A stretch of DNA of 64,000 nt, from positions 186,001 through 250,000 of IMG/VR virus record IMGVR_UViG_3300046787_000200; one strand, written 5' to 3'. The notes beneath the pieces were generated by a model. It was not told the origin of the DNA. It made no database searches and saw only the letters and a program-made list of their open reading frames with translations. Both the position numbers and the translations under genes were made by a program. Below are positions 1 to 64,000 of this stretch, piece by piece. The first letter of the stretch is position 1; every line of letters starts with the position of its first letter.

Positions 1-1
1 A

Positions 2-355
2 TTTGAAAAGATGAAGTCTCATCCTGCAGTTAAGCAGTATAAGAACGATATCGGTTTAGATCCAAAGTACGACCAACACTTGAAGACTTACTTTGATACA
101 GCAGTTCGTCAGAATCGTTACTACAGTGAAGACTGGACATTCTGTGAAAACTGGCGTGATATGGGTGGTAAGATTTGGGTTGACAAACGTGTATTGTTAC
201 GTCACTCAGGCTCTTATGTATTCTGTATGGAAAATCAACAACACTTGATGAATACAATTGGACCTATGTATGTTCAGGAACAGCAACAAAAAGCGGCTGC
301 AGAACAGCAAGTTGTCCCGGATGCATCAGGCAACGTAACACTAAAAATCTCTTAA
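2..355 (+). CDS. C-terminal part of a glycosyltransferase-like protein (truncated by window edge)
   Basis: Frame open from the window start; YYSEDWTFC..W...GGKIWVD..V.L.H.G resembles GT-A fold phage glycosyltransferase C-termini. Confidence 0.55.
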   Translation, partial: FEKMKSHPAVKQYKNDIGLDPKYDQHLKTYFDTAVRQNRYYSEDWTFCENWRDMGGKIWVDKRVLLRHSGSYVFCMENQQHLMNTIGPMYVQEQQQKAAAEQQVVPDASGNVTLKIS

Positions 356-361
356 ATGAGT

Positions 362-381
362 AGCCCCGAAAGGGGCTTTTT
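362..381 (+). terminator. Rho-independent terminator
   Basis: AGCCCC-GAAA-GGGGCT followed by a T run. Confidence 0.9.
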
Positions 382-400
382 CATATCTACTGAATAAAGC

Positions 401-406
401 TAAATA
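401..406 (+). promoter_or_regulatory. Putative late promoter core TAAATA (T4 TATAAATA-like)
   Basis: TAAATA 4 nt before ATG 411; same core recurs before many genes. Confidence 0.6.
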
Positions 407-410
407 CTAG

Positions 411-2621
411 ATGGACTTAAAAGAATTAGACTCGTTTAAAATGTCGGATGCGATAACATTCCACGATAAACTTAATCCAAAGTTATTTCGTGGCACTCAC
501 CTACAATCTGATGTATCAGATCAATTAAAAGTTATAGCACAAGATTTCTTAGAAGAATTAGGAATTAAAGGTTTAGATGTTAAAGACATAACTATATCCG
601 GATCTAATGCGGCATATAGTTATACACCTAACAGCGATTTAGACTTACACATATTAGTTGATTTAAGTCAGTATCCAGACGATGAGATATACCAAGAGTT
701 ATTTCACGCTAAAAAGACAATATACAATGATTCACACAATATCAAAGTTCACGGAATTCCAGTAGAATTATATGTGCAAGATAGCAACGAACCTGTAATA
801 AGTTTAGGTGAGTATAGTATATTAAAAGACAAGTGGCTTAGAATTCCTACTAAACGTAGAAGTAATTTAGACCAAACTGCTACTAAACAGAAATACGAAA
901 AGTTATTGAAGCTAGCAGAATATGCGTTAAAGTCAAAGAAATTAAGTAAAGTAAAACAAATATTACAAACTATCAAACGTTATCGTCAAGCTGGACTAGA
1001 TAAAGGTGGAGAGTTTGGTCCTGAGAATCTAGCATTCAAGGCATTACGTAGTCAAGGTATTATTACTAAATTGTATGATTTGCGTGACAAATTACATAGT
1101 CAACATTTGAGTATTGAGAGTATGTATTCTAATGATGTTGATGAAGATTATCATCCAAATGGTAAGCCACCTGGACCTGAGTTTAAACCCACAATGCCAG
1201 CCGGCACTGTTAGAGTAGATGTATCAGATGTATATGATTGGTATAAGTTAGGTCAAAACATCAGTGACCTTGGTAGAGCAGATCCTAATATGTTTGGTAA
1301 AGGACCTCCTAGCACTATTATGTCATTTGGGGACGAAGATACTGAACACAAATATATCAATGACTTAGAGAAGACTGGATTAACTACAACTGACATTGAC
1401 CCAGTTGATCCTAAGCAACCTAAAGGTATGAAGCGTCAGAAGACTGACCCTACTTACAATGTGTCGGAACAAGAAACAATGCAATATGCTGCCGAAAAGA
1501 TACCGGCAACTAATCCATATGGTGGTCTTAAAGATAGACAGTATCGTGGTAGTATATCAGAAATAAGAAAAAATCCAGAACAAAATCTTAAGTCAGAATC
1601 TGGTATGAAAGAATTAGCAAGTATTGCTAAGACTATTAGTGATCCAGAAAACTGGGCTATCAGTATGACCAGTGAACCCAAGTTAGGTATCAACCCACAA
1701 GTAGGTATTAGCGAAGACACCCCTAAAGGCATTTACTTCTATCCATTGAACTATGCATTAGGTAAGACACGCTATGGAAAATTGCCTTGGGGAAATGACT
1801 ATCCCTATATTCAGTTGTTTCAATATGATCGTTCACGTGAAATGACTAAACAAACAAAAGTTGACCCTGCTAAATTAAAACAAGCATTGCTTCAATATTG
1901 TCCTGAAGAAGTAATACAGCAAGCAATTGACGATCCAGAATACGACGGAACACCATACTGGTTCATTTACGATTGTTTAAGCAGACTAGGACAAAACGAC
2001 GAAACTAATATTGTTCGTTGGAATAAAATATTGCGTGATTTAGGCTTTACTAGCGTGTATGATGATGGTGATGGTTGGATTGCTTACAACGAACCAACAC
2101 AAGGTGTTGTATTAGATCCAAGAGTTATTAAACAACACAAGACTATTGTTAATAAGAAGCAATCAGGAGTAGTTACACCTGCCGCAATTGAACAGGCTAT
2201 ATTTGACACACTTGATATAGAGTTAGCCGCTAATAGAGCGTGGCAAGCATATGACCCAGACGGCAGTAAACTCAGATCGGCAGCCAAGGAATATGCCAAG
2301 GATCCTAAATTCAAACCATATTATGGAAAGCCAGGAACAGAAGAAATATTTAATAAAGCAGAAGGCTGGGGCAGGTATGGTGCAAGACAATTATCAGATA
2401 TTGCATACGAATGGTATAAACAACAACAAAGTCAGTCAAAAGTCAATGAAGCAAGTGGATATATCCCGAGCAACGCACAGAAAAATGACCCTAGATTCAA
2501 GACTGCATTAACAGTAGATGTTAAGCCTGATAGTATCAAAAAGAACGCAAAAGCATTTGCTTGGTTGACTGATAGGGCCGGCATTCCTCCCGCAGCCAAA
2601 GCAAACGGCAAAATCTCTTAA
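411..2621 (+). CDS. Pol-beta-superfamily nucleotidyltransferase fused to several additional modules
   Basis: SGSNAAYSYTPNSDLDLHILVD (GS + DxD) and VELYVQD; further blocks after Glu-ending linkers (VDE, VSE, ISE, VNE). Confidence 0.7.
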   Translation: MDLKELDSFKMSDAITFHDKLNPKLFRGTHLQSDVSDQLKVIAQDFLEELGIKGLDVKDITISGSNAAYSYTPNSDLDLHILVDLSQYPDDEIYQELFHAKKTIYNDSHNIKVHGIPVELYVQDSNEPVISLGEYSILKDKWLRIPTKRRSNLDQTATKQKYEKLLKLAEYALKSKKLSKVKQILQTIKRYRQAGLDKGGEFGPENLAFKALRSQGIITKLYDLRDKLHSQHLSIESMYSNDVDEDYHPNGKPPGPEFKPTMPAGTVRVDVSDVYDWYKLGQNISDLGRADPNMFGKGPPSTIMSFGDEDTEHKYINDLEKTGLTTTDIDPVDPKQPKGMKRQKTDPTYNVSEQETMQYAAEKIPATNPYGGLKDRQYRGSISEIRKNPEQNLKSESGMKELASIAKTISDPENWAISMTSEPKLGINPQVGISEDTPKGIYFYPLNYALGKTRYGKLPWGNDYPYIQLFQYDRSREMTKQTKVDPAKLKQALLQYCPEEVIQQAIDDPEYDGTPYWFIYDCLSRLGQNDETNIVRWNKILRDLGFTSVYDDGDGWIAYNEPTQGVVLDPRVIKQHKTIVNKKQSGVVTPAAIEQAIFDTLDIELAANRAWQAYDPDGSKLRSAAKEYAKDPKFKPYYGKPGTEEIFNKAEGWGRYGARQLSDIAYEWYKQQQSQSKVNEASGYIPSNAQKNDPRFKTALTVDVKPDSIKKNAKAFAWLTDRAGIPPAAKANGKIS

Positions 2622-2642
2622 GTTTCCTTTATATAGTATTTT

Positions 2643-2650
2643 GATAAATA
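2643..2650 (+). promoter_or_regulatory. Putative late promoter GATAAATA
   Basis: Motif 21 nt before ATG 2672, inside palindrome 2631-2656. Confidence 0.55.
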
Positions 2651-2671
2651 CTATATCAAACGGGATTCCAT

Positions 2672-4183
2672 ATGAAAATCAGTCAAATTATACAAGAAAC
2701 AACAACGTCAGGGTCAGTAGCACCTGTAGAATTAGGGTTTGTTAAAATGCAAACACGTAATCCAAGTGTATACGGTGACACTAAAGCAGGCAACTTACTA
2801 AAAGGTAAGAAAACAAATAAGCCATTTGCTAATAGCGTAAATGAGTCTAAAATGAAAGATTTAGCTTACGATATGGAAACAATGAAGCCTGCTGAGTTTC
2901 AAAAGAAGTATGGTAAAAGCAGAGAACAAATGAAGGCTTCTCCTATCAATAAGCCTGCTCAACCACAAAAACCAACTCCACTAGTCAACGAAGCTGACTT
3001 ACAAGAAGATGATGTAATATTAGTTCCTGGTCAGGGAAGAAAAACAAAGACTGGTTTTGTACCTCACGGAGAAAGTCGTGTAGACCACGAAGTAGAAATG
3101 GCTGTCAGCGATTTGTTCAGTGCAGGTAAGAATGCTGAGAAAATCTATAACATCGTAAGAAGTATCAGTGAAGAAGAAGGTCTTGAAGGCTGGGTACAAG
3201 AGAAGATTATTAAAGCTAATGACTATCTAAACACAGTCCGTGAATACTTAGAAGGTAAACAAGTTCAAGGTATGGCGGAAGGCTTGAATGATACTGTATA
3301 TCCTAACGCAGAAGTAATCAAAAGTAAAAATGGTAAGCCAGTTGGTGAGATATATCAAGATGGCAATAGTTGGGGTGCTTTTCACTATCGAGCAGACCGT
3401 GGATATGATATGATTGACAGTAGGGAAGATGCGATAGAAGCATTGAAAGATTTACATCAAGAAACAGGTCGCAGTCGTCCAGACTATACTATAAAAGGTG
3501 TGGCGGAAGGCTTACCACAGACTCTACGCAAAGTTGTTCCCGGACACGCCAAGCGTGAAATTGATAAGAAGATGGATGCTGGAAAATTTGGCAAAACTGA
3601 TGCTGATAAAGATGCTAACTTCCAACGCTACAAAAAGATTCAAGACAAGTTAAAAGAGCAAGGTGTGGAAGAAGGCTTTGGATTGAGGGGCACCGGTAAT
3701 CCAGGTATGCCAACTCCATATGACCAAGGACGAGCAGATGCCAAAAAAGGTCGTCCATATGACAATCCATATGACCAGCCAGGCGAAGAACAAGAACATA
3801 GAAACTATCGTAAAGGCTATGAGCAGGGTAAAGAGCAAGGTGTGGCGGAAGGCGCGGAACAAGTTTACAAGGTATTGGCTGTTGACAAGAGCAACGCATT
3901 GTCCAAACAAGTGAAGTTAAAGGTAAAAGCCAGTTCATTAGATGAAGTGTTTGAACGATTGGCAATCAATGATTGGTATCCTTTAGAAATCAACGGTGTA
4001 GAAGTAATCAACGGCAAGCGCCTAAAGCAAGGTGTGGCGGAAGGTGCTAAAGTAGATCGTATGGTTAAGCACATTGAAAAGTCTGAAAAGAAATTAGGCA
4101 AGTCTGAAAAAGAAGCAGAGAACATTGCTTGGGCTACAGCTAACAAACGTGGTATGTTAGATAACAAGAATAAGAAAGCGTAA
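2672..4183 (+). CDS. Modular polyprotein with QGVAEG-delimited cassettes, probable internal head protein
   Basis: Leader MKISQIIQE; five in-frame (Q/K)G(V/M)(A/E)EG linkers between unrelated segments. Confidence 0.75.
   Translation: MKISQIIQETTTSGSVAPVELGFVKMQTRNPSVYGDTKAGNLLKGKKTNKPFANSVNESKMKDLAYDMETMKPAEFQKKYGKSREQMKASPINKPAQPQKPTPLVNEADLQEDDVILVPGQGRKTKTGFVPHGESRVDHEVEMAVSDLFSAGKNAEKIYNIVRSISEEEGLEGWVQEKIIKANDYLNTVREYLEGKQVQGMAEGLNDTVYPNAEVIKSKNGKPVGEIYQDGNSWGAFHYRADRGYDMIDSREDAIEALKDLHQETGRSRPDYTIKGVAEGLPQTLRKVVPGHAKREIDKKMDAGKFGKTDADKDANFQRYKKIQDKLKEQGVEEGFGLRGTGNPGMPTPYDQGRADAKKGRPYDNPYDQPGEEQEHRNYRKGYEQGKEQGVAEGAEQVYKVLAVDKSNALSKQVKLKVKASSLDEVFERLAINDWYPLEINGVEVINGKRLKQGVAEGAKVDRMVKHIEKSEKKLGKSEKEAENIAWATANKRGMLDNKNKKA
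3266..4044 (+). repeat. Array of five 17-bp direct repeats, consensus CAAGGTGTGGCGGAAGG
   Basis: Copies start at 3266, 3494, 3659, 3836, 4028; periods 228, 165, 177, 192 nt, all multiples of 3. Confidence 0.95.
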
Positions 4184-4184
4184 T

Positions 4185-7100
4185 ATGAGCAGTATTCTAA
4201 AAGGTTTAAACGAATCCAATTCAGTATATGGACATAGTGATCCAGATAGAGAATACGGTGCACCTGCAACGTCATACAGTAAACGTGGTCCTTATTCACA
4301 CACAGATGATGACGATGATGGTAATCCATTCGCTGAATATGAACGTCAGCAAAGAATGTTTGCTGTTGGTCGTGCTGAGAAGGCTGCAAGAGAAAAAGCA
4401 CAGCGTGATAGTGACCACGATAGATTAGCAACCGGTACTAATGAAGAACAACTTGACGAACTATCAAATGAGAAGCTAGGTCAATATAAAACAGCCGCCG
4501 CTGCCGATGCAGGTAAAGCTGATTTAGCCGGTGACTATAAGAAAGCCGATAAACGTTTTAGTGGTATCGTAAAAGCGACTAAGAAACAGTTTGCTAATGA
4601 TGCTAAAACTGTCAAAGAAGATATTAATGCAGTATATAAAGAAGCTAAATCATTACTTACTCAATTAGATGAATCTACACAGCAACAAGTTATCAATGCT
4701 CTAAAAAAGAATGTGGATGCTGAAAAAGATAAACAAAAGAGCAAATATCCAAGACTTGATAATCCTAAAATTTTAGGAACAAATAATAAAGCTAAATCAA
4801 TATACTATCCACCAAGCAAACCTAATGTAAAGAAGTTAGATAAGCCATTACCAGAAAGCTTGGGTGATCAGCTTAAATCTAAATCATTAGATGCATTGCA
4901 ACAAGTTAAACAAAATATCGAACAAAAACGTATGGCTGATTTAGAGCAGTGGGAAAAAGATTTCAAACAAAATACTGTTTCTAAGTTTACAGCAAGACAA
5001 CCAAGTTTTATGCAACAACCTAAGCAAGTTGCAAGACCACTAGAGAAGCATTCAGTATTGAAAGCAAGATTAGCACAACTTGATAAAGCTATTGAGAAGC
5101 AAGCTGTATTAGACAAGATGTTGCAACGCCTTGATGCTAAAGGTCTATTAACACCTGCAATACAATCTGATACAGATACAAGTATGTTAGTGCGTGATGG
5201 TGCAAATGATAATTATGTTTCATTAAATCAGAAGTTGGACAAAGCATTAGAGTTCGTTAAGAACAGATTAATGACTAACAAAACCGCTTTTGCTAAACCA
5301 AAAGCGATTGATGAAAATGAAGAACTAGATGAAAATCTACACAAGTGGTTCAAAGAGAAGTGGGTTCGTTTCGGTCCAGATGGTAAGATTCGCGGTGACT
5401 GCGCTAGAGGTGATGATAGTGAAGGTAAACCAAAATGCTTACCACAAAGTAAAGCACATAGTCTAGGCAAGAAGGGTCGTGCTAGTGCGGCAAGTCGTAA
5501 GCGTAGAGAAGATCCTAATCCAGAGCGTAGTGGCAAGGCTATCAATGTCAATACTAAGAAAAATAGTAATGAAAGTGTGGTCCTTGGGCGAGATGAAGGT
5601 AACTTTGTAAGTGATACACCAGTCAATCTAGGTGGTGTAGTAGTTAAGAATTTAGGTATCGGTGATATTGTAAGTTACTTCGGACAAAAAGCAAAAATAA
5701 TTGCTATGTCTAAAACAGGAAATACATCTCGCATTACAATACCAAGTGGTATGGGTGGTGTTACTAAAGATGTTCTTACTAAAGATTTGAAACGCACAAG
5801 TTTATCTGAGGAAGAGTTAGACGAAGCCTGTTGGAAAGGTTATCACAAAGAGGGTAACAAGAAAATGTTTGGCAATCCATATCCTAACTGTGTAAAGAAT
5901 ACTAACGAAGAATTAGATATGACAGAAGGCTGGAAAGAAGAAGCACAAGATTTAGAAGACTGGTCTAAAGAAGTCAACATGAGACTGTACAGAGCGCATG
6001 AGAGTCAGCGCCCTGCACTAGCAAGACAACTAAGCAAATTAGAACAAAAACACTTTGGTAGTGAATTTACACATCCAAACTTAACTAATGTAGTTTGGTC
6101 AGCATTACGAGCATTACAAAAAGGTGAGATGGTTCACTATGATCCACAACGTGTAGGTCAAATGCCATTTGGTAATATAGTAGGTGATGATGCTAAAATC
6201 ATTGCACAGTATAATATAACTCGTGATGAACTTGCCGGTTATCGTATGTTACACGATAAAGGTATGGTAGATAATCTTGAACAATTTTTAAAGTTACGCC
6301 GTTTAGTACGTGCAAAATCATGGCCACTAGAGTATTATGAAGAATTAGAGAAGTTATCAACAGAAGAAGCATGGTTAAAAATGGCCAATGATTTGAATTG
6401 GTCCAAAGATGATATGAACGAATCAGTTCAAGCCAAAACTGATGACAACTTACGAGCATACTACGCACAACGTAAAGCAGAAAAAGAAAAGCAACATAGC
6501 GAAAGTTGCCCACATTGCGGTGGCGAAATGGTTAGTGAAGAACTAATGAATGAAAAGAAAGATGCTTGCTACTATAAAGTAAAGAGCCGTTACAAGGTAT
6601 GGCCAAGTGCTTATGCTAGTGGTGCGTTAGTTAAGTGCCGTAAGAAGGGCGCAAGCAACTGGGGCAACGGTGGTAAGAGTAATGAAAGTGTTGCGGAAGA
6701 CGATGCCGGTGATGTTGAACAGCGTATGATTGCTAAAATAGAAAAAGAAAAACAGCGTCTAGCAAAACTAAAGCAGACAGATCCAGAAGCATACAAGCGT
6801 GAAATAGAAAAGCGTAAAACTTCATCTAGAGTTCCTCCTGTGTCTACATTTGAAGATCAAGGTGTGGCGGAAGGGCCTGGTTTTGATAAATGGGCAGATG
6901 ATAGAGCGGCATCACAACTACACAAACTAAAACCCGGGATGGTTCAAGACCGCAAGACCGGCAAGTGGTATGATCCTAACAAAGAGTTTGACAAGAAGAT
7001 GAACAGTCCTGAAGTCATGGCTCAAATGAAGCGTATGGCACAGAAAGAAAGCATCGAAGAAGACCAACTTGATGAAAAGTGGACTAAGAAATACAAAGAT

Positions 7101-7199
7101 AGCATCAACTGTAGTAATCCAAAAGGCTTTAGTCAAAAAGCACATTGTGCTGGTAAACAGAAAAATGAAAGTGCAATATTGAAAGGGCTTAAATTATGA
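4185..7199 (+). CDS. 1004-aa modular polyprotein, probable internal head protein
   Basis: Short basic or Cys-containing modules separated by LDE/NES/MNE/VAE linkers; one exact 17-bp repeat. Confidence 0.7.
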   Translation: MSSILKGLNESNSVYGHSDPDREYGAPATSYSKRGPYSHTDDDDDGNPFAEYERQQRMFAVGRAEKAAREKAQRDSDHDRLATGTNEEQLDELSNEKLGQYKTAAAADAGKADLAGDYKKADKRFSGIVKATKKQFANDAKTVKEDINAVYKEAKSLLTQLDESTQQQVINALKKNVDAEKDKQKSKYPRLDNPKILGTNNKAKSIYYPPSKPNVKKLDKPLPESLGDQLKSKSLDALQQVKQNIEQKRMADLEQWEKDFKQNTVSKFTARQPSFMQQPKQVARPLEKHSVLKARLAQLDKAIEKQAVLDKMLQRLDAKGLLTPAIQSDTDTSMLVRDGANDNYVSLNQKLDKALEFVKNRLMTNKTAFAKPKAIDENEELDENLHKWFKEKWVRFGPDGKIRGDCARGDDSEGKPKCLPQSKAHSLGKKGRASAASRKRREDPNPERSGKAINVNTKKNSNESVVLGRDEGNFVSDTPVNLGGVVVKNLGIGDIVSYFGQKAKIIAMSKTGNTSRITIPSGMGGVTKDVLTKDLKRTSLSEEELDEACWKGYHKEGNKKMFGNPYPNCVKNTNEELDMTEGWKEEAQDLEDWSKEVNMRLYRAHESQRPALARQLSKLEQKHFGSEFTHPNLTNVVWSALRALQKGEMVHYDPQRVGQMPFGNIVGDDAKIIAQYNITRDELAGYRMLHDKGMVDNLEQFLKLRRLVRAKSWPLEYYEELEKLSTEEAWLKMANDLNWSKDDMNESVQAKTDDNLRAYYAQRKAEKEKQHSESCPHCGGEMVSEELMNEKKDACYYKVKSRYKVWPSAYASGALVKCRKKGASNWGNGGKSNESVAEDDAGDVEQRMIAKIEKEKQRLAKLKQTDPEAYKREIEKRKTSSRVPPVSTFEDQGVAEGPGFDKWADDRAASQLHKLKPGMVQDRKTGKWYDPNKEFDKKMNSPEVMAQMKRMAQKESIEEDQLDEKWTKKYKDSINCSNPKGFSQKAHCAGKQKNESAILKGLKL
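6858..6874 (+). repeat. Sixth copy of the 17-bp repeat, exact consensus
   Basis: CAAGGTGTGGCGGAAGG, in frame as QGVAEG. Confidence 0.95.
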
Positions 7200-7315
7200 G
7201 AGATTACACATTTACAGCAGAATGCAACAGCGGTCAGGTAAAGACCTTTACATTTCAGGCTGCCAACTACAGAGCCGCTAGAACTAAACTAGAAGAATTA
7301 ATAGCGGCAAACTAA
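7196..7315 (+). CDS. 39-aa hypothetical protein (not in ORF track)
   Basis: ATGA overlap with upstream stop; MRDYTFTAECNSGQVKTFTFQAANYRAARTKLEELIAAN. Confidence 0.6.
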   Translation: MRDYTFTAECNSGQVKTFTFQAANYRAARTKLEELIAAN

Positions 7316-7359
7316 AATGAAAGACTATGACTTCTATTGGAATAGGTTAGGTTACCCTA

Positions 7360-7800
7360 ATGGCACTAAGTTGGCGAGATAAACAAAAACAATTTTTAGT
7401 TGATTCAATAGAATTCGACCAAGATGCTAGGATTTTAAATTGGATTGATAATAAACCAACATACTTTTTAGGTGACTCTAATTATTTCAAACAACATGCC
7501 TCCGAAACTAATATCAATAGTGCAACACAAGCAATATTGATATTCAATCATCAAATACTAACCAGTGATTTAGAAAATATATTAAAAGCAACAATACATA
7601 TTCCTAAATTATGTATTGCTATTAATAAGTTTTTAATCATACCGGACAAAACATTTGAATGTAATGACAATTATGATATTGCATTATTTGATTTTGTGCA
7701 GAACATTTTTCCCGACAGGCATATAGATTATTATTATAACAAAAACGTTAAAGATACTAATTTTAATTTTGCAAGCCCCACAACACAATTTTACCTATGA
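7360..7800 (+). CDS. Hypothetical protein (AT-rich)
   Basis: 146-aa ORF. Confidence 0.6.
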   Translation: MALSWRDKQKQFLVDSIEFDQDARILNWIDNKPTYFLGDSNYFKQHASETNINSATQAILIFNHQILTSDLENILKATIHIPKLCIAINKFLIIPDKTFECNDNYDIALFDFVQNIFPDRHIDYYYNKNVKDTNFNFASPTTQFYL

Positions 7801-8375
7801 TATTGAAATCTGATATCAGAACTAATTACCTACTATATAAAAACTCTCAACCATTGTTTAAAAAATGGATTAAAGAGAAACACAAGACAATACTCACTGA
7901 TAAGTATTCAAAGTTTATATTAGGCAATTTACCTCAGGGTAGAAGTGTATGGTTTGATTCATTTGGTTATTGCTTCAAAACATTCAATAAAGACATATAT
8001 TCGGTTGAACTAAGGATGCGTGAATCGTTTTTAAAGAATTTACCGGATATTCTATGTGAGGATGATTTCTATGAAAACATGGATGCACACAGATATTATG
8101 CTAATACATTGAATCCAAAATCAATAGTGTTATATGATTCAGGAATGTTAAAGTATTATAATATTGACGAATATGTGTCGTTCTTTAAAAATATGCAAGA
8201 AATATATAACGTTCCTATTTTTATTAAAATTAATTTAGTATTTTTAGATTTTAACAGACTAAAATACAGATACAGTGACATTGGTAATATCATAGAAAAT
8301 ATGATTCCTAATTCAAAAATAGAGTTTAAAGTCAATAATTTGAATAGGACAGCACTACATTATTGGGAACCCTAA
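7797..8375 (+). CDS. Hypothetical protein (AT-rich)
   Basis: 192-aa ORF, ATGA-coupled. Confidence 0.65.
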   Translation: MILKSDIRTNYLLYKNSQPLFKKWIKEKHKTILTDKYSKFILGNLPQGRSVWFDSFGYCFKTFNKDIYSVELRMRESFLKNLPDILCEDDFYENMDAHRYYANTLNPKSIVLYDSGMLKYYNIDEYVSFFKNMQEIYNVPIFIKINLVFLDFNRLKYRYSDIGNIIENMIPNSKIEFKVNNLNRTALHYWEP

Positions 8376-8428
8376 TCAATTTATAAAAGATAGATTTGTT
8401 GATAAATACTATGATATAGAGGCATATT

Positions 8429-8869
8429 ATGTTATCGGACAATTTAAAAGTATTATTAGCAAGTACACAAAGTTTTGCAATCAAGTCACAGAACTTCCAT
8501 TGGAATGTTGAAGGTAGTAACTTTCCCCAATACCATGAATTTTTTGATACACTATACAGTGACATAAGTGGTACCATTGATCGTATAGCTGAATACATCA
8601 GAATACTAGGTCACTACACACCTGGTAGCTTAAAACGCTACTCAGAACTAAGTGTCATTGAAGACCAAATAAAAATTCCACGTGCTGAATTAATGTTTGC
8701 TGAATCATTACAAGACTGTGAAACAATGCTTCAGTTAGTAACCGCAATGTTTGATGAAGCGGCAGACGAAAAGCAACACGGTATAGAAAACTATATGGCT
8801 GAATTACAAGATTTGTACGGCAAGAAAGCTTGGTTCATTCGTTCAGTATTGAAGAAAGAACGTGAATGA
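8429..8869 (+). CDS. dps: Dps/ferritin-like DNA protection protein
   Basis: NFHWNVEG..F..YHEFF and D.IAE.IR.LG ferroxidase signatures; TAAATA at 8403. Confidence 0.9.
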   Translation: MLSDNLKVLLASTQSFAIKSQNFHWNVEGSNFPQYHEFFDTLYSDISGTIDRIAEYIRILGHYTPGSLKRYSELSVIEDQIKIPRAELMFAESLQDCETMLQLVTAMFDEAADEKQHGIENYMAELQDLYGKKAWFIRSVLKKERE

Positions 8870-9735
8870 GAGCAAATGAATTTTTAATTGAACGTGCAAC
8901 TAGTGTAGTGTTTCATTACACCGGTACTAATGCCGCATTAAAGATTCTAAAATCAGGTAACTTTGAATTAGCAAGCACAACAGGTAATCGTAGCGAAGAA
9001 CAATATGCACCAAAAGGTTATCCATACTTCTTAAGCTTAACACGCACACCAACTGGTGATTATCATAGATATGTTGGTACAGGTGGCGTTATGTTTAAGA
9101 TTGACGGTGATTGGCTAAACAATAGATATGTTGTAAAGCCAATAGACTATTGGGATCGTGCTTGGTTACATAGTGATGGTACACGTTCACGTGAATCAGA
9201 AGATAGATTGTTTAGTAAACAACCCACAGTTCCAGTTACACCTGTAACAGAAGTTCACGTATTGTTAAAAGAACAAGATGAGTTTCGTAGTCCACAAACA
9301 CGACAAATAATGATATCCGCTAAACAAAGAGGTATCCCGGTATATCTTTATACCGATGAGAAAGCTTGGAGACTATTAGATACACGTAAGAGTATTCAAC
9401 CAAGCCAAGCTAAAGATGTATTAAAAGGTCAACAAGGTCCTGGCTACAGTCGTAAGCCAACTGATTTTGTTAAACCCTGGATTGAGTTGATTGAAAAGGA
9501 TCGTGAAGAATATCTAAGCGATAGAGCTAAAAGACAACTAAAGAACTTATTATGGTATCCTGATGCGTCCGGAGATCATAACATAGGTGTAGATTTATCT
9601 AACGCACGTAAGCCAGACGCAGGAGATAGAGCGAGTGCCGTGAAGTTGATTAAATATATGAACGACAATAATATTAAGAATACAGTAGAACTTAAAAACG
9701 CTATTGTCGATAAATGGAATAAGATAAAAAAATGA
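8866..9735 (+). CDS. Putative ADP-ribosyltransferase-fold protein with capsid-targeting-like leader
   Basis: MRANEFLIE; FHYT ... LSLTR ... ESEDR (H-S-ExE arrangement). Confidence 0.5.
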   Translation: MRANEFLIERATSVVFHYTGTNAALKILKSGNFELASTTGNRSEEQYAPKGYPYFLSLTRTPTGDYHRYVGTGGVMFKIDGDWLNNRYVVKPIDYWDRAWLHSDGTRSRESEDRLFSKQPTVPVTPVTEVHVLLKEQDEFRSPQTRQIMISAKQRGIPVYLYTDEKAWRLLDTRKSIQPSQAKDVLKGQQGPGYSRKPTDFVKPWIELIEKDREEYLSDRAKRQLKNLLWYPDASGDHNIGVDLSNARKPDAGDRASAVKLIKYMNDNNIKNTVELKNAIVDKWNKIKK

Positions 9736-10604
9736 GATTAGTTGAGTTTGTTACTGAAGCCGTCGGAGGTGATTACATTTATCATAGTGTAGCACAGCCT
9801 AACCAGATCTGGAACATACTTAGAAAAGGTGTAATACAACCACAAATATCTGAAACAGATGAAGAAGGTGGTTGGGAGATACCAGTTATCAGTGCAAGTA
9901 GAAGTCAATATTATAGATACCCATATGGTGGTGGTAGTATTCAACTTGTTTTAGATAGAAATGCATTACGTCAAGCCGGTTTCAAAGTATTGCCATTCTC
10001 TTATATGCAGTTTTACAATCAAGCTGATGGCAGTGGCCCTACAGCAAGTAATCCAATGTATAAACAAGAAACAGAAGAACGTATCTATCATCCAAAAGGT
10101 ATAGGTATTCCTGTTAAGAAACCATATGTCGTGGGTATACAGATACGTAAAGAGCTAATGGATAAAGTTCCAGAAGGTCTATTGAAGTTGATTAGTGATG
10201 CTGGATTAACATTAACACCAATGAAAGATGATCCTACTAACAGAGAAAAGTTTTCACGTAAGTTAGCTAAACCACCATTGAATCCGGCACACTATTACAA
10301 ACCAAATGAAGTTCAAATAGTAGCAAGGCGAGACAATCCAAATGGATATACATTATGGAGTGTTAAACCTGATGGCTACATCTTGCCGATTGGTGATACC
10401 GGTGAGTTTAATAAGGGCGGTTTGACAAAACAAAAAGCAATAGATGCATTTAAGAGACTTACCGGTGCCAATCCAAAAGAAGTTCAAAACGTTATTAAAT
10501 ATGATGGTACGTTTAACCCAAATTATTACCACGATGAATCCGGCGGTCCAAGCAGAGAACTATACAACTGGGTTCCTCAGATAGTAAATAGTAATACACA
10601 ATGA
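9732..10604 (+). CDS. Second putative ADP-ribosyltransferase-fold protein with capsid-targeting-like leader
   Basis: MRLVEFVTE; IYHS ... ISASRS ... ETEERI. Confidence 0.5.
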   Translation: MRLVEFVTEAVGGDYIYHSVAQPNQIWNILRKGVIQPQISETDEEGGWEIPVISASRSQYYRYPYGGGSIQLVLDRNALRQAGFKVLPFSYMQFYNQADGSGPTASNPMYKQETEERIYHPKGIGIPVKKPYVVGIQIRKELMDKVPEGLLKLISDAGLTLTPMKDDPTNREKFSRKLAKPPLNPAHYYKPNEVQIVARRDNPNGYTLWSVKPDGYILPIGDTGEFNKGGLTKQKAIDAFKRLTGANPKEVQNVIKYDGTFNPNYYHDESGGPSRELYNWVPQIVNSNTQ

Positions 10605-10614
10605 GATATTTAAA

Positions 10615-12993
10615 ATGAGAGCATTAGACTTTATATTAGAAAATACAGAGGTACTTGACGAAGTAGCGATGAATCCTACTCGTTTAAAGCAAGAAGCTGC
10701 CAAGACTGGTGCTCAAGCTGGTATGGAATTCGAAATGATTGTTCCAAACGTTAAATCAGAGGACGTAGATAACGATCCAGAACCAGACTATGATAGTGAT
10801 GAATCTGCACGTGATATAGATGATATAGCTAGGTTCTTTCGTGACGGCGAATATAACAGTCGTAGACAAATAGATGAGTTAGTAGACCAACTACGTGATG
10901 GTTACTATGAGTGGGCTGACGAACAACGTAGCGAACAATGGGATCGTGAAGGAAAAGATTATTTACGTGAATACATTGAAAATGAAGGCGAGTTTGATGA
11001 AGATGCTGCCTTAGATGAAGCTTATGACCAATTAGGTTTTACTGATGAACAAAAAGAAGCGGCAAGTAAAGCCGGTGCAACAATAACAAAACGCTCAGAT
11101 GCAGTAGGTAATGAAGATTGGGAGCATTGGAAAGAAGCACAAGATTTAGTTGGCGAAAAGTTAGACCAGTTTGTTGAAGAACAATGGGATGAGAGAGGTC
11201 GCCTATACGACAATGCATATGAAAAGTGGACTGATGAAGCTGATTGGCCTGATGAAAGTGATTGGTTAGACAGTCAAAACCTTCAGACAATGCAAGACAT
11301 TGAAAGTAACTATGATGTTACTTGGCCACATTGGCAATATCCTGATTCAGGTGGCGAATTGAGTATTGACGATGTTGCTGATGAGTTCAGCAGAATGATC
11401 GGTAAGCCAATCAATTCAAGTGAGCGTTATCACGGTGCTCGTAGAGAAGCAGGCCATTATGTTGTTGAACCTGATGGTAGCTTAGAACCAGATGATAGTG
11501 ATGATGCTGGATTAGAGTTTGTAAGCCCACCAATGCCCATAGATGAAATGTTAAGTGACTTCAATAAAGTTGTTGCTTGGGCAAAAAGTAAAGGTTGCTA
11601 TACTAATGATAGTACTGGATTGCACATAAATGTAAGCGTACCTGATTTTAGTAGAGATAAACTTGACTATGTTAAGTTAGCAATATTATTAGGTGATGAG
11701 TATGTTCTAAAAGAGTTTGGTCGTGAAGGTAATACTTACACTAAGAGCGCATTGAAACGAGTTAAAGATAACATTAGAAGTCGCCCAGAAGATGCCAAAC
11801 GTTTGTTAGACAGTATGAAGGCAGGCTTAAATGATATTGCTAGTAAAGCTGTTCATAGCGGTGCTACAGACAAATATACAAGTATCAACACTAAAGATGG
11901 TTATATTGAGTTTCGTAGTCCCGGTGGTGATTGGTTAGATGCTGATATCCCTAAGATTGAGAATACATTGTTACGATTTGTTGTAGCATTAGATGCCGCA
12001 GTTGATCCACAGAAGTATAGAAAAGAATATCTAACAAAGCTTTATAAGTTGTTGTCACCGAGCAAAGACGCTACTGATACTATTCAATACTTTACTAAGT
12101 ATGCCGCAGGTGAGTTACCAAAGGCTGCATTACGTAGCTTTGTTAAACAAGCACAGTTAGAACGTAAGATTAAATCTGATAAAGAACAAGGTAAGAAGTA
12201 TTGGTGGCGTGTTGATAAAGAAGGTCAAGGACGTTCTGGTGCAAGCTTAGAAGTTGTTGCTACAAGTAAAGAAGAAGCATTAGAAAAAGCAGCCAGTGAA
12301 TGGAATATTCGTTTAGGTGCATTGACACAAGCTGATGCTTATCCTATTCGTAAGTTTGAAGAACCTGCAAGCAATACACCAAGATATGAAATCTTCAACT
12401 TGAATACAAACAATAGTGTAGAAGATGCTGAAGGAATTACCAATGATAGAGACGCATTGATTCGATTAAATGATTATTTACAACATGGTCCACATAGATT
12501 ATCGGCTGATCAGGCTAGAAATACATTTGGAATTAGACGTGTAGGTGATAGTGAACCTATACTAGCACAACCAATTAGTCGAGGTGGTAATGAACCACAG
12601 TCAAGGTTTGAAATCTATCGTATCAGTGACGGTCGATCATTAACAAGACGAGGAGAACCATTACAAATCGTTGCTAATGGTGTTGAGGGTGCTGAACGTC
12701 AGATGATAGAAATAATACGCAGTCTCGATTTTGGCGCACCTGAACTATTTGCAGTTCGTAGTGTAATAGAACCTCCGGCGCAGCCGGGCAGCACAACTGA
12801 CATACAACAACAACGTGCGGCAGGTGGTGCATTCACTGGTGCTTGGAAAGTATTAGCTGATGGACGTGAAGTATATCGTTTCAGTGGCGTAGGCAATCAA
12901 CAAAGTGATGCTAATCGTGTAGCTATTCAATGGCTAAGAAACAACGGGTACGATCAAAGTACCGAAGTTGAAGTTGTACCTATAATGAGCTAA
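10615..12993 (+). CDS. Putative amidoligase (COOH-NH2 ligase family) with acidic insert and C-terminal repeated domains
   Basis: GMEFE, EPDGSL, GLEFVSPP, STGLHINVS, YIEFRSPGG; leader MRALDFILE. Confidence 0.8.
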   Translation: MRALDFILENTEVLDEVAMNPTRLKQEAAKTGAQAGMEFEMIVPNVKSEDVDNDPEPDYDSDESARDIDDIARFFRDGEYNSRRQIDELVDQLRDGYYEWADEQRSEQWDREGKDYLREYIENEGEFDEDAALDEAYDQLGFTDEQKEAASKAGATITKRSDAVGNEDWEHWKEAQDLVGEKLDQFVEEQWDERGRLYDNAYEKWTDEADWPDESDWLDSQNLQTMQDIESNYDVTWPHWQYPDSGGELSIDDVADEFSRMIGKPINSSERYHGARREAGHYVVEPDGSLEPDDSDDAGLEFVSPPMPIDEMLSDFNKVVAWAKSKGCYTNDSTGLHINVSVPDFSRDKLDYVKLAILLGDEYVLKEFGREGNTYTKSALKRVKDNIRSRPEDAKRLLDSMKAGLNDIASKAVHSGATDKYTSINTKDGYIEFRSPGGDWLDADIPKIENTLLRFVVALDAAVDPQKYRKEYLTKLYKLLSPSKDATDTIQYFTKYAAGELPKAALRSFVKQAQLERKIKSDKEQGKKYWWRVDKEGQGRSGASLEVVATSKEEALEKAASEWNIRLGALTQADAYPIRKFEEPASNTPRYEIFNLNTNNSVEDAEGITNDRDALIRLNDYLQHGPHRLSADQARNTFGIRRVGDSEPILAQPISRGGNEPQSRFEIYRISDGRSLTRRGEPLQIVANGVEGAERQMIEIIRSLDFGAPELFAVRSVIEPPAQPGSTTDIQQQRAAGGAFTGAWKVLADGREVYRFSGVGNQQSDANRVAIQWLRNNGYDQSTEVEVVPIMS

Positions 12994-12994
12994 T

Positions 12995-13861
12995 ATGAGA
13001 GCAACAGATTTCATAATCGAACAAGAAAATCCTAAAGTAGATTTGACACCTAACTATCCTAACTATCAAGTATTAGTAGGTGAGTATGTTGGTGTAAAGA
13101 AGAATAGATTACTATTCAAAATACTTTCAGCAGAACTAAAGCCAGGACAAGGTGCAACAGATAAGATTGTTAAATCATTAGCAACTGGATTACCATTTGG
13201 TATTGATATTGAACGTGTTAGAAATCGTAAAGTATTAGAAGATTTAACTCGTAGGGGCTTCTTAGGTGGATTAGGCGCAGCCGCATTAGGTGCCACAGGA
13301 GTAGCACAAGCTAAACCAACACAGCCTGCACAACAAAAATCTGAGCCAGTTAATATGTTGAGTAATCATCCTCAACACGAAGCACTATTGCAACGTGCGG
13401 CTAAAGCTGCCGGCATTAAAGGCACGGAGTTAGCACAGTTCATGGCACAAACCAACCATGAATCATGGGACTTTAGTAGATTAAAAGAAAAAGGTATGGG
13501 TAAAGGTTACTTTGCTAAAAAGTATGACCCTAAGTTTGCCCCACAGACAGCTAAGATATTAGGCAATAAACAAGTAGGTGACGGGGAGAAGTATCGCGGT
13601 AGAGGATTCATTCAATTGACAGGACGTGATAATTATCGTATGGCACAACAAGCATTAAAGATACCGTTGTTACAACAGCCCGAGTTAGCAGAGCGTCCAG
13701 ATGTTGCGGCAAAGATTGCTGTATGGTATTGGAATACACGAGTTAAGCCCCATATACAAAACTTTAACGACACTAAAGCAGTAACGCAAAAGATTAATCC
13801 AGCAATGCGTGGCTTACAAGATAGACACGCAAAGTTTATTGATTACAAGAATATTTTATAA
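12995..13861 (+). CDS. GH19 lysozyme/chitinase-family hydrolase with leader and internal twin-arginine segment
   Basis: FMAQTNHES and YRGRGFIQLTGRDNY; MRATDFIIE; TRRGFLGG at residue ~85. Confidence 0.85.
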   Translation: MRATDFIIEQENPKVDLTPNYPNYQVLVGEYVGVKKNRLLFKILSAELKPGQGATDKIVKSLATGLPFGIDIERVRNRKVLEDLTRRGFLGGLGAAALGATGVAQAKPTQPAQQKSEPVNMLSNHPQHEALLQRAAKAAGIKGTELAQFMAQTNHESWDFSRLKEKGMGKGYFAKKYDPKFAPQTAKILGNKQVGDGEKYRGRGFIQLTGRDNYRMAQQALKIPLLQQPELAERPDVAAKIAVWYWNTRVKPHIQNFNDTKAVTQKINPAMRGLQDRHAKFIDYKNIL

Positions 13862-13871
13862 AGAGAGTTAG

Positions 13872-14309
13872 ATGAGAAAAATAATAACAATAGCATTACT
13901 AGCAATATCAACAGTTGCGTTCGCACAAAAACAAAAGCCAATGAATATCTATGATTTCCCAATCACCAGAGTTATTGACGGCGATACAGTAGCGTTTCAA
14001 GCACCGTTCTTACCACCACCATTAAAGCAAGAGTTAAGTATACGTGTATTTGGTGTTGATACACCTGAAAAGGGTCATAGAGCAATGTGTCCACAAGAAG
14101 ACCAACGTGGTCAGGCAGCTACTGCATTTACAAAAAATGCAATTACCAAGGCACAAAAACGTCAAGTAGCTATTGCTGATTGGGATAAATATGGCGGTCG
14201 TGTTTTGGGTGACGTATTATTAGATGGACAAAGTTTAAGAATGATGTTAATACAGAACGGATTTGCAAGAGAATATTACGGAGAAGCTAAGACTTCTTGG
14301 TGTAATTAA
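13872..14309 (+). CDS. Thermonuclease (SNase-like) with signal peptide
   Basis: RVIDGDT, IRVFGVDTPE, DKYGGRVLG; hydrophobic N-terminus ending AFA. Confidence 0.9.
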   Translation: MRKIITIALLAISTVAFAQKQKPMNIYDFPITRVIDGDTVAFQAPFLPPPLKQELSIRVFGVDTPEKGHRAMCPQEDQRGQAATAFTKNAITKAQKRQVAIADWDKYGGRVLGDVLLDGQSLRMMLIQNGFAREYYGEAKTSWCN

Positions 14310-14354
14310 TAATATAACGATTTTTAGATAAATACTTACTATAAGGAGACTATT

Positions 14355-14642
14355 ATGTCAGAAACAGTTCAAAAAACGATTGATCCTATTCAGCCAGACG
14401 CTGAAGGAAGATTGCATACATTTAAGTATGAAGCGGATACTTTTATTCCGTTACTTGATTGGATACAAGCTAACAAAACAGCAGAAGAATATGCTAGTTG
14501 GATGGCAAATGATCAAGTCGGTACACATACTGATGCAGGCGCAGAGTATTATATTGAGTGGCTTCTTGCTCAAAAGATGGTACATATTATAAATCGCCCA
14601 GACGGTATCGTTGTAACAAACGATTATAAAGACTATCTATAA
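14355..14642 (+). CDS. Hypothetical protein
   Basis: AAGGAG RBS; TAAATA at 14329. Confidence 0.75.
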   Translation: MSETVQKTIDPIQPDAEGRLHTFKYEADTFIPLLDWIQANKTAEEYASWMANDQVGTHTDAGAEYYIEWLLAQKMVHIINRPDGIVVTNDYKDYL

Positions 14643-14647
14643 TCTAA

Positions 14648-15220
14648 ATGCGATTTAATCAGATACTATCAGAATCCGCTGCCACTGAACTAGCTAAAAA
14701 ATTGCCTAGTTTAGAAAAGCATAATTACAATACCATTGACAAATTAATGCGTGGTATTGCGAAGAAGCACAGCATTACCGGCAAAGCTTTACATGATTTA
14801 TTCATACGAAAATATCATAGAAGCCCTGATAGTTGGATTAAAAATAAACTAGATGAAACTGGGGATAGTGAGTTACAGCAAGAAGTTGATAAATTTGCTG
14901 AATGGGCAAGTAGTAAATTACACTTGCAACAAGTCCCCAAAATTGAACTAAGTATGGATACAGAAGAGGCTCAGAATAATCATCACACCGGCGGACATAA
15001 AATGGGTGATGATAAGATTTGGGTCTATGTCAACAACCGCAACTTAGTAGATATATTACGAACAGTATTCCATGAATTAGTTCATGTACGCCAAGGTGAA
15101 CTAAATATGATTGAACCAGGCGATAGCTATCCCGGTAGTCCAATCGAAGCAATGGCGGATATGCTAGCTGGTAAATATATCAAAATATATGGTGAGCAAA
15201 ATCATCATATATTTCAATAA
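14648..15220 (+). CDS. Zincin-like (HExxH) metallopeptidase-domain protein with capsid-targeting-like leader
   Basis: MRFNQILSE; RTVFHELVH ... E. Confidence 0.65.
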   Translation: MRFNQILSESAATELAKKLPSLEKHNYNTIDKLMRGIAKKHSITGKALHDLFIRKYHRSPDSWIKNKLDETGDSELQQEVDKFAEWASSKLHLQQVPKIELSMDTEEAQNNHHTGGHKMGDDKIWVYVNNRNLVDILRTVFHELVHVRQGELNMIEPGDSYPGSPIEAMADMLAGKYIKIYGEQNHHIFQ

Positions 15221-15221
15221 A

Positions 15222-16163
15222 ATGCTGACATACAATACACTTTACAAAAATCAACCAATCGCAATCAAAATAAAATTACTTAATAATTCATTTGTAACAA
15301 CATGGAAAGATTATGTAATACGAACTTCACAACGTTTACCTAACCTACATTGGTCAGTGCATCCTCATCATGTTATCGAACAGTTATCAAAGGATGTAAA
15401 TTATAAGATTTTTATCACTAATTTATTAAAGTCTTTTATATTATTAGGCAAACATTATAATATTGATTATAGTAAAGAAATTTCAGAGCTTAAAAATTTC
15501 TTAATAGATTATAGTAATTTAACACAGCAAGATTTAAATAGATGGCATAGGCATTTTACTTCATTAGGTAAATTACTTAATCCATTCACTACTGTTGAAA
15601 CATTTACCGAATTACCTCAACATATAATTCATCATTCCGTACATGAACTAAACAATAATACACATTTATTAGAAACATTAACTTACCCAAAATTATCAAG
15701 GTTAACTAAGTTTTCACCTAATCATTTGAATTATGGTATACATGCAACATCTACTAATCAAATGAGTGATAAAGAATCAATATGGGGTTCCGAAACAGTT
15801 GAATATATTAACGAAGAATTTGATTTTAATAACAGTTCATATGACCACGATGTTTGGTTAACCGATGATATTCTGGGCAAAGACCATTTTAAATGTTGGT
15901 TTGAAGAAGATGATCCTATCAATGATGATATAACCGGAAATCTATTACTAACACCAAACATAACATTGGATCCTAATAAGATATTTAAACAAACAATAGA
16001 TGATATTGAATTTCAAAAATTTGTAACCAATTCAAACAAGAAACTTAATAGATTTCCATTAGGTGATATTTTAAACATAAATGAAATTCCTTGGCAGAAT
16101 ATCACTGAATGTCAATTGAAAAATATTGAACTAGATGGTAATATATTATGGAACAATGCATGA
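15222..16163 (+). CDS. Hypothetical protein (AT-rich)
   Basis: Long ORF; start moved to the ATG just after the upstream stop. Confidence 0.65.
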   Translation: MLTYNTLYKNQPIAIKIKLLNNSFVTTWKDYVIRTSQRLPNLHWSVHPHHVIEQLSKDVNYKIFITNLLKSFILLGKHYNIDYSKEISELKNFLIDYSNLTQQDLNRWHRHFTSLGKLLNPFTTVETFTELPQHIIHHSVHELNNNTHLLETLTYPKLSRLTKFSPNHLNYGIHATSTNQMSDKESIWGSETVEYINEEFDFNNSSYDHDVWLTDDILGKDHFKCWFEEDDPINDDITGNLLLTPNITLDPNKIFKQTIDDIEFQKFVTNSNKKLNRFPLGDILNINEIPWQNITECQLKNIELDGNILWNNA

Positions 16164-16207
16164 CCAAATAACTTTCAATCATTAAATGAATGTGATATAA
16201 TCTATAA

Positions 16208-16804
16208 ATGATTAAAATCACTGTACCCTTACCCAAACAAATCACAATCGCATGTAGTGGTGGTGTAGATAGTATGGCTATCGTTGACTTTCTAAGTCGC
16301 AAACATGATGTTACTATTGCCCATTTTAATCACGGTACACAACACGGTAAGAAGGCGGCTGAGTTTGTTGCTAAATATTGTACCGATAATAACATCCCTA
16401 TGATTGTAGGTCATTGTGTTACCGAAAAATGTAATACATTATCACAAGAAGAATATTGGCGTAATGAACGCTATAGATTTTTCAAGGGATTAGGACCGGT
16501 CATTACCTGTCATCACTTAGACGATTGTGTTGAAACATATATTTGGTCAGCATTAAACGGTACGCCTAAGGTTATTCCGTTAACACGTAACAATGTGTTA
16601 CGCCCATTCTTAACTACACGTAAACAAGATTTTGTTTATTGGTGTGAAAGTCACAATGTGCCTTGGATTGAGGATGAATCAAACAAAAACTCACGCTATA
16701 CAAGAAATTACATTCGCAATGAATTGATGCCACATGCACTACGAGTTAACCCAGGATTGCATACTTTGGTCAAGAAGATTGTAGAAGGTAAGCAAAATAC
16801 TTGA
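16208..16804 (+). CDS. tilS: tRNA(Ile)-lysidine synthetase-like PP-loop ATPase (minimal)
   Basis: CSGGVDS, HFNHG, HHLDDCVET, RPFL, DESN...YTRNYIR. Confidence 0.8.
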   Translation: MIKITVPLPKQITIACSGGVDSMAIVDFLSRKHDVTIAHFNHGTQHGKKAAEFVAKYCTDNNIPMIVGHCVTEKCNTLSQEEYWRNERYRFFKGLGPVITCHHLDDCVETYIWSALNGTPKVIPLTRNNVLRPFLTTRKQDFVYWCESHNVPWIEDESNKNSRYTRNYIRNELMPHALRVNPGLHTLVKKIVEGKQNT

Positions 16805-16829
16805 CTTCTCTACGCAGTTCAAGTACACT
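16801..16829 (+). promoter_or_regulatory. Sigma70-type promoter
   Basis: TTGACT-17-TACACT. Confidence 0.65.
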
Positions 16830-16852
16830 AACTAATTATTTAAGGAGAACCT

Positions 16853-17119
16853 ATGTCAGACTATAACCGTTCGTTTAACAACGAAGCTAAAATCAAACTA
16901 ACACAATTGGTAAATGAGGGCATGACAGTCCTACATGAAATCGATACATTGAATGGTGGTTTGAATGATACTATCAAAGCAGTTGCAGAAGAACTTGAAA
17001 TTAAAGCAAGTACTTTGAAGAAAGCAATTAAGATTGCTCACAAAGCAAGTCTCGGTCAGACTAACAAAGACCACGATGAACTCAACACTATCTTGGAAAC
17101 TGTGGGCAAAACACTTTGA
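16853..17119 (+). CDS. Small helical protein, possibly T4 DsbA-like dsDNA-binding protein
   Basis: AAGGAG RBS; size, helical pattern, position before the polymerase. Confidence 0.45.
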   Translation: MSDYNRSFNNEAKIKLTQLVNEGMTVLHEIDTLNGGLNDTIKAVAEELEIKASTLKKAIKIAHKASLGQTNKDHDELNTILETVGKTL

Positions 17120-19824
17120 GCTACATTGACGCTATTCACAGCAGGGATGAAGATCGTATCTATGTTGTAGAACGAGATAAAGACGGTAAGCGCCAATACA
17201 AAGAATTCCCTACGAATTACGTATTCTATTATCCTGATCCTAAGGGTAAACAACGTAGTATTTTCAATGAACCAGTAAGTCGTTTTAGCACACGCAGACG
17301 ACAAGAATTTGAAAAGGAACGAAGAATTCATGGCAATAAGAAGTTGTATGAAAGCGATGTGAATGTAGTATTCCGTTGTCTTTCAGAAAACTATCTTGGT
17401 GTTGATGCACCTAAGCTTCATACATGCTTTTTCGACATTGAAGTAGACTTTGATCCTGTCAAAGGATTTAGTCCTACAAGTGATCCATTCAATCCAGTAA
17501 CTGCTATCAGTTGCTACTTAGATTGGCTAGATCAATGTATCACTCTGGTCATTGCACCCAAGCATATGACAAGTGAAACAGCAAATGAAATCGTAAGTGA
17601 GTTTGAAAACACAATGTTGTTTGAAAACGAAAAGGATATGTTTGATGTTTTCTTTCAACTAATTGAAGATGCTGATGTGTTGACTGGTTGGAACTCAGAG
17701 GGCTATGATATTCCCTACATGGTCAATCGTGTTACACGTGTTATGAGCAAAGATGATACACGCAAGTTCTGCTTGATGGGTCAATTGCCTAAACCACGAG
17801 AATACGAACGATTCGGCAAAAGTGAAACAACATATGACCTAGTAGGTCGTATTCACATGGACTATTTGCAATTGTATAAGAAATACAATTACGAATCACG
17901 CCACAGTTACAAACTAGATTCTATCGGCGAGATGGAAGTAGGCGAGAACAAAACACAATATGAAGGTACACTTGATCAATTGTATAACAAAGACTTTAAA
18001 AAGTTCATTGAATACAACAGACAAGATACCATGTTGTTGGTGAAGATTCACAACAAATTAAAATTCTTAGACTTGGCAAATGCTTTGGCACATGAGAATA
18101 CAGTATTATTACCCACTGTGATGGGTTCAGTAGCTATGATTGAAATGGCTATTATGAATGAAGCACACGAACGTGGATTAGTTGTTCCCGATAAAAAACG
18201 AAAGGTTGAAAATGCAGAAGAAGTCCAGCAAGCGGCAGGTGCCTTTGTTGCTACGCCGAAAAGAGGAATGCACGAATGGGTTGGTGCAGTTGACATTAAC
18301 TCGCTCTACCCCTCGGTTATTCGTGCCCTCAACATGGGTGGAGAAACAATTGTCGCACAAGTCAGACAGACACTAACGGATCAGTACATGAAAGAAAAAG
18401 GTGCTAAACTAGCACGTGAAAAGAAGTACTACAAAGAAGGTGACGATGACGTAACAGGCGCAATTCTATGGGAAGGACTGTTTGGTGCACTAGAGTACAC
18501 CGCAATTATGAACCAAGAACGTGGTACTATTTTATATGTTGATTTTGAAGATGGTCGTACTGAAGAAATGAGTGCGGCAGAGATTTGGAAGATGATCTTT
18601 GATAGTCATAAGCCCTGGATGTTAAGTGCAAATGGCACAATCTTTACTTATGAAAAAGAAGGAATCGTACCTGGTCTACTTACTCGCTGGTATACTGAAC
18701 GTAAAGCTATTCAGAAACAGGCTAAGGAAGCATATGGTACTGATATGTTTGAGTATTATGATAAGCGACAACTTGTTAGAAAGATTTTGCTTAACTCAGC
18801 ATACGGTGCATTGTTGAATGAACATTGCCGTTTTTATGACAAGCGTATCGGTCAATCTGTTACCCTAAGTGGTCGTCAGATTGTTAAACATATGATGAGT
18901 ATCATCAACGAAACAGTTGAAGGTATATACTCACATGAAGGCAATGCGATTGTTTATGGTGATACTGACTCATGTTATTTTACAGCATATACAACACTTA
19001 AAAAACAAATCGAAGACGGTGAATTAGAGTGGGACAAAGAAACCTGCATTGGTTTATATGATGGTATAGCTGAACAAGCGAACGATAGTTTTCCTGGTTT
19101 CTTAGAAAAGGCATTTCATGCCCCTAGAAAGAACGGTGCTATCATTAAAGCTGGTCGAGAACTGATTGGTGATCGTAGTATCTTTATCACTAAAAAACGT
19201 TATGCTATTAACATCTTTGATAAAGAAGGTAAGCGTAAAGACAAAGACGGACAACTAGGTGATATCAAAGCTATGGGTCTTGACTTGAAACGTGCTGATA
19301 CTCCTAAATATGTACAAGAGTTTTTGATGGACGTACTAAGTATGGTTCTTCAGCGTGGTAAGGATCGTACTGATGTTATTGAACGTGTCAAGGAATTCAA
19401 GCGTGTCATGGTTGCACAAGATAGTTGGACTAAAGGTTCACCTAAGTCAGTAAACAACTTGACTAAACATACACAAGTATTTGATAAAACAGGTAAGTGT
19501 GGTGTTGGTCATGCTAGAGCCGCTATCAATTGGAACTATCTACGTAAAATGAATAGTGATAATTACAGTCAACAAATTGTTGACGGCATGAAGATTATTG
19601 TTTGTAAACTTAAACCAAATCCTTTAGGCTTTACAAGCGTAGCTTATCCAGTTGACGAACTTAGACTTCCTCAATGGTTCAAAGAACTACCATTTGATGA
19701 TGAAGCAATGGAATCGACATTGGTTGATGAAAAGATTGACAACTTACTTGGTGTGCTTGATTGGGATATAAAGAGCAACATTGACGTTAAGTCTACATTC
19801 GATGATTTATTCAGCTTTGGGTAA
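17116..19824 (+). CDS. Family B DNA polymerase
   Basis: FFDIEV exo I, GWNSEGYD exo II, DINSLYPS, KILLNSAYG, YGDTDS, KKRYA; TTG start. Confidence 0.97.
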   Translation: MSYIDAIHSRDEDRIYVVERDKDGKRQYKEFPTNYVFYYPDPKGKQRSIFNEPVSRFSTRRRQEFEKERRIHGNKKLYESDVNVVFRCLSENYLGVDAPKLHTCFFDIEVDFDPVKGFSPTSDPFNPVTAISCYLDWLDQCITLVIAPKHMTSETANEIVSEFENTMLFENEKDMFDVFFQLIEDADVLTGWNSEGYDIPYMVNRVTRVMSKDDTRKFCLMGQLPKPREYERFGKSETTYDLVGRIHMDYLQLYKKYNYESRHSYKLDSIGEMEVGENKTQYEGTLDQLYNKDFKKFIEYNRQDTMLLVKIHNKLKFLDLANALAHENTVLLPTVMGSVAMIEMAIMNEAHERGLVVPDKKRKVENAEEVQQAAGAFVATPKRGMHEWVGAVDINSLYPSVIRALNMGGETIVAQVRQTLTDQYMKEKGAKLAREKKYYKEGDDDVTGAILWEGLFGALEYTAIMNQERGTILYVDFEDGRTEEMSAAEIWKMIFDSHKPWMLSANGTIFTYEKEGIVPGLLTRWYTERKAIQKQAKEAYGTDMFEYYDKRQLVRKILLNSAYGALLNEHCRFYDKRIGQSVTLSGRQIVKHMMSIINETVEGIYSHEGNAIVYGDTDSCYFTAYTTLKKQIEDGELEWDKETCIGLYDGIAEQANDSFPGFLEKAFHAPRKNGAIIKAGRELIGDRSIFITKKRYAINIFDKEGKRKDKDGQLGDIKAMGLDLKRADTPKYVQEFLMDVLSMVLQRGKDRTDVIERVKEFKRVMVAQDSWTKGSPKSVNNLTKHTQVFDKTGKCGVGHARAAINWNYLRKMNSDNYSQQIVDGMKIIVCKLKPNPLGFTSVAYPVDELRLPQWFKELPFDDEAMESTLVDEKIDNLLGVLDWDIKSNIDVKSTFDDLFSFG

Positions 19825-19831
19825 ATTGATG

Positions 19832-19860
19832 TTGCTTTATGCAATAAACTCCACTATAAT
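19832..19860 (+). promoter_or_regulatory. Sigma70-type promoter (late TAAATA also at 19878)
   Basis: TTGCTT-17-TATAAT. Confidence 0.65.
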
Positions 19861-19901
19861 ACATAACATAAACTGCCTAAATAGGTATACAAAGGAAAAA
19901 C

Positions 19902-20633
19902 ATGAAAGATTATTTACAAGATTTAATTACACACACTAATGGTCTAGGCAACGTAGACTTGATTAAAGTATCAGGTACTGATACTGAAACTAGTATCAAT
20001 GCAATCGCAGAGAACAAATCTGTTATTGTGTCAGGTACATTGAATAACCCTATCGCTGATTTCATCGGTGTCTTTGGTATGCCTAACTTAGGTAAACTAA
20101 AAACAATTCTAGGTTTTGACGACTATGATGAGAATGCTAAAATCTCAGTAGTACGTACTGACCGTGATGGTGTTAGTGTCCCATCTACAATTCACTTTGA
20201 AACTAAAGATGGATCTTTTGTCAATGATTATCGATTGATGACTAAATCAATCGTTGAAGAAAAAGTTAAAAGTGTCACATTCAAAGGTACTAGCTGGAAC
20301 GTTGAATTTGAGCCTACTATCGCAGGTATTCAACGACTGAAAAAGCAAGCAAGTGCAAATAGTGAAGAAGAACATTTCACATTCACAACAGTTAACGGTG
20401 ACTTGAAGATTAACTTCGGTGACCCGTCAACTCACTCAGGTAACTTTGTGTTTCAGCCGGGTGTTACTGGCTCATTGAGCAAAGCTTGGAACTGGCCTGT
20501 TAAGGTGTTCTTGGCTATCATGGACTTGCCGGGTGATAAGAAGGTTCGTATCGCTGATGCAGGTGCAACAGAGATTATTGTTGATAGTGGCTTAGCTACT
20601 TACACATATCTATTACCAGCTAATTCAAAATGA
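19902..20633 (+). CDS. Putative sliding clamp (gp45/PCNA-like)
   Basis: 243 aa, beta-rich, follows polB, ends in YLLPA like PCNA-type clamps. Confidence 0.55.
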   Translation: MKDYLQDLITHTNGLGNVDLIKVSGTDTETSINAIAENKSVIVSGTLNNPIADFIGVFGMPNLGKLKTILGFDDYDENAKISVVRTDRDGVSVPSTIHFETKDGSFVNDYRLMTKSIVEEKVKSVTFKGTSWNVEFEPTIAGIQRLKKQASANSEEEHFTFTTVNGDLKINFGDPSTHSGNFVFQPGVTGSLSKAWNWPVKVFLAIMDLPGDKKVRIADAGATEIIVDSGLATYTYLLPANSK

Positions 20634-20992
20634 TTGACTACGTATACGGAGGTGAGTTCCTAATCATTAATAGTAATAGGGGTTCATCACCTTATATTAA
20701 CAATAGTAACCCTATTACAGGTACTGTAGCATACGACTCTAGTAGTCAGACGTTGAAAGTCTATGATGGTAGTAGTTTTCAAACATTAGGTGGTGGAAGT
20801 GCTCATATCAATCTAACACCTAATGCTATCGACATCTTAAGGTGGGCTGAACAGAAAATGCTAGAAGAAGCCGAGCGCAACAAATTAGCAGAAACAAATC
20901 CCGCTATTAAAGATTTGATGGAACAGATTAAACAAAAAGAAGAACAAATTAAAATTGTTCAAGCATTGATTAAAGAAGAAGTAAAAGTTTAA
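20630..20992 (+). CDS. Hypothetical protein
   Basis: Coupled 120-aa ORF. Confidence 0.75.
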   Translation: MIDYVYGGEFLIINSNRGSSPYINNSNPITGTVAYDSSSQTLKVYDGSSFQTLGGGSAHINLTPNAIDILRWAEQKMLEEAERNKLAETNPAIKDLMEQIKQKEEQIKIVQALIKEEVKV

Positions 20993-22545
20993 TGGAACAA
21001 GTTAATCTATCAGCCGAACACAAGCCCGATTGGGCATTGTTTCTACCCGCAGTCAGTAGTTTCTACATTGCTGGCTTGGGCAAACAACGTAAGGGAGAAA
21101 ACTATTTCCCACCTGAACGTATTCCTGCAGGCTTTAACGGTGATGTAGAAAAACTAAACTTTCTTAATAGTAAAGAAGGTCTATACACTTATAAGTGGGG
21201 CTTGTATTCTGCAGGTCACGCTAACTTAGATACTACCAAAGACGATTCTAGTGAATCAATCATTAGAGAACGTGAAGAAGGTACATTCATGTTGGGTGAC
21301 AGTGGTGGATTTCAGATTCTTAAATGTCAATGGCCTGCTGACTGGAAAGATCCTAACTGCCCACGTGCTATGGTAAAGCGTAAAGCTGTATTGAACTGGA
21401 TGGACACATACATGGACTATGGTATGTGTTTAGATATCCCATCACAATCTCTCACAACTTATCATATCAAGGATCCTAAGACAGGTAAGAGTGCTCACGG
21501 TATCTCAACTATTGAAGAAGCTATTACTGCAACTCACATCAACAACGAATACTTTATTCAAAATCGTAATGGCAAATGCAAGTTCTTAAACGTACTGCAA
21601 GGTCGTAATCATACACAAAGTGATGATTGGTATGAAGAAATGAAGAAGTATTGTGACCCTAATATTTATCCAGATAATCACTTTAATGGTTGGGCGTTCG
21701 GTGGTCAGAACAAGATTGATGTACATTTGATGTTGCGTAGATTAGTGGGTATCATCCATGATGGACTATTGCAACCAGGCAAACATGATTTGATTCACTG
21801 TTTGGGTGTAAGTATTATGGAATATGCCGTATTGTTTAGCGATATTCAAAAAGCTATTCGTAAGTATCACAACCCAAATCTACAGATTACGTTTGACTGT
21901 GCAAGCCCATTCTTTAGTGCGGCTAAAGGATTAGCTTATTTTAACAACAGCATTGAACACGATAAGAAGTGGGCATACAGTATGGAAAAGACGGCTGAAA
22001 ACAAAGATTATGCTAATGATAATCGGAAATTCAGTGATGCTGTATTAGCTGATGGTATACATGACAAGTTTACAGACAGCCCGGTAACGGACCGTATGTT
22101 GATAAAGGACCTTTGCTATCGAGGTAAAGGCTTCATCGGTCAGCATGGTAAAGAAACTAAAACAAGTTGGGATACACTAAGCTACACCTTACTACAAAGT
22201 CATAATGTTTATATGCATATGACTGCTGTACAAGAAGCTAATCGTCAATATGATAACGGTATCATGCCCAAAATGGTTATGAGCAAGTTTGATGATGAGC
22301 ATTTCGGTCAAATTGTTGATAAGATATTTGCACAAAAAGATAGACAAAAGAGCCTAGATATGATAGAATCACATAGTAGCTTCTGGATGCAAATGAAGTC
22401 AGGTAGTCAGGGCTTAAGTGGTAAGAAAGCAATGAATGCTATGACTATGTTTGATCAATTATTTGAAGTAGCTGATAGTGAGCCGGAAGTTGAAGAAATT
22501 ATTGAAGATAGTGATGATGCTATCAATGAAGTTTTAGGAGACTAA
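20992..22545 (+). CDS. dpdA: TGT-fold guanine transglycosylase, DpdA-like
   Basis: MLGDSGGFQ, CLDIP, LNVLQG, GWAFGG, IHCLG, ITFDCAS; clustered with folE/queD/queE. Confidence 0.75.
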   Translation: MEQVNLSAEHKPDWALFLPAVSSFYIAGLGKQRKGENYFPPERIPAGFNGDVEKLNFLNSKEGLYTYKWGLYSAGHANLDTTKDDSSESIIREREEGTFMLGDSGGFQILKCQWPADWKDPNCPRAMVKRKAVLNWMDTYMDYGMCLDIPSQSLTTYHIKDPKTGKSAHGISTIEEAITATHINNEYFIQNRNGKCKFLNVLQGRNHTQSDDWYEEMKKYCDPNIYPDNHFNGWAFGGQNKIDVHLMLRRLVGIIHDGLLQPGKHDLIHCLGVSIMEYAVLFSDIQKAIRKYHNPNLQITFDCASPFFSAAKGLAYFNNSIEHDKKWAYSMEKTAENKDYANDNRKFSDAVLADGIHDKFTDSPVTDRMLIKDLCYRGKGFIGQHGKETKTSWDTLSYTLLQSHNVYMHMTAVQEANRQYDNGIMPKMVMSKFDDEHFGQIVDKIFAQKDRQKSLDMIESHSSFWMQMKSGSQGLSGKKAMNAMTMFDQLFEVADSEPEVEEIIEDSDDAINEVLGD

Positions 22546-22546
22546 T

Positions 22547-22759
22547 ATGCCATATAAAAATCGTATTAAGACATTAGAAGAATCAGTTAGATTACTAGAT
22601 AATCAAATCTTTCAATTAGAGAAAGCCGGTAATAGTGATCCTGAGAAAATTAAAAAGTTGAGAGAGACTAAAGATAAGTATTTTACCGAATTGCGATTAA
22701 TGAATAGAGCGCAATGGGACAATGACCATAACACAGTAGATTTCGGAGATGACCGATGA
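22547..22759 (+). CDS. Hypothetical coiled-coil protein
   Basis: AGGAG RBS; 70 aa. Confidence 0.7.
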   Translation: MPYKNRIKTLEESVRLLDNQIFQLEKAGNSDPEKIKKLRETKDKYFTELRLMNRAQWDNDHNTVDFGDDR

Positions 22760-23211
22760 ACGAACAAGTATCACAAGCATTAGCTGAAAAACGTCAGCGT
22801 ATTAAAGATAAAGCAATTCGTACAATTTTTGTACGTTTTCAAAAAGAAGGTATTCATAAGTACCCAGCGGCTGCAACAGACCCTAACTTGGCAACAGGTG
22901 ATGAGTATGATGTTAGCTTTCTAGCAACTCCACATCGACACATCTTTCACTTTGAGGTGTCGATTGAAGTGTTTCACAACGACCGTGATATCGAGTTTAT
23001 TCAATTCAAGCGATGGTTAGAGAATCAATATTCTCAAGGCATTCTTGCATTGGATTACAAAAGTTGTGAAATGATTAGTGATGACCTCTATGAAGTTATT
23101 GCAACTCGATATCCAGATCGTAATATCGTTATTCAAGTATCAGAAGATAATGAAAACGGTGCTACGATTGTTTATAACACAACACAACCTTATCAACATC
23201 TAGCTATTTAA
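22756..23211 (+). CDS. dpdL: QueD paralogue, DpdL-like putative CDG decarboxylase
   Basis: LATPHRHIF (LxxxHRHxF instead of CxxxHGH), DRDIEF, SCEM, VSEDNENGA T-fold tail. Confidence 0.7.
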   Translation: MNEQVSQALAEKRQRIKDKAIRTIFVRFQKEGIHKYPAAATDPNLATGDEYDVSFLATPHRHIFHFEVSIEVFHNDRDIEFIQFKRWLENQYSQGILALDYKSCEMISDDLYEVIATRYPDRNIVIQVSEDNENGATIVYNTTQPYQHLAI

Positions 23212-23224
23212 AGGAATTAATAAA

Positions 23225-23431
23225 ATGGCAAAACAACAATATCAATCTAACCCTCGTGTTAATCAAATTTTCGAGGACCTTGAGAACTACTTGGCATTCT
23301 GCCAAGACTTTGGTTACAAGTTTGACGAATCAACCTTGTACGATATGCGTAGTTTCGCATATCGCCAGTTCACTAAAGCAGTGGTAGGCAAGTGGGCTAA
23401 AGATCAATGGGCTGAGGATACTCGTCCATGA
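23225..23431 (+). CDS. Hypothetical protein
   Basis: AAGGA RBS; 68 aa. Confidence 0.7.
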   Translation: MAKQQYQSNPRVNQIFEDLENYLAFCQDFGYKFDESTLYDMRSFAYRQFTKAVVGKWAKDQWAEDTRP

Positions 23432-24195
23432 ACATTGTCTTAGTCACAGGCGGCTTTGACCCACTACATACAGGTCATATCGCTTATTTTAATGCCGCAA
23501 GACAACTAGGCGACAAGCTTATCGTTGGCATCAATAGTGACGAATGGTTGGCTCGCAAGAAGGGTCAACCTTTTATGCCTTATGATGAACGTGCAGGAAT
23601 CATTTGGGCGTTACAAGATGTAGACGGTATCATTAAGTTTGATGATAGTGATAACAGTAGCCGTGATGCTATTGTTAAATTACGTGAACAATGTCCCGAT
23701 GATACTATTATCTTTGCTAATGGTGGCGATAGAAATCAAACAAATATCCCTGAAATGCAAGGATTTGAAGAAGATGCAAACATTCTATTCGCTTTCAATG
23801 TAGGCGGTGATGACAAAAAGAACAGTAGTTCTTGGATTCTACAAGAATGGAAAGCACCCAAAACAGAACGAGATTGGGGATACTATCGTGTTCTACACGA
23901 AGTAGATGGTACTAAAGTAAAAGAACTTACAGTAGAACCAAAACAATCTCTTAGTATGCAGAAACATTCAAAGCGTAGTGAACATTGGATCGTTACTGAA
24001 GGCAAATGCAAGATACGCCGTTATGCTGAAACGGGTGAATTGACTGAGACAGTTCTAAGCAAACATGATACAATCACTATTCAACCTGATGAATGGCATC
24101 AGCTAGTTAACACGTTTAGCAAACCATGTAAAATCGTAGAGATTCAATATGGTAAGAAATGTGTAGAAGAAGATATTAAGAGACAAAATGCGTAA
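23428..24195 (+). CDS. Cytidylyltransferase fused to a mannose-6-phosphate-isomerase-like cupin
   Basis: TGGFDPLHTGH, ANGGDR, NSSS; WGYY, LSMQKH..RSEHW, IVEIQYG. Confidence 0.85.
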   Translation: MNIVLVTGGFDPLHTGHIAYFNAARQLGDKLIVGINSDEWLARKKGQPFMPYDERAGIIWALQDVDGIIKFDDSDNSSRDAIVKLREQCPDDTIIFANGGDRNQTNIPEMQGFEEDANILFAFNVGGDDKKNSSSWILQEWKAPKTERDWGYYRVLHEVDGTKVKELTVEPKQSLSMQKHSKRSEHWIVTEGKCKIRRYAETGELTETVLSKHDTITIQPDEWHQLVNTFSKPCKIVEIQYGKKCVEEDIKRQNA

Positions 24196-25387
24196 ACTAT
24201 TTTACATGGGCCTTGAGCCTTACAAAGCACGATATACATTGCAGTTACAAGACTGGAATGAAGCTGTATTCAAACGCAGGGGCATTGACTATGTTATTGT
24301 TCCGGGCGAAACATTATCTAATGACCAAGCTATTGTTACAGGTCAAGTACTAGACGCACATGGTCGCACATACTTTGGTATGAGTCAACTTATGAATCTA
24401 GTTAAGATGATGAAGCAAGGTGATGTAGGCGCAGGTGATATAGTTTATTTTGAAGATATGTTTCAGCCGGGCATTGAATCATTGCCCTACATTATGAAAC
24501 AGATTCCGATCACAAGTCGTCCTAAGATTTTTGTTCGATGTCTAGCACAATCTATTGACCCTGATGATTTCGTACACGTATGGGGTATGAGTGAGTTCAT
24601 GGGTCACTATGAGAAGATGGTTGATAGTTTTGCTGATGGTGTGCTTGCTAGTAACGAAGAAATGGTCATGCATATGAAGATTGCGGGTTGGAAGGCACCG
24701 ATCTACAATATCTCAGGCTTAGCGTTTGGTAAGAGTGAAGTACGAGGACGTGTCGGTAATGCTATCAAACCATTCAATGAGCGTAAGATGCGTATTGCAT
24801 TCAGTGCTCGTTGGGATCAGGAAAAGCAACCAGACTTCTACATGGATGTGATTGAAGAATTCTTTGACCGTTATGGTTATAAGGATCGTTATGGTGTACC
24901 TCGCAATGTAGAATTCTGTGTATTCAGTGGCAGTGCTTTAAAAAGCAACAATGATAGTTACATGAAGCGCACCAAAGAAATGCAAAGTCGTGGTATGTTA
25001 CGTATATACGAAGACCTAGATAAGAATGCATATTATGGGTTGTTGAATGATACTAGAATATTGTTTAACTGTGCTTTGCAAGATTGGGTAAGTAACACAG
25101 TAAGTGAAGCAGATGCATTGGGTTGTAATGTATTGTATCCCGCATATCGTAGTTTCCCTGAAACATTTGCGAATGACTATACAAGACTTTATACGCCCTG
25201 GAGTGTTGAAGATGCGGCAATTAAGTTGTATAATATGTTACATCAGCCGCATATGAATCAAGGAAAGATTAGTGATTGGACTGATGGTACAATCGATAGA
25301 ATTTGCGATATCCTAGAAGGTAACGGACAACAATGGTTGCGTATGGATAGTGATTATCGTAAACACACCCGTGAAGCAAAATATTAA
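24188..25387 (+). CDS. GT-B fold glycosyltransferase
   Basis: ARWDQEKQP; QDWVSNTVSEADALGC; YRSFPE. Confidence 0.75.
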   Translation: MRKLFYMGLEPYKARYTLQLQDWNEAVFKRRGIDYVIVPGETLSNDQAIVTGQVLDAHGRTYFGMSQLMNLVKMMKQGDVGAGDIVYFEDMFQPGIESLPYIMKQIPITSRPKIFVRCLAQSIDPDDFVHVWGMSEFMGHYEKMVDSFADGVLASNEEMVMHMKIAGWKAPIYNISGLAFGKSEVRGRVGNAIKPFNERKMRIAFSARWDQEKQPDFYMDVIEEFFDRYGYKDRYGVPRNVEFCVFSGSALKSNNDSYMKRTKEMQSRGMLRIYEDLDKNAYYGLLNDTRILFNCALQDWVSNTVSEADALGCNVLYPAYRSFPETFANDYTRLYTPWSVEDAAIKLYNMLHQPHMNQGKISDWTDGTIDRICDILEGNGQQWLRMDSDYRKHTREAKY

Positions 25388-25397
25388 GGAGAAAATT

Positions 25398-25592
25398 ATG
25401 AGCGCACAAAATGATATTGAAACAAGCTTGGCAGCATACAATGCTGAGAATGATAAGTTTAACAAAGGTAATGCAGCCGCTGGCACTCGTGCTCGTAAAG
25501 CATTAGCAGAGTTAGCTAAAGCAGTTAAGGCTCGCCGTAATGAAATTACAGCAGAAAAAGCCGCACGTGCTGAAGCAAAAGCTAAGGCTTAA
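25398..25592 (+). CDS. Histone H1-like (Hc1/HctA family) protein
   Basis: KFNKGNAAAGTRARKAL.EL; AAGGAG RBS. Confidence 0.75.
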   Translation: MSAQNDIETSLAAYNAENDKFNKGNAAAGTRARKALAELAKAVKARRNEITAEKAARAEAKAKA

Positions 25593-25594
25593 TC

Positions 25595-25825
25595 ATGGCA
25601 ACCAGCAAGAAGAAATCAGGTAATGTTCCTTCTGGTGGTTGGCCCAAGATAGTTCAGGGTACTCATCTCACTGTGAAAACATTTGAAGATGGGCACACTG
25701 AATTAGTTTGGGATTGGGACGCATTAGTTAATGAAGTCCGTGAAGCTTGTGCTAATGTAGAACTTGCTAACATGAAGCCTGCAGTTCGGGCTAAATCTAA
25801 AAAATCAGTTACTAAATCAAAGTGA
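25595..25825 (+). CDS. Hypothetical protein
   Basis: 76-aa ORF in the operon. Confidence 0.65.
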   Translation: MATSKKKSGNVPSGGWPKIVQGTHLTVKTFEDGHTELVWDWDALVNEVREACANVELANMKPAVRAKSKKSVTKSK

Positions 25826-25857
25826 TAAATAATTGTGCTACACAACGGTAGCACAAT
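25826..25857 (+). promoter_or_regulatory. Late promoter core plus perfect 10-bp leader hairpin before folE
   Basis: TAAATA then ATTGTGCTAC-ACAACG-GTAGCACAAT. Confidence 0.55.
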
Positions 25858-25891
25858 GTCAAAACAAAACCATCACAAAGGAAGGTTATCT

Positions 25892-26572
25892 ATGAGTTAT
25901 AATAAAACAAAAACAGATCCAGAGTTGGGTCAACAAGTGCATGAGCACTTAGTAAAAATGGGTGTTGAGACACCCACAAAACCAAACAAACTTATTCGCA
26001 CAGATAAGATTCATATCATTGAAGGTCATTTCAAATCTATCATGGAAACTCTAGGGTTAGACTTAGAAGATGATAGTCTTATGGATACACCTAAGCGTGT
26101 TGCTAAGATGTATGTAAATGAAATCTTTTGGGGACTTGATTACGAAGCATTCCCTAAATGTACAACAGTTGACAACAAGATGCAATACAACGAAATGGTT
26201 GTAGAGCGTAATGTTAATGTTCAATCTAACTGTGAACATCATTTTGTAGTAATCGATGGATTGGCTACTGTAGCTTATGTCCCTAAGCAAAAAGTTTTAG
26301 GGCTTAGTAAGATTAACCGTATCGTAGAATATTTCAGTAAACGTCCTCAAATTCAGGAACGCTTAACAGAGCAGATATTTCACACCTTACAGTTCATCCT
26401 TGATACAGAAGATGTTGCAGTTATGATTGATGCACAACACTATTGCGTGAAATCACGTGGTGTAGAAGATACAGGTAGCTCTACTGTTACATGTCGTTTA
26501 GGTGGTGGATTCAAAACTGACCCAGCCGCAAGACAAGAATTCTTGCAAATTGCTAATAAAGGTTGCAAATGA
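25892..26572 (+). CDS. folE: GTP cyclohydrolase I
   Basis: TPKRVAKM, SNCEHHF, GLSKINR, RPQIQERLT, HYCVKSRGV. Confidence 0.97.
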   Translation: MSYNKTKTDPELGQQVHEHLVKMGVETPTKPNKLIRTDKIHIIEGHFKSIMETLGLDLEDDSLMDTPKRVAKMYVNEIFWGLDYEAFPKCTTVDNKMQYNEMVVERNVNVQSNCEHHFVVIDGLATVAYVPKQKVLGLSKINRIVEYFSKRPQIQERLTEQIFHTLQFILDTEDVAVMIDAQHYCVKSRGVEDTGSSTVTCRLGGGFKTDPAARQEFLQIANKGCK

Positions 26573-26700
26573 TTCTCACTCTACTAATCTCAATCGCAGT
26601 AGTGGTTGGTGTTGTAGTGTTGTTTGCTACAATGCCAAATAATAGTAAATGTAACGGCAATTGCAATCAAGGTCGTAATTGCACATGTAAGGATCAATAA
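26569..26700 (+). CDS. 43-aa membrane peptide with CxxxCNQGRxCxC motif (not in ORF track)
   Basis: ATGA-coupled; hydrophobic N-terminus, Cys-rich tail. Confidence 0.65.
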   Translation: MILTLLISIAVVVGVVVLFATMPNNSKCNGNCNQGRNCTCKDQ

Positions 26701-26918
26701 TGGGACTAGTATATAAAGAAGTTGAAGTTGATGTTGATTTAGAAGATTTTGACACTGACGAACTGATTGAAGAATTAGAACGCCGAGGTACTGGTGCTGT
26801 AGATTATGGTAATGGTACAGAAGTGTTACAAACAATCTATGAAAAGCGTAGACTAGGATTAGATTATCAACGAGAACTAGACCAATTAATATGGCTAGGT
26901 TTAGGGAGAGTTGTATAA
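26700..26918 (+). CDS. Hypothetical protein
   Basis: EVEVDVDLEDFDTDELIEELERRG; coupled. Confidence 0.7.
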   Translation: MGLVYKEVEVDVDLEDFDTDELIEELERRGTGAVDYGNGTEVLQTIYEKRRLGLDYQRELDQLIWLGLGRVV

Positions 26919-27154
26919 TGGGGTATCGTAAACAAATGGATTATAACGCAGTACATCATCAAATCTATATGAGTGGTGTAGAATTGCATAGCAACTACAA
27001 TGATGGTTTCAATCAATTTGAAATCAAAAAAGACCTACATCGCATCAAGTGGTTGTTAGATGAGATTCTAGTAGACAGTCCTACATTCGTTGGTGAAGAA
27101 GAATTCTTAAAAGAACACGAACAAACTAAAATGTGGAGGACTCTTTCAAAATGA
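26918..27154 (+). CDS. Hypothetical protein
   Basis: TAATG coupling; GGAG RBS. Confidence 0.7.
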   Translation: MGYRKQMDYNAVHHQIYMSGVELHSNYNDGFNQFEIKKDLHRIKWLLDEILVDSPTFVGEEEFLKEHEQTKMWRTLSK

Positions 27155-27624
27155 TTTTCAATCACATTAAAGAATTAAAAGCACAAGGAAAGAAGATCGG
27201 TATTACTTTTAGTACATTTGATCTTTTACATGCCGGTCATGTAGCTATGTTGAGTGAAGCAAAGAATCATTGTGATTACTTAATTTGTGGACTGCAAACT
27301 GACCCTACAATTGATCGACCTGATACTAAGAACAAACCAATTCAAAGTATTGTAGAACGACAGATTCAATTAGCGGCTTGTCGCTATGTTGATGAAGTAG
27401 TTGTATATCAAACTGAACAGGACCTCATTGACCTACTGCTTATTCTACCATTAGATGTTCGCATTTTGGGCGTAGAGTATGCAGATAAAGAGTTTACCGG
27501 AAGATGGGAAGGTAGTGAGCGCGGCATTGAACTTGTGTTCAATGGTCGTGACCATAGTTTCAGTAGTAGTAGTTTAAGAAAACGAGTAGCAGATGCTCAA
27601 ATTATAAATACACTTAATAAATAA
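27151..27624 (+). CDS. Glycerol-3-phosphate cytidylyltransferase-like (TagD family)
   Basis: TFDLLHAGH, CRYVDEV, RDHSFSSSSLR. Confidence 0.85.
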   Translation: MIFNHIKELKAQGKKIGITFSTFDLLHAGHVAMLSEAKNHCDYLICGLQTDPTIDRPDTKNKPIQSIVERQIQLAACRYVDEVVVYQTEQDLIDLLLILPLDVRILGVEYADKEFTGRWEGSERGIELVFNGRDHSFSSSSLRKRVADAQIINTLNK

Positions 27625-27625
27625 T

Positions 27626-28420
27626 ATGCCAAAAAGAATACTAATAATGGGTCTTCCAGGATCCGGAAAAACATACCTAGCACAGCACATTGTAGACCAT
27701 CTACAAGCTGAAAAGAAAAAAGTTGGTTGGTTAAATGCCGATGACGTTCGTAAAAAGTACAACGATTGGGACTTTAGTACTGAAGGTCGTATTCGTCAAA
27801 GCCATCGTATGCGTGAATTAGCAGATGCAATGACTAATGTTGATTATGTGATATGTGACTTTGTTGCACCACTTGTTGAAATGCGTAACAACTTCAAAGC
27901 AGACTGGACTATTTGGGTTGATACCATTGACAAAGGTCGTTTTGAAGATACTAATAAAGCCTTTATTCCACCTGATGTATATGACTTTAGAATCACAGAA
28001 CAACATGGTGAAAAGTGGGGTGAGTTCATTGCCGCACATATCTTAGATAATAGACGCAGACCGATATTTGATTGGCAAAAAGAAACAGTACAGATGTTAG
28101 GCCGCTGGCAACCATGGCATGAAGGACATCGTAAATTATTTGAACGATCTATTGCCAAGACAGGACAGGTTGTAATACAGATACGTGATTGTCAAGGATG
28201 GAATGGTTCTAATCCATTTGCCATCGAACAAGTAAAGAACTTTATTAAACGTGATTTAGATATGTTATATCAAGGTCAATATGAAATTCAAATTGTTCCA
28301 AATATTGTTAATATTACATATGGTCGTGATGTTGGATATAAGATTGAACAAGAAACTTTTGATGATGCTACACATTCTATTAGTGCCACAAAGATTCGCA
28401 AGGAGATGGGCCTTAAGTAA
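27626..28420 (+). CDS. Adenylylsulfate-kinase-like P-loop domain fused to an HxGH nucleotidyltransferase
   Basis: GLPGSGKT, LNADDVRK, DFSTEGR; GRWQPWHEGH, ISATKIR. Confidence 0.8.
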   Translation: MPKRILIMGLPGSGKTYLAQHIVDHLQAEKKKVGWLNADDVRKKYNDWDFSTEGRIRQSHRMRELADAMTNVDYVICDFVAPLVEMRNNFKADWTIWVDTIDKGRFEDTNKAFIPPDVYDFRITEQHGEKWGEFIAAHILDNRRRPIFDWQKETVQMLGRWQPWHEGHRKLFERSIAKTGQVVIQIRDCQGWNGSNPFAIEQVKNFIKRDLDMLYQGQYEIQIVPNIVNITYGRDVGYKIEQETFDDATHSISATKIRKEMGLK

Positions 28421-29010
28421 TGTTTTCTGATTTGAAGTTACCTATAGTAATTATTTCATCAATACGTACAGGATCTACCGGCCTTCTTTTTGAATTAGAA
28501 AAGATATTTTTAGAAAAGGGTATCAGTCCTGTAGTATTAAATGAACCTATAGTATATAACAACAAATCAGATTCAGTTATACCATTTTTAAAATCTATCA
28601 ATACTAATCAATTTATTCTTAAAGTACATGCATATGATTTACAATATTACCCAAAATATTTTATTAAAAAACTAGAAAATAATTCATATAATATTATAAG
28701 ATTGCGTAGAAAATCAATAATTGATCAATGCTTAAGTTTATATATTAGTCTATATACAAAAATTTGGATTAATACTACTGAAACAAATAAACAGTTAGAA
28801 AATACTACTATTGAAATATCTGAACAATTATTACATAAAACAATTGAGGATGTTAAAAAATTTAATAAAGCTATTGATAATTGTGCATATAAATTTTCAT
28901 TAGATTTAATCTATGAGGATTTGGAATTAACAAAAACGTTTACGGTAAAAAGAAAAACGTCAATAACATACGAAGAACTAAGAAGTCGTATTTCCAAAAT
29001 GATTACATGA
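28420..29010 (+). CDS. Sulfotransferase-like protein (AT-rich)
   Basis: SSIRTGSTGL 5'-PSB-like loop; LRRKSIIDQCLS 3'-PB-like; YEDL. Confidence 0.6.
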   Translation: MFSDLKLPIVIISSIRTGSTGLLFELEKIFLEKGISPVVLNEPIVYNNKSDSVIPFLKSINTNQFILKVHAYDLQYYPKYFIKKLENNSYNIIRLRRKSIIDQCLSLYISLYTKIWINTTETNKQLENTTIEISEQLLHKTIEDVKKFNKAIDNCAYKFSLDLIYEDLELTKTFTVKRKTSITYEELRSRISKMIT

Positions 29011-29023
29011 GTTAAATATCACA

Positions 29024-29089
29024 ACCGGTCTCTTTGGGCTCACCCCGGTATACAAATTCTGCGTCCTATGCTATAATCTAACATAGGAG
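29024..29089 (+). ncRNA. Candidate preQ1-I-like riboswitch variant with anti-SD hairpin
   Basis: ACCGG/CCGGT stem, loop U...CACC, A-rich tail; TCCTATG/CATAGGA stem covers the SD; TAAATA at 29013. Confidence 0.5.
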
Positions 29090-29095
29090 AAATCA

Positions 29096-29578
29096 ATGGC
29101 AAATAAAAAATTCTTTTCAACAAAAACATACAGACAAATAGGTCCTGTCGCATACCGTCAATGGCGTGCTGATAGTCATTGTAATTTGATTCATGGCTAT
29201 GCTATGAGTTTTCACTTTGAGTTTGAAGCCGACACACTAGATGCTCGTAATTGGGTAACTGACTTCGGTGGACTACGCCCACTTAAAGATAAACTAGAAG
29301 AATGGTTTGACCATACTCTATTAGTCGCACAAGATGATCCTATGCGTGATGAACTATTGCGTTTAGGTGAATTGAAACTAGCAAAGATTACAGAAGTAGA
29401 ACGCACTGGCTGTGAAGGTATTGCTGACTTCTTGTATGAATACATTAACACAATCTTCTTGCCCAATTGCGGTAGTGAAGAAGCTAAACGTGTATGGTGC
29501 TGTAGAGTAGAGGTCCGTGAGACTGATAGTAATATGGCAGGGCGTGGTGGTCACCGAGAAGATAGAGAGTTTGAATGA
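29096..29578 (+). CDS. queD: 6-carboxy-5,6,7,8-tetrahydropterin synthase
   Basis: SHCNLIHGY (CxxxHG), WVTDFGGL, FDHT, VEVRET. Confidence 0.9.
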   Translation: MANKKFFSTKTYRQIGPVAYRQWRADSHCNLIHGYAMSFHFEFEADTLDARNWVTDFGGLRPLKDKLEEWFDHTLLVAQDDPMRDELLRLGELKLAKITEVERTGCEGIADFLYEYINTIFLPNCGSEEAKRVWCCRVEVRETDSNMAGRGGHREDREFE

Positions 29579-30750
29579 GCAAAAGAGTAGCAGTAATCGG
29601 TGCAGGCATTACCGGCATCACAACAGCATATTACCTTGCTAAACAAGGTTATCAAGTACACGTGTACGAACAAGAGCCTTACCCCGCAATGCGTACTAGC
29701 TTTGCTAACGGGGGTCAGGTCTCTGTAAGTAACAGCGAAGTATGGACTACATGGAGTAACGTCAAGAAGGGCATCAAGTGGCTCTTTAAGAAAGATGCTC
29801 CACTACTCATTCGCCCTCGTTTAGATTTCAAACAATGGAAGTGGATCGCAAAGTTCTTATACAATACTGCCACCAATCAGTATGAAAAGAACACTAGCGA
29901 AACAATTAAAATGGGCCTAGAATCTAGTAAGTTGTACAAAGAGATTATTTACACAGAGAAACTATCGTTCGACCAATCACCTAGTGGCATCTTGCACTTC
30001 TACAAAGACGACCAATACTTTGAAGCCGCTAAACAAGCACAAACTATCTATCGTAGTAATGGTTGCGAGTGGGATATTGTTAGTACACAAAAAGTTAAAG
30101 AACTAGAAAGTAAACTAGAATCTGTTAAAGGTATTGTAGGTGGTGCTTGGACATTAAGTGATTGGACCGGAGACATTCACAAGTTTTGTATTGAACTAGA
30201 GAAAGTATTAAAGAAGAAATACGGTGTAGCCTTCATTTACAATACAACAGTTACCAAAGAGTATATGCAACAGCTAGTTAATTTGTATGATAGTGTTGTT
30301 GTGTCAGCGGGTGTAGGTAGCGTTGAAATTGCTAAGTATGTCGGTGATAACCTTGATATATATCCAGTCAAGGGTTATAGTATCACTATTAACAACGTAG
30401 ATAAGAAACACTTACCTATCGTTAGTCTATTAGATGACCAGGCAAAGATTGTTACATCAACATTGGGCAACAAGTTCCGTGTTGCAGGTACTGCTGAACT
30501 TGCAGGTGAGAACTACGATATCAGACACGATAGAGTTAAACCACTATTAGATTGGGTAAGAACTAACTTCCCGAATATCAATACGCATGATTACAGTAGT
30601 TGGGCTTGCTTGCGACCAATGACTCCTAATATGATGCCTATTACCAAATGTAGTGACAAGAATAGTAAAGTGTACTATAATACAGGACACGGTCACTTAG
30701 GCTGGACATTAGCACCATACACAGCAAAACTTATTTCGGAACAAATATGA
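29575..30750 (+). CDS. dadA: D-amino acid dehydrogenase (FAD-dependent)
   Basis: GAGITG, TSFANGGQ, YPVKGYS, RVAGTAE, LRPMTP, NTGHGHLGWT. Confidence 0.88.
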   Translation: MSKRVAVIGAGITGITTAYYLAKQGYQVHVYEQEPYPAMRTSFANGGQVSVSNSEVWTTWSNVKKGIKWLFKKDAPLLIRPRLDFKQWKWIAKFLYNTATNQYEKNTSETIKMGLESSKLYKEIIYTEKLSFDQSPSGILHFYKDDQYFEAAKQAQTIYRSNGCEWDIVSTQKVKELESKLESVKGIVGGAWTLSDWTGDIHKFCIELEKVLKKKYGVAFIYNTTVTKEYMQQLVNLYDSVVVSAGVGSVEIAKYVGDNLDIYPVKGYSITINNVDKKHLPIVSLLDDQAKIVTSTLGNKFRVAGTAELAGENYDIRHDRVKPLLDWVRTNFPNINTHDYSSWACLRPMTPNMMPITKCSDKNSKVYYNTGHGHLGWTLAPYTAKLISEQI

Positions 30751-31595
30751 GTCATTTAAAAGTATCAGAGTTATTTTACAGCATTCAAGGTGAGGGTAGA
30801 TACATGGGTGTTCCCTCCGTGTTCTTACGAACATATGGATGTAATTTTACATGCGGTGGATTCGGCATGTCTAAGGGAGAAGTTAGTAGTGAGAGAGATG
30901 TTATTGCGATTAAAGCAGAAGATTATACAGATTATAAATCCCTACCGCTTGTCAGTACGGGATGTGATAGTTACGCAAGTTGGGACCCTAGGTTTAAACA
31001 TCTTAGTCCTGTGCTCACTACCGATGCTATTGCTAGTAGCATTATGGATATACTTCCTCATGGGCGTTGGATGGATGAGCATCTTGTTATTACAGGTGGT
31101 GAACCTCTTCTCGGTTGGCAAAGAGCGTATCCAGAATTACTTTCGCATGAAAAAATGAAGGCATTGAAAGAGATTACATTTGAAACTAACGGCACACAAG
31201 AACTGAGTCAAGACCTTAAAGTATATCTACAACAATGGAAGATCAACAGAGAAAAGAATGCATTAACATTTAGTGTAAGCCCTAAATTAAGCATTAGCGG
31301 TGAGAAGTGGGAAGAAGCAATTCGTCCTGAGATTATTCATCAATATGAAAGTATAGGCTTTGTATATTTGAAGTTTGTTATTGCTACGAGTGAGGATGCA
31401 CTTGAAGCAGATAAGGCAGTTAAAGAATATCGTCACAGAGGATTTAGAGGGCCAGTATACTTTATGCCATGCGGTGGTGTAGAATCACTTTACAATCTAA
31501 ATGCTAAGAATGTAGCTATTGAAGCAATGAATCGAGGATATAGATACAGTGATAGATTGCAAGTGCCGTTGTTTAAAAATGAATGGGGAACATAA
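30747..31595 (+). CDS. queE: 7-carboxy-7-deazaguanine synthase (radical SAM)
   Basis: ELFYSIQGEG, FLRTYGCNFTC...CDS (insert in the Cys motif), TGGEP, ETNGT, SPKL. Confidence 0.92.
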   Translation: MSHLKVSELFYSIQGEGRYMGVPSVFLRTYGCNFTCGGFGMSKGEVSSERDVIAIKAEDYTDYKSLPLVSTGCDSYASWDPRFKHLSPVLTTDAIASSIMDILPHGRWMDEHLVITGGEPLLGWQRAYPELLSHEKMKALKEITFETNGTQELSQDLKVYLQQWKINREKNALTFSVSPKLSISGEKWEEAIRPEIIHQYESIGFVYLKFVIATSEDALEADKAVKEYRHRGFRGPVYFMPCGGVESLYNLNAKNVAIEAMNRGYRYSDRLQVPLFKNEWGT

Positions 31596-31777
31596 TGAAA
31601 GAAATAGTAATAACAAGAAATCAATTTGAGAAATTAAAAGAAGTTTTTGAAATGTACGACCTTGATAGAGTTGTTTGGAAAGAAAATTCATCTAGTGGCA
31701 TCGGTCCCACAGTTACAATTGAATTTGATCCAAAGAGCACAATGAAGATGGACATCACCGATGTTGATAGTTGGTAA
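31595..31777 (+). CDS. Hypothetical protein
   Basis: TAATG coupling; SSGIG...DITDVDSW. Confidence 0.7.
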   Translation: MKEIVITRNQFEKLKEVFEMYDLDRVVWKENSSSGIGPTVTIEFDPKSTMKMDITDVDSW

Positions 31778-31794
31778 TAATATAAAGGAAATTA

Positions 31795-32895
31795 ATGAGT
31801 TATTTATTTACAAGTGAGAGCGTATCGGAGGGACACCCTGATAAAATTGCAGATGCAATTAGTGATAAAGTATTAGATTTAGTAATGACACATGAGGATC
31901 GAGCATTACGTTGTGCATGTGAAACATTGGTTACTACTAATCGTGTTATTGTTGCAGGTGAGTATAAAGGAGTATTGCACAACGAAGCCGTAGAAAATGC
32001 TGTACGTGATGTTATTAAAGATGTAGGTTATGAACAATTAGGTTTTGATTGGCGTACAGTAGAGATTACTAATCTATTGCACGGACAAAGTGCTGATATT
32101 GCGTTAGGTACAGATACGTTTGGTGCAGGTGATCAAGGATTAATGTTTGGCTATGCATGCAATGAAACAGATGTACATATGCCCTCAGCTATCTATTGGG
32201 CGCATCGTATTGTAGAAGAACTAACACAGATTCGTAAGTCAGGGTCAGTTGAATGGTTAGGTCCAGATGCTAAAAGTCAAGTAACATTTGAATATAACGA
32301 TGACAATACACCTAAGCGTATTAGTAAAGTAGTGTGTTCAACGCAACACAGTGAAGGTATTGATATCAATTCAGTTAGAATGGGTGTTGAGAATATCATT
32401 CGAGGAATACTACCGGAACAATATTTAGACAATGAAACTGAATTCTTTATTAACCCAACTGGTCGATTTGTTATCGGTGGTCCTGATGGTGACACTGGGC
32501 TTACTGGCCGTAAGATTATCGTTGATACTTATGGTGGGTATAGCCCTCATGGTGGCGGAGCCTTCAGTGGCAAAGATCCTACTAAAGTGGATAGGTCTGC
32601 TGCCTACATGATGCGATATATTGCTAAAAATATTGTAGCAAGCGGACAAGCAAACTGGGCTACTTGTCAGATTAGTTATGCTATTGGTATGGCACAACCT
32701 ATGAGTTTCTACATTGAAACTGCACATACTGAACAAAGTCGCACACTAACAAAATGGGTACAAGACAATGTTGATTTGACACCTAACGGTATCATTGATC
32801 GTTTTGATTTGTTTAGACCGATCTATAGTAGCACAACTAACTATGGTCACTTTGGTAAGCCAGACTTGCCTTGGGAAAAAGTAGATTTGTTCTAA
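31795..32895 (+). CDS. metK: S-adenosylmethionine synthetase
   Basis: FTSESVSEGHPDK, GAGDQG, GGGAFSGKDPTKVDRS. Confidence 0.98.
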   Translation: MSYLFTSESVSEGHPDKIADAISDKVLDLVMTHEDRALRCACETLVTTNRVIVAGEYKGVLHNEAVENAVRDVIKDVGYEQLGFDWRTVEITNLLHGQSADIALGTDTFGAGDQGLMFGYACNETDVHMPSAIYWAHRIVEELTQIRKSGSVEWLGPDAKSQVTFEYNDDNTPKRISKVVCSTQHSEGIDINSVRMGVENIIRGILPEQYLDNETEFFINPTGRFVIGGPDGDTGLTGRKIIVDTYGGYSPHGGGAFSGKDPTKVDRSAAYMMRYIAKNIVASGQANWATCQISYAIGMAQPMSFYIETAHTEQSRTLTKWVQDNVDLTPNGIIDRFDLFRPIYSSTTNYGHFGKPDLPWEKVDLF

Positions 32896-32896
32896 A

Positions 32897-33127
32897 ATGC
32901 CACTAGACGAGTTTATATCACAGGCAGATGATTATTTCTATAAGAGATGTTTGGGGGCCGAGCTTAAATTTGCTTGGTTGCCCAAGACTTGTTATATATC
33001 CGGTAAAACTATTTGGTTGAAATACGGGTACAAAATGACAGCCATGTGGACTGGCCCTGATGATCCTGTCTTTGAACACAGATGGCACGATAAGAATACC
33101 CATATTATATGGAAACTAACGAGGTAA
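32897..33127 (+). CDS. Hypothetical protein
   Basis: FAWLP..C..SGK.IWL. Confidence 0.65.
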   Translation: MPLDEFISQADDYFYKRCLGAELKFAWLPKTCYISGKTIWLKYGYKMTAMWTGPDDPVFEHRWHDKNTHIIWKLTR

Positions 33128-33131
33128 ATAC

Positions 33132-33311
33132 ATGTATGAGTTAAGATATCTTGTCCGTCCTGGTTGGGATGGACCTGAAAAAGTGTTACAATATAGAACA
33201 CAGATTGAAGTTTCTGATTATAGTGCAGTAAATCCTAGAACTAGTGACTATATTAGAAAACTTGAATGGACAGAATGGCGTGACGTGCCAGTAGTAGATG
33301 AAACAAAATGA
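33132..33311 (+). CDS. 59-aa hypothetical protein (not in ORF track)
   Basis: GAGG RBS; VLQYR...EWRDVPVV; ATGA-coupled to the next gene. Confidence 0.65.
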   Translation: MYELRYLVRPGWDGPEKVLQYRTQIEVSDYSAVNPRTSDYIRKLEWTEWRDVPVVDETK

Positions 33312-34639
33312 GAACATACGATAAACGCATTGGATTTTTAGTAAGCTATCAAACACTAATACCGCATGGTGGTATTGGACAATTTACAAAAAGTTTTTGT
33401 GAGTTGATGGATAGTCATAACATTAAAGTAGATATCATTACTGATAAGTTACCCCAAGACAATGAGTTTATTAAATCTATTCCGACTAATATTATAGCAC
33501 CAGCAGAATCATTACGATATACTGAGCATAGTAATATTTTTATGTATGGTGATACTTTCTGTTATGAACGTATGGCTAACTTCCGTAATAGTATTATTAA
33601 AGCATTGAGTAGTAATTTATATGATGCATTAGTTTGCAATACATACGAGACTGTTCAAGTGGCTAGCACTATGGGTCTTGATGATTGCATTCAAATCATC
33701 GCATATACTCATTTAGAAAGTCAAATCTTTAAAGATACAAAGAACCCTTTCTTATACAATACAAATGCAATGATGCGACAGCAATTAGATACACCGGGAG
33801 TATATGTAGGGACTCAAAGTAAATTTAATCAATTGAATATCAGTGATACTGCGTATCATCTTCCTATCCCTATTACAGAGAAATCATTATTAGAAGAATA
33901 TCACGGACCACGTGAAGGTGTATTATTCGTTGGTCGTTGGGAAGAAGGCAAGAACCCTGAATTGTTTATTGACTTAATTGAACAGACTGGGTTGCCTGCT
34001 AAGGTTATGACTAGTCCTAATGGTGTAAAGAAGTTTGAAGATAGACTAGCAAAAATTGGTGCTGTGTTTGATGTTCGTTCTAGTATCATTGGTCAAGAGA
34101 AAGTTGATTTCATCAAGTCAAGTCGTATTGCATTTAATCCTAGTGTAGTCGAAAGTTATGGCATGGCATTCTATGAACAACACATTCAATTGCCTACGTT
34201 AGTATTAGAGAGCCAACGATGGACTAAAAACTTCAATGAAGATTTCTTTTACAAATGCACAAAGAAAGACATGGCTAAGAGTGCACAAGAGTTATATGAT
34301 AGTTTTGAGAAACCAGAAACTTGGTATAACTTAGGATCATTGGATCATGCTAAACAGCAAGAAGATAGTGTATTTCACAAGTGGAATAGTTGCTTCCGTG
34401 AATTTCAGCCTAAGTTATCTAACAGTAATACAGCTAAAATTTGTAATGAAACAACTATTACACATTCTGACTTCATTGAAAATCTAGGTCGTAGTGTAAT
34501 TTGTATTGATGATGTTCGTAGCGTGTTGACCAACAAACATAAGTTTAGAGTTATCTATACAGACAATGACACTTATTTAACTAAAGATCCAGTCTTTGAA
34601 CCAGCAGAAGAAACTAGTGAGGAATTATTTCAGTGGTAA
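33308..34639 (+). CDS. GT4-like glycosyltransferase
   Basis: HGGIGQF, LFVGRWEEGKNP, PSVVESYGMAFYE. Confidence 0.8.
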   Translation: MRTYDKRIGFLVSYQTLIPHGGIGQFTKSFCELMDSHNIKVDIITDKLPQDNEFIKSIPTNIIAPAESLRYTEHSNIFMYGDTFCYERMANFRNSIIKALSSNLYDALVCNTYETVQVASTMGLDDCIQIIAYTHLESQIFKDTKNPFLYNTNAMMRQQLDTPGVYVGTQSKFNQLNISDTAYHLPIPITEKSLLEEYHGPREGVLFVGRWEEGKNPELFIDLIEQTGLPAKVMTSPNGVKKFEDRLAKIGAVFDVRSSIIGQEKVDFIKSSRIAFNPSVVESYGMAFYEQHIQLPTLVLESQRWTKNFNEDFFYKCTKKDMAKSAQELYDSFEKPETWYNLGSLDHAKQQEDSVFHKWNSCFREFQPKLSNSNTAKICNETTITHSDFIENLGRSVICIDDVRSVLTNKHKFRVIYTDNDTYLTKDPVFEPAEETSEELFQW

Positions 34640-35466
34640 AAAAAGTTTTAATTACAGGTAACAGTGGTTACATAGGTTCACATCTTACTAAGATGTTAAA
34701 GAATGATTATGAAGTTTATGGATTAGATAAAGTAGAGCCACAAGAGTCACCTCATACATTCTATCATTGTGATATCAATCGTCAGTTTAGTTTAGAAGAT
34801 GAGTTTGATTGTGTGATTCATTTAGCCGCATTGGTTAATGTAGGTGAAAGCGAAATCAAACCTATTCCATATTACATTACTAATTTGAATGGCACAATGA
34901 ATGTGTTGAATAAAATTAAAACAAAGAACTTTATCTTTGCAAGCACAGGAGCCGCACAAGATTGTTGTAGTGCATACGGAATTAGTAAACGTGCGGCAGA
35001 AGATGTAGTTAGAGAATATTGTATCACCCATCGTCCAACACCATATACAATCTTTAGATTTTATAATGTTATTGGAAGCGAAGGCTTTGCTCCCACTAAC
35101 CCCGATGGATTGATGTATAATCTAATTATGGCTATGCAATCAAAACAGTTTACTATATTCGGTAATGATTATGATGTATCACCTGATGGCACTTGTATTA
35201 GAGATTATGTTCATGTAAATGAAATATGTGATGCATTAAAACAAGCTATTGAGAAACCTAGTAATAGTGTAGAATGTTTGGGTCACGGAGTAGGATATAC
35301 TGTAAAAGAGATTGTTGATGAGTTTCAAAAAGTCAATAATATCAACTTCAACGTGAAATACGGTTCAAGAAGAAAGGGTGATGTGGCCAGTAGTGTATTA
35401 GAAGATGTATCTCCTTATATGCGTAATTTGTATACAATAGACGAGTTGCTAAAGGTTGACAAATAA
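34633..35466 (+). CDS. NAD-dependent epimerase/dehydratase (GalE-like)
   Basis: TGNSGYIG, HLAA, YGISK, RFYNV, DGTCIRDYVHV. Confidence 0.9.
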   Translation: MVKKVLITGNSGYIGSHLTKMLKNDYEVYGLDKVEPQESPHTFYHCDINRQFSLEDEFDCVIHLAALVNVGESEIKPIPYYITNLNGTMNVLNKIKTKNFIFASTGAAQDCCSAYGISKRAAEDVVREYCITHRPTPYTIFRFYNVIGSEGFAPTNPDGLMYNLIMAMQSKQFTIFGNDYDVSPDGTCIRDYVHVNEICDALKQAIEKPSNSVECLGHGVGYTVKEIVDEFQKVNNINFNVKYGSRRKGDVASSVLEDVSPYMRNLYTIDELLKVDK

Positions 35467-35484
35467 TACATTTGGGTATATAAT
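35456..35484 (+). promoter_or_regulatory. Consensus sigma70 early promoter
   Basis: TTGACA-17-TATAAT. Confidence 0.85.
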
Positions 35485-35518
35485 AGAGTCTTATTCAGTT
35501 GATTTACAGGGTAACAAA

Positions 35519-35680
35519 ATGTCAGAAAAAGTAGAGCTTTATTGCACCCAAAATGACGAAGGTCAATGGCTTGTTTGGTTCCCTCATCCCTTAGGCGGTA
35601 TGAATGTCTTGGAAACATTCGACAATGAAACCGACGCTAGGGCTTTTCACCAAGATCAAATTGATAGTGCTGAAATTTGA
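35519..35680 (+). CDS. Small hypothetical early protein
   Basis: Lies between two promoters; its stop is inside the next -35 box. Confidence 0.65.
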   Translation: MSEKVELYCTQNDEGQWLVWFPHPLGGMNVLETFDNETDARAFHQDQIDSAEI

Positions 35681-35705
35681 CAATAAATGGCAATTGTGCT
35701 ATAAT
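35677..35705 (+). promoter_or_regulatory. Consensus sigma70 early promoter
   Basis: TTGACA-17-TATAAT with extended TG. Confidence 0.85.
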
Positions 35706-35739
35706 ACTTGTATTGAGTTAATTAAAGGAATATAGATAT

Positions 35740-36411
35740 ATGGTTACGCAAACTAAATCGTTCAAATTGCCTAAAAATTTTCCACCAGTGGACAATGGTA
35801 GTGTATACAAAGAAATTACAAAAGTCATTAAAAACAATGAATTTGTATTTGATTTGGATAACCAAATATCAATGTTGGCATTACAAAAAATGTTACCAGA
35901 GTATCCTTTTACTAAGGTTGCTGATTGTGTTTTGAATGTAGCTGAAAACTTTTTAGGTAAAAGTCTCTCTAGAAGAAAATATATTGATAGTATGTCATTT
36001 CAAGGTAATCTAGTTGATTATATTCCGGTAGCTGATATCAAAGCTTTGTGGGACGCTAGTCCTAAAGAATGGGTATACACTATTGTATACAATGGTAAAA
36101 TTGTTAAAATTGGCATGACTAGTTCGGGATTATCATCTAGGTATACTTCATATAAATCCGGAACTACCTTAGCAATGATTAAGGGTAGTTGTGCTACAAC
36201 TAATTTTGTAGTTACACAATGCAATTATCTCGCATTATTGAAGAATATTAAGGTTGAAATTTTTGCATATGAAATTCCTCAGTTGATTACTGAGCAGATT
36301 ATTTTTGGCAAAAAAGAAAAAGTGCTAAATAAAGTAGCACATCAATTTGAATCTACCTTAATCAATATATACAAAGATTCAAAAGGATATATTCCACCTT
36401 TGTGCGGATAA
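35740..36411 (+). CDS. GIY-YIG-family endonuclease, putative restriction enzyme
   Basis: WVYTIVYNGKIVKIGMT...LSSRY; HQFESTLI; adjacent MTase. Confidence 0.6.
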   Translation: MVTQTKSFKLPKNFPPVDNGSVYKEITKVIKNNEFVFDLDNQISMLALQKMLPEYPFTKVADCVLNVAENFLGKSLSRRKYIDSMSFQGNLVDYIPVADIKALWDASPKEWVYTIVYNGKIVKIGMTSSGLSSRYTSYKSGTTLAMIKGSCATTNFVVTQCNYLALLKNIKVEIFAYEIPQLITEQIIFGKKEKVLNKVAHQFESTLINIYKDSKGYIPPLCG

Positions 36412-36424
36412 TTATAAAAACTTA

Positions 36425-37342
36425 ATGAAAACTAAATCTTTAATCAAAGCGCAGACTGTTGCTAAAATAAAAATAAAAAAAGAATTGGATAAGTTTTACA
36501 CACATCCAGACATTGCAAAGAAATTTGTTGATTATATAAATGCGTTAGTACCTTTATCTAACTTCGGCACAGTATTAGAACCTTCTGCCGGCTCAGGAAA
36601 CATATTACAATTTCTACCGAACACTGCAATTGGAATGGACCTATACCCAGAATCAAAGAATATTATTCAACAAGATTTTTTCACATATGAACCGGAAGGG
36701 TACCCCTTTCCAGGGGTACCGATAGCGTGTGTAGGTAATCCACCATTCGGTAACGGTTATATGAATCCGTTGGCTAAAGGATTTTTTAATCATGCGGCTA
36801 AATTCAGTGATGTAATAGCATTTATTGTTCCGGCAAAATGGCACACATCGTGGAAAGTTCATAAACAATTAGATACTAGATTTGGATTATATTTTAGCGA
36901 AATTCTTCCTAAAAATAGTTTTTTATTAAATGATATAGCATATGATGTAAACTGTTGTATGCAAATTTGGAGTAAGAACGCATTAGGTACCAATTTAAGA
37001 ATTATTACGAAACCAAAAACATCGCATGAAGATTTTGATTTCTTTTTGACTTGTGACAATGTTCCCAGAAAAAAAGAAGTTATCCAACAATTAACTAATA
37101 AAGAATATTGGGAATTTGGTTTGAAATACTGGGGAAAGATTGGTTTATGTGAGATCACTGACGTGCCGATAACCACTACAACTCATTACTTGTTTAAATC
37201 TAAAAAGCCCTATGTTAGGTCTATCTTAGAGCAAATTGATTGGATGAAATATGTTTCTAATATGGGAGCCCCTAATATCGGTGGCAAGTCTATTCTTGTC
37301 AAAGCATATGAAGATAAAAAACACGAACTACAAATTAAATAA
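36425..37342 (+). CDS. N6-adenine DNA methyltransferase (gamma order)
   Basis: DKFYT, LEPSAGSG (motif I), GNPPF (motif IV). Confidence 0.85.
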   Translation: MKTKSLIKAQTVAKIKIKKELDKFYTHPDIAKKFVDYINALVPLSNFGTVLEPSAGSGNILQFLPNTAIGMDLYPESKNIIQQDFFTYEPEGYPFPGVPIACVGNPPFGNGYMNPLAKGFFNHAAKFSDVIAFIVPAKWHTSWKVHKQLDTRFGLYFSEILPKNSFLLNDIAYDVNCCMQIWSKNALGTNLRIITKPKTSHEDFDFFLTCDNVPRKKEVIQQLTNKEYWEFGLKYWGKIGLCEITDVPITTTTHYLFKSKKPYVRSILEQIDWMKYVSNMGAPNIGGKSILVKAYEDKKHELQIK

Positions 37343-37771
37343 TTATAATTGATTACGTTTCTTAGCTAAGAACTGTTCAGCAATCATCACCAACTCTTGC
37401 ATTTGCTCAATACTCTCACAGTTCCATCTACGCAAACTCTTGTTAATGTTACTATTTGGATCTCTCGCTGTCTTGGCGCTAGTTCTGCTTTTCTTCATGC
37501 CCTTCATTCTAGCACAGAATGATTTACGGCGTTTAGCGGCTTTACTGCCCTTTTTAAGTTTGCTAGGTTTAGTAGTAACAGCAGTTTGAATCTTGCTACC
37601 AGGATGACTACGACGGTAGCTGGCTACACTCTTTTTACTCATGCCACCAACTCGTTTGTTATTATGCTTTGACCAATTTTCGCCTTCTTCTACATGCTCA
37701 CACTCACATGGATTTTTTCCACAATGTGGACACATGTTGCTTGATTCAGTTAAAATTTCACTTATTCTCAT
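37343..37771 (-). CDS. Basic protein with capsid-targeting-like leader and CPHCG knuckle
   Basis: MRISEILTE; RRKSFCARM...INKSLRRWNC; minus-strand TAAATA at 37828-37833. Confidence 0.75.
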   Translation of the reverse strand: MRISEILTESSNMCPHCGKNPCECEHVEEGENWSKHNNKRVGGMSKKSVASYRRSHPGSKIQTAVTTKPSKLKKGSKAAKRRKSFCARMKGMKKSRTSAKTARDPNSNINKSLRRWNCESIEQMQELVMIAEQFLAKKRNQL

Positions 37772-37789
37772 AGTATCATCCGTAAATAG

Positions 37790-37818
37790 TTGACTTTATT
37801 GCGTAAACGTGTTACAAT
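37790..37818 (+). promoter_or_regulatory. Sigma70-type promoter
   Basis: TTGACT-17-TACAAT. Confidence 0.65.
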
Positions 37819-37848
37819 ATATCTTATTATTTATCACTTCTTATTCTT

Positions 37849-38880
37849 ATGCACTCATTTGACACTACTAACAAACGTATCGGTTTCGCCTGTAAATGGG
37901 CAGAAATCAATAAAAAAGGTGAGATTGTATCTGCCGAAGGTCTTAACACTGGTGGTACTACACAAGCTTGGGCAAAGCGTAATAGTCGTAGTGTAGTAGA
38001 AGAAAAGATTATGGATGTTGCTAAACGTAACATTATGAATACTCACGCATTGGTTAAGAAAGTTGCTACACTTGAACCCGAACTACGAATGTTGCGTCTT
38101 ACTAGTGATATGCTCAGTTTCTATACTATGGATGAATACAAAGACTTTTGGCATTCAACTGATGTTCAGAATTCGCTTGAACGTTGGATGGCTCCTATCG
38201 GTGAAACTGCTCGGGCTAATGACGTTCGCTTGTCATTTCATCCTGACCAATTTGTAGTTTTAGCAAGTGACCGTGAAGAAGTAGTAAATAAGAGTATAGA
38301 TGAATTTGAATATCACGTTGACATGGCTAGATTTATGGGTTATGGTCAGAAGTTTCAGGATATCAAAATCAATGTTCACATTTCTGGTCGTAAAGGTCCT
38401 CAGGGCATCAGGGATGTGTATGGTAGACTTAGCCCTGAGGCACGAAACACACTAACACTAGAGAATGAGGAATACACACATGGACTTACTGACTGCTTAT
38501 CATTATCTGACCTCGTACCTACGGTCATGGACATACATCATCACTGGATTCGTGAGGGAGAATACATCGATTGTAATGACGTACTTGTTAAAAGGGTTAT
38601 TGACAGTTGGCGTGGCGTACGCCCTACTTTACATTATTCTGTCAGTAGGGAAGATTGTCTTGTTGAACACTCCCGAAATGAACGTCCCTCCCATAATGCG
38701 TTGATTGAGGCAGGATACAGTAAACAGAAGCTTAGGGCACACAGTGATTACTATTGGAATGATGCAGTGAACGATTGGGCATTGACATTTATTGATAGTT
38801 TTGATATGATGTGTGAAAGCAAAGCTAAGAACTTAGCTAGCTTTAAATTACTAGAGAGATACAAATGTTTGAAAAATTAA
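37849..38880 (+). CDS. uvsE: UV-damage endonuclease
   Basis: IGFAC, RLTSD, RLSFHPDQF, LENEE, DIHHH, AHSD, MCESKAKNLA. Confidence 0.92.
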   Translation: MHSFDTTNKRIGFACKWAEINKKGEIVSAEGLNTGGTTQAWAKRNSRSVVEEKIMDVAKRNIMNTHALVKKVATLEPELRMLRLTSDMLSFYTMDEYKDFWHSTDVQNSLERWMAPIGETARANDVRLSFHPDQFVVLASDREEVVNKSIDEFEYHVDMARFMGYGQKFQDIKINVHISGRKGPQGIRDVYGRLSPEARNTLTLENEEYTHGLTDCLSLSDLVPTVMDIHHHWIREGEYIDCNDVLVKRVIDSWRGVRPTLHYSVSREDCLVEHSRNERPSHNALIEAGYSKQKLRAHSDYYWNDAVNDWALTFIDSFDMMCESKAKNLASFKLLERYKCLKN

Positions 38881-39275
38881 AAAACTTATTTAAAAAGCCA
38901 GAACCTATCAAGGAACCTGCACCCAAGAAGGTTAAAGAAAAGAAAGTTGTAGCCGAGCTTACTGCTAAAGAGAAAGCTACTCAAGCAGGTGAGCCATACA
39001 TTAACATACTGAGTCTAGAAATTGACCCGGCTGATGTTAACAACGGTGCATTTGAATTAGATTGGAATGATAAGTTTATTCTAAATTTAATTCGTGCAGG
39101 TTACAAACAAAAAGATACTGACACTGATGATGTGATAGTTGATCGGTGGTTTCAAACAGTATGTAGAAATATTGCTTTAGAAGTATATGAGCAACAACAA
39201 GCTGATCCTACGAACCGTGACTTGCGAGTGGTAAGGACCAAGAACTTGGGTGGCGGCCGCACAGAGGTAAGTTGA
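38865..39275 (+). CDS. Conserved phage hypothetical protein
   Basis: GAFELDWNDKFI..L..AGY, IVDRWF. Confidence 0.75.
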   Translation: MFEKLKNLFKKPEPIKEPAPKKVKEKKVVAELTAKEKATQAGEPYINILSLEIDPADVNNGAFELDWNDKFILNLIRAGYKQKDTDTDDVIVDRWFQTVCRNIALEVYEQQQADPTNRDLRVVRTKNLGGGRTEVS

Positions 39276-39697
39276 TGAATAAAGTAGAAATTAATGTACA
39301 TAATGCCTTAGTACGCAATAAACAGCATGTAAATTGTTCATTGATTTTAAAAACGTCATACAAAGATGCATATAATTATGCGTTGTATTGTAGTGACCAT
39401 GATCACTTTTTATGTTGGGCTAGTTATGATGATTTTGATAACTATGCAAAACTAGGTATTAACAAAGTAGAATATACAGATAATGATAATTATTTAGGTG
39501 CATGTATCATACCTAGTAATAATTGGGCATTCGAAGACCATACTCCTAGTGGATTAGTCAAAACAAAAACAACTAAAGTTACTAATTATAAGACAGGCAA
39601 GAAAACTGAAATTTGGGTAGCTTTTAAGGGAAACAAACTCCGAGACCCGTCAATGCCCGAATATTGGGAATTTATTGAAAAAGCACAAAAAGGTTGA
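39275..39697 (+). CDS. Hypothetical protein
   Basis: TGATG coupling. Confidence 0.65.
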   Translation: MNKVEINVHNALVRNKQHVNCSLILKTSYKDAYNYALYCSDHDHFLCWASYDDFDNYAKLGINKVEYTDNDNYLGACIIPSNNWAFEDHTPSGLVKTKTTKVTNYKTGKKTEIWVAFKGNKLRDPSMPEYWEFIEKAQKG

Positions 39698-39722
39698 CAA
39701 CTAATGGTATTTCTGCTATAAT
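39694..39722 (+). promoter_or_regulatory. Consensus sigma70 early promoter
   Basis: TTGACA-17-TATAAT. Confidence 0.85.
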
Positions 39723-39752
39723 TAATCTATTAAATCATATAACGGATTACAA

Positions 39753-40544
39753 ATGGCAGCTATATCGTTCAATCTCTTTAAAAACTCATGTGAAGAACGT
39801 GGGTATACCGAACGGGTATATGAAGAACAAAACAACTGTGTGTTGTATACAAACAACGGTGTAAAGTGTGAGATTAAAAAGAACCACTATACCGTAGGTT
39901 GGTTGGCCCGTCCAGAAGACGTAGCCGAAATGCGTAGCCGCATTTTATCCCAAGGCTTTACTGAAAAAATTGGTAAACGTTCTCCGACCAGAAAAGATGC
40001 TAAAGATTTTATTAACATTAACTTTGACGGTGATGTACTAGAAAACTTTTGGATCATTGTTGGTACCATTGAAGCTATTGAAACCATTGTACGCAAGGTA
40101 CGTGGTCAAGCTATCAAGCCTATTCCACGTGAAGTATCCGAACGTAACATCTTTGAGAAAATCGCAAAACGTTTCAAATACTTTATCGATAATGAAGATG
40201 GGTTTGGTCTAGAAAATACTCGTGCCTTACTTGAAGGGGATAGCATCGACCATTTGATTACTATCGGCGAATCAGTTAAGCGCACCAAAGAAAATACATA
40301 CCGTGAACATATTGTTCCTTGTATTATGATTTACAATCAAGCGGTTACTATGACTATGGAAAAGCGTAGTGTAACTGAAGTAGCACAAATGATTAAAAAC
40401 AATTTGGCTATTGTGTTGATTACTAATGAAGAAGCTACATTGCTTGACAATGAATTAGATATGCAGACTAGTATGCCCGAAGGTTGGGTGTTCGGTGACG
40501 ATGTGTTTGCACGATTGTCAACTGCCCAAATACAATTGAAATAA
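39753..40544 (+). CDS. Hypothetical protein with HNH-like REHIVP motif
   Basis: 263-aa ORF; YREHIVP. Confidence 0.55.
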   Translation: MAAISFNLFKNSCEERGYTERVYEEQNNCVLYTNNGVKCEIKKNHYTVGWLARPEDVAEMRSRILSQGFTEKIGKRSPTRKDAKDFININFDGDVLENFWIIVGTIEAIETIVRKVRGQAIKPIPREVSERNIFEKIAKRFKYFIDNEDGFGLENTRALLEGDSIDHLITIGESVKRTKENTYREHIVPCIMIYNQAVTMTMEKRSVTEVAQMIKNNLAIVLITNEEATLLDNELDMQTSMPEGWVFGDDVFARLSTAQIQLK

Positions 40545-40564
40545 TCTAAATAGTAGTATATAAT
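40536..40564 (+). promoter_or_regulatory. Sigma70-type promoter
   Basis: TTGAAA-17-TATAAT. Confidence 0.6.
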
Positions 40565-40570
40565 AAACAT

Positions 40571-41584
40571 ATGAAATACGCACTAATAGACACAGCTAAC
40601 ACATTCTTTCGTGCCCGTCACGTTGCCTCACGTAACAGTGATCCTTGGGAAAAGGTGGGCATGGCACTACATCTTACACTTGCATCAGTCAATCAAATGG
40701 TGCGTAAGTTTGGAATTGATCACGTAGTATTCTGCTTAGAGGGCCGTAGCTGGCGCAAAGATCATTACGAGCCCTACAAGAAAAATCGTGTAGTTGATGC
40801 ACTATCACAAACTGAAGCAGAACGTGAAGAAAATGAAATGTTTTGGGATACATATGAAAAGTTTACTACGTATCTTAAAGAGAAAACTAATGTTTCAGTA
40901 TTGAGACACGAACGTGCCGAGGCAGATGACTTGATTGCTCGCTTCATTCACTTGCATCCTAATGATGAACATTTTATCATCAGTAGCGATACCGACTATG
41001 TTCAACTTATCAATGAAAATGTTAAACAATATAATGGTGTAGCTGGTCAACTAATTACGCTTGAAGGTTACTTTGATGATAAGGGTAAAGTAGTTAAAGA
41101 CAAGAAAACTAAAGAACCCAAGCTACTCGGTGACCCTCAATGGCATCTATTTATGAAATGTATGCGTGGTGATAGTAGTGACAATGTATTCAGTGCTTAT
41201 CCCGGTGTGCGTGAAAAAGGTACTAAGAATAAAGTTGGCTTGACTGAAGCGTATGCTGATAGACATAAGCAAGGCTTCAATTGGAACAACATGATGTTGC
41301 AACGTTGGGTTGACCACAATGAGGTTGAACACCGTGTTAAAGATGATTACGAGCGCAACCGTGTACTGATTGACTTGACTGCACAACCACAAGAAATCAA
41401 AGATGCAGTTGATGCACGTATTAAGGAGAGTGTTCGTGTAACTACTATACCTCAAGTTGGTATTCACTTTATGAAATTCTGCGGAAAATATGAACTTACT
41501 AAAATTTCTGAACAAGCCGAAACGTATGCTAAATGGCTTAATTCGCCCTATAACGGAGCCCTTCATGTTACCGAACGTACTTAA
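40571..41584 (+). CDS. rnh: T4 RNase H-like 5'-3' exonuclease (FEN family)
   Basis: LIDTAN, SWRK..Y..YKKNR, EADDLI, ISSDTDYVQL, GDSSDNV. Confidence 0.9.
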   Translation: MKYALIDTANTFFRARHVASRNSDPWEKVGMALHLTLASVNQMVRKFGIDHVVFCLEGRSWRKDHYEPYKKNRVVDALSQTEAEREENEMFWDTYEKFTTYLKEKTNVSVLRHERAEADDLIARFIHLHPNDEHFIISSDTDYVQLINENVKQYNGVAGQLITLEGYFDDKGKVVKDKKTKEPKLLGDPQWHLFMKCMRGDSSDNVFSAYPGVREKGTKNKVGLTEAYADRHKQGFNWNNMMLQRWVDHNEVEHRVKDDYERNRVLIDLTAQPQEIKDAVDARIKESVRVTTIPQVGIHFMKFCGKYELTKISEQAETYAKWLNSPYNGALHVTERT

Positions 41585-41801
41585 AAAACAAATTTATGCC
41601 GGTATACTAGAGGTTTTGAAAGATAGACGATGCTATTATCGCAGTACTGTTGGTGGCGGTTCCTATTCTTACTTCACTGAAGAAGGAGAAAAGGCAATTA
41701 TGCATTATATTAAAACAATGGCACCGACTATATTGGACCAGCATGATTATGAGATGAATGAGATTGCTAAGAAGATGGTTTGGGAAGAGTTAAAGAAGTG
41801 A
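41565..41801 (+). CDS. Hypothetical protein
   Basis: GGAG RBS before ATG 41565. Confidence 0.65.
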   Translation: MLPNVLKKQIYAGILEVLKDRRCYYRSTVGGGSYSYFTEEGEKAIMHYIKTMAPTILDQHDYEMNEIAKKMVWEELKK

Positions 41802-41899
41802 ACGATAAAATATTCTTTGGAACTGTCTTAGCATTGTTTGTTGCTATGACTGGACATCCTTGGATCGCATTGATTATATTTTGGTTGAGTATTATATGA
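41798..41899 (+). CDS. 33-aa membrane peptide (not in ORF track)
   Basis: GTGA/ATGA coupling on both sides; hydrophobic. Confidence 0.5.
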   Translation: MNDKIFFGTVLALFVAMTGHPWIALIIFWLSII

Positions 41900-42123
41900 C
41901 ATTCACAACTAATGAAATCAAGTTTAAAAAAATCAAACGAGGTGAGGCAGACTTTTTGATGACTGATGGGATAAAAGTTGTACCACGAGCCACTATCGAA
42001 ATCAGTCAATGTTGTCCAGATAACTATAAAAGTTTGATTAATGAATGCGTTGAGCACGGTTGGATTAGACCAGTAGCATATATGAAAGAATCAGAATTTG
42101 TTTGGGAAAAATTAGGAGAATAA
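41896..42123 (+). CDS. Hypothetical protein
   Basis: Coupled ORF. Confidence 0.7.
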   Translation: MTFTTNEIKFKKIKRGEADFLMTDGIKVVPRATIEISQCCPDNYKSLINECVEHGWIRPVAYMKESEFVWEKLGE

Positions 42124-42124
42124 T

Positions 42125-42370
42125 ATGGATGAAAACGAACGAGAAATAAATATCAATGGATTGACTCCTGAAGAAGTTCAAATGCTTGATATGATGTGGA
42201 GTATTGAATCAATTGAAGATATGGAAGATTGGGTAGCAAGTCTTAATAGAGATGAGCGTCTGATGGTATATCGTCTTAGGATGCTATTGATTGCAGAAAT
42301 GATTGATTACGATAATGTGCAGGATTTGTCACAAGCTAGAAACTATTTGAAAAAATTTCAGTTGAAATGA
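42125..42370 (+). CDS. Hypothetical protein
   Basis: AGGAG RBS. Confidence 0.7.
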   Translation: MDENEREININGLTPEEVQMLDMMWSIESIEDMEDWVASLNRDERLMVYRLRMLLIAEMIDYDNVQDLSQARNYLKKFQLK

Positions 42371-42831
42371 AAAAGCTTTATTACATTAAAGAAGGTAGAA
42401 AATATGTTCCAGTTTCAGAATATGATAACGAACTTTTGGATTCATTTACAAAAGGTAATCACTTGGTGTGCGTATATCCCGGAGGCAGTAGTCGCAGGTA
42501 CAATATTGATCCTAACTATGCCGCGATGATTGCCGCAGGTCGTGTCGCAGAGGATGCTATCTGTGATTCATTGATGAAATCTAGTGAATTACGACCAATG
42601 AAAGCCCCTATAACAGAAGCACAATCTAAAGCTTGGAAGAACTTTGCTAAAGAAATGGGTGATGATATCTGTGCGTTATCTTATGGCAGTACCCGTGACC
42701 ATGCTGAAGCGGCTGTAAAAGCTATGCAGGAAGAAGCACTGAAACTAATGACCAACCCTGCAGTAAAGAAAGCGTATGAACATTTTATGTTAGTATGTGA
42801 ATTAACCAAAGAACATAATGAAAACACGTGA
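42367..42831 (+). CDS. Hypothetical protein
   Basis: YIKEGRKYVPVSEYD; coupled. Confidence 0.75.
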   Translation: MKKLYYIKEGRKYVPVSEYDNELLDSFTKGNHLVCVYPGGSSRRYNIDPNYAAMIAAGRVAEDAICDSLMKSSELRPMKAPITEAQSKAWKNFAKEMGDDICALSYGSTRDHAEAAVKAMQEEALKLMTNPAVKKAYEHFMLVCELTKEHNENT

Positions 42832-43114
42832 AGAAATTATTACTGAGATGTGTTATACATATCGACACGACTATGGTTTAGACAAAGACCCTAACGATCC
42901 GCCTTGGACAGCAGGCATGACACCCGACGAGCGTAACGGCCTATATACTACAATGAGACAAATCTATGAACATAACATTGAACCAATGTTGAATCAATAT
43001 AAAGATTTACAAGAAGGCAATAGCGTTGTTATTCCTAAAGATAAAGAACATGCTGAAGCGATGGTAAGAATTGGTATGTTTTATTTGGAGCAAAAGAATG
43101 GCAAGCCTAGCTGA
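42818..43114 (+). CDS. Hypothetical protein
   Basis: MCYTYRHDYGL. Confidence 0.7.
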   Translation: MKTREEIITEMCYTYRHDYGLDKDPNDPPWTAGMTPDERNGLYTTMRQIYEHNIEPMLNQYKDLQEGNSVVIPKDKEHAEAMVRIGMFYLEQKNGKPS

Positions 43115-43373
43115 GTACTTTGAAAAGAATCGTTACAAGCCTGTATATGAATTCATGGCTAGAGTTACTGGTATGTACGGTAAGATTCGTTGGGTAGGTA
43201 GTGTGGGCAATGATACTGTTATCAGCGAACTACGTGGTCCTGAATTGCATATTCATTTGGATTTACCATTAAAGATTGACGGCAAGTATACTTATGTGTT
43301 AATATGTAAGCATAAGGGTGTAACACGATTAATAAATTTTGATGACGAAATCGTATCAAAGAAAAGGAAATAA
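43098..43373 (+). CDS. Hypothetical protein
   Basis: GGAG RBS before ATG 43098. Confidence 0.7.
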   Translation: MASLAEYFEKNRYKPVYEFMARVTGMYGKIRWVGSVGNDTVISELRGPELHIHLDLPLKIDGKYTYVLICKHKGVTRLINFDDEIVSKKRK

Positions 43374-43376
43374 ACT

Positions 43377-43844
43377 ATGACTAATAAAACACTAATTGCA
43401 AAACCTGTAGTAAAAAATCAATTCTGGATTGTAACTGACGGCAATGAAAAAGTAGGCAATGTACTTGCTGATGGGTCGGGCTTTGAAGTTAAACTTAATG
43501 GCAACAAGACACATTATAAAAATACCAAAGCTATTCAAAAAGTAGCTAACATTGAATTTCAAAATTTCAGTAGTTTTAGTAGTTCTAAAAAAGAAACACC
43601 ATTAAGTGAATATCCAACTACAGGTAAAGTATCTAATTCAGTATTAGATATTAAACGTAAATTGCATTTATTTACTAAAGGAACTAAAAGTAAATGCTAC
43701 TATGCCGCTGGGTGGTATACGTTTAAGCAAGGATCAGAAGAAAAAGTAATTTTTTGTCCAAAATACATCTTTATTCAACGTTATGAATATCGTGGTCCAT
43801 TTAAAACAAAAGACGAAGCAGAAGCATTGATAAATAATATATGA
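43377..43844 (+). CDS. Hypothetical protein
   Basis: AGGA RBS; FCPKYIFIQRY..GPFKT. Confidence 0.75.
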   Translation: MTNKTLIAKPVVKNQFWIVTDGNEKVGNVLADGSGFEVKLNGNKTHYKNTKAIQKVANIEFQNFSSFSSSKKETPLSEYPTTGKVSNSVLDIKRKLHLFTKGTKSKCYYAAGWYTFKQGSEEKVIFCPKYIFIQRYEYRGPFKTKDEAEALINNI

Positions 43845-44035
43845 TTATTATAAAGCGTTTCATTGATAAAGTAGCATCCACCCGTGGTACTAATTTAGTT
43901 TTACCCATAGATGAGGCTAAAATGTTACGAGATGAGATTGCAAAATTACTAGCAGATAATTACGAGTTACTTAATAAAGAAAGTTCACAAGATAATACTG
44001 TTATACAACTAGAAGTTAACGGTGGTAAATTTTAA
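43841..44035 (+). CDS. Hypothetical protein
   Basis: Ends GGKF; TAAATA at 43831. Confidence 0.7.
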   Translation: MIIIKRFIDKVASTRGTNLVLPIDEAKMLRDEIAKLLADNYELLNKESSQDNTVIQLEVNGGKF

Positions 44036-44328
44036 TGAGTAGAACACAACCCAAAGTACTACTAGAATTAGTAGACAAAAATACATATAAATGTGACCAA
44101 ATAGTTGAAGCATCAGGTATATGGGCAGTATTCTATGACGGTCAGCCTATCAATTTAAAAAGTCAGCATTACCAAGATCCAGATGCAACTCCTAAATATA
44201 AAAAGACTAGTTTCAGTAATCCTGGTCATGCAAGAAATCTGTGTCGTAAACTAAACGCACAATTTAAAACTGATAAATTTAGCGTTGTTTTTATGAACAA
44301 CGGCAGTAAAGTATATCCGGACGATTGA
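44035..44328 (+). CDS. Conserved phage hypothetical protein
   Basis: PKYKKTSFSNPGHA.NL. Confidence 0.75.
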   Translation: MSRTQPKVLLELVDKNTYKCDQIVEASGIWAVFYDGQPINLKSQHYQDPDATPKYKKTSFSNPGHARNLCRKLNAQFKTDKFSVVFMNNGSKVYPDD

Positions 44329-44331
44329 TAT

Positions 44332-44928
44332 ATGGCTAATGAGTTTCTTTATAAAATAAATATTCCACCTTTCATTGATATAGTTAGAGATGATTGGAAA
44401 CACAATTTAAATTGGAATTCACTAAAAAAATTGCCAGCTGTGATACCTGCCAATGTTTTGATGCAGGATCAGTATTTGAATTTTAACAATATTGAATGGA
44501 AAAATATTGTTCGTTTGCCTTTAAATCCAACTATAGAAACATTCATCCATTCTGATAACTCCGGTGATTCGATTGATCCAAACTTAGAAAATCCTAAAAT
44601 GATATGGTTTGCAATTAATTTCGTTTTATCAGGCTCAGGTAGAATGGATTATTATTTACCATCGCAGTTAGATCCTGAATCATTCTCTGATCCAGATGAT
44701 CCTTATCAGCAAAAAAATTGGACTACGAAACAACAACCATATAAAAGCTATGAGATGACACCGGGTGCATATTTAGTAAATGCTACAATACCACATAGAG
44801 CTACAGCATACAATGAAAGAATTGTATTGTCAGTAAGACCGAATCGTATGGGGGAACAAGGTATCTTACTTTGGAATAAAAGTTGGGATAATATTGTAGA
44901 TATGTTCAAAGAATACATAGTTGAATGA
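44332..44928 (+). CDS. Putative 2OG-Fe(II) oxygenase / cupin-fold protein
   Basis: IHSD, AINF, IPHRA, RIVLSVR. Confidence 0.55.
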   Translation: MANEFLYKINIPPFIDIVRDDWKHNLNWNSLKKLPAVIPANVLMQDQYLNFNNIEWKNIVRLPLNPTIETFIHSDNSGDSIDPNLENPKMIWFAINFVLSGSGRMDYYLPSQLDPESFSDPDDPYQQKNWTTKQQPYKSYEMTPGAYLVNATIPHRATAYNERIVLSVRPNRMGEQGILLWNKSWDNIVDMFKEYIVE

Positions 44929-45329
44929 CAGAACGTGTTACTAGTAAAAAACATATAACAGAATTAGTACTGGCTGAACTCCCTGACAAACATAAATTAG
45001 ATTCTAGTGCAGATGCACTTATGGTTCGTATATGGGCTAGTGGGAGACAAGAAGGTTTAAGATTGACTGAGTATGGTGATTTTATATTCAGAATGGCTGA
45101 TATTGAATATTACCAATCAGATTTTAAACTACGTGATGGTATATCAGACCATGCATACCTACTAGAAATAAACAAAAAAATCAAATGCCCATACTATTTG
45201 GGTGTAAATAAGATTGAAGGAAAGAAAAAGCAACCATATATAAGATTATATGATAGCAAGATTGCTATGATGATTGAGCTATATGGTGATATTATAACTT
45301 ACTTAGATTCAATAAAGGTAAAAAAATGA
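44925..45329 (+). CDS. Hypothetical protein
   Basis: GLRLTEYG; CPYY. Confidence 0.75.
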   Translation: MTERVTSKKHITELVLAELPDKHKLDSSADALMVRIWASGRQEGLRLTEYGDFIFRMADIEYYQSDFKLRDGISDHAYLLEINKKIKCPYYLGVNKIEGKKKQPYIRLYDSKIAMMIELYGDIITYLDSIKVKK

Positions 45330-45502
45330 CTGAAGAAAAGAAAAGCAAGAACCCGTTTATCAATATGGCTAGAGAAGCAAAAGCACGTGATATGAAATTA
45401 GCCCCAGAGAAAGCTACTCAGATACAAAAAGCTAAAGCACCTAAACCAAGTAAAGGCTTCGGTGGTGCTAGTGTAGTTCGTAGAACCGGTCGTGGTGGTT
45501 AA
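45326..45502 (+). CDS. 58-aa basic peptide ending RRTGRGG (not in ORF track)
   Basis: ATGA-coupled, AAGG RBS. Confidence 0.65.
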   Translation: MTEEKKSKNPFINMAREAKARDMKLAPEKATQIQKAKAPKPSKGFGGASVVRRTGRGG

Positions 45503-45996
45503 TACCAAACACCCTCATTACGCATACGTTTAATATAAGTTAAGAATCCACTACATACCCCGTAGCTTCTTACCTTTACCATAGAATATAAACTACGGTC
45601 GTTTATTTCCGGTAAAAACATAACACTATTATTGTTAATAGGAACTGTTCCGGGCGTTATTAGTTTACCATTACTAGCAGTCACATATGCAGGTGGAGGT
45701 GTAGGGGTTTCAAACCAAAAATAATTTGGATACACACTAATGGATTGGTCTGAAATCCAAGTCTGCATATCTTCATTCTTAGCATTAATCCAGAATCTAG
45801 GACCTTTTATATAGTCAGCACTAACTTCAAATTGCGGTACAGGTTGTCCGTTGCCTACATACAATTTATTATCTATTCTCCAAACATCAATTAAACATGA
45901 ATATCCGGATCCTAGTGCTTTGTTTATTTGTTTGGGTAGATTGGCATCTTGGTAATTGGTACCATCGTAAATTCCCTGGTAAGATATATATAACAT
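45499..45996 (-). CDS. Degenerate phosphodiesterase (GDPD-like) / hypothetical protein
   Basis: ISYQG...N.P..I..AL..GY...IDVW; minus-strand TAAATA at 46003-46008. Confidence 0.55.
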   Translation of the reverse strand: MLYISYQGIYDGTNYQDANLPKQINKALGSGYSCLIDVWRIDNKLYVGNGQPVPQFEVSADYIKGPRFWINAKNEDMQTWISDQSISVYPNYFWFETPTPPPAYVTASNGKLITPGTVPINNNSVMFLPEINDRSLYSMVKVRSYGVCSGFLTYIKRMRNEGVWY

Positions 45997-46087
45997 AATA
46001 TGTATTTATGTCAACGTATATAATAGCTGCCGCGTTATATATATGTAGACAATAAATTCTACTTCATTAACATAAAGGAAACTTAAA

Positions 46088-46348
46088 ATGAAAACATTAG
46101 CAATCGCAACATTAACAGCATTATCTTTCACAGCATTTGCCGCAGAACCAGCTAAAGCCCCTGCAACACCTGCTCCGGCAGTAGTAGCACCGGCTGCACC
46201 TGCTAAAGCAGAAGCACCAAAGACTGAAATGAAGTTGGCTAAGAAGAAAGAAGATAAAAAGGCAGATGCCACTAAAAGTGCCCCTGCCAAGACAGAAGCG
46301 GCTCCAGCAACAACTGCTCCAAAACAAGACGCCAAGCCAACTAAGTGA
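46088..46348 (+). CDS. Secreted Ala/Pro/Lys-rich low-complexity protein
   Basis: Signal peptide ending AFA; AAGGA RBS. Confidence 0.75.
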   Translation: MKTLAIATLTALSFTAFAAEPAKAPATPAPAVVAPAAPAKAEAPKTEMKLAKKKEDKKADATKSAPAKTEAAPATTAPKQDAKPTK

Positions 46349-46547
46349 AGTAGATGATGACGAAAGCTACGATACGGTCGAAATTGACTTACATCGTGGC
46401 TTTAGTCGCCCGAAACTAATCACAGTTAATCTTTGGGATGATGATACTGAACTACCTGAACATATCACAAAAAGACTTGAAAACGCAAGAATTAAAGCAT
46501 TGATGGCATATCATAGTAAATATACAAATGATTTTACCAAAGATTAA
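46266..46547 (+). CDS. Overlapping ORF with uncertain start
   Basis: Protein-like sequence after 46345 fills the gap; no convincing RBS or start. Confidence 0.4.
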   Translation: MPLKVPLPRQKRLQQQLLQNKTPSQLSEVDDDESYDTVEIDLHRGFSRPKLITVNLWDDDTELPEHITKRLENARIKALMAYHSKYTNDFTKD

Positions 46548-47244
46548 GCTTATCACCTTTTCAAATCAATGTTTAGAATATTCAGGGTTAGACACATTAG
46601 AAGATTGTTTTGATAAAGAGCATTTTTTAAACTATCCATATAAAGTTGAATATAAGTACAACTCTAGGGGATTCAGAGGGCCTGAATGGCCTTCTGATTT
46701 AACCAACGTATGTTGGTGTGTGGGAGATAGTTTTACAGCCGGCCTAGGCTCACCATTCAATCATACTTGGCACTATGTATTAGCAGAGAAATCAAATATA
46801 CAAACTGTAAATGTAAGTATGGACGGTGCTAGTAATTCTTGGATTTGTCGTAAAACTTTAGACTTGTTAACAATAAAACCAAAAAATATTATAATACAAT
46901 GGTCATATATTCATCGTAGAGAAACAGATAATATACATGATTTGGATGAAGTAAGGCGCATATATTCAATCAATACAACAACTGAGCAGGATATGCAACA
47001 TATTATTGATTGTATTGATAAAGTAGAATCAAATAAAGAACAAACAAATATAATTCATACATTTATACCAGCATGTGTTCCTGAATCAGAAAAGAAACAT
47101 TTTAAGGCACTAATAGAAAAGATGGATATAAACGTAGTTTTGTTTGACCAAGTAGATCGGGCAAGAGACGGTCATCATTATGATATCCAAACTAGTAGCA
47201 ACTTAGCAGAAAAGTTGATACAATCTAAATATATAAATATTTAA
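46528..47244 (+). CDS. SGNH/GDSL hydrolase-like protein
   Basis: NSRGFR, GDSFT.G, DGASN, RDGHH. Confidence 0.65.
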   Translation: MILPKIKLITFSNQCLEYSGLDTLEDCFDKEHFLNYPYKVEYKYNSRGFRGPEWPSDLTNVCWCVGDSFTAGLGSPFNHTWHYVLAEKSNIQTVNVSMDGASNSWICRKTLDLLTIKPKNIIIQWSYIHRRETDNIHDLDEVRRIYSINTTTEQDMQHIIDCIDKVESNKEQTNIIHTFIPACVPESEKKHFKALIEKMDINVVLFDQVDRARDGHHYDIQTSSNLAEKLIQSKYINI

Positions 47245-47328
47245 CGACATTTTTGTTGTATAAATAATTATGAAGTTAGGGTTCTTCATAAAAACCCAAC
47301 ACTTAAACACACACATAGGAGATATAAA

Positions 47329-47595
47329 ATGTTTAACACAGCAACTCACGCCTTTATCGACGGCGTTTCAGACTTCAAAAAGAAATTCGTAGAACAAACA
47401 GTTCAACACGATGGAATCAAAAATGCATTAAACGGTTTCGTTGATGCACAAACAAAATACACTAAATCAGCCGCAGATGCAGGTATGCAATCAGCAATGG
47501 CTTTGGGTTTGATTTTCTCAAGCAAAGATTTCTATACAGAAATGGGTGACCAGTTCAAATCAATGGTTCCTGCTTTCAACAAGAAAGCAAAGTAA
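47329..47595 (+). CDS. Helical hypothetical protein (phasin-like appearance)
   Basis: TAGGAG RBS; TATAAATA at 47259. Confidence 0.6.
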   Translation: MFNTATHAFIDGVSDFKKKFVEQTVQHDGIKNALNGFVDAQTKYTKSAADAGMQSAMALGLIFSSKDFYTEMGDQFKSMVPAFNKKAK

Positions 47596-47597
47596 TC

Positions 47598-47762
47598 ATG
47601 GTTGATGTATTAATGGCATTTGCCGCACTAATGGTCATCGCCTGTTTTGGTATGTTCATTGCTTTCATGCGCACACATAGTTTTGAGTTATCTAATACTT
47701 TTAACAGTGTTATGGAAGCGATAGAAGATATCAAATCTTACAAAGCGTCTAAGATGAAATGA
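47598..47762 (+). CDS. 54-aa membrane peptide (not in ORF track)
   Basis: Hydrophobic N-terminus; ATGA-coupled to the next gene. Confidence 0.55.
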   Translation: MVDVLMAFAALMVIACFGMFIAFMRTHSFELSNTFNSVMEAIEDIKSYKASKMK

Positions 47763-48334
47763 TTTACACATACCGCACGAACATATATAAGATACTTGAT
47801 TACAGTAGGCATTTAAAAAATCTTACTGACGAAGATAAAATTAGTCGCTTTGGATATCTGATTACAGATCACATGATAGACCAATTGATTTTAAATATGT
47901 GTTATAATCCTAGCGAACATGAATTATGGTATGCTAGAACAGATGATACACGTGTGGGATGGGGACACTTAGCAAGAAATCCCGACGGTAGTTGGGAGCT
48001 TGCTGTCTCGGTTGACCGAGAATTTCAACGACAAGGAATAGGAAACAAACTGATTTCAGAAATGTTAGAGTTTGCTAAATTCCATCATATATCCGAAATC
48101 TATATGCATTGCATTGAAGATAATCGTGTCATACAACATTTAGCATCAAAGCATGATTTGACTACAAGAGAACGAGGTGCAGGTGAGCGTACAGCCGCAT
48201 TGGAAGTTCCCGAGCCTACATTTGTTGAAGCTAATAAACAACTCTGGAAGGAACAAACAGAGATACTAAAAGAAATGGGTAAGTTACGCAGTCGTTTAAC
48301 AAACTTGTGGACTAATCCAATATTACCGAAATAA
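47759..48334 (+). CDS. GNAT-family acetyltransferase
   Basis: ELAVSVDREFQRQGIG acetyl-CoA motif. Confidence 0.85.
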   Translation: MIYTYRTNIYKILDYSRHLKNLTDEDKISRFGYLITDHMIDQLILNMCYNPSEHELWYARTDDTRVGWGHLARNPDGSWELAVSVDREFQRQGIGNKLISEMLEFAKFHHISEIYMHCIEDNRVIQHLASKHDLTTRERGAGERTAALEVPEPTFVEANKQLWKEQTEILKEMGKLRSRLTNLWTNPILPK

Positions 48335-48392
48335 TTGTATAACAATATAAAACTGTTATACTCAATACACATACACTTTTTAAGGAAATAAA

Positions 48393-48662
48393 ATGTCAGA
48401 CTTTACACCAAAAGTACCCGAAGTTAAATTTAACAAAAACGGTTACGAAATCCGATCAGATATCTTAGCTATGGCTAAAGACCTAGTTGGTCAAGAATAT
48501 CAAATGAAATTTCATGGTTGGGAAATGAGCGCCAAACGTGATGAGAAAACAGGTCAACTTGTTTCAACAGTTAACATGCCTGAGTTTCCAGGTCTAGAAA
48601 AGATTTTGGAAACTGCTGAAAAGATGTATGGCTTTGTAAATCAAAGTCAAACTAAAAAATAA
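48393..48662 (+). CDS. Conserved phage hypothetical protein
   Basis: NKNGYEIRSDILAMAK; AAGGA RBS. Confidence 0.75.
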   Translation: MSDFTPKVPEVKFNKNGYEIRSDILAMAKDLVGQEYQMKFHGWEMSAKRDEKTGQLVSTVNMPEFPGLEKILETAEKMYGFVNQSQTKK

Positions 48663-48679
48663 TTTATATTTAATTATTG

Positions 48680-48709
48680 AATAGGGTCTATTTTAGGCCC
48701 TATTTTTTT
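48680..48709 (+). terminator. Rho-independent terminator
   Basis: AATAGGGTCT...AGGCCCTATT plus T run. Confidence 0.8.
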
Positions 48710-48724
48710 GTAGATAAATACCAC

Positions 48725-49828
48725 ATGAATGTATTAATATTAACCCCAGATAGAGTAGGAAGTACCCTATTACAAAGACTGATAACTGTATACATGGCAG
48801 GACACAACTATGATAAACCTGTCATTAACCTACATGAACTCACTAATGGAATTGAGCCTTATTACAGTGATGTGTATAACCGAGAAGTATTAGGTAAACC
48901 AAAAAGCAGAGAATGGGGTTATTACCAAAGCCTAGAAGAAATAACAAATCTATTACATACTTCCGACCATTATAAAACATGTAGATTGGCTAGATATCAT
49001 ATCGTTCAACGTGGTGATAGTATGGCTGATCAAATTCAGTTTTACAAATATATCAATGATAACTTTTATGTTATATCTGCACGTAGAAATAATTTATTTG
49101 AACATGCTATTAGTTGGGGCATAGCAGGTGTCACTAAAAAATTAAATGTGTTTACGCATGAGGAAAAAATTGATACATTTTATAACATATATAAAAACGG
49201 TATAACTATTCATCCAACTAATTTAACCAATCATTTATATAGTTACAAAGAGTATATAAACTGGTGTGATACTTATTTTCAAGTAACATCATACTTTGAT
49301 TATGAAAAAGACTTAAAGAATATTGAACAATATATTTTAGGGTTAGATATATTCCCGGAACAAGAACGTAGAAGTTGGGAAGATATATTTTCAATTCCAT
49401 GGAGTGATTGGAATAAATGTCATAAACTAGTAAGTGATTTCGGTGCTACTGATATGAAATTACTTGCAGATTATAGCAATAAAGAAACATCAAAAGAATT
49501 AACTCCTGCATTATTGCAAACCAATTTAAGTTTAGCCGATCAAAATTATCTAGCCACACACGGTAAAAAATATGTAAGTGCATATAAAGGTATTGAGCAA
49601 TTAGTAAGACAGGGTGCATTAGTTTCAGGTGTACCTATTAAATTACAGACACTAGCAGAAAAGAAAAAAATCATAAAGAACTTTGATGAATGTGTTGAGG
49701 TATATAATAAATGGGTAGATGAAAACAACATGGGTGAGAAGTACACTAATGAGGAAATAAAACTGTTAGCTAATAATGAAGTCAAAGAATGGTATAGTGA
49801 AGTTCCGCAGACATTATTGATATCATAA
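48725..49828 (+). CDS. Sulfotransferase-like P-loop protein
   Basis: LTPDRVGSTLL; RRNNLFEHAISW; TAAATA 4 nt upstream. Confidence 0.55.
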   Translation: MNVLILTPDRVGSTLLQRLITVYMAGHNYDKPVINLHELTNGIEPYYSDVYNREVLGKPKSREWGYYQSLEEITNLLHTSDHYKTCRLARYHIVQRGDSMADQIQFYKYINDNFYVISARRNNLFEHAISWGIAGVTKKLNVFTHEEKIDTFYNIYKNGITIHPTNLTNHLYSYKEYINWCDTYFQVTSYFDYEKDLKNIEQYILGLDIFPEQERRSWEDIFSIPWSDWNKCHKLVSDFGATDMKLLADYSNKETSKELTPALLQTNLSLADQNYLATHGKKYVSAYKGIEQLVRQGALVSGVPIKLQTLAEKKKIIKNFDECVEVYNKWVDENNMGEKYTNEEIKLLANNEVKEWYSEVPQTLLIS

Positions 49829-49893
49829 GTTTTTTTTAGACACAACTAAAATATGATAACTACATGTGTAAAATATATTTTAGAGGAACCAAA

Positions 49894-50097
49894 ATGTCAG
49901 AACAAACGTCTAGTGATTCACTTACATTAACAATGAGCCCGGCTGATTTATCAGTTATGGCTAAAGCAATGGAAAAATCTGTGATTTCAATGCAAATGGA
50001 ATTTGCAGAATTAGAAAAAAAGGCAGTTATACTTAAACAAGATATAGACCGCCAAGTTGCTATGCTTAATATAATTAAATCGTCACTTAAAAGTTGA
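49894..50097 (+). CDS. Small coiled-coil protein
   Basis: GAGG RBS. Confidence 0.6.
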   Translation: MSEQTSSDSLTLTMSPADLSVMAKAMEKSVISMQMEFAELEKKAVILKQDIDRQVAMLNIIKSSLKS

Positions 50098-50125
50098 CAA
50101 TAATTAAACAAAAATACTACTTTTT

Positions 50126-50150
50126 GCCCCGTATCTTATGGGGCTTTTTT
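50126..50150 (+). terminator. Rho-independent terminator
   Basis: GCCCC-N9-GGGGC plus T6. Confidence 0.8.
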
Positions 50151-50161
50151 GTAGCCAAAAT

Positions 50162-50190
50162 TTGACAATAAATCATTTTGGGTCTATAAT
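50162..50190 (+). promoter_or_regulatory. Consensus sigma70 early promoter (repeat cassette)
   Basis: TTGACA-17-TATAAT; near-identical to the 50432 copy. Confidence 0.9.
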
Positions 50191-50219
50191 ACATGTATAG
50201 ATTGATTAAAGGAACTGAT

Positions 50220-50435
50220 ATGAACTTCACACAATACATGCTTGATTTTTATGGTCCAAATGGTATCTATCCACTGGGTTTCAATGCAACACAAATTAGT
50301 TTAGCTACCCAACTTTACAAAACCCGTCTACCCGAGGGTGAAGAATTCTACGGAGATACAGTAGACCGTGAACGTGTCCGTGATATCATCTTGGCCGCAC
50401 GTGAATCAGTGGTTCCCGAATACGCCAAAATTTGA
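50220..50435 (+). CDS. Hypothetical early protein
   Basis: FYGPNGIY...FYGDTVDRERVRDII; AAGGA RBS. Confidence 0.75.
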   Translation: MNFTQYMLDFYGPNGIYPLGFNATQISLATQLYKTRLPEGEEFYGDTVDRERVRDIILAARESVVPEYAKI

Positions 50436-50460
50436 CAATAAATCAGTTTGGGTATATAAT
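50432..50460 (+). promoter_or_regulatory. Consensus sigma70 early promoter (repeat cassette)
   Basis: TTGACA-17-TATAAT. Confidence 0.9.
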
Positions 50461-50492
50461 AGAATCTTAGACAGTCAACTAAAGGACACAAA

Positions 50493-50753
50493 ATGAAAGT
50501 AGAAACAGCATTGAAACAGATCCAAAAAGAAGCACAATTCTTGGGTCTGGGTGTTATGGAAACATTGCAGTTTATTGCACAAAATCCCTTAGCACAACCC
50601 GCTAAGACTTTGGAAGCTTTCAAGGTTCTCAACCCCAACTTTCAGTTCCCAAAGAAAAAGGTCAAGAATTTGATGACCGGCAAGGAAATTGAAATTGATG
50701 CAGATACCCCTAACTGTTGCAACCCTGCATCGGAAACTTATTGGTCAATGTAA
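50493..50753 (+). CDS. Hypothetical early protein
   Basis: VKNLMTG.E.EI..DTP.CC.P.SETYWSM. Confidence 0.75.
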   Translation: MKVETALKQIQKEAQFLGLGVMETLQFIAQNPLAQPAKTLEAFKVLNPNFQFPKKKVKNLMTGKEIEIDADTPNCCNPASETYWSM

Positions 50754-50754
50754 T

Positions 50755-50783
50755 TTGACATTAAATGGGCATTGTGCTATAAT
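50755..50783 (+). promoter_or_regulatory. Consensus sigma70 early promoter (repeat cassette)
   Basis: TTGACA-17-TATAAT. Confidence 0.9.
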
Positions 50784-50815
50784 AGAATCTTAAACAGTCA
50801 ACTAAAGGAAATAAA

Positions 50816-51082
50816 ATGTCAGCATTAACAAAGTATTTGGATCGTAAGAATTCTTTTGCTACACTCTTTGGTAGCAAGGTACTTAGCCTGCAAAATGCTA
50901 AGGATCGTCAAAGTATTGCCGATTCAATTGATTGTGACTTGAGTCCAGAGAATTTGACTTGTGACGGTGAGTTGCCCCGTAGCTTAGTTCAATCACGTTA
51001 TAAGGAATTGACTAAGGCGGCTTTTGAGTTGAAGAAATTGGATCCTTCAGTTAAGTTTTACGAATACGGTACAGAAGTTTAA
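50816..51082 (+). CDS. Hypothetical early protein
   Basis: LSPENLTCDGE. Confidence 0.75.
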   Translation: MSALTKYLDRKNSFATLFGSKVLSLQNAKDRQSIADSIDCDLSPENLTCDGELPRSLVQSRYKELTKAAFELKKLDPSVKFYEYGTEV

Positions 51083-51092
51083 GGAGAGACAC

Positions 51093-51836
51093 ATGCCAGG
51101 ATTTGTTAACGTATCACACATGACCAATCGTCAGATCCAACGCATGGGTCACGCTGATGACGACGGTGGCAATACATATCGCACAAGAACCAACACTAAG
51201 AAAATTGTGTTGAATTACAATGCCGACGATGTATGGGGTGCGGCAGTTCAGGCACAACGTATCAATAATGCTTATGTTAAGTTGAGTATGATTTCAGAGT
51301 CGGATCCTAATCTTACAAAACTATCCAATCGTATGATTGTTGAAAAGTTGTTAGCTGATCCATTCACTATTACCGATGAAGACCGTGAAGAAGGTAAAAA
51401 GGTTCGTGCATACTATCAAGCATTCACTTTCAAAATCTTGCAAGGCAAACGATTGAATGAGTTTGATAATACCGCAATGTTGATTGCCAACAGGGATGCT
51501 ATTACTAGCACTTATGATATTGCAGTTATTGCTAGTTTGCCCTCTGTATACGAGCGTGGTGTTAAACGTCAAACGGTTGATCAACGTATTAGTTTTGCTA
51601 AAGGTGGCTATATTAGTGCAATTGGTAATAAAGTATCACTTACTGTTGAAGTACTGAGGTCAATTTATTCACTTAAGTGGGCTACAACCTATATTACCGG
51701 TATTACAGATGATGACCAAGTTGTATTCTTTGCATATAAGAATGAATTAGAAGTAGGTAAGATGGTTGACATTTACGGTACTGTCAAAGCACATAGAGAT
51801 AATACTACCCAACTTAATCGTGTAAAGGTTATTTAA
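51093..51836 (+). CDS. Hypothetical protein with C-terminal OB-fold-like domain
   Basis: GTVKAH...TQLNRVK. Confidence 0.65.
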   Translation: MPGFVNVSHMTNRQIQRMGHADDDGGNTYRTRTNTKKIVLNYNADDVWGAAVQAQRINNAYVKLSMISESDPNLTKLSNRMIVEKLLADPFTITDEDREEGKKVRAYYQAFTFKILQGKRLNEFDNTAMLIANRDAITSTYDIAVIASLPSVYERGVKRQTVDQRISFAKGGYISAIGNKVSLTVEVLRSIYSLKWATTYITGITDDDQVVFFAYKNELEVGKMVDIYGTVKAHRDNTTQLNRVKVI

Positions 51837-52063
51837 TGAATACAGAATTGATTCAGAAATTGAAGTCGCAATGTATCTTCCGTGAACAACGAGGTACTAC
51901 TGCTTTTAACAGTTATATGGTTGATCGGTTTGATAGTGAAAAGTTTGCAGAACTGATTGTGAGAGAGTGTGACCGTTATGCCCGTAGTGTGTGGGAACAT
52001 GGTCCGTTGTTGGGTAGGGATTTGTTAATCCATTTTGGAGTTGAGGAGATGAGTGATGATTAA
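51836..52063 (+). CDS. KFAELIVREC/HFGVEE family small protein
   Basis: Shared motifs with the 55.5-58.4 kb paralogues. Confidence 0.75.
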   Translation: MNTELIQKLKSQCIFREQRGTTAFNSYMVDRFDSEKFAELIVRECDRYARSVWEHGPLLGRDLLIHFGVEEMSDD

Positions 52064-52184
52064 TTTTATTGTAGGTGTTATTGTAGGTATTGTTATTGCC
52101 ACTGTTGGATTTAGCGGTATCGCTAAAATGGCAGACAAAGGTGTTGACAAAGTTAAAGAAGTAACTATTGAACAGGTGAAATAA
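52056..52184 (+). CDS. 42-aa membrane peptide (not in ORF track)
   Basis: GAGGAG RBS; hydrophobic N-terminus. Confidence 0.6.
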   Translation: MINFIVGVIVGIVIATVGFSGIAKMADKGVDKVKEVTIEQVK

Positions 52185-52637
52185 ATGGGACTTGATATGT
52201 ATGCTTATGTTGCCAGCAAAAAAGGTCAACAAAGTGAGTTTTATGAAACTGCTGAGTTTGATGCAACCACTAGTGAGTTTGTAAGTAAAACAGTTACCAA
52301 GCCATACGAAATTGCTTATTGGCGTAAGCATCCTAACTTGCATGGTTGGATGGAAAAGTTGTGGTTACGCAAGAATGGGTACCCAACAAATTCTAATGAC
52401 CAATTCATTGAGGGTAAAGAACCACCAAGCTTCAATGGTATTGAACTTGAGCTAACGTGGGATGATTTGGATGAACTTGAACGAGTTATTCGTCATGGTC
52501 AACTTCCAAACACAGAAGGTTTCTTTTTTGGTAAGCCTTCTGATAATCGTTACTATGAACAAGACCTTGAGTTTGTAAACAACGCTAAAGCAGAAGTGTT
52601 CTTAGGATTAAAAGTATTTTATAATAGTAGCTGGTGA
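52185..52637 (+). CDS. Conserved phage hypothetical protein
   Basis: MGLDMY, YWRKHPNLHGWM, GFFFG, YNSSW. Confidence 0.8.
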   Translation: MGLDMYAYVASKKGQQSEFYETAEFDATTSEFVSKTVTKPYEIAYWRKHPNLHGWMEKLWLRKNGYPTNSNDQFIEGKEPPSFNGIELELTWDDLDELERVIRHGQLPNTEGFFFGKPSDNRYYEQDLEFVNNAKAEVFLGLKVFYNSSW

Positions 52638-53077
52638 TGCATAAGTTTTATTTCGCATATGGTATGAACACAAACATTGCCGAGATGGCTAATCGTTGCC
52701 CAAAAGCAACCAGTCTCGGTAAGTGTATATTAGAGAACTTTGAGTTAAGGTTCCGTACTCATGCAGATATTGACTTAGTGCCCGGCAGTTGTATGGAAGG
52801 TGTGCTATGGGAGATCACACCTGAATGTGAAGATGCATTGGATAGATTAGAAGGCTATCCTTATTATTACAATAAGATTAATGTAGTGGTCAATGACAAT
52901 ATCATTGCTATGGCTTACATTATGAATCAAAAAGGTAAAGAAGAGCCTCCCGGTTTAAGTTATGAAAAGTGTTTGATTGAAGGATACACATCACACGGAT
53001 TGAATGTTGATTGGTTGACAGAAACTATTGATGATGTTATAATGAATTATGAACTTAACGAAATACAGCAAAAATAG
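52637..53077 (+). CDS. Gamma-glutamylcyclotransferase-like (AIG2/GGCT)
   Basis: YFAYGMN, GVLWEI, LDRLEGYP. Confidence 0.85.
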   Translation: MHKFYFAYGMNTNIAEMANRCPKATSLGKCILENFELRFRTHADIDLVPGSCMEGVLWEITPECEDALDRLEGYPYYYNKINVVVNDNIIAMAYIMNQKGKEEPPGLSYEKCLIEGYTSHGLNVDWLTETIDDVIMNYELNEIQQK

Positions 53078-53444
53078 AGTAATGGAAACGTTTCAGCATT
53101 GGCATGTTCCTCGTGACTTTGCTGAGCCAATGTATAACTACCTTGTGTTTGGATACTATCCGGGTAGTTGTTTTACAAGTGTCCTTGCCAATGATTTTTT
53201 AGGTGCTATGTTCCGTAGTCATCCTAGCAATACTATTGAAGCATTTAAGGCTCTTGCTGGTTGGATGACTGATACTATCCCTAAACAAGCGCAAGGTAGT
53301 TACGGTGCAGTTGAAGATTGGATTAAGTTAGATGATGATGAACGCAGAACTATCCTTGAAAAGCACGATTTGATTTTCACTACTGAAAATGAATCTTGGA
53401 TGATTCTTAAAGATGAACCTATCAATGAAGTTGTATTATATTAA
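53049..53444 (+). CDS. Hypothetical protein
   Basis: PGSCFTSVLANDF. Confidence 0.75.
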   Translation: MNLTKYSKNRVMETFQHWHVPRDFAEPMYNYLVFGYYPGSCFTSVLANDFLGAMFRSHPSNTIEAFKALAGWMTDTIPKQAQGSYGAVEDWIKLDDDERRTILEKHDLIFTTENESWMILKDEPINEVVLY

Positions 53445-53453
53445 GGAAATGTA

Positions 53454-53939
53454 ATGGCTATACTATATCGTATTAAACCTGTAGACAAAAAATCAGTTGA
53501 AGCATTTTATGATGTTTACAAGCAAATGCCTGATGGCACTATCCGTGGTTGGAGTGTGACTGAACTCTATCGGTGGGGGCAAGGCTTTGTTGAAAATGAA
53601 GATGAACTGCCTTTTAGTGATGACCGGTATCATTGTGTCGATCCTACAATTGGTTGGGGATGTGAACTTGATGACCTCTGTGCAGTAGACTTTGAGTTTG
53701 ATGACAGTTTTACAGACGAAGAAAAGGCCGAGATTGAACAACACTGGGAAGACGGTGGTGCTGGATGGCTCTACGACGGGGAGCATGATTGGGAAGTTGA
53801 AGAGGATACATTCACTATTTTGGGTCCGTTCACGGTTGACAAAATAGACGAAGATGTGTATAATGTTAGTATTGAAACAGTAGAACTTAAACAGCGTCCA
53901 CCATTTGTAGCAACAACAGCGTGGCCATTCTCAGGATAA
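53454..53939 (+). CDS. Acidic hypothetical protein
   Basis: AAGGA RBS. Confidence 0.75.
   Translation: MAILYRIKPVDKKSVEAFYDVYKQMPDGTIRGWSVTELYRWGQGFVENEDELPFSDDRYHCVDPTIGWGCELDDLCAVDFEFDDSFTDEEKAEIEQHWEDGGAGWLYDGEHDWEVEEDTFTILGPFTVDKIDEDVYNVSIETVELKQRPPFVATTAWPFSG
53836..53864 (+). promoter_or_regulatory. Consensus sigma70 promoter inside a CDS, upstream of the ligase
   Basis: TTGACA-17-TATAAT with extended TG. Confidence 0.75.
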
Positions 53940-53942
53940 AAT

Positions 53943-54143
53943 ATGACAAATTTAGAAGTAAGAGAGAAGCTTTTGCAGGCACAAGATTTACTATCCGATG
54001 TTTATCATTGGGCTAAGCAACCACATACCAAGTTTACTGGTATGGATATGAATAGTCAGATAGCTAGGTACACAAGCGATGCCGATTCTTCTATTAATGA
54101 TTCCCTTGAGGAATTAAAACATCCCAATGGATGTATGCCTTAA
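53943..54143 (+). CDS. Hypothetical protein
   Basis: AGGA RBS. Confidence 0.65.
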   Translation: MTNLEVREKLLQAQDLLSDVYHWAKQPHTKFTGMDMNSQIARYTSDADSSINDSLEELKHPNGCMP

Positions 54144-54153
54144 GGAGTTAAGA

Positions 54154-55503
54154 ATGAGTGCAAGTTGGATTAATAAACTAAACGAATCAGATAGTCGCCT
54201 TCATAAGGAAGATGTACTCAAACAGGCATTAGAGGCAAGTGTCCTCGGTAGTGACAATGCTATCAAATTTTTGACATTGACTAAACTTACATATAATCCC
54301 TATGTGACATTCGGTGTCAGAAAAGTTCCTGATACTGTGGGCATCGTTGATGCAGAAAATCCTTGGGAAGACTTTGATAAACTATTGTGTGAGTTAGGTT
54401 CACGAGGCTTGTCAGGTAATGCCGCACTTGATGCTATCAATGAAATGAGTGAGCGGTTTAACAGTGACGAATGGAATACATTCTGTGCTCCTGTTATTCG
54501 CAGAGACTTACGAGCAGGTATTAGCGATAAGACAATCAATAAAGTTTGTAAAAAGACTGACTACGAGATTCCTGTATTCGGTTGTCAGTTAGCAACTAAC
54601 TGTGAAGGTCGCCCAGAGATGAAGGGTACTAAGCGTTTAGAGCCTAAACTTGATGGTGTGCGTGTATTGATGTTTGTGATTCCCGGTGCAGATTTCGGCA
54701 TCACTACAGTTTGCTATAGTCGTAATGGTAAAGTGTTTGATAACTTTACACATATTGAACAACAAGTTAGTGATAACTTTGTTAAGATTGTTCGTGCTTG
54801 TAATGGTACCGATCAAGGTCGTAGTTTGATTGATGGCTTTGTATTAGATGGTGAAGTGATTGGTAATACATTCCAAGAACTGATGCGACAGGCACGCCGT
54901 AAGACTGATGTACAAGCCGATGATAGTGTGTTTAATATCTTTGATATTATTCCATTAAGTGATTTCCGTCAAGGTCATTATAATGCACAATTGCGTAAGC
55001 GTATCGCATTACTTGATAGTATGCGCCCAGTCGTTGACGAAATGCCCAATGTAGAGTTGTTGCCACACATCATGGTTGACTTAGATACTGCGGCAGGCAA
55101 GGATCAGTTCAATAGATATTGTAGAGATATGGTAGAAGCTGGTTTTGAAGGTGTGATGATTAAAGAGTTAGAAGCACCATACATCTGTAAGCGTAGCACT
55201 GATTGGATGAAATATAAACCCACATTAACGGTAGATTTGGAGGTCGTATGTGTTGAAGAAGGTACTGGTAGAAACTTGGGAAGACTTGGAGCATTGGTTT
55301 GTCATGGAGTTGACGACGGGAAAGAAATTACAGTCAATGTGGGTAGTGGCTTTAGTGATGGTGATCGAGATGATTACTGGACTAATCGCAATCTGGTCAT
55401 TGGTCGAACTGCTGAAGTATTGTGTGATGTGATTACACAGAACAGGGATGGTACTTACAGTTTGCGTTTCCCTCGCTTTATTAGATTCAGGGATGACAAA
55501 TGA
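54154..55503 (+). CDS. ATP-dependent DNA ligase
   Basis: EPKLDGVR, SRNGK, LDGE, EGVMIK, WMKYK, VGSGFSD, SLRFPRF. Confidence 0.96.
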   Translation: MSASWINKLNESDSRLHKEDVLKQALEASVLGSDNAIKFLTLTKLTYNPYVTFGVRKVPDTVGIVDAENPWEDFDKLLCELGSRGLSGNAALDAINEMSERFNSDEWNTFCAPVIRRDLRAGISDKTINKVCKKTDYEIPVFGCQLATNCEGRPEMKGTKRLEPKLDGVRVLMFVIPGADFGITTVCYSRNGKVFDNFTHIEQQVSDNFVKIVRACNGTDQGRSLIDGFVLDGEVIGNTFQELMRQARRKTDVQADDSVFNIFDIIPLSDFRQGHYNAQLRKRIALLDSMRPVVDEMPNVELLPHIMVDLDTAAGKDQFNRYCRDMVEAGFEGVMIKELEAPYICKRSTDWMKYKPTLTVDLEVVCVEEGTGRNLGRLGALVCHGVDDGKEITVNVGSGFSDGDRDDYWTNRNLVIGRTAEVLCDVITQNRDGTYSLRFPRFIRFRDDK

Positions 55504-55760
55504 ACGAAAAGATTAAACTACTTGCCAAACAGGCTGGAGGCAATCCTAACTATAAAGCATTCAGGGGCCACCCCTTACCTCCCCCACCTGACTACATCGA
55601 TCCTGCTACAGTAGATTTGGCTAAGTTCGCAGAGTTGATTGTTCGGGAATGTGCCAGAGTTATTGATCGTGGCGATGGTGAAATGTCAAGTATGGATGAA
55701 ACCATTTGGTGCAATGTGTGTAGAGACGATATTTTAGAACATTTTGGAGTGGAAGAATGA
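55500..55760 (+). CDS. KFAELIVREC/HFGVEE family small protein
   Basis: Shared motifs. Confidence 0.75.
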   Translation: MNEKIKLLAKQAGGNPNYKAFRGHPLPPPPDYIDPATVDLAKFAELIVRECARVIDRGDGEMSSMDETIWCNVCRDDILEHFGVEE

Positions 55761-55990
55761 CTTATGAAGAAGCAAAAAATCTTAAATCGTTTAAGAACTA
55801 TTGCAACTGTGGTGGTAGTGCTTGGACGATGAATGATCGTAATCCTGCAAGACCACATATGAGTTGGTGCCCACAGATTGAAGAATACAATGAGTGGTAT
55901 GATTTAGTTGGGGCAGAACTTATTGCCAAAGACAGAAAAGAAACTAAAAGTAAGTTGGGTTATAGTAGAATAGGATTGGGGAATGTATGA
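55757..55990 (+). CDS. Hypothetical Cys/His protein
   Basis: CNCGG...PHMSWCPQ; ATGA-coupled. Confidence 0.7.
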   Translation: MTYEEAKNLKSFKNYCNCGGSAWTMNDRNPARPHMSWCPQIEEYNEWYDLVGAELIAKDRKETKSKLGYSRIGLGNV

Positions 55991-56214
55991 AAGTTGAGAT
56001 TTGTCGGCCAGACGGAACACCATATCTAACCCTGCGTAAGGATGATAGGTTAGCTTATATCCAAATACACGATTATGATTTTTTGGGAGATCCCATTGAG
56101 TTTAACTTTGATAGGCGAACTATCCCAGCACTGATTGATGCACTCAGCAGACTTCAGCGTGGAGAAGATAGTTCAACCATTCGCACCCACTACTTTAATC
56201 AGGATATAGAATGA
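55987..56214 (+). CDS. Hypothetical protein
   Basis: ATGA-coupled. Confidence 0.65.
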   Translation: MKVEICRPDGTPYLTLRKDDRLAYIQIHDYDFLGDPIEFNFDRRTIPALIDALSRLQRGEDSSTIRTHYFNQDIE

Positions 56215-56390
56215 TACACATTACTGAAGAAGGCGGAGTGATTCGCAATGGTTTGAATTTTTACCCGCTAACGGATAAAAGCAGTTTTGGGTTTAGGTTT
56301 CGTTATGGATCAAAAATCTTTTGGTTTCGGTATAGCCGAATCACTCAACGCTGGACCATTAAAAACAGCACCAATCTGGTTGATAGTTAA
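56211..56390 (+). CDS. 59-aa hypothetical protein (not in ORF track)
   Basis: AGGA RBS; ATGA-coupled. Confidence 0.6.
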   Translation: MIHITEEGGVIRNGLNFYPLTDKSSFGFRFRYGSKIFWFRYSRITQRWTIKNSTNLVDS

Positions 56391-56432
56391 AAATTTACTT
56401 TGGTATTGCCCTAAAATTTACTTTGGTATTGC
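56390..56432 (+). repeat. Perfect 20-bp direct repeat x2
   Basis: AAAATTTACTTTGGTATTGC at 56390 and 56413. Confidence 0.9.
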
Positions 56433-56462
56433 TCCGGTATAAGAGTAATACTTTTTGCTGAC

Positions 56463-56491
56463 TTGACACAAAATCCATTTGGTTGTATAAT
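56463..56491 (+). promoter_or_regulatory. Consensus sigma70 early promoter
   Basis: TTGACA-17-TATAAT. Confidence 0.88.
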
Positions 56492-56522
56492 ATACACATA
56501 GACAGACAAAAAGGAGAGAAAA

Positions 56523-56726
56523 ATGCGTAGTATCAAAGAAGTCAAAACAGAACTTGAAAAACTCCGTGAAGAATACGAAAGTAAAGTTTCCTTGCTCAAA
56601 ACTGAAATAGTAAGTATCCGTGAAAGTCGTGGATATAAACTCAAAGTACCCAAGTATGAAACTTATTACGAACCAGGACGCTCAACAATGCCCACACCCT
56701 CAGGTGGTATGGGTGCAGGATATTAA
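56523..56726 (+). CDS. Hypothetical early protein
   Basis: AAGGAG RBS. Confidence 0.7.
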   Translation: MRSIKEVKTELEKLREEYESKVSLLKTEIVSIRESRGYKLKVPKYETYYEPGRSTMPTPSGGMGAGY

Positions 56727-56728
56727 GG

Positions 56729-56757
56729 TTGACAATAAATGAGTATTATGTTATAAT
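56729..56757 (+). promoter_or_regulatory. Consensus sigma70 early promoter (repeat cassette)
   Basis: TTGACA-17-TATAAT followed by AGAATCTTAGACAGT as at 50461. Confidence 0.9.
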
Positions 56758-56790
56758 AGAATCTTAGACAGTAAAGAAAAGGACTAACAA

Positions 56791-57030
56791 ATGAACAAAC
56801 GAATTAAAGAACTTGCTGAACAATGTACTACAATCAATGATTCTACAACTATTCCAGTTGATAAGGATTTTGACTATGAAAAGTTCGCCGAGTTGATTAT
56901 TGCTGAATGTATTGATGTATTCAGTAAAGATTTACCGGATACTACAAGCCCGGATTATCAACTAGGTAGCCTTCCAGAAGTCGTCAATCGTATCGCTAAT
57001 GTAGCAGAACATTTCGGAGTTGAACTATGA
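56791..57030 (+). CDS. KFAELIVREC/HFGVEE family small protein
   Basis: Shared motifs. Confidence 0.75.
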   Translation: MNKRIKELAEQCTTINDSTTIPVDKDFDYEKFAELIIAECIDVFSKDLPDTTSPDYQLGSLPEVVNRIANVAEHFGVEL

Positions 57031-57398
57031 TCGTTCCGGATTTAATCAAAGCAGTTGAACAAGGATTCAGGAAACATACTATGATTGCCGCAAAAGAAGC
57101 CAAAGCACTCTACCACTATAGTGGTGCAGAGGTTGAACAGTTTCTAAAAACTGAAGTTGAGCCTCGAGTGACTGAAGCCGCAAAAGGTGGTAAGAGGTCG
57201 GCTATGATTCATCTTGGCTCAAAAGGTCCGTACGAATATCTTAGTCAATTAGTTACTCCACAACAAATGGCAGCGGTAGCCAGATTGATTGAATTGGGCT
57301 ATAGTGCTCAGATTCAATTGTACGATGAAAAGTATGTTCCAGGCGGTCCAGCTGACGGATCTTTTGAAGCATTCTATGGCATTCAAATTGGGTGGTAA
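57027..57398 (+). CDS. Hypothetical protein
   Basis: L.ELGY...IQIGW; ATGA-coupled. Confidence 0.7.
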   Translation: MIVPDLIKAVEQGFRKHTMIAAKEAKALYHYSGAEVEQFLKTEVEPRVTEAAKGGKRSAMIHLGSKGPYEYLSQLVTPQQMAAVARLIELGYSAQIQLYDEKYVPGGPADGSFEAFYGIQIGW

Positions 57399-57401
57399 AT
57401 T

Positions 57402-57545
57402 ATGAATTGGCAAGAAGATCCTGATAATCCATTGAAAGAAAAGTTCGCCGAGTTGATTGTTCGGGAATGTGCGTTAGTTATACAAAAGAAAGTTGGACCA
57501 AAGTCTGCCTTAGATGTATTAGAACATTTCGGAGTTGAAGAATGA
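57402..57545 (+). CDS. 47-aa KFAELIVREC/HFGVEE family protein (not in ORF track)
   Basis: MNWQEDPDNPLKEKFAELIVRECALVIQKKVGPKSALDVLEHFGVEE. Confidence 0.75.
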   Translation: MNWQEDPDNPLKEKFAELIVRECALVIQKKVGPKSALDVLEHFGVEE

Positions 57546-57676
57546 GTTGCGATATTATTCCACCACCACCAAGACAGAGATGTGAAGGTTGTGGGCCGTT
57601 AATTAATGGGAAACATACAAGTGTTGTTTGCAAATTTTTACAATGGGTTGATAAACATTTCGGAGTTAAAGAATGA
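57542..57676 (+). CDS. 44-aa protein ending HFGVKE (not in ORF track)
   Basis: Flanked on both sides by the 23-bp junction repeat. Confidence 0.7.
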   Translation: MSCDIIPPPPRQRCEGCGPLINGKHTSVVCKFLQWVDKHFGVKE

Positions 57677-57903
57677 ACGAACGAATTAGAGAACTTTTTA
57701 AAAAGGCTGGCGGAAAAACATCCACCCGTAATCTCGCAAGCAACCCTGTCCAAGTGGTAAAAACACATGAACTTTGGGATGACCGTATTGAAAAGTTCGC
57801 CGAGTTGATTGTGAAAGAATGTATTGATATTGCTGAACAAACAAGATACGATGGTAAAGTAGTAGCCGAGCGAATCAAGTTTGTTTTCGGAGTTGAAGAA
57901 TGA
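57673..57903 (+). CDS. KFAELIVREC/HFGVEE family small protein
   Basis: Shared motifs. Confidence 0.75.
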   Translation: MNERIRELFKKAGGKTSTRNLASNPVQVVKTHELWDDRIEKFAELIVKECIDIAEQTRYDGKVVAERIKFVFGVEE

Positions 57904-58100
57904 ACGAAAATATAAAGGCAGGGGCAAACATTCACGCAGGTGATGGTGGGTATAGTGAAGGCACACAAGAAGCATACGATGAGTTTGTAAAGATCCGCAA
58001 CTATCAAGTTATTTGCCCTAAGTGTGGAGTAGATAGACTTAAAGTTGATTGTCCCAATATCAATAGATTAGATTGTGGTATTAAGGTAGAAGCACAATGA
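57900..58100 (+). CDS. Small protein with CPKC zinc-ribbon tail
   Basis: CPKCGVDR.K..CP......C....EAQ. Confidence 0.7.
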   Translation: MNENIKAGANIHAGDGGYSEGTQEAYDEFVKIRNYQVICPKCGVDRLKVDCPNINRLDCGIKVEAQ

Positions 58101-58423
58101 AAGAACTGATTAGAAAGTTTGAAAAAGAATCTGGCCTTGAAATCTACGGACTCGGAGCGAGACGAGAAAAGTGGGAACACTGTATGGAAAAGTTCACTGA
58201 GTTGGTTGTTCGGGAATGTGTTTCTATCTGTAAAGATAAAGAACGCCCAAATCTATATGGTATTAAAGAAGTTGAAGTAGCGATTAAACAACATTTTGGT
58301 ATTATTGAACCTAAAGGCTGGGTCTGCCCCAAATGCAAGGCTGATAGAACTAAGATTCCTTGCCCATTAGGTTTTGGAGCACAAGTAGATGGTCGTTGCC
58401 CTATGACTGCGGAGGCACAATGA
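58097..58423 (+). CDS. KFTELVVREC family protein fused to a CPKC zinc-ribbon tail
   Basis: Both motif sets present. Confidence 0.75.
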   Translation: MKELIRKFEKESGLEIYGLGARREKWEHCMEKFTELVVRECVSICKDKERPNLYGIKEVEVAIKQHFGIIEPKGWVCPKCKADRTKIPCPLGFGAQVDGRCPMTAEAQ

Positions 58424-58596
58424 TTAAAGTATTATTTGCATTTGTATTACTATTTGCTGTATTTTATGCGGGTATTACACTTGCCCGAAAAATGACAGGT
58501 AAAGAGGCATTAGCCTTGACAAAAATTGCAGGATACAGTATACTATCTTCATTACTGACACTTGCAGTATTAATCTCAATCGTTGTAATTTTTTAA
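58420..58596 (+). CDS. Two-TM membrane protein
   Basis: GGAGG RBS; hydrophobic; contains internal TTGACA-17-TATACT at 58516-58544. Confidence 0.7.
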   Translation: MIKVLFAFVLLFAVFYAGITLARKMTGKEALALTKIAGYSILSSLLTLAVLISIVVIF

Positions 58597-58604
58597 GGAC
58601 TATA

Positions 58605-58691
58605 ATGTTTCCTGAATTTCTTGTGAGACCATTATATTTTATTCTTGGTTTCGTATTTTGTTTCTTTCTTTTTGTAAAAGGTATTATCTAA
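58605..58691 (+). CDS. 28-aa membrane peptide (not in ORF track)
   Basis: AAGGA RBS; hydrophobic. Confidence 0.5.
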   Translation: MFPEFLVRPLYFILGFVFCFFLFVKGII

Positions 58692-58692
58692 A

Positions 58693-59505
58693 ATGAATCG
58701 TTCTATTAAACTCTCTCTTATCGCTATCGCAGTTGCATTGACTAGTGCTTGCACCCGTATTGAAACTGGTGAGGTCGGTGTTCGTGTTGGCTTTGACAAA
58801 CAAGTCAAGCCCGGTGAACTTGAACCCGGTAGCTTCAACCAAGTGCTTGTCGGTGATGTGTTGACCTTCCCATACAAGGATGTTAATATCACTATTGACA
58901 ATATGACTCCTGTTGCGAAAGACAACAGCACTATGAAAGACCTTGATGCGGTGATTGTTTACAACATCAACAAGAATCAAGCCGCTGAACTGTATTCTAC
59001 CAAGAACCGCAGTTTCCACGCTGACTTCAAAGGCGACACTTACTTGATGTATAACTACATTGTTCAGAATGCCCGTAATGCTATCTACAAGTCTGCACGA
59101 AAGTATGAAGCATTGGATATGGCAGACAATCGCACTGAGATGGAGAATTACATCAAAGATGAAATCACACGCAACCTTGCAGAAGAAAAACTAGATGGTA
59201 GTATCACTATCACACAGGTTATGATTCGTACTGTAGTTCCAAGTGATACAGTTGTTGCAAGTGCAAATGATTTGGTTCGTAGTAAAAACGAATTGAAGCA
59301 AAAAGAAGTTGAAGTTAAAACTGCTGAAGCAGAGGCCCGTCGTATTGCGGCTCTAGCACAAAATGCAGGTGCTATTCAATATATGGATGCTCAGGCTCGT
59401 ATGAAGCAAGCAGATGCGGCACTTGAAACTGCTAAGGCTATTGCATCATTCAAGGGTAATACTCTTGTGATTGGTGCTGGAACTAATGTCAATGTAGGTA
59501 AATAA
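58693..59505 (+). CDS. SPFH/band-7 (prohibitin-like) membrane protein
   Basis: RIETGEVGVRV.F; C-terminal AEAEA coiled coil; lipobox-like TSAC. Confidence 0.85.
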   Translation: MNRSIKLSLIAIAVALTSACTRIETGEVGVRVGFDKQVKPGELEPGSFNQVLVGDVLTFPYKDVNITIDNMTPVAKDNSTMKDLDAVIVYNINKNQAAELYSTKNRSFHADFKGDTYLMYNYIVQNARNAIYKSARKYEALDMADNRTEMENYIKDEITRNLAEEKLDGSITITQVMIRTVVPSDTVVASANDLVRSKNELKQKEVEVKTAEAEARRIAALAQNAGAIQYMDAQARMKQADAALETAKAIASFKGNTLVIGAGTNVNVGK

Positions 59506-59508
59506 ATA

Positions 59509-59613
59509 GCATGTACCGACTATTCTATAAAATAGGATATGAGGTCGGTACATGCCTCTCATTATTATTGAGCAGGCAATCAATCACAATGTGGGCTATG
59601 CTCACAATTTTTT
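59509..59613 (+). ncRNA. Candidate small structured RNA
   Basis: TAAATA at 59503; perfect 12-bp stem, second stem, terminator hairpin plus T run. Confidence 0.45.
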
Positions 59614-59634
59614 ATATTTTAAAAGGAAATTAAA

Positions 59635-59952
59635 ATGGCAACAAGAGTAATGATGAAGAATACTAAAACAGGTATTCGCAAAGAAGGTTATTTTGGATTC
59701 AGTTGGACATACTTGTTCTTTGGATTCTGGGTACCATTGTTTAGAGGTCACTTCCCAATGGCAGGTATTCACCTAGTCATTAGTTTCATCAGTGTCTTTA
59801 TGTTTGGAATTCCACAACTTGTTCTTGCTTTCTTCTTCAATAAGTTTTATACTCTAAGACTCATTGAAGATGGTTATGAATTTGATGATGATGAACAATT
59901 AGTAAAAACTGCATCTACCATCTTAAATATCGCACAACCTACAAAATCATGA
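59635..59952 (+). CDS. Membrane protein (DUF2628/HrgC-like)
   Basis: GFSWTYLFFGFWVPLFRG, FYT..LIEDGY. Confidence 0.7.
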   Translation: MATRVMMKNTKTGIRKEGYFGFSWTYLFFGFWVPLFRGHFPMAGIHLVISFISVFMFGIPQLVLAFFFNKFYTLRLIEDGYEFDDDEQLVKTASTILNIAQPTKS

Positions 59953-60083
59953 TGACCTTGAACGAATTCTCTATGTTTGTCGCTGGAGTTATCTGGGGCA
60001 TCTTTATTATTAAGCCGTTATGGGAAATAGGGGCAAAGATTTACAAGAACGCTAAGGAGGCGCAAAATGGTAACAATCGTTAA
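59949..60083 (+). CDS. 44-aa membrane peptide (not in ORF track)
   Basis: ATGA-coupled; hydrophobic. Confidence 0.5.
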   Translation: MMTLNEFSMFVAGVIWGIFIIKPLWEIGAKIYKNAKEAQNGNNR

Positions 60084-60342
60084 ACATGAGTGGCATCAAC
60101 ATGATCGCCAATACGCAATTGAACTTGATGAGGCACTATTAAGTGAAATCTATCCTGATTTGGATGAAGATGAAATCGCACAGAAACTTGCTGATATTGA
60201 ATCAGGTGAAGTTGATTACGAAGAAGTTATCAACGATGCCTACGAGAATGATGTAGAGATTGAATGGGACTTTCAATATGATGATTGTTGGACTGACCGC
60301 AAAGGTGGTTATGATGTTACATATGAATTGGTCAATAAATGA
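60067..60342 (+). CDS. Acidic hypothetical protein
   Basis: AAGGAGG RBS. Confidence 0.75.
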   Translation: MVTIVKHEWHQHDRQYAIELDEALLSEIYPDLDEDEIAQKLADIESGEVDYEEVINDAYENDVEIEWDFQYDDCWTDRKGGYDVTYELVNK

Positions 60343-60542
60343 CTGACGATCCTAACTTATTAGTTGGTAAATCGTTTGTCTTTGAGGATGGGGCTGAAAT
60401 AACAGTAACACAGGCTAAGTTACGTGATGAAGGTATATATTGGGTAACATATATTACTAAAACAGGTCCCGGTATACCCGTAAGATATGTAATGAGACAT
60501 GAAGAATTTATCAATACATATGGTCATTTGTTTAAAGACTAA
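60339..60542 (+). CDS. Hypothetical protein
   Basis: ATGA-coupled. Confidence 0.7.
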   Translation: MTDDPNLLVGKSFVFEDGAEITVTQAKLRDEGIYWVTYITKTGPGIPVRYVMRHEEFINTYGHLFKD

Positions 60543-60549
60543 ATATTAG

Positions 60550-62118
60550 ATGCGCTTAAAATTCCTATCTTTTTCAAATCTTACATTATTGGTTGCACTA
60601 TCATTAAGTTCAGTAGCAGCCTGGTATAGTATCATTGGCTTAACCGCTATCTTTGCAGGTGCGGTTATTCCTGTTATCATTATGGGTTCTATACTCGAAG
60701 TAGGTAAGATTACTACTACAGTATGGTTACGTAAATACTGGCATCGTGCTAGTTGGGTACTCAAACTATATCTTGTTCCTGCTGTTGTAGCATTAGCATT
60801 ACTCACAAGCATGGGTATCTTTGGCTTCTTAAGTAAAGCGCACATGGACCAAGGTATCACATCAGGTGATGTGCAGGCTAAGTTAGCACTTTATGATGAG
60901 AAGATAAAGACACAAAGAGATAATATTGAGTTAGCACGTAAAGCATTAACTCAAATGGATAACCAAGTTGACCAACGATTAAGTAGAGGTGATAGTGAAA
61001 CTAGTGCTGAACGTGCAGTTGCTATTCGTAGACAACAAGCAGGTGAACGTAGTAAACTACAAAAAGATATTGGTGATGCACAAACACAAATTGCTAAACT
61101 AAACGAAGAACGTGCGCCTATTGCGGCAGAGAATCGTAAAGTAGAAGCAGAAGTAGGTCCTATCAAATATATTGCCGCATTAATTTATGGTGATACTGCT
61201 GATAATAATATGTTAGAAAGTGCGGTAAGATGGGTTATTATATTATTGGTTGTTGTATTTGATCCATTGGCAATTGCACTTGTTCTTGCCGCTAATGCAA
61301 GTAAAGAATGGGATCTTGAAGAACCCGCAGAATATGATAAACCAGATGCATGGGTTGCTGATGTAGGTGAAAAACCTACTGTAGAAGAAATTGAACCAGC
61401 ATACGAGCCAGATGACGGTCCATTAACTGAAGAACAGATTGAACAAATCAAAGAAAGTGTCGATCCTGCTCCACCTGGATGGATGTTTGAGAAAAGTTCT
61501 ATTATAAAAGATGAACCAGAAAAGTCAGTTGCAGAGTTGCATCCATACTTGAATCAGCCGTTCACACACTTTACTGATACTAAGCCAATGGTTGCGCCCA
61601 AAGAAGAAGTAAAAGAAGAACCTATCGTTGAGAAAAAGCTAAAGAAGAAACGTGCTAAGAAAAAGGTTGAGCCAACTATTGAAACAGTAGACGTAACTAC
61701 TGAAGAAGTTGTATTGCCTCCGGTAACAAAGTATAAAGAAATGCCTGGTGGTTATGTTGACTTTGAAGGTAAGCAGATTCAAAAAGATGCATTAAAGAGT
61801 TTGCGTCCGGATTTGTTTATGGTTAAACCAGACAGAACAAATGGGCAAGTTGAAACAGATTTTGGAACAAAGTTCCCCGAAACAGCAAAACGTGGTAATA
61901 TCTTTGTTCGTGTAGATGTTTCTCCCAATCGTGTCTATAAGTTTGATGGCCGTCAATGGATTGAAATGCAAAAGGAACAAACCGATACATACCTTCACAA
62001 CCAAAAGTATATTGAATTCCTAGTAGGAAAAATAGAAAAAGGTGAGTATGATATCGAGTTATTGTCCGATACCGAACGTGAAGAAATTGCCCAATATTTA
62101 GGTAACCAAAAGAGTTGA
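60550..62118 (+). CDS. Multi-TM membrane protein with coiled coil and acidic linker
   Basis: TSMGIFGFLSKAH, EVGPIKY, VFDPLAI; TAAATA 4 nt upstream. Confidence 0.8.
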   Translation: MRLKFLSFSNLTLLVALSLSSVAAWYSIIGLTAIFAGAVIPVIIMGSILEVGKITTTVWLRKYWHRASWVLKLYLVPAVVALALLTSMGIFGFLSKAHMDQGITSGDVQAKLALYDEKIKTQRDNIELARKALTQMDNQVDQRLSRGDSETSAERAVAIRRQQAGERSKLQKDIGDAQTQIAKLNEERAPIAAENRKVEAEVGPIKYIAALIYGDTADNNMLESAVRWVIILLVVVFDPLAIALVLAANASKEWDLEEPAEYDKPDAWVADVGEKPTVEEIEPAYEPDDGPLTEEQIEQIKESVDPAPPGWMFEKSSIIKDEPEKSVAELHPYLNQPFTHFTDTKPMVAPKEEVKEEPIVEKKLKKKRAKKKVEPTIETVDVTTEEVVLPPVTKYKEMPGGYVDFEGKQIQKDALKSLRPDLFMVKPDRTNGQVETDFGTKFPETAKRGNIFVRVDVSPNRVYKFDGRQWIEMQKEQTDTYLHNQKYIEFLVGKIEKGEYDIELLSDTEREEIAQYLGNQKS

Positions 62119-62143
62119 AAACAATTAAGTATTAGTATATAAT
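62115..62143 (+). promoter_or_regulatory. Sigma70-type promoter
   Basis: TTGAAA-17-TATAAT. Confidence 0.65.
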
Positions 62144-62173
62144 ATACATATTGTAACAACTATCGGAGTAATT

Positions 62174-62794
62174 ATGAAGCTCACGCTTATCGCATTGTCT
62201 TGTGTAATCTTTGCAGGATGTGCTAGTAATAAAGGTGAAATTCCTACTATTGAATCACAATCATTCAAAATCAGTAAAAATGAATCAATCAAAATTGATA
62301 AAGCATGTGGTTGGATTCAACGAGATAAATGTACTATTGAAAGAATCGAAGCTGTTGGTGTTCAACCATCAGTAGGTGCAACACGTTCATTGCAAAAATC
62401 AACTACACTTATGGCTTGTGATAACGCTAGAGCCAACGTAGTTAGTTATGTGTTCGGCACTAATGTTAGTGAGAATAGAGTTGCACGAACAAAGAACAAG
62501 CAGAATGAAAATCAAAAAGACCGTGTAAAGTCTAAGACTGAGATTGGTCAAGATGTTGATATGGCAAGTGATGACAATGAGAAAGATACTAATTACAGTA
62601 TCCGAGAAGCATTGATTAACTCTGACATTGATATGGTTCGAACAATCACTACATCTAGTCAAGGTAAATTAGTTGGATTTAGGATTGAAGATGCTAGACC
62701 AATTGATGCTAAAACAATTGCTTGTACTATCACTTGGAGCAAGAATGATAGCCAAGATTTGAAGAAAGTCCGTAGTTTAATTTCAGGACAATAA
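62174..62794 (+). CDS. Lipoprotein
   Basis: Lipobox FAGC after hydrophobic leader. Confidence 0.8.
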   Translation: MKLTLIALSCVIFAGCASNKGEIPTIESQSFKISKNESIKIDKACGWIQRDKCTIERIEAVGVQPSVGATRSLQKSTTLMACDNARANVVSYVFGTNVSENRVARTKNKQNENQKDRVKSKTEIGQDVDMASDDNEKDTNYSIREALINSDIDMVRTITTSSQGKLVGFRIEDARPIDAKTIACTITWSKNDSQDLKKVRSLISGQ

Positions 62795-63762
62795 TGAAAA
62801 AATTACTATCAGGATTGTTATGTCTGGTAGCTACAACTGCAGGTGCTATACAAGTTACTGGCGAAGGTTCTACGTTTGAAGAAGCAAAACAAAATGCTTT
62901 TAAAACAGCAATTGAATTTGAAGCTGGTGCGGTTGTAGTTAGTGAACGTGAAAGCAGTAACTATAAATTAGTAAGGAATGAGATTCTAGTTTATAGTTCT
63001 GGCTACATCACTGATTATAAAATCATTAGTTCCATTAATCAAGGCAATCAATTCAAGGTATTAGTAGATGTTCAAGTTGCTAGTAACAAACTAGCTGATA
63101 GGATATTGGGTGTAGGTAAGGATGCTAAAACTTTTGATACTGACAAACACAGTAATCAATATAATAGTTATTTGCAGGGTAAACAAAACGGTGATAGATT
63201 GTTACAACAACTATTAAATGATTACCCTAAAAAAGCATACAATCTTACACAAGGTGTTCATCAGTTAAAAGTTGATGTTAATCGTAATGGTATCATTGAA
63301 ATCCCATTAGAGTTACGTTGGAACTATAAGTTTATTGAATCATTTAATGAGGCACTTAAAATTTTAGAAGATGGTAGTAATGGTTTATTAAAAGCTAGTC
63401 CGAGTAACGTTACAGTAATGGCGAAGGATCCTAAAGATTGGGTAATAGGTAGTAAAAATCAGTATAAGTTTAATGATATGAATACTGTATCTATGATTAC
63501 GCAAACATTACAGAACAATCAACCTAGAATTTTAGTTAGCATTAAGAATCTTAATAACAAGATTGCATTTCAACAATGTTATATTCCCGACTCAATGTCA
63601 GGAAAGAAGCCGGCATTTTATGATGCTAGCAATCACGTTGTAGTATATGGAAATCGTGTTGAGAAGAATAAAATTTTCTTAAATTTTGTAAACATGCACG
63701 AAGTAATTAAAGAGATTCAAAGCATAGAACTAAACATTGTAGCAGATAATAACTGTCCATAA
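62794..63762 (+). CDS. Secreted protein (LPP20/FlgT-N-like start)
   Basis: Signal peptide; VTGEGSTFEEAKQNAFKTAIE. Confidence 0.65.
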   Translation: MKKLLSGLLCLVATTAGAIQVTGEGSTFEEAKQNAFKTAIEFEAGAVVVSERESSNYKLVRNEILVYSSGYITDYKIISSINQGNQFKVLVDVQVASNKLADRILGVGKDAKTFDTDKHSNQYNSYLQGKQNGDRLLQQLLNDYPKKAYNLTQGVHQLKVDVNRNGIIEIPLELRWNYKFIESFNEALKILEDGSNGLLKASPSNVTVMAKDPKDWVIGSKNQYKFNDMNTVSMITQTLQNNQPRILVSIKNLNNKIAFQQCYIPDSMSGKKPAFYDASNHVVVYGNRVEKNKIFLNFVNMHEVIKEIQSIELNIVADNNCP

Positions 63763-63800
63763 AAAATCATTCACATAAAAAAACACAGATAAGTATTAAT

Positions 63801-64000
63801 ATGTCAACAGAAAACAAACTCAATCATTGCTCATTTTGTGATAAACACAAAGATGATGTTAAGAAACTAATTGTTAGCGAAGAAGTGGCAATTTGTAGTG
63901 ATTGCGTAGAACTATGCAATTCACTTATGTTAGATGATGATGGTAAAAGTGAATTTGTATCGGAAGATACTGTATCATATGATCCAGAATCAATTAAAGA
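63801..64000 (+). CDS. clpX: ClpX ATPase, N-terminal zinc-binding domain (truncated by window edge)
   Basis: CSFCDK.KDDVKKLIV....AICSDCVELC. Confidence 0.8.
   Translation, partial: MSTENKLNHCSFCDKHKDDVKKLIVSEEVAICSDCVELCNSLMLDDDGKSEFVSEDTVSYDPESIK

Follow-up and report, generated by a model that had tools for sequence, protein, structure and literature searches.

[quoted passage not shown] In the giant phages phiKZ, 201phi2-1 and SPN3US, large numbers of head-internal proteins are likewise cut C-terminal to Glu by a gp21-like protease, with multiple sites per precursor, and are ejected into the host (PMC9026906). Phage-injected proteins are known to act in the cytoplasm or to build the ejection conduit, whereas phage endolysins that reach the periplasm through host export do so with N-terminal Sec-dependent signals or signal-anchor-release (SAR) domains and act at lysis. 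In chloroplasts, lumen proteins carry bipartite presequences, in which the stromal processing peptidase removes a transit peptide and exposes a thylakoid twin-arginine (Tat) signal (PMC10267391). Here, we describe a cell-wall hydrolase of an uncultured freshwater jumbo phage that appears to carry two successive address labels, one for the phage head and one for host Tat export that is probably exposed when the head protease cuts.

We analyzed a window of 64,000 nucleotides (positions 186,001 to 250,000 of IMG/VR record IMGVR_UViG_3300046787_000200), which belongs to a 352-kb genome; coordinates below are those of the window unless stated otherwise. The gene at 12995-13861 (+) encodes 288 aa plus stop, and residues 79-108 read KVLE/DLTRRGFLGGLGAAALGATGVAQA/KP. 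A preliminary description had placed a cryptic internal Tat signal at 13238-13312, directly after a Glu site and in front of a GH19 muramidase, and these coordinates are exactly codons E82 to A106. That observation is confirmed by our analysis. Between codon 2 and M121 there is no in-frame ATG, GTG or TTG, and the upstream 82 residues are conserved at the protein level in the homologues examined, with in-frame indels only, and we rejected a mis-called start or internal initiation. More than 1500 metagenomic homologues were found, of which the best 120 match at 61-100% identity over 97-100% of the query.

The protein begins with a 9-residue leader, MRATDFIIE (12995-13021, +), a putative capsid-targeting sequence that shares the EFIxE end with the T4 CTS and terminates in an I-I-E protease site. 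At least ten other ORFs of the genome begin in the same way; counting this gene, eleven ORFs start with M[RK]xx[DE]F[ILV]xE or close variants. The junction [ILV]xE/Q-ENPK is conserved in homologues. The leader is followed by a conserved, basic, beta-rich domain of 73 residues (13022-13240, +; residues 10-82, pI 9.6), with AlphaFold2 (AF2) pLDDT values of 82-90 in the full model and 87.5 when folded alone. This domain is a mobile module that occurs inside many other large proteins, and both of its borders carry [ILVM]xE in 21 different architectures. Foldseek gave no match at E<=0.001, and VIA-align gave only weak matches to SH3, Sm, KOW and Tudor-like barrels (Z at best 4.2).

The predicted prohead-protease cleavage site is V80-L81-E82 (13232-13240, +), with the cut after E82. 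We found that [ILVM]-x-E directly precedes D[LI][ST/N]RR in 110 of 120 homologue clusters, while the other 10 have [IV]-x-D, with Asp instead of Glu at P1. Insertions at this position keep a hydrophobic P3 and Glu at P1 (VLE, VVE, VIE, VDE, IAE and VGE). In the AF2 model, E82 lies at the start of the only long disordered stretch (residues 78-124), while the other [ILVM]xE sites (28-30, 163-165 and 231-233) lie inside confidently folded elements. The genome also encodes a T4 gp21-type prohead protease (gene at 5674-6309, -, of genome sequence G000), which matches Peptidase_S77 (PF03420, 94.8 bits) at 5812-6267 (-) and lies between scaffold-like and acidic core-like genes and next to the gp23-type capsid gene, whose product carries the sequence LLAE/SSAG.

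The Tat-type signal peptide spans D83-A106 (13241-13312, +) and comprises an n-region DLT, the twin arginine R86-R87 (13250-13255) within the consensus T85-R-R-G-F-L90, 19 uncharged residues (G88-A106) that include a Gly/Ala-rich h-region, and AQA106/K, a possible signal peptidase I site. The segment is more than chance: the NCBIfam model TIGR01409 (TAT_signal_seq) scores 19.7 bits on the whole protein and 25.0 bits on residues 83-125, against a curated cut-off of 16.7. Pfam TAT_signal (PF10518) matches the same residues but stays below its gathering score (14.6-16.8 versus 22.7 bits), a score that the related module in P0130, one of the related-phage sequences, reaches (22.7). The RR pair lies at residues 86-87 of the translation product rather than at its N-terminus, and would be N-terminal only after the inferred cut at E82. 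RR is invariant in 120 of 120 clusters, and F89 and L90 are invariant in alignments of 24 and 55 sequences; AxA is present in 80 of 120 clusters and missing in 40. Among the best-supported variants listed in independent metagenomes from four studies, the three that fall in this segment are all synonymous, including, by our codon assignment, AGG>AGA in the R87 codon. In contrast, the adjoining P/Q/E/T-rich linker (13313-13366, +; residues 107-124) is hypervariable in length and sequence, accumulates indels in metagenome contigs and is disordered in AF2.

We next compared the signal types within this phage clade. Ten internal RR signals have an h-region hydropathy of 1.54+-0.15, while the ten true N-terminal signals of this genome, all of Sec or lipoprotein type, score 2.44+-0.28, with no overlap (P = 1.8e-4). 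None of these N-terminal signals has RR. The best 12-residue hydropathy of the signal studied here is 1.65, typical of the internal set and well below the range of the phage's own Sec and lipoprotein signals (2.07-2.81).

The C-terminal GH19 domain (13367-13858, +; residues 125-288) matches Pfam PF00182 (E=1e-12, residues 142-253), and its catalytic motif AQTNHES...RLKE aligns with PDB 7r6s and with the SPN1S endolysin 4ok7. Both catalytic Glu, E156 (13460-13462) and E165 (13487-13489), are invariant in the homologue alignments. AF2 predicts an all-helical domain with pLDDT mostly 70-90, and there is no cysteine. Muralytic rather than chitinase activity is inferred from the nearest solved relatives being phage endolysins.

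The surrounding genes provide context and contrast. Immediately downstream, a SNase-family nuclease (13872-14309, +; PF00565), whose synteny with the GH19 gene is conserved, has a true N-terminal Sec-type signal, MRKIITIALLAISTVAFA followed by Q. Upstream lie a leader-bearing 792-aa amidoligase-like protein (10615-12993, +; MRALDFILE) and two further leader-bearing genes (8866-10604, +; MRANEFLIE and MRLVEFVTE) of 289 and 290 aa, for which no Pfam or PHROG family was found. A leader-bearing 190-aa protein (14648-15220, +; MRFNQILSE) has an HExxH motif. A 1004-aa protein (4185-7199, +) that starts with MSSILKGLNE resembles the large polyproteins of related phages (MSNILKGIINE), a resemblance that rests on similar N-terminal sequences only, but this copy has no Tat module; a scan of the genome for RR found only the GH19 gene. 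The extra modules of longer homologues and the other leader-bearing ORFs gave no significant Pfam or PHROG families, except for a weak amidoligase-type match and DUF6321.

We then investigated whether the arrangement of a Glu site followed by RRxFL recurs in other proteins of related phages, a check that had been proposed beforehand. About eleven further distinct internal Tat-type signals were found inside polyproteins of 218 to 1516 aa, in the related-phage sequences P0124, P0125, P0130, P0144 (two), L020, L025, L032, L040, L042 and L043. Each has Glu 3-5 residues before RR, and ten of the eleven have L or V at P3, the exception being L040 with Thr, compared to a chance expectation of 0.052 per instance. 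Eight of nine tested pass TIGR01409. The cargo behind two of these signals has a Pfam assignment, a TonB C-terminal domain (PF13103, E=2.7e-19) and a Peptidase_M48 (E=6e-10), which together with GH19 are families that act in the periplasm. One related signal-like segment, in L006, has KQK instead of RR, so that a rule of Tat signals only is not absolute.

We searched for relatives, host clues and additional components. Among cultured phages, a megablast of 20 kb and a tblastn of residues 1-112 found nothing; only the GH19 part matches phage endolysins (35-44% identity), and the DNA polymerase is 43-49% identical to those of Phosso, Atu_ph07, CBB and RaK2. Two scans of 185,579 bacterial and archaeal species genomes found no relative. 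The phage has no TatA or TatC of its own. The T4 late promoter motif TATAAATA is absent near the gene and is not enriched in the window.

Based on these observations, our favored explanation, held with about even confidence, is that the gene encodes a head-packaged, host-delivered muramidase with a two-step, bipartite address. In this mechanism, the leader would bring the precursor into the assembling prohead, where the gp21-type protease would cut after [ILVM]-x-Glu at E9 and E82, the only such sites that lie in flexible segments, releasing the leader, the small basic domain and a 206-residue product whose new N-terminus is a canonical Tat signal. At the next infection, the product would be ejected with the DNA into the cytoplasm and refold; it has no cysteine and needs no cofactor. 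Because it is no longer a nascent chain, the host Tat pathway is the one that could take it. Signal peptidase I would then cut at AQA106/K, while in homologues that lack AxA the signal would instead stay as a membrane anchor; either way, the P/Q-rich linker would let the GH19 domain reach the peptidoglycan. The sequence analysis directly shows the anatomy of the protein, its conservation, the presence of the protease gene and the recurrence of the same layout on other periplasm-type cargo, while packaging, cleavage, ejection, Tat-dependent export and muralytic activity are all inferred without experimental data, the role of the leader by analogy with T4 only. Counting against this explanation are the Asp at P1 in 10 of 120 clusters, the Thr at P3 in L040, the lack of AxA in 40 of 120 clusters, the KQK in the internal signal-like segment of L006, the absence of a T4-type late promoter near the gene and the absence of a TatA or TatC encoded by the phage.

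The preliminary description had proposed that cleavage after VLE unmasks the signal, making export dependent on proteolysis as a gating mechanism for entry or lysis, and this interpretation is partly supported. The core idea of a cut that leaves a Tat signal at a new N-terminus gains strong comparative support from the protease gene, the shared leader, the conserved site and the recurrence in unrelated modules. However, an N-terminal extension may not prevent Tat recognition, so that unmasking may not be needed for export; thylakoid Tat tolerates such extensions. AF2 shows no contact between the N-domain and the signal, which is simply disordered. A role in entry or lysis is doubtful, because a separate lysozyme domain (PF00959) lies in a 916-aa protein encoded beside the portal gene, and a signal-less 207-aa GH19 lies among tail-fibre-like genes. 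This enzyme therefore looks like an accessory, delivered effector. A benefit of putting a muramidase in the periplasm at the start of infection is not obvious, and local wall remodelling or exclusion of competitors are speculation.

Several other mechanisms could account for parts of the data, though each is unlikely. The signal could work in the producing cell on the uncleaved precursor, with the host Tat system exporting the GH19 domain late in infection and the leader and N-domain remaining on the cytoplasmic side of the signal hairpin, as such a topology leaves any N-terminal extension in the cytoplasm. The enzyme would then be a Tat-dependent accessory lysis enzyme, comparable to a signal-bearing or SAR endolysin, and head packaging would play no part. 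The Tat-type signal and the absence of a predicted masking contact are compatible with this reading, and endolysins with export signals exist, but it does not explain the CTS-like leader shared by eleven ORFs, the conserved [ILVM]xE right before the signal, or Tat signals at residues 600-900 of multi-module polyproteins of 1000-1500 aa; moreover, the phage's other exported proteins use ordinary N-terminal Sec signals, and a signal-less GH19 is available as an endolysin. About equally unlikely, the packaged and cleaved protein could be released into the periplasm or at the inner membrane during ejection, with the RR-plus-Gly/Ala stretch acting as a membrane anchor or insertion segment of an ejection protein rather than as a Tat substrate signal, and the GH19 domain digesting the wall for entry. 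Ejection proteins with muralytic domains and membrane segments occur in other phages, such as P22 and T7, the P/Q linker resembles periplasm-spanning tethers, and 40 of 120 clusters lack AxA. Yet a plain anchor would not need the full S/T-R-R-x-F-L-K consensus, which is invariant and passes a curated Tat model in 9 of 10 tested instances; the h-regions are too weakly hydrophobic and in some homologues only about 13 residues long, and the phage already has the lysozyme domain beside the portal gene.

Slightly less likely still, the leader may not be a packaging signal but, for example, a conserved recombination or translation-initiation cassette, with polyproteins cut, if at all, by another protease in the cytoplasm to produce ordinary Tat substrates within the same infected cell. 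Packaging is inferred only by analogy, and the leader is a hot spot of module exchange, as a 310-base alternative lies right behind it in four runs (and in the homologue P0002). Against this, the leader shares its end with the T4 CTS, its last residues fit the specificity of the encoded gp21-type protease, and the leader of the 792-aa amidoligase-like protein aligns with an internal linker, EFELLE, at residue 857 of a 1516-aa polyprotein in L043, which fits a protease and packaging signal better than a translation signal. The least likely reading, already disfavored, is that the motif is a non-functional relic of a captured bacterial Tat-exported GH19 gene, or a chance resemblance in a flexible linker. 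Some related signals do keep a Met two residues before RR (ADMNRRGFLK), as if an ancestral start codon had been fused in, but RR is invariant with only synonymous variants listed beside a hypervariable linker, the motif recurs on unrelated cargo, and no homologue was found in the scanned bacterial and archaeal genomes.

A broader reading is possible, though we consider it somewhat less likely than not: a clade of freshwater and estuarine jumbo phages would pack its heads with leader-tagged proteins and long polyproteins, which the prohead protease dices at [ILVM]-x-Glu into separate effectors. Modules meant for the cell envelope (a muramidase, a TonB-C-like domain, an M48 peptidase and others) would be cut so that a Tat signal becomes their N-terminus, and the next host's Tat machinery would re-export them to the periplasm after injection. 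This would be the first case of virion-delivered proteins that hijack Tat, and a bacterial-virus counterpart of the chloroplast bipartite presequence. A route that sends pre-made, injected proteins back out to the periplasm is not known to have been described. If true, it would show that a virus can use the one bacterial export pathway that accepts already folded, non-nascent proteins, that head maturation proteolysis can serve as a targeting switch as well as an assembly step, and that jumbo phages may carry a periplasm-directed takeover or exclusion toolkit. The layout also gives a sequence rule for mining metagenomes for virion-delivered envelope effectors (a CTS-like leader, then [ILVM]xE, then 2-4 residues, then RRxFL) and offers a natural design for delivering proteins to the periplasm with engineered T4-type capsids.

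Compared to bacterial Tat signal peptides (TIGR01409 and PF10518), the segment shares the S/T-R-R-x-F-L consensus, a weakly hydrophobic Gly/Ala-rich h-region and a cofactor-free foldable passenger, with AxA as a possible signal peptidase I site that is present in 80 of 120 clusters, but it lies at residues 83-106 with no start codon nearby. Compared to exported endolysins and GH19 endolysins such as SPN1S, it shares a GH19 domain with both catalytic Glu and, in our model, holin-independent access to the periplasm through a host export pathway; unlike a SAR endolysin, its hydrophobic stretch is internal and preceded by a canonical twin-arginine consensus, and no description of this arrangement and no Tat-dependent or capsid-delivered case turned up in literature searches, whose coverage of subscription journals was too limited for absence to be proof. 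The giant phages that cut ejection proteins after Glu use S/A-x-E and belong to a different lineage, and no export signals have been reported on their products. As in T4, a family of diverse proteins shares only a short leader ending in hydrophobic-x-Glu, their genes lie outside the head gene cluster, the genome encodes a gp21-family protease and leaders are sites of module exchange, although membership in the T4 system is by analogy; T4 internal proteins carry no export signal, while here a second targeting signal follows a second protease site and relatives string many modules into polyproteins of up to about 1500 aa. The compartments, proteases and lineages of chloroplast bipartite presequences are entirely different (stroma and an M16 metallopeptidase versus virus capsid and prohead serine protease), and here the two steps would happen in two different cells, but by analogy, without homology, the logic is the same: a first address takes the protein into a first compartment, a protease resident there removes it, and a second address, a Tat signal, is left at the new N-terminus for a second membrane passage.

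We first examined the segment at 13238-13312, which the preliminary description had presented as an internal Tat signal peptide placed directly after a Glu site, without an in-frame Met next to it, and in front of a GH19 domain. The window occupies positions 186001-250000 of contig C1 of the phage genome (G000), a 352,012-bp virus record with 36.6% G+C. The ORF at 12995..13861 (+) encodes a protein of 288 aa (P0001) whose residues 79-108 read KVLE/DLTRRGFLGGLGAAALGATGVAQA/KP, with slashes here and below marking predicted cleavage positions or module boundaries, and 13238-13312 corresponds to codons E82 to A106. No ATG, GTG or TTG lies in frame near the motif, and the minus-strand ORFs over this stretch are short shadow frames. 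The segment passes NCBI's curated Tat model, as TIGR01409 scores 19.7 bits in the whole protein and 25.0 bits on residues 83-125 against a cut-off of 16.7, although it stays under Pfam's gathering score. The C-terminal half is a GH19 domain (PF00182, E=1e-12), and its AQTNHES...RLKE motif aligns with the SPN1S endolysin 4ok7. The observation is therefore confirmed.

We employed AlphaFold2 on 55 homologues to predict the protein's structure, which yielded a confident small domain at residues 10-75 (pLDDT 82-90), one long disordered stretch at residues 78-124 (pLDDT below 50) that holds the V-L-E site, the Tat-type signal and a P/Q-rich linker, and a helical GH19 domain from residue 125. Of the five [ILVM]-x-E triplets in the protein, only those ending at E9 and E82 lie in flexible parts. 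The protein has no cysteine. The predicted products are a 9-residue leader, a 73-residue basic domain (pI 9.6) and a 206-residue signal-bearing pre-enzyme.

The phage has a T4-type DNA polymerase that is 43-49% identical to those of the jumbo phages Phosso, Atu_ph07, CBB and RaK2, and no closer cultured relative was found. It encodes a gp23-type capsid protein (PF07068) and a gp21-type prohead protease (PF03420), which lie in a head gene cluster, and the capsid protein carries ...KKQLLAE/SSAG near its N-terminus. T4 gp21 cuts after L/I-X-E (PMC9026906). Eleven ORFs of the genome begin with the same kind of leader, examples being MRAKEFIVE, MRATEFVFE, MRANEFLIE, MRLVEFVTE, MRALDFILE, MRATDFIIE, MRFNQILSE and MRISEILTE. 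The T4 capsid-targeting sequence is MKTYQEFIAE (PMC8442874), so the EFIxE end is shared. Five of these ORFs surround the GH19 gene (window 2672-15220). Among the leader-bearing genes, the one at 14648-15220 (+) encodes a 190-aa protein (MRFNQILSE/) with an HExxH motif (VFHELVHV), which may be a small packaged metallopeptidase although no family was assigned to it, while a Dps/ferritin-like protein (8429-8869, +; phrog_3636, Pfam Ferritin in the syntenic contigs) is encoded among them but has no leader of its own. Leaders and internal linkers appear interchangeable, as the leader DFILE/N of the neighbouring 792-aa amidoligase-like protein aligns with the internal EFELLE/S at residue 857 of a 1516-aa polyprotein in L043, one of the related IMG/VR loci.

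We next investigated whether the signal and the preceding Glu site are conserved. More than 1500 metagenomic homologues exist, whereas none was found in 185,579 bacterial and archaeal species genomes. In the 120 best cluster representatives, RR is invariant and [ILVM]-x-E directly precedes D[LI][ST/N]RR in 110, including cases where one-residue insertions preserve a hydrophobic P3 and Glu at P1 (VLE, VVE, VIE, VDE, IAE, VGE); the other 10 have [IV]-x-D. AxA is present in 80 of these representatives, and the linker that follows varies widely in length and sequence. When contigs from four independent studies were aligned to the gene, the three variants in the signal among the best-supported variants listed were all synonymous (AGG>AGA in R87, GGC>GGT and TTA>CTA), while indels clustered in the linker. 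In contigs of four runs from these four studies, the position right behind the leader (window 13008-13019) is also joined with 310 other bases between. This alternative form corresponds to the 388-aa homologues, which carry an extra module of about 100 aa between MRATEF and EQ/ENPK; in the homologue P0002 the added module ends ...YLEE/QENPK. The leader acts as a site of module exchange.

A whole-library HMMER search with residues 1-112 showed that the 73-residue basic domain (13022-13240, +; NP[KR][VI]DLTPN[YF]PNY...V[KR]NR) is a mobile module inside many large proteins. It is found in more than 20 architectures, always between two [ILVM]xE sites, and in 21 architectures both of its borders carry [ILVM]-x-E. 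Its predicted fold is only weakly similar to SH3/Sm/KOW-like barrels, and it might be an internal DNA-associated protein or a core-binding element. Related phages also encode polyproteins of 1000-1500 aa (L040:3686-7741, L042:3407-7741, L032:6105-9146 and L043:3050-7597), three of which start MSNILKGIINE and are built of recurring modules, several ending in -NE, -SE or -AE. The short separator QGVAEG recurs mainly in P0125, P0134, P0141 and P0144, which are proteins from the representative search. The window's own 1004-aa ORF (4185-7199, MSSILKGLNE) starts with a similar N-terminal sequence and has no Tat module.

The proteins found by this search, together with ORFs in 42 related IMG/VR loci (L numbers), contain eleven further distinct internal Tat-type signals. 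These are VDE/DLSRRGFLKG... in P0124, LEE/VDRRGFLKG... in P0125, LAE/ADMNRRDFIKG... in P0130, VDE/DLTRRGFLRG... in the first copy of P0144, VAE/ADMNRRGFLKG... in the second copy of P0144 (the same as the 218-aa ORF of L040), LKE/ADMNRRGFLGN... in L032, VDE/ADMSRRGFLGN... in L025, VDE/ADMNRRGFLGQ... in L020, VDE/ADMNRRGFLKG... in L042, LNE/ADRRDVLKT... in L043 and TDE/AIDRRGFLKG... in the 1352-aa protein of L040. Every one has Glu 3-5 residues before RR, and ten of the eleven have L or V at P3. As the background frequency of [ILVM]xE in these proteins is 0.0178 per residue, a site at positions -3 to -5 is expected in 5% of cases. The modules are partly homologous and the instances are not fully independent; however, P3 and P2 vary while the pattern holds. 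Eight of nine of these segments pass TIGR01409, and some reach Pfam's threshold. Where the cargo can be named, it belongs to a family that acts in the periplasm, namely a TonB C-terminal domain (PF13103, E=2.7e-19), Peptidase_M48 (E=6e-10) and the GH19 domain of this gene.

As a comparison, we analyzed the phage's N-terminal signals. All true N-terminal signals of the genome are Sec or lipoprotein type with Lys-rich n-regions, and none has RR. An example is the SNase-family nuclease (PF00565; 13872-14309, +) encoded directly after the GH19 gene, which carries a classical Sec-type signal; the pair is syntenic in related contigs, and it is speculation that such a periplasmic nuclease might act against superinfecting DNA. 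The hydropathy of the h-regions separates the two classes completely (2.44+-0.28 for the N-terminal signals and 1.54+-0.15 for the internal RR signals; P-value 1.8e-4). These measurements fit a simple logic, which is inference, whereby proteins made in the infected cell can use Sec as nascent chains, while proteins that arrive ready-made can only use Tat. One exception tempers the rule. At residue 878 of a 964-aa ORF (L006:2659 onward), a signal-like segment reads VDE/NWKQKLGAAALTGAMALGAAGANA/R, lying behind a V-x-E site but with no RR and no TIGR01409 hit, and it may be a Sec-like or variant signal.

The best-supported mechanism is a bipartite address, whereby the leader would take the precursor into the prohead, the prohead protease would cut at E9 and E82, and the 83-288 product would be ejected, refold and be exported by the host's Tat system. 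It would then be released at AQA/K or, in homologues lacking AxA, remain tethered by the signal. The anatomy rests directly on the sequence analysis, whereas every subsequent step, from packaging and cleavage to ejection and export, is inferred. In particular, export of the uncleaved precursor is not excluded, and the AlphaFold2 model shows no shielding of the signal. The preliminary interpretation, that cleavage after VLE would unmask a Tat signal and so gate entry or lysis, is partly supported.

A role in entry or lysis is doubtful because other enzymes of the genome are candidates for these functions. Outside the window, a 916-aa protein encoded next to the portal gene (G000:C1:9275-12025, -) has a T4-lysozyme domain (PF00959) and several Gly/Ala-rich hydrophobic stretches, and is a likely virion-borne entry muramidase or tape-measure-like protein. 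A second GH19 protein (G000:C1:167454-168077, +; 207 aa, 34% identical over 152 aa) has no leader and no signal, lies between two large tail-fibre-like ORFs, and is a candidate endolysin or tail-associated enzyme. The leader-bearing enzyme may instead be one of several delivered envelope effectors.

The stretch is found in freshwater and estuary metagenomes from several independent studies. Within the literature accessible to us, which was incomplete, no description of Tat signals on packaged or ejected phage proteins was found. The closest logical parallel is the chloroplast lumen presequence, where removal of the transit peptide exposes a Tat signal (PMC10267391). Compared to T4-type internal proteins, which are already known to be leader-directed and protease-processed, the proposed arrangement differs by an added second targeting step.

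Follow-up and report, generated by a model that had tools for sequence, protein, structure and literature searches.

How might an uncultured 352-kb freshwater jumbo phage modify the guanine of its DNA, and does the glycosyltransferase gene found beside its 7-deazaguanine genes indicate that a sugar is added to the modified base? We addressed this question in a 64,000-nucleotide window (the whole stretch of DNA analysed, IMGVR_UViG_3300046787_000200:186001-250000; positions below are counted from its first letter), in which the original prediction placed a 7-deazaguanine DNA-modification cluster without QueC at 20992-31595. That observation held, since all the genes it named are present, on the + strand, at or near the positions given for them. 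However, four genes inside the interval had not been mentioned, and the functional unit runs further, to 35466. Moreover, queC, queF, a type I phosphoribosyltransferase (PRTase) and a second DpdA-like gene are absent not only from the window but from the whole 352,012-bp record, which CheckV rates 100% complete.

The locus lies in the replication module. A family B DNA polymerase gene (polB, 17116-19824; Pfam DNA_pol_B 4e-40, exonuclease domain 1e-22) is found upstream, and is present in 50 of 51 relatives with at least 8 kb upstream of the glycosyltransferase. It is followed by a 243-aa probable sliding clamp (gp45/PCNA-like, 19902-20633), which has no Pfam hit, matches phrog_12062 at 4e-30 and is 31% identical to a PA5oct protein annotated as structural; its assignment rests on Atlas feature neighbours, which are sliding-clamp/PCNA clusters at 0.93-0.98. 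Next comes a 517-aa, long-form DpdA-like transglycosylase of the TGT superfamily (20992-22545), proposed to swap guanine in DNA for the 7-deazaguanine base. On its own it has no Pfam, PHROG or NCBIfam hit, but it carries the DSGGFQ motif, and D103, S104, G105, G106, Q108, D148, G204, H269-x-L271-G272 and D302 are invariant across 12 DpdL-linked homologues; the protein thus keeps the TGT catalytic residues. The family profile matches only tRNA-guanine transglycosylase chains in the PDB (45 hits, best E 0.003, aligned over the catalytic core), and the Atlas neighbours are TGT (0.93) and DpdA (0.89). This protein is 33% identical to PA5oct QCG76197 and 28% to the Phosso protein, with both of which it groups, but only 16-18% identical to DpdA3 proteins.

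The adjacent 151-aa gene product (22756-23211) is DpdL, a QueD/T-fold paralogue with the LxxxHRHxF motif (LATPHRHIF), which belongs to the family defined in PMC10516641. It matches phrog_17812 at 1e-31, and tblastn gave 54% identity to ACP17 DpdL (6e-39) and 36% to phiST DpdL (3e-5). DpdL has been proposed, but never shown, to be a 7-carboxy-7-deazaguanine decarboxylase. The enzymes expected to act before it are encoded downstream: FolE, GTP cyclohydrolase I, which converts GTP to H2NTP (25835-26572; NCBIfam NF006824 329 bits against a cut-off of 202, Pfam 7e-62); QueD, the CPH4 synthase of the PTPS family (29096-29578; Pfam PTPS 7e-16, 70% identical to ACP17 QueD); and QueE, the radical-SAM 7-carboxy-7-deazaguanine (CDG) synthase (30747-31595; phrog_2076 QueE-like 1.5e-53 over the full length, NCBIfam QueE models at 1e-11 to 3e-14, all below their cut-offs, and 33% identity to the PA5oct protein annotated as CDG synthase). 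QueD has CxxxHGY in place of CxxxHGH, a variant shared by 71 relatives and by the phiST and RHph_I1_18 QueD proteins.

The new part of this locus is a 399-aa protein (GT399, 24188-25387), a confidently modelled GT4-like GT-B glycosyltransferase (AF2 pLDDT 94.7, pTM 0.93) for which Foldseek returned MshA, BshA and PimA at E 5e-13 to 1e-10. The best BFVD hits are an unnamed 370-aa viral protein (TM 0.78-0.84) and the ACP17 neighbour of DpdL (TM 0.71-0.82), with phage DNA alpha-glucosyltransferases among the weaker fold matches. The donor-site-like residues R208, K213 and E307 are conserved in 112 sequences, the N-terminal acceptor domain is very highly conserved, and the family comprises 785 clusters at 50% identity. 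GT399 is preceded by a conserved 68-aa protein of unknown function (23225-23431; no family hit, present in 47 of 51 relatives with enough upstream sequence) and by a cytidylyltransferase-like domain fused to a cupin of the type II mannose-6-P isomerase C-terminal type (23428-24195; Pfam CTP_transf_like 6e-14 and MannoseP_isomer 4e-22), whose stop overlaps the GT399 start by 8 bases. The nearest PDB chains of this fusion are ethanolamine-phosphate and glycerol-3-phosphate cytidylyltransferases, and it is present in 14 of 44 relatives.

Independence of the GT399 distribution from dpdA had been named in advance as grounds for rejecting a role in the pathway, and the result was in favour of such a role. 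Of the IMG/VR loci selected by the GT and having at least 4 kb on both sides, 46 of 46 carry DpdL and DpdA, and 5 of 5 diverged metagenomic GT representatives (30-40% identity) have a DpdL gene within about 1.4 kb on the same short contig. Conversely, 37 of 40 DpdL-selected loci have the GT within 3.4 kb, with a median of 415 bp. In GenBank phages of six lineages (PA5oct-like phages, ACP17, X1, BUCT-ZZ01, Phosso and BCSR5), the GT lies within about 2.7 kb of dpdL, and is adjacent to it in four. Many of the co-occurring loci belong to one broad clade, so that the number of independent lineages is about 10-14 and not hundreds. The linkage is nevertheless to dpdL rather than to dpdA; one 417-kb relative (90% complete) has dpdL, the GT and a PRTase but no detectable DpdA. 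DpdL does occur without the GT, for example in Cellulophaga phage phiST, which lacks it anywhere in its genome and still makes 2'-deoxy-7-deazaguanosine (dDG) at 100% replacement; the GT is thus not needed for dDG, looks like an optional add-on downstream of DpdL and probably acts after dDG formation.

A second GT-B enzyme, a GalE-like epimerase and the two cytidylyltransferase-like enzymes complete a plausible sugar supply. The second GT4-like GT-B glycosyltransferase (GT443, 33308-34639) has an extra C-terminal domain of about 70 aa, an AF2 pLDDT of 85.3 and Foldseek matches to MshA, WlaC and BshA at E about 3e-11; it is present in 23 of 44 relatives, and a 40% homologue lies inside the BUCT-ZZ01 deazaguanine cluster, next to folE. 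Its end overlaps the start of a GalE-like NAD-dependent sugar-nucleotide epimerase gene (34633-35466; NCBIfam GalE 161 bits against a cut-off of 262, Pfam Epimerase 3e-34). The epimerase is present in 40 of 44 relatives and directly follows a GT in 35 loci, starting within 300 bp after GT399 in 14 and after GT443 in 21. Among the genes overlooked by the original prediction, a second cytidylyltransferase-like enzyme of TagD, ECT or HldE domain II type (27133-27624; Pfam CTP_transf_like 7e-12, PDB 3elb 1.5e-18 and 1coz 4.5e-12) is found in 24 of 44 relatives, and an APS-kinase-like P-loop kinase fused to an NMNAT-like nucleotidyltransferase (27626-28420; Pfam APS_kinase 1.8e-11, phrog_10255 2e-52, PDB 2yvu APS kinase 1.4e-7 and NMNAT 2e-4), whose role in the system is uncertain, in 8 of 44. 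The other two are a Stf0-like sulfotransferase candidate (28420-29010), which has no HMM hit but resembles Sulphotransf (PF09037) clusters in Atlas features (0.97) and structure (TM 0.72-0.81), and a DadA-like FAD-dependent oxidoreductase between queD and queE (29575-30750; NCBIfam NF009074 D-amino acid dehydrogenase 453 bits against a cut-off of 494, Pfam DAO 6e-58). The former was found in 0 of 80 relatives sampled and is probably an insertion, while the latter is present in 2 of 80, at the same site. MetK, a SAM synthetase that could supply SAM to QueE (31795-32895; all three Pfam SAM-synthetase domains, 6e-32 to 3e-59), is likewise present in only 2 of 80 relatives. These three genes are rare or unique insertions and not conserved parts of the system.

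Taken together, the interpretation offered by the original prediction, namely that the DNA carries dDG or dCDG, possibly further glycosylated, is partly supported. The gene calls are right, including the TGT fold, the DpdL motif and both GT-B enzymes, and the combination of FolE, QueD, QueE, DpdL and a DpdA-like protein without QueC is the published signature of dDG-type modification (PMC10516641), dDG fitting better than dCDG because DpdL is present. What our analysis establishes is the gene content and the linkage; the chemistry is inferred throughout. From their enzyme families, FolE, QueD and QueE would turn GTP into CDG. From a proposal in the literature, DpdL would, with no QueC available, remove the carboxyl group to give 7-deazaguanine, which the DpdA-like transglycosylase would exchange for guanine in phage DNA, giving dDG. 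From gene linkage only, we infer that GT399 then adds a sugar from a nucleotide-activated donor to the deazaguanine product, most likely once it is in DNA, helped in this phage clade by the epimerase, GT443 and the cytidylyltransferase-like enzymes. The result would be an undescribed, sugar-bearing 7-deazaguanine that shields the genome from restriction enzymes and possibly from defences that recognise plain dDG.

We give this reading a probability of about 0.5. In its support, the nearest cultured relative of the locus, that of the Pseudomonas jumbo phage PA5oct (Wroclawvirus), has the same polB, clamp-like, DpdA-like, GT, DpdL (54%), QueE order, and PA5oct DNA resists several restriction enzymes in a way that points to a modified G of unknown chemistry (PMC12191111). 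PA5oct differs in having a cluster PRTase, and no epimerase or second GT is annotated in the flank examined. In addition, the only thymidylate-synthase-family gene of the genome is a near-consensus ThyA (356 bits), so there is no sign of a hydroxymethyl-pyrimidine pathway that the GTs could serve instead. On the other hand, dDG offers no hydroxyl in the major groove, while GT4-like enzymes normally glycosylate oxygen, and co-expression of dpdL and dpdA from phiST or ACP17 gave no dDG. The GT family is on average acidic (median pI 5.8), which does not suggest a DNA-binding enzyme, and the 417-kb relative without detectable DpdA suggests that in some phages the partner chemistry may run through nucleotides or free bases. 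Furthermore, other than the epimerase, the sugar-supply genes vary among relatives, and the two cytidylyltransferase-like enzymes resemble CDP-alcohol or ADP-heptose enzymes more than sugar-1-phosphate uridylyltransferases.

The alternative that survives best, although we consider it unlikely, is that the cluster makes plain dDG as in phiST, and that the two GT-B enzymes, the epimerase and the nucleotidyltransferases serve another target (host envelope glycans, virion proteins or a metabolite), lying here only because phage auxiliary genes collect in this region. It is consistent with full dDG replacement in phiST without a GT and with the absence of an obvious glycosyl acceptor. The space between the core genes does take up unrelated insertions (DadA-like, MetK, sulfotransferase, and HNH genes in relatives), and GT443, the second cytidylyltransferase-like enzyme and the cytidylyltransferase-cupin are present in only a third to a half of relatives. 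However, GT399 is not a casual neighbour: it lies within about 2.7 kb of dpdL in every assessable GT-selected context, none of our GT-selected samples lacked DpdL, and this holds across lineages whose DpdA-like proteins are under 20% identical and whose backbones differ (T4-like ACP17, the jumbo phages PA5oct, Phosso and BCSR5, and BUCT-ZZ01).

More doubtful is the possibility that GT399 acts on a small molecule, before or instead of DNA insertion, glycosylating the free deazaguanine base, a nucleotide or a pterin intermediate, the product then being inserted by DpdA or used as a nucleotide after phosphoribosylation in relatives that carry the cluster PRTase. The linkage of the GT to DpdL, a base- or pterin-binding T-fold protein, rather than to DpdA, the 417-kb relative and the acidic character of the family would fit this view, and the strong conservation of the N-terminal acceptor domain is expected for a small defined acceptor. 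GT4-fold enzymes that glycosylate pterins exist, and a tetrahydrobiopterin glucosyltransferase appears among the fold matches of GT443. Nevertheless, DpdL lacks the catalytic Cys needed for PTPS/QueD-type pterin chemistry, this genome has no PRTase, and inserting a glycosylated base would need a very large DpdA pocket; a complex prediction for GT399 with DpdL gave no answer. Finally, that the TGT-like protein modifies tRNA or manipulates the host queuosine pool while phage DNA carries normal G is very unlikely, even though TGT-superfamily enzymes are classically tRNA enzymes and the protein matches neither the Pfam TGT model nor the DpdA model above threshold, because its gene lies between polB plus the clamp and dpdL in a conserved order, its nearest cultured homologue is in PA5oct, every studied phage with FolE, QueD, QueE and a DpdA family member modifies DNA (PMC10516641), and no normal tRNA substrate (preQ0 or preQ1) can be made without QueC or QueF.

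Compared with the described DpdL systems, the locus shares FolE, QueD, QueE, DpdL with LxxxHRHxF, a TGT-superfamily DpdA, the lack of QueC and the position next to the replicative polymerase, and ACP17 also carries a GT399 family member between its DpdA and DpdL. It differs in its DpdA-like protein, which is only 16-18% identical to those of phiST, ACP17 and X1, and in the epimerase, second GT-B and nucleotidyltransferases added in this clade; the main text of the 2023 paper does not contain the word stem 'glycosyl'. In T-even phages, base replacement is also followed by sugar transfer to DNA by GT-B fold enzymes (alpha- and beta-glucosyltransferases), sometimes two acting in turn, with an anti-restriction role, but the acceptor is a hydroxymethyl group on a pyrimidine made before replication, whereas here there is no hydroxymethylase and the base is a purine analogue. 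In vertebrate tRNA, queuosine, a 7-deazaguanine derivative already in a nucleic acid, is converted to mannosyl-Q and galactosyl-Q, the mannosyltransferase being a GT4-family GT-B protein; the sugar goes onto the cyclopentenediol hydroxyl, a side chain that cannot be made here because there is no QueC, QueF, QueA or QueG. In the dADG system of Campylobacter phage CP220, the pathway is also cut off at CDG and diverted to a base other than preQ0 with a DpdA family member (DpdA3), but CP220 uses a QueC homologue to make the amide, while in the present genome no QueC-family gene exists and DpdL is present.

The locus lies within bases 186001-250000 of a single 352,012-bp IMG/VR virus record that CheckV rates as complete. 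The GC content is about 37% and nearly all genes are on the + strand. The same sequence was found in freshwater and estuary metagenomes, only as assembled contigs and with no nanopore run listed among them. The phage is uncultured, and a megablast search of the interval against GenBank phages found no match. Around the cluster are genes of replication and repair, encoding a family B polymerase, a clamp-like protein, UvdE, a 5'-3' exonuclease and an ATP-dependent ligase.

The original prediction was that of a 7-deazaguanine DNA-modification cluster lacking queC, in which a long TGT-fold protein and a QueD paralogue are accompanied by folE, queD, queE, two glycosyltransferase (GT) genes, a cytidylyltransferase-cupin, an epimerase and metK. 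As an observation it held, since every gene named is present. FolE scores 328.6 bits against NF006824, above the curated cut-off of 202. QueD (29096-29578) is a PTPS-family protein (Pfam PTPS 58.8 bits, cut-off 22.4), but it scores below the cut-off of the NCBIfam QueD model and its motif reads CNLIHGY. Indeed, the QueD proteins of this clade (71 sequences), of phiST, which does make dDG, and of RHph_I1_18 read CxxxHGY where the QueD signature is CxxxHGH (6307-6936 in locus L086 and 5919-6497 in locus L087 of our comparison); the third zinc-ligand position differs in DpdL-type phages. QueE matches the phage QueE-like family phrog_2076 over its full length (1.5e-53), whereas all NCBIfam QueE models score below their cut-offs and the Pfam Radical_SAM match is weak; read by eye, its cysteines form Cx3C followed by a third Cys after about 36 residues, and no standard Cx(2-14)CxxC motif was found. 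MetK has all three SAM-synthetase domains, the 255-aa protein is a cytidylyltransferase-like domain fused to a cupin of the mannose-6-phosphate-isomerase C-terminal type (NT-cupin), and the epimerase is nearest to GalE. The 151-aa protein carries LATPHRHIF, that is, the LxxxHRHxF signature replacing CxxxHGH that Cui et al. 2023 (PMC10516641) used to define DpdL. By tblastn it finds the DpdL of ACP17 (54%, 6e-39) and of phiST (36%, 3e-5), and it aligns with the phiST, ACP17, X1, BCSR5 and BUCT-ZZ01 DpdL proteins with conservation of the H, HxH, E, SCE and E positions. It also has the gene context described for DpdL, with DpdA-like, FolE, QueD and QueE genes but no QueC. QueC, QueF, type I phosphoribosyltransferases (PRTases) and any second DpdA-like gene are absent from the whole genome.

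The 517-aa protein matches no curated family on its own, as direct Pfam, PHROG and NCBIfam scans and a single-sequence PDB search gave nothing. Aligned with eleven other proteins encoded near dpdL in other phages, it shows the TGT catalytic core, namely the DSGGFQ aspartate, the substrate-binding Asp, the LGxG segment and the nucleophile Asp, with D103-S-G-G-F-Q108, D148, H269-x-L-G272 and D302 invariant in the 12 homologues. A profile of that alignment matches only tRNA-guanine transglycosylase chains in the PDB (45 hits, best E 0.003), aligned on the same motifs of Z. mobilis TGT, and protein-language-model neighbours in the Atlas point the same way. By contrast, only one of the 12 family members reaches the Pfam TGT model (PF01702), at E 0.041. 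It is therefore a TGT-superfamily, DpdA-like protein. Its identity is only 16-18% to the DpdA3-type proteins of phiST, ACP17, X1 and BUCT-ZZ01 and to the BCSR5 protein, against 29-35% within its own group, which comprises the PA5oct and Phosso proteins, and we leave it unassigned to DpdA3 or any other DpdA subfamily.

The two large proteins without annotation, of 399 aa (GT399) and 443 aa (GT443), likewise gave no hit in direct Pfam, PHROG and NCBIfam scans, and a single-sequence PDB search of GT399 was negative, so that profiles and fold predictions were needed. For GT399, an exhaustive search of cluster representatives returned 785 clusters at E up to 0.001, from which a 112-sequence alignment was built. 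The AlphaFold2 model has a pLDDT of 94.7, and Foldseek places it with retaining GT4 GT-B enzymes (MshA, BshA, PimA, glycogen and sucrose-phosphate synthases) at E 1e-13 to 1e-10, with a probability of 1.00 and TM 0.6-0.66 to MshA, BshA and PimA. Among viral models, the two best matches are an unnamed 370-aa viral protein and the ACP17 neighbour of DpdL. R208 and K213 are invariant and E307, the first Glu of the EX7E-type motif, is at least 90% conserved in the 112 sequences, and the family profile aligns the R208/K213 segment to the corresponding segment of WlaC and GlgM; by analogy with GT4 enzymes, these residues would bind the donor. GT399 itself did not match Pfam Glycos_transf_1 even at E up to 1, although some family members do reach this model, for example those labelled P0278 (27.7 bits) and P0300. 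The GT443 model (pLDDT 85.3) also folds as a GT4-like GT-B with the same matches, together with a small extra C-terminal domain. Thus, both proposed glycosyltransferases were confirmed at the level of predicted fold.

Four genes inside the interval had not been mentioned in the prediction. The first is a second cytidylyltransferase-like gene, NT163 (27133-27624), whose nearest solved relatives are ethanolamine-phosphate and glycerol-3-phosphate cytidylyltransferases. The second encodes a fusion of an APS-kinase-like P-loop kinase with an NMNAT-like (HxGH) nucleotidyltransferase (27626-28420). It is followed directly by the gene for a 196-aa candidate sulfotransferase, which gave nothing in the direct scans but resembles Stf0 enzymes by Atlas features and structure, and for which the Atlas shows large virus-only clusters of similar proteins. 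Together (27626-29010) they could form a phage-encoded PAPS-making and sulfate-transfer module. The fourth is a DadA-like FAD-dependent oxidoreductase gene (29575-30750) between queD and queE, with 453 bits to the D-amino-acid dehydrogenase model, just under its cut-off; it is at the same site in only two relatives (loci L063 and L083) and is probably a recent insertion.

To separate conserved from accessory genes, 80 IMG/VR relatives were retrieved through GT399. Among loci with enough flanking sequence, polB (50 of 51), the clamp, DpdA-like and DpdL genes (each 51 of 51) and a 68-aa protein (47 of 51) lie upstream, whereas QueE (41 of 44), the epimerase (40 of 44), FolE (39 of 44) and QueD (37 of 44) lie downstream. 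GT443 (23 of 44), NT163 (24 of 44), the NT-cupin (14 of 44) and the kinase fusion (8 of 44) are accessory. The DadA-like gene and metK each occur in 2 of the 80 relatives and the sulfotransferase-like gene in none. The epimerase starts within 300 bp after GT399 in 14 loci and after GT443 in 21. The core is therefore composed of the deazaguanine genes, GT399 and the epimerase, and the space between queD and queE is a hot spot for insertions.

Whether the glycosyltransferase is distributed independently of dpdA had been posed beforehand as a test, and we found that GT399 follows DpdL. An HMM of the GT399 family finds members near dpdL in six GenBank lineages: PA5oct (directly after the DpdA-like gene), ACP17 (between DpdA and DpdL), X1, BUCT-ZZ01 (65% identity) and Phosso (directly after DpdL), and BCSR5 (about 2.7 kb from dpdL, beside its DpdA-like gene). 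BUDD, like X1, has a tblastn match about 1.6 kb from its dpdL. Moreover, five diverged metagenomic representatives (30-40% identity), chosen without regard to context, each lie on a short contig with a DpdL gene within about 1.4 kb, three of them directly adjacent. All 46 GT-selected IMG/VR loci with at least 4 kb on both sides hold DpdL and DpdA. In the other direction, a DpdL alignment including QueD and PA5oct was too divergent for a scan of the collection, but a narrower one was effective, and 37 of 40 DpdL-selected IMG/VR loci hold the GT. Across all loci the GT lies at most 3.4 kb from dpdL, with a median of 415 bp. Many of the IMG/VR loci belong to one broad clade, and clustering DpdL at 70% identity leaves 19 assessable groups, of which 14 always have the GT. 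DpdL does occur without the GT, as no match was found anywhere in the genomes of phiST, RHph_I1_18, Bakedbeans and Ahp1. This pattern, in which the GT was never seen without DpdL but DpdL was sometimes seen without the GT, is what an optional step downstream of DpdL would give, and not what a chance neighbour would give.

In phiST, which has DpdL and no GT, all G is replaced by dDG (PMC10516641). The decarboxylase role of DpdL is a prediction from the literature: co-expression of dpdL and dpdA from phiST or ACP17 in E. coli gave no dDG, and the authors allowed that further enzymes may be needed. For PA5oct, a modified G was inferred by the authors from queE and PTPS genes, without identification of the base (PMC12191111). 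We found no paper, among open-access publications, linking a glycosyltransferase to DpdA or DpdL or reporting a glycosylated deazaguanine in DNA.

Taken together, these data suggest that GTP is converted to H2NTP by FolE, to CPH4 by QueD and to CDG by QueE, that CDG would be converted to 7-deazaguanine by DpdL, that guanine in DNA would be exchanged for this base by the DpdA-like enzyme, and that a sugar would then be transferred by GT399 from an NDP-sugar that the GalE-like epimerase can interconvert, GT443 possibly adding a second one. While the gene content, the conserved residues and the linkage of GT399 to DpdL come directly from our analysis, the first three conversions are inferred from family membership, decarboxylation by DpdL is the proposal of the literature, action of the DpdA-like protein on DNA is inferred from its TGT catalytic residues and from its context (next to polB, the clamp and dpdL, with the nearest homologue in PA5oct, for which a modified G was inferred), and sugar transfer is our own inference from linkage alone, in the absence of chemical evidence. 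We give the whole chain a probability of about 0.5, the deazaguanine DNA modification by itself being much more likely. The proposal that the DNA carries dDG or dCDG, possibly glycosylated to a new base, is partly supported. dDG has no obvious hydroxyl acceptor, and the GT family is acidic. A pre-replicative nucleotide route in this genome is rejected for now, since it has no PRTase. However, a small type I PRTase family lies inside the deazaguanine clusters of PA5oct, BUCT-ZZ01 (annotated XGPRT) and many IMG/VR relatives (13946-14380 in locus L003, 7081-7554 in L001, and in L100, L101, L145 and about 30 other loci), where it could recycle the guanine released by DpdA or make deazaguanine nucleotides.

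Among the alternatives, it is possible, although we consider it unlikely, that only plain dDG is made and that the glycosyltransferases serve something else. A hidden hydroxymethyl-pyrimidine acceptor of the T-even type is unlikely, since the only thymidylate-synthase-family gene is a near-consensus ThyA (356 bits), as judged by this score rather than by the residues that separate methylase from hydroxymethylase, and no other sign of such a pathway was found. Less likely than plain dDG alone is the glycosylation of a small-molecule intermediate. A version in which the GT works on a free base or a nucleotide is kept open by one jumbo phage relative, L101 (IMGVR_UViG_3300031088_000008, 416,714 bp, 90% complete), which has polB, clamp, DpdL, GT399, FolE, PRTase and QueE but in which the profile of DpdA-like proteins finds no such gene anywhere in the record; either its DpdA is very diverged or it uses a nucleotide (pre-replicative) route. 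A tRNA-directed enzyme appears very improbable.

The deazaguanine core belongs to an already described system, from which this locus differs by the DpdL-linked GT module and by the long PA5oct-type DpdA-like protein. A more far-reaching and tentative possibility is that the GT399 family marks a new DNA hypermodification, a 7-deazaguanine carrying one or more sugars, which in this genome might be further decorated given the neighbouring sulfotransferase-like and APS-kinase-like genes. To our knowledge this would be the first sugar-bearing purine analogue in any DNA, and it would be present in very abundant freshwater jumbo phages as well as in cultured phages such as PA5oct, ACP17, X1, BCSR5, BUCT-ZZ01 and Phosso. 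Because decarboxylation by DpdL would free the electron-rich C7 position, the link could even be a C-glycoside, which would explain why the GT is tied to DpdL rather than to DpdA. 7-deazaguanine DNA is a major phage route around restriction enzymes, and bacteria have evolved glycosylases and nucleases that recognise it; a sugar on this base would be a further layer in that arms race and would add a new base to the known chemistry of DNA. It would also offer a candidate identity for the modified G of PA5oct and a possible reason why dpdA plus dpdL alone gave no product in E. coli for ACP17. Moreover, GT399 next to dpdL is a gene marker that is very abundant in freshwater viromes (thousands of sequences at 76-93% identity, on contigs of 300-360 kb), and enzymes that glycosylate 7-deaza-dG in DNA would be useful tools, as 7-deaza-dG is easy to put into synthetic DNA.

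In Xanthomonas phage X1, a 177-aa PAPS-reductase-fold protein is encoded right after folE in the deazaguanine cluster (locus L085, 4846-5379). This ATP-pyrophosphatase fold is related to that of QueC; the protein may be a short QueC-like enzyme, so that X1 may make a base other than dDG despite having DpdL and GT399. DpdL also occurs fused to unrelated domains, with about 260 aa at the N-terminus in Vibrio phage Bakedbeans (L088, 6224-7405) and about 250 aa at the C-terminus in a metagenomic contig (L096, 1030-2142); neither extra domain matches Pfam, GT399 or DpdA. In the present phage, a 792-aa protein (10615-12993) carries an Amidoligase_2 domain (7e-10), but its role in the pathway is rejected for now, since it is followed by an endolysin-like protein and an endonuclease and no linkage to the deazaguanine genes was seen. 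A 305-aa protein (36425-37342) has an SAGSG stretch and a VGNPPF motif, as in N6-adenine DNA methyltransferases, with only a weak D12-class Pfam hit (E 0.07), and was not found in the 80 relatives. Finally, the DpdA-like protein and GT399 (20992-25387) each have thousands of metagenomic homologues at 76-94% identity on contigs of 300-363 kb, and this phage therefore belongs to a very abundant and well-conserved freshwater jumbo-phage clade.

Follow-up and report, generated by a model that had tools for sequence, protein, structure and literature searches.

The region examined lies within a 64,000-nt window (bases 186001 to 250000) of a 352,012-bp IMG/VR virus record rated complete (IMGVR_UViG_3300046787_000200). 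An 85-nt gap separates a 196-aa ORF of unknown function from a 160-aa ORF that matches Pfam PTPS (6.9e-16), is 70% identical to QueD of Acidovorax phage ACP17, and falls below the NCBIfam QueD cutoff; we refer to it as queD-like. [quoted passage not shown] The original prediction, which read these elements from the sequence alone as a preQ1-I-like switch with mutually exclusive pairings, is confirmed with respect to every element and its position. A single-sequence fold yields P1 plus the SD hairpin at -14.5 kcal/mol, which is no more stable than shuffled sequence (z = -0.24); thus, the single sequence proves nothing by itself, and the case rests on comparison with relatives.

Table 1. Features of the queD-like leader and of neighboring ORFs, in coordinates of the window
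Position	Strand	Feature	Sequence or remarks
22756-23211		DpdL-like ORF	LATPHRHIF (signature LxxxHRHxF); 53% identical to ACP17 gp125
24188-25387		Predicted GT-B/GT4-fold glycosyltransferase	399 aa; model pLDDT 81.7; best matches MshA, BshA, PimA
25835-26572		FolE
27133-28420		Cytidylyltransferase and kinase ORFs
28420-29010		196-aa ORF	Unknown function
29012-29019	+	Late-promoter-like box	TTAAATAT; core TAAATA 29013-18; ends 5 nt before P1
29024-29028	+	P1 5' strand	ACCGG; pairs with 29045-49
29029-29035	+	L1	UCU (consensus NCU) plus variable linker CUUU
29036-29039	+	P2 5' strand	GGGC; pairs with 29063-66
29040-29044	+	L2	UCACC (consensus UCAYC); C29044 immediately 5' of the P1 3' strand
29045-29049	+	P1 3' strand	CCGGU; the 16-nt P1 loop starts with U and ends CACC
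29049-29054	+	Putative -35 element (DNA)	TATACA
29050-29062	+	L3	AUACAAAUUCUGC; 13-nt A-rich tail, UCUGC invariant
29063-29066	+	P2 3' strand	GUCC; its CC is shared with the anti-SD arm
29065-29087	+	SD-sequestering hairpin	CCUAUG (29065-70)/CAUAGG (29082-87); 11-nt loop
29069-29077	+	Putative extended -10 element (DNA)	TGcTATAAT; TG 29069-70, TATAAT 29072-77
29085-29089	+	Shine-Dalgarno sequence	AGGAG
29096-29098	+	Start codon of the queD-like gene	ATG
29096-29578	+	PTPS/QueD-like gene	160 aa; stop overlaps the start of the next ORF (ATGA)
29575-30750		D-amino-acid-dehydrogenase-like gene
30747-31595		QueE-like radical SAM gene	phrog_2076, 1.5e-53
31795-32895		MetK

Conservation and covariation of the leader RNA

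A protein search with the QueD-like ORF recovered 310 relatives in IMG/VR, of which 80 loci were retained. DNA similarity to the window begins exactly at 29013, upstream of which the neighboring genes differ, so the leader travels together with queD. The 38 distinct leaders from these loci share an invariant skeleton in which P1 changes by compensation (ACCGG/CCGGU, AGCGG/CCGCU, AGAGG/CCUCU) and a loop segment changes together with the four to seven bases that follow the invariant UCUGC (GGGC/GUCC, GGCA/UGCC, GGCG/CGCC, GAAC/GUUC, GGAA/UUCC; GGUG/CACC also occurs in relatives). The element is intergenic in most loci, and conservation of a coding sequence was rejected on these grounds. A degenerate pattern built from the invariant positions, leaving the inner P1 pairs and all of P2 free, matches the window once (0.00 expected in shuffles) and the whole genome once. 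In 596 Gb of cellular genomes, the pattern matches only 46 places; in 44 of these, the outer P1 bases are not complementary or there is no queD, so they look like chance, whereas the remaining two are MAG contigs with the complete motif and gene.

Both helices covary across more than 200 distinct relatives from three collections. Among 143 unique viral instances, 141 have all five P1 pairs, in five complementary versions. In an alignment of 57 sequences, 91% of cells are paired and the covariation score is 0.312, against 0.095 +/- 0.013 in shuffles (0 of 500 as high) and 0.045 to 0.126 when the partners are slid; here, P1 is 99.6% paired with two covarying pairs, and P2 is 80.7% paired with double changes in all four pairs. 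A set of 36 sequences with a longer (5-bp) P2 is 93% paired and the score is 0.326, against 0.162 in shuffles (0 of 500). A register-free test agrees: cognate loop-tail duplexes are stronger than permuted ones (-5.19 against -3.53 +/- 0.16 kcal/mol; 0 of 2,000 permutations reached the observed value).

As a check independent of the pattern, a covariance model built from 98 instances was run on 100 loci that were fetched only by protein similarity to two other QueD-like subfamilies. It found the motif in 84 loci, lying directly upstream of the gene in 83 and separated from it by an inserted ORF in one. In this set, P1 is 98.5% paired and three of its five pairs covary, and the duplex test repeats (-5.48 against -3.94 +/- 0.23 kcal/mol; 0 of 2,000). 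P1 is 98.5 to 100% paired, with covariation at positions 1 to 3 (AU/UA; GC/CG/UA; CG/UA/AU). G-U pairs in P2 show that the + strand is the one that folds.

The resulting consensus comprises a 5-bp P1; an L1 of NCU, with C and U invariant, plus 0 to 8 variable nucleotides; a P2 of 4 to 7 bp, sometimes with a bulged A; L2, UCAYC; and a 13-nt L3 of the form NUAYAAAYUCUGC, which the P2 3' strand follows immediately. Natural exceptions include UCG in L2, UCCGC in L3, and a shortened L3. We are highly confident that this is a real, conserved, queD-specific structured RNA, present in hundreds of uncultured aquatic phages. Megablast and blastn searches of the region and of the leader gave no homologue among cultured phages, and the covariance model found nothing upstream of queD in ACP17, Xanthomonas X1 and BUDD, Dinoroseobacter R26L, or Sinorhizobium Phosso.

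Association with a QueD-like gene and its pathway

Of 119 ORFs downstream of the motif in viral contigs, 113 fall in one PTPS/QueD-like cluster, and a 114th hits Pfam PTPS on its own; representatives of all four subfamilies, as well as a 306-aa outlier, pass the Pfam PTPS cutoff. In the metagenome set, 99 of the 101 motifs with a fully paired P1 and enough downstream sequence are followed by such a gene within 130 nt. The usual gene order in relatives is DpdL, GT4, FolE, (kinase), motif-QueD, QueE.

The window matches the DpdL-type 7-deazaguanine clusters of phages (PMC10516641) in that FolE, QueD, and QueE are present, QueC is absent, and there is a QueD paralogue with the DpdL signature; the closest cultured QueD and DpdL are those of ACP17, which that paper names. 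DpdL is present in 22 of 25 large motif-bearing records, and neither these records nor this genome has QueC, the QueF route, or a Pfam TGT. As such, the observation in the original prediction that no preQ1-forming genes are visible holds. This is the QueC-less branch that was proposed to lead to 7-deazaguanine (PMC10516641). However, we could identify no DpdA transglycosylase with Pfam TGT (which DpdA3 is known to escape; PMC10516641) or by homology to ACP17 gp123, which has no homologue here, and the conserved neighboring ORF has a predicted GT-B glycosyltransferase fold, not a TGT fold. The conserved glycosyltransferase suggests that the pathway product may be modified further.

Expression platforms and putative promoters

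The leaders carry at least three types of expression platform. In class A (99 of 143 leaders, including that of the window), the hairpin CCUAUG/CAUAGG hides the SD. In a second group, GUCRUC or GCCAUC, lying directly after or overlapping the P2 3' strand, pairs with GAUGGC or GAUGAC, which is the start codon (e.g., UGCCAUC/GAUGGCA and GUCAUCU/AGAUGAC). In a third group, the pairing is GUCUUC/GGAGAC. When the platform is folded alone, at least three of the first seven nucleotides after UCUGC pair with the SD-to-AUG window in 135 of 143 leaders (mean MFE of -7.0 kcal/mol, against -3.2 kcal/mol for shuffles). The P2 3' strand therefore overlaps the anti-RBS strand in all types, which is the hallmark of a switch and predicts that expression is ON when P2 forms, as the original prediction had proposed. 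Energies in the window agree: the SD hairpin scores -5.9 to -7.1 kcal/mol, the P2 duplex scores -5.8 kcal/mol, and the remnant of four weak A-U/G-C pairs that is left once P2 takes the CC scores +0.5 kcal/mol, although note that the switch differs by only two G-C pairs in class A.

A feature not recognized in the original prediction is that, on the DNA, L3 and the hairpin also read as a near-consensus sigma70-type promoter with a 17-bp spacer (TATACA-17-TGcTATAAT). Of 99 class A leaders, 94 keep TGnTAnnnT, with TATACA or TTTACA 17 bp upstream. The words most enriched upstream of 445 crude gene calls in this genome fall into two families: ATAAATA and TAAATA-type words (5 to 9.7 times expectation, similar to T4 late promoters) and TTGACAA, GTTGACA, CTATAAT, and TGCTATA (4 to 5 times); both boxes in the leader therefore belong to the phage's own promoter types. 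TAAATA peaks 11 nt before P1 across 195 upstream contexts, such that a late transcript would begin at about P1 and carry the aptamer. In contrast, an early transcript from the inner promoter would begin in the 3' arm of the hairpin, lack both the aptamer and the anti-SD strand, and probably escape control, in which case a large share of queD mRNA may never carry the aptamer. Contigs from four metatranscriptome runs of relatives cover the aptamer continuously with queD, some extending further upstream, although these are assemblies and DNA carry-over cannot be excluded.

The overlap with a promoter raises the question of whether conservation acts on the DNA alone, as two promoters and a spacer. 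We consider this very unlikely: compensatory changes occur in two helices, one of which spans the -35 to -10 spacer, the G-U pairs are strand specific, and the aptamer is retained in leaders that have no -10 box. A less easily dismissed, though still doubtful, alternative is that the pseudoknot forms without a ligand, protecting the 5' end of the late mRNA or constitutively keeping the RBS hairpin open, with regulation deriving from promoter choice. Such an arrangement would resemble T4 genes e and soc, in which a promoter within an RBS-sequestering hairpin appears to give a shorter, freely translated transcript; here, however, the inner promoter is of the early type and the outer one of the late type, and the long transcript also carries a pseudoknot that can pull the 5' arm away. 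The conservation of the hairpin with its inner promoter, the enrichment of both promoter types in this genome, and the position of the aptamer near the expected late start all speak for this view. It does not explain the invariant loop nucleotides, nor why platforms without the embedded promoter (the GUCRUC/GAUGGC types) keep the same aptamer and the same overlap between P2 and the anti-RBS strand, and a 4-bp P2 is unlikely to be stable unaided.

Comparison with preQ1-I and possible ligands

The element shares with preQ1-I riboswitches (RF00522; features summarized in PMC11625349) a minimal H-type pseudoknot of about 35 to 45 nt, a 5-bp P1 with G-C pairs at the top, a short P2 between the hairpin loop and the 3' tail, an A-rich L3, a position in front of a queuosine/7-deazaguanine pathway gene, and a cytosine immediately 5' of the P1 3' strand. 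This cytosine, which occupies the position of the preQ1-I specificity cytosine, is invariant in 38 protein-selected leaders, and the base before it is U (as in type I) in about 81%, C in 15%, and A in 3% of 143 leaders. However, no Rfam family matches at gathering (39 bits for RF00522), and RF00522 gives no hit at the element even at E <= 10, either on 351 nt or in the whole genome; none of the weak RF00522 hits in five other motif-bearing records was traced to the motif, although only one was checked by position. (A search of 121 Bacteroidota genomes for RF00522 found none, as did a search for published preQ1-I sequences in PMC3905878.) Furthermore, the first L1 nucleotide, which contacts preQ1 in known structures, is not conserved (U 39, A 38, and C 34 in the metagenome set), L1 is NCU rather than UU or UUC, L3 is six nucleotides longer and ends in the invariant UCUGC, and the P2 3' strand is the anti-SD or anti-AUG strand rather than the SD, so the predicted logic is ON instead of OFF. 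Apart from the two MAG contigs, the element has been found only in phage DNA. Thus, "preQ1-I-like," as originally predicted, is right, and "preQ1-I" would be wrong. Given these differences and the lack of QueC, without which the phages make no preQ0 or preQ1 themselves, a divergent but genuine preQ1-I riboswitch sensing host-made preQ1 or preQ0 is improbable, notwithstanding the shared fold class, the UC or CC dinucleotide before the P1 3' strand, and the adjacent que gene.

We favor, with a probability of roughly 0.6, a roughly 45-nt H-type pseudoknot aptamer fused to an expression platform, together acting in cis as a translational ON switch for the PTPS/QueD-like gene and, through overlapping stop and start codons, probably for the genes behind it. 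A conserved aptamer joined to variable platforms in cis to one functional gene class is consistent with a riboswitch. Ligand binding, the ON direction in vivo, and the use of both promoters are inferred; the conserved unpaired nucleotides and the preQ1-I-like fold make a small ligand with a guanine-like face the most likely stabilizer of P2, with 7-deazaguanine, CDG, guanine, or a pterin intermediate such as H2NTP or CPH4 as candidates. An ON switch on a biosynthetic gene would be unusual if the ligand is the product of the pathway. Phage 7-deazaguanine pathways are known as anti-restriction DNA modification systems, but we found nothing published on their regulation, the phage 7-deazaguanine papers surveyed do not contain the word "riboswitch," and our literature searches found no description of the motif; a metabolite-sensing RNA in front of their first committed gene would be, as far as we could find, the first riboswitch tied to them. 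More tentatively, the element could represent a new riboswitch class, structurally derived from or convergent with preQ1-I, that is dedicated to a phage 7-deazaguanine pathway and responds to a base other than preQ1 (such as 7-deazaguanine or CDG, or guanine released when a transglycosylase swaps bases in DNA) or to the pterin substrate, with a built-in early promoter restricting the switch to late or read-through transcripts. The preQ1-I fold is among the smallest natural aptamers known, and such a relative would show how far that scaffold can be retuned; we know of no described riboswitch with a promoter embedded in its expression platform.

Conserved single-stranded nucleotides fit protein recognition as well as a ligand pocket, and it is possible, though unlikely, that the pseudoknot is instead an operator for a phage translational repressor or activator or for a self-regulating pathway enzyme. 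The phage is T4-like in that its family-B DNA polymerase hits phrog_262 and its closest cultured QueD is that of the T4-like phage ACP17, which encodes regA; T4-like phages probably use RNA operators of this kind, as in the gene 32 leader, where an H-type pseudoknot at the 5' end of the mRNA appears to nucleate gp32 binding. That pseudoknot appears to show no sequence or loop similarity to the element and is associated with a different gene. Against a protein operator, the motif is tied to a single gene family across very different phage backbones and upstream genes, no single protein partner other than the pathway enzymes co-occurs in the data, and the size and fold match the smallest metabolite aptamers. 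Either a protein operator or a ligand-free element would still be a new phage regulatory RNA. Of note is that one lineage (L364-366) carries U in place of the cytosine before the P1 3' strand.

Genes surrounding queD in the window

One ORF in the window encodes a 151-aa protein carrying LATPHRHIF, the LxxxHRHxF signature of DpdL (a proposed CDG decarboxylase; Cui et al. 2023). This protein is 53% identical to gp125 of Acidovorax phage ACP17, and its homologues occur in PA5oct-like Pseudomonas jumbo phages and in Sinorhizobium phage Phosso. A 399-aa ORF, which is conserved between DpdL and FolE in relatives, is homologous to ACP17 gp124. Its AlphaFold model has a GT-B/GT4 glycosyltransferase fold, with MshA, BshA, and PimA among the hits along with a pterin glucosyltransferase, and sugar-nucleotide genes surround it, which hints at a glycosylated deazaguanine or pterin product.

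In the QueD-like protein, the canonical QueD motif CxxxHGH is replaced by CNLIHGY, a change that is also displayed by the other motif-linked subfamilies, and the protein scores below the NCBIfam QueD cut-off. Of note is that Pseudomonas phage Iggy, whose DNA carries dPreQ0, encodes a 49%-identical homologue annotated as QueD. Between queD and the QueE-like gene, with overlapping stop and start codons, is inserted a D-amino-acid-dehydrogenase-like FAD enzyme (NF009074, 453 bits, just under the cut-off), which is present in only 5 of 200 related loci. Downstream of the radical-SAM QueE-like gene lies a full-length SAM synthetase (MetK), which may supply its cofactor.

Coordinates of genes in the window and of motif copies in related loci
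Feature	Source	Position	Strand
ORF with the DpdL signature	window	22756-23211	+
Sugar-nucleotide gene(s)	window	23428-24195
ORF with predicted GT-B/GT4 fold	window	24188-25387	+
Sugar-nucleotide gene(s)	window	27133-28420
QueD-like gene	window	29096-29578	+
D-amino-acid-dehydrogenase-like gene	window	29575-30750	+
SAM synthetase (MetK) gene	window	31795-32895	+
Sugar-nucleotide gene(s)	window	34633-35466
Motif with U in place of C before the P1 3′ strand	loci L364, L365, and L366	about 1430-1481
TAAATA box plus aptamer, two copies	locus L436	1384 and 2547	reverse

Promoter-like words and variant leaders

Across the whole genome from which the window derives, two families of promoter-like words are strongly enriched upstream of genes: (G)ATAAATA/TAAATAC, which are T4-late-like, and TTGACA plus TGCTATAAT, which are early sigma70-like with an extended −10.

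In two groups of relatives (the L024/L035/L065-type and L073/L074-type loci), a short conserved ORF about 140 nt upstream of queD reads through the aptamer and stops at a UAA inside L3. The sequence of its product is roughly ...WYNSxTYEALTxQRSYPNIHPAL or ...DWYFPEASGAHPS, in each case followed by the stop, and its translation would unfold the pseudoknot. A further lineage, represented by loci L364, L365, and L366, is exceptional in having U instead of the conserved C before the P1 3′ strand. Here, the first L1 base (A) could pair with that U. The lineage may have altered specificity or may fold without ligand.

Unusual genomic contexts of the motif

Among cellular genomes, the only hits with the full motif and queD are a 183-kb contig of a Haliscomenobacter MAG (L100) and a contig of a Chitinophagales MAG (L135). 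These are either phage contigs binned into MAGs or a hint at Bacteroidota hosts, although the strong AGGAG SD argues against Bacteroidota hosts. In another instance, a single record of 524,565 bp (IMGVR_UViG_3300027749_002876) holds two queD loci, whose proteins are 98% and 96% identical to that of the window, as well as two DpdL copies; it is probably a concatenated or chimeric assembly of two related phages.

The two copies of the TAAATA box plus aptamer in locus L436 are 1.16 kb apart. The second precedes queD, whereas the first precedes two signal-peptide ORFs and has lost P2 complementarity, an arrangement that looks like a cassette inserted by recombination at the motif.
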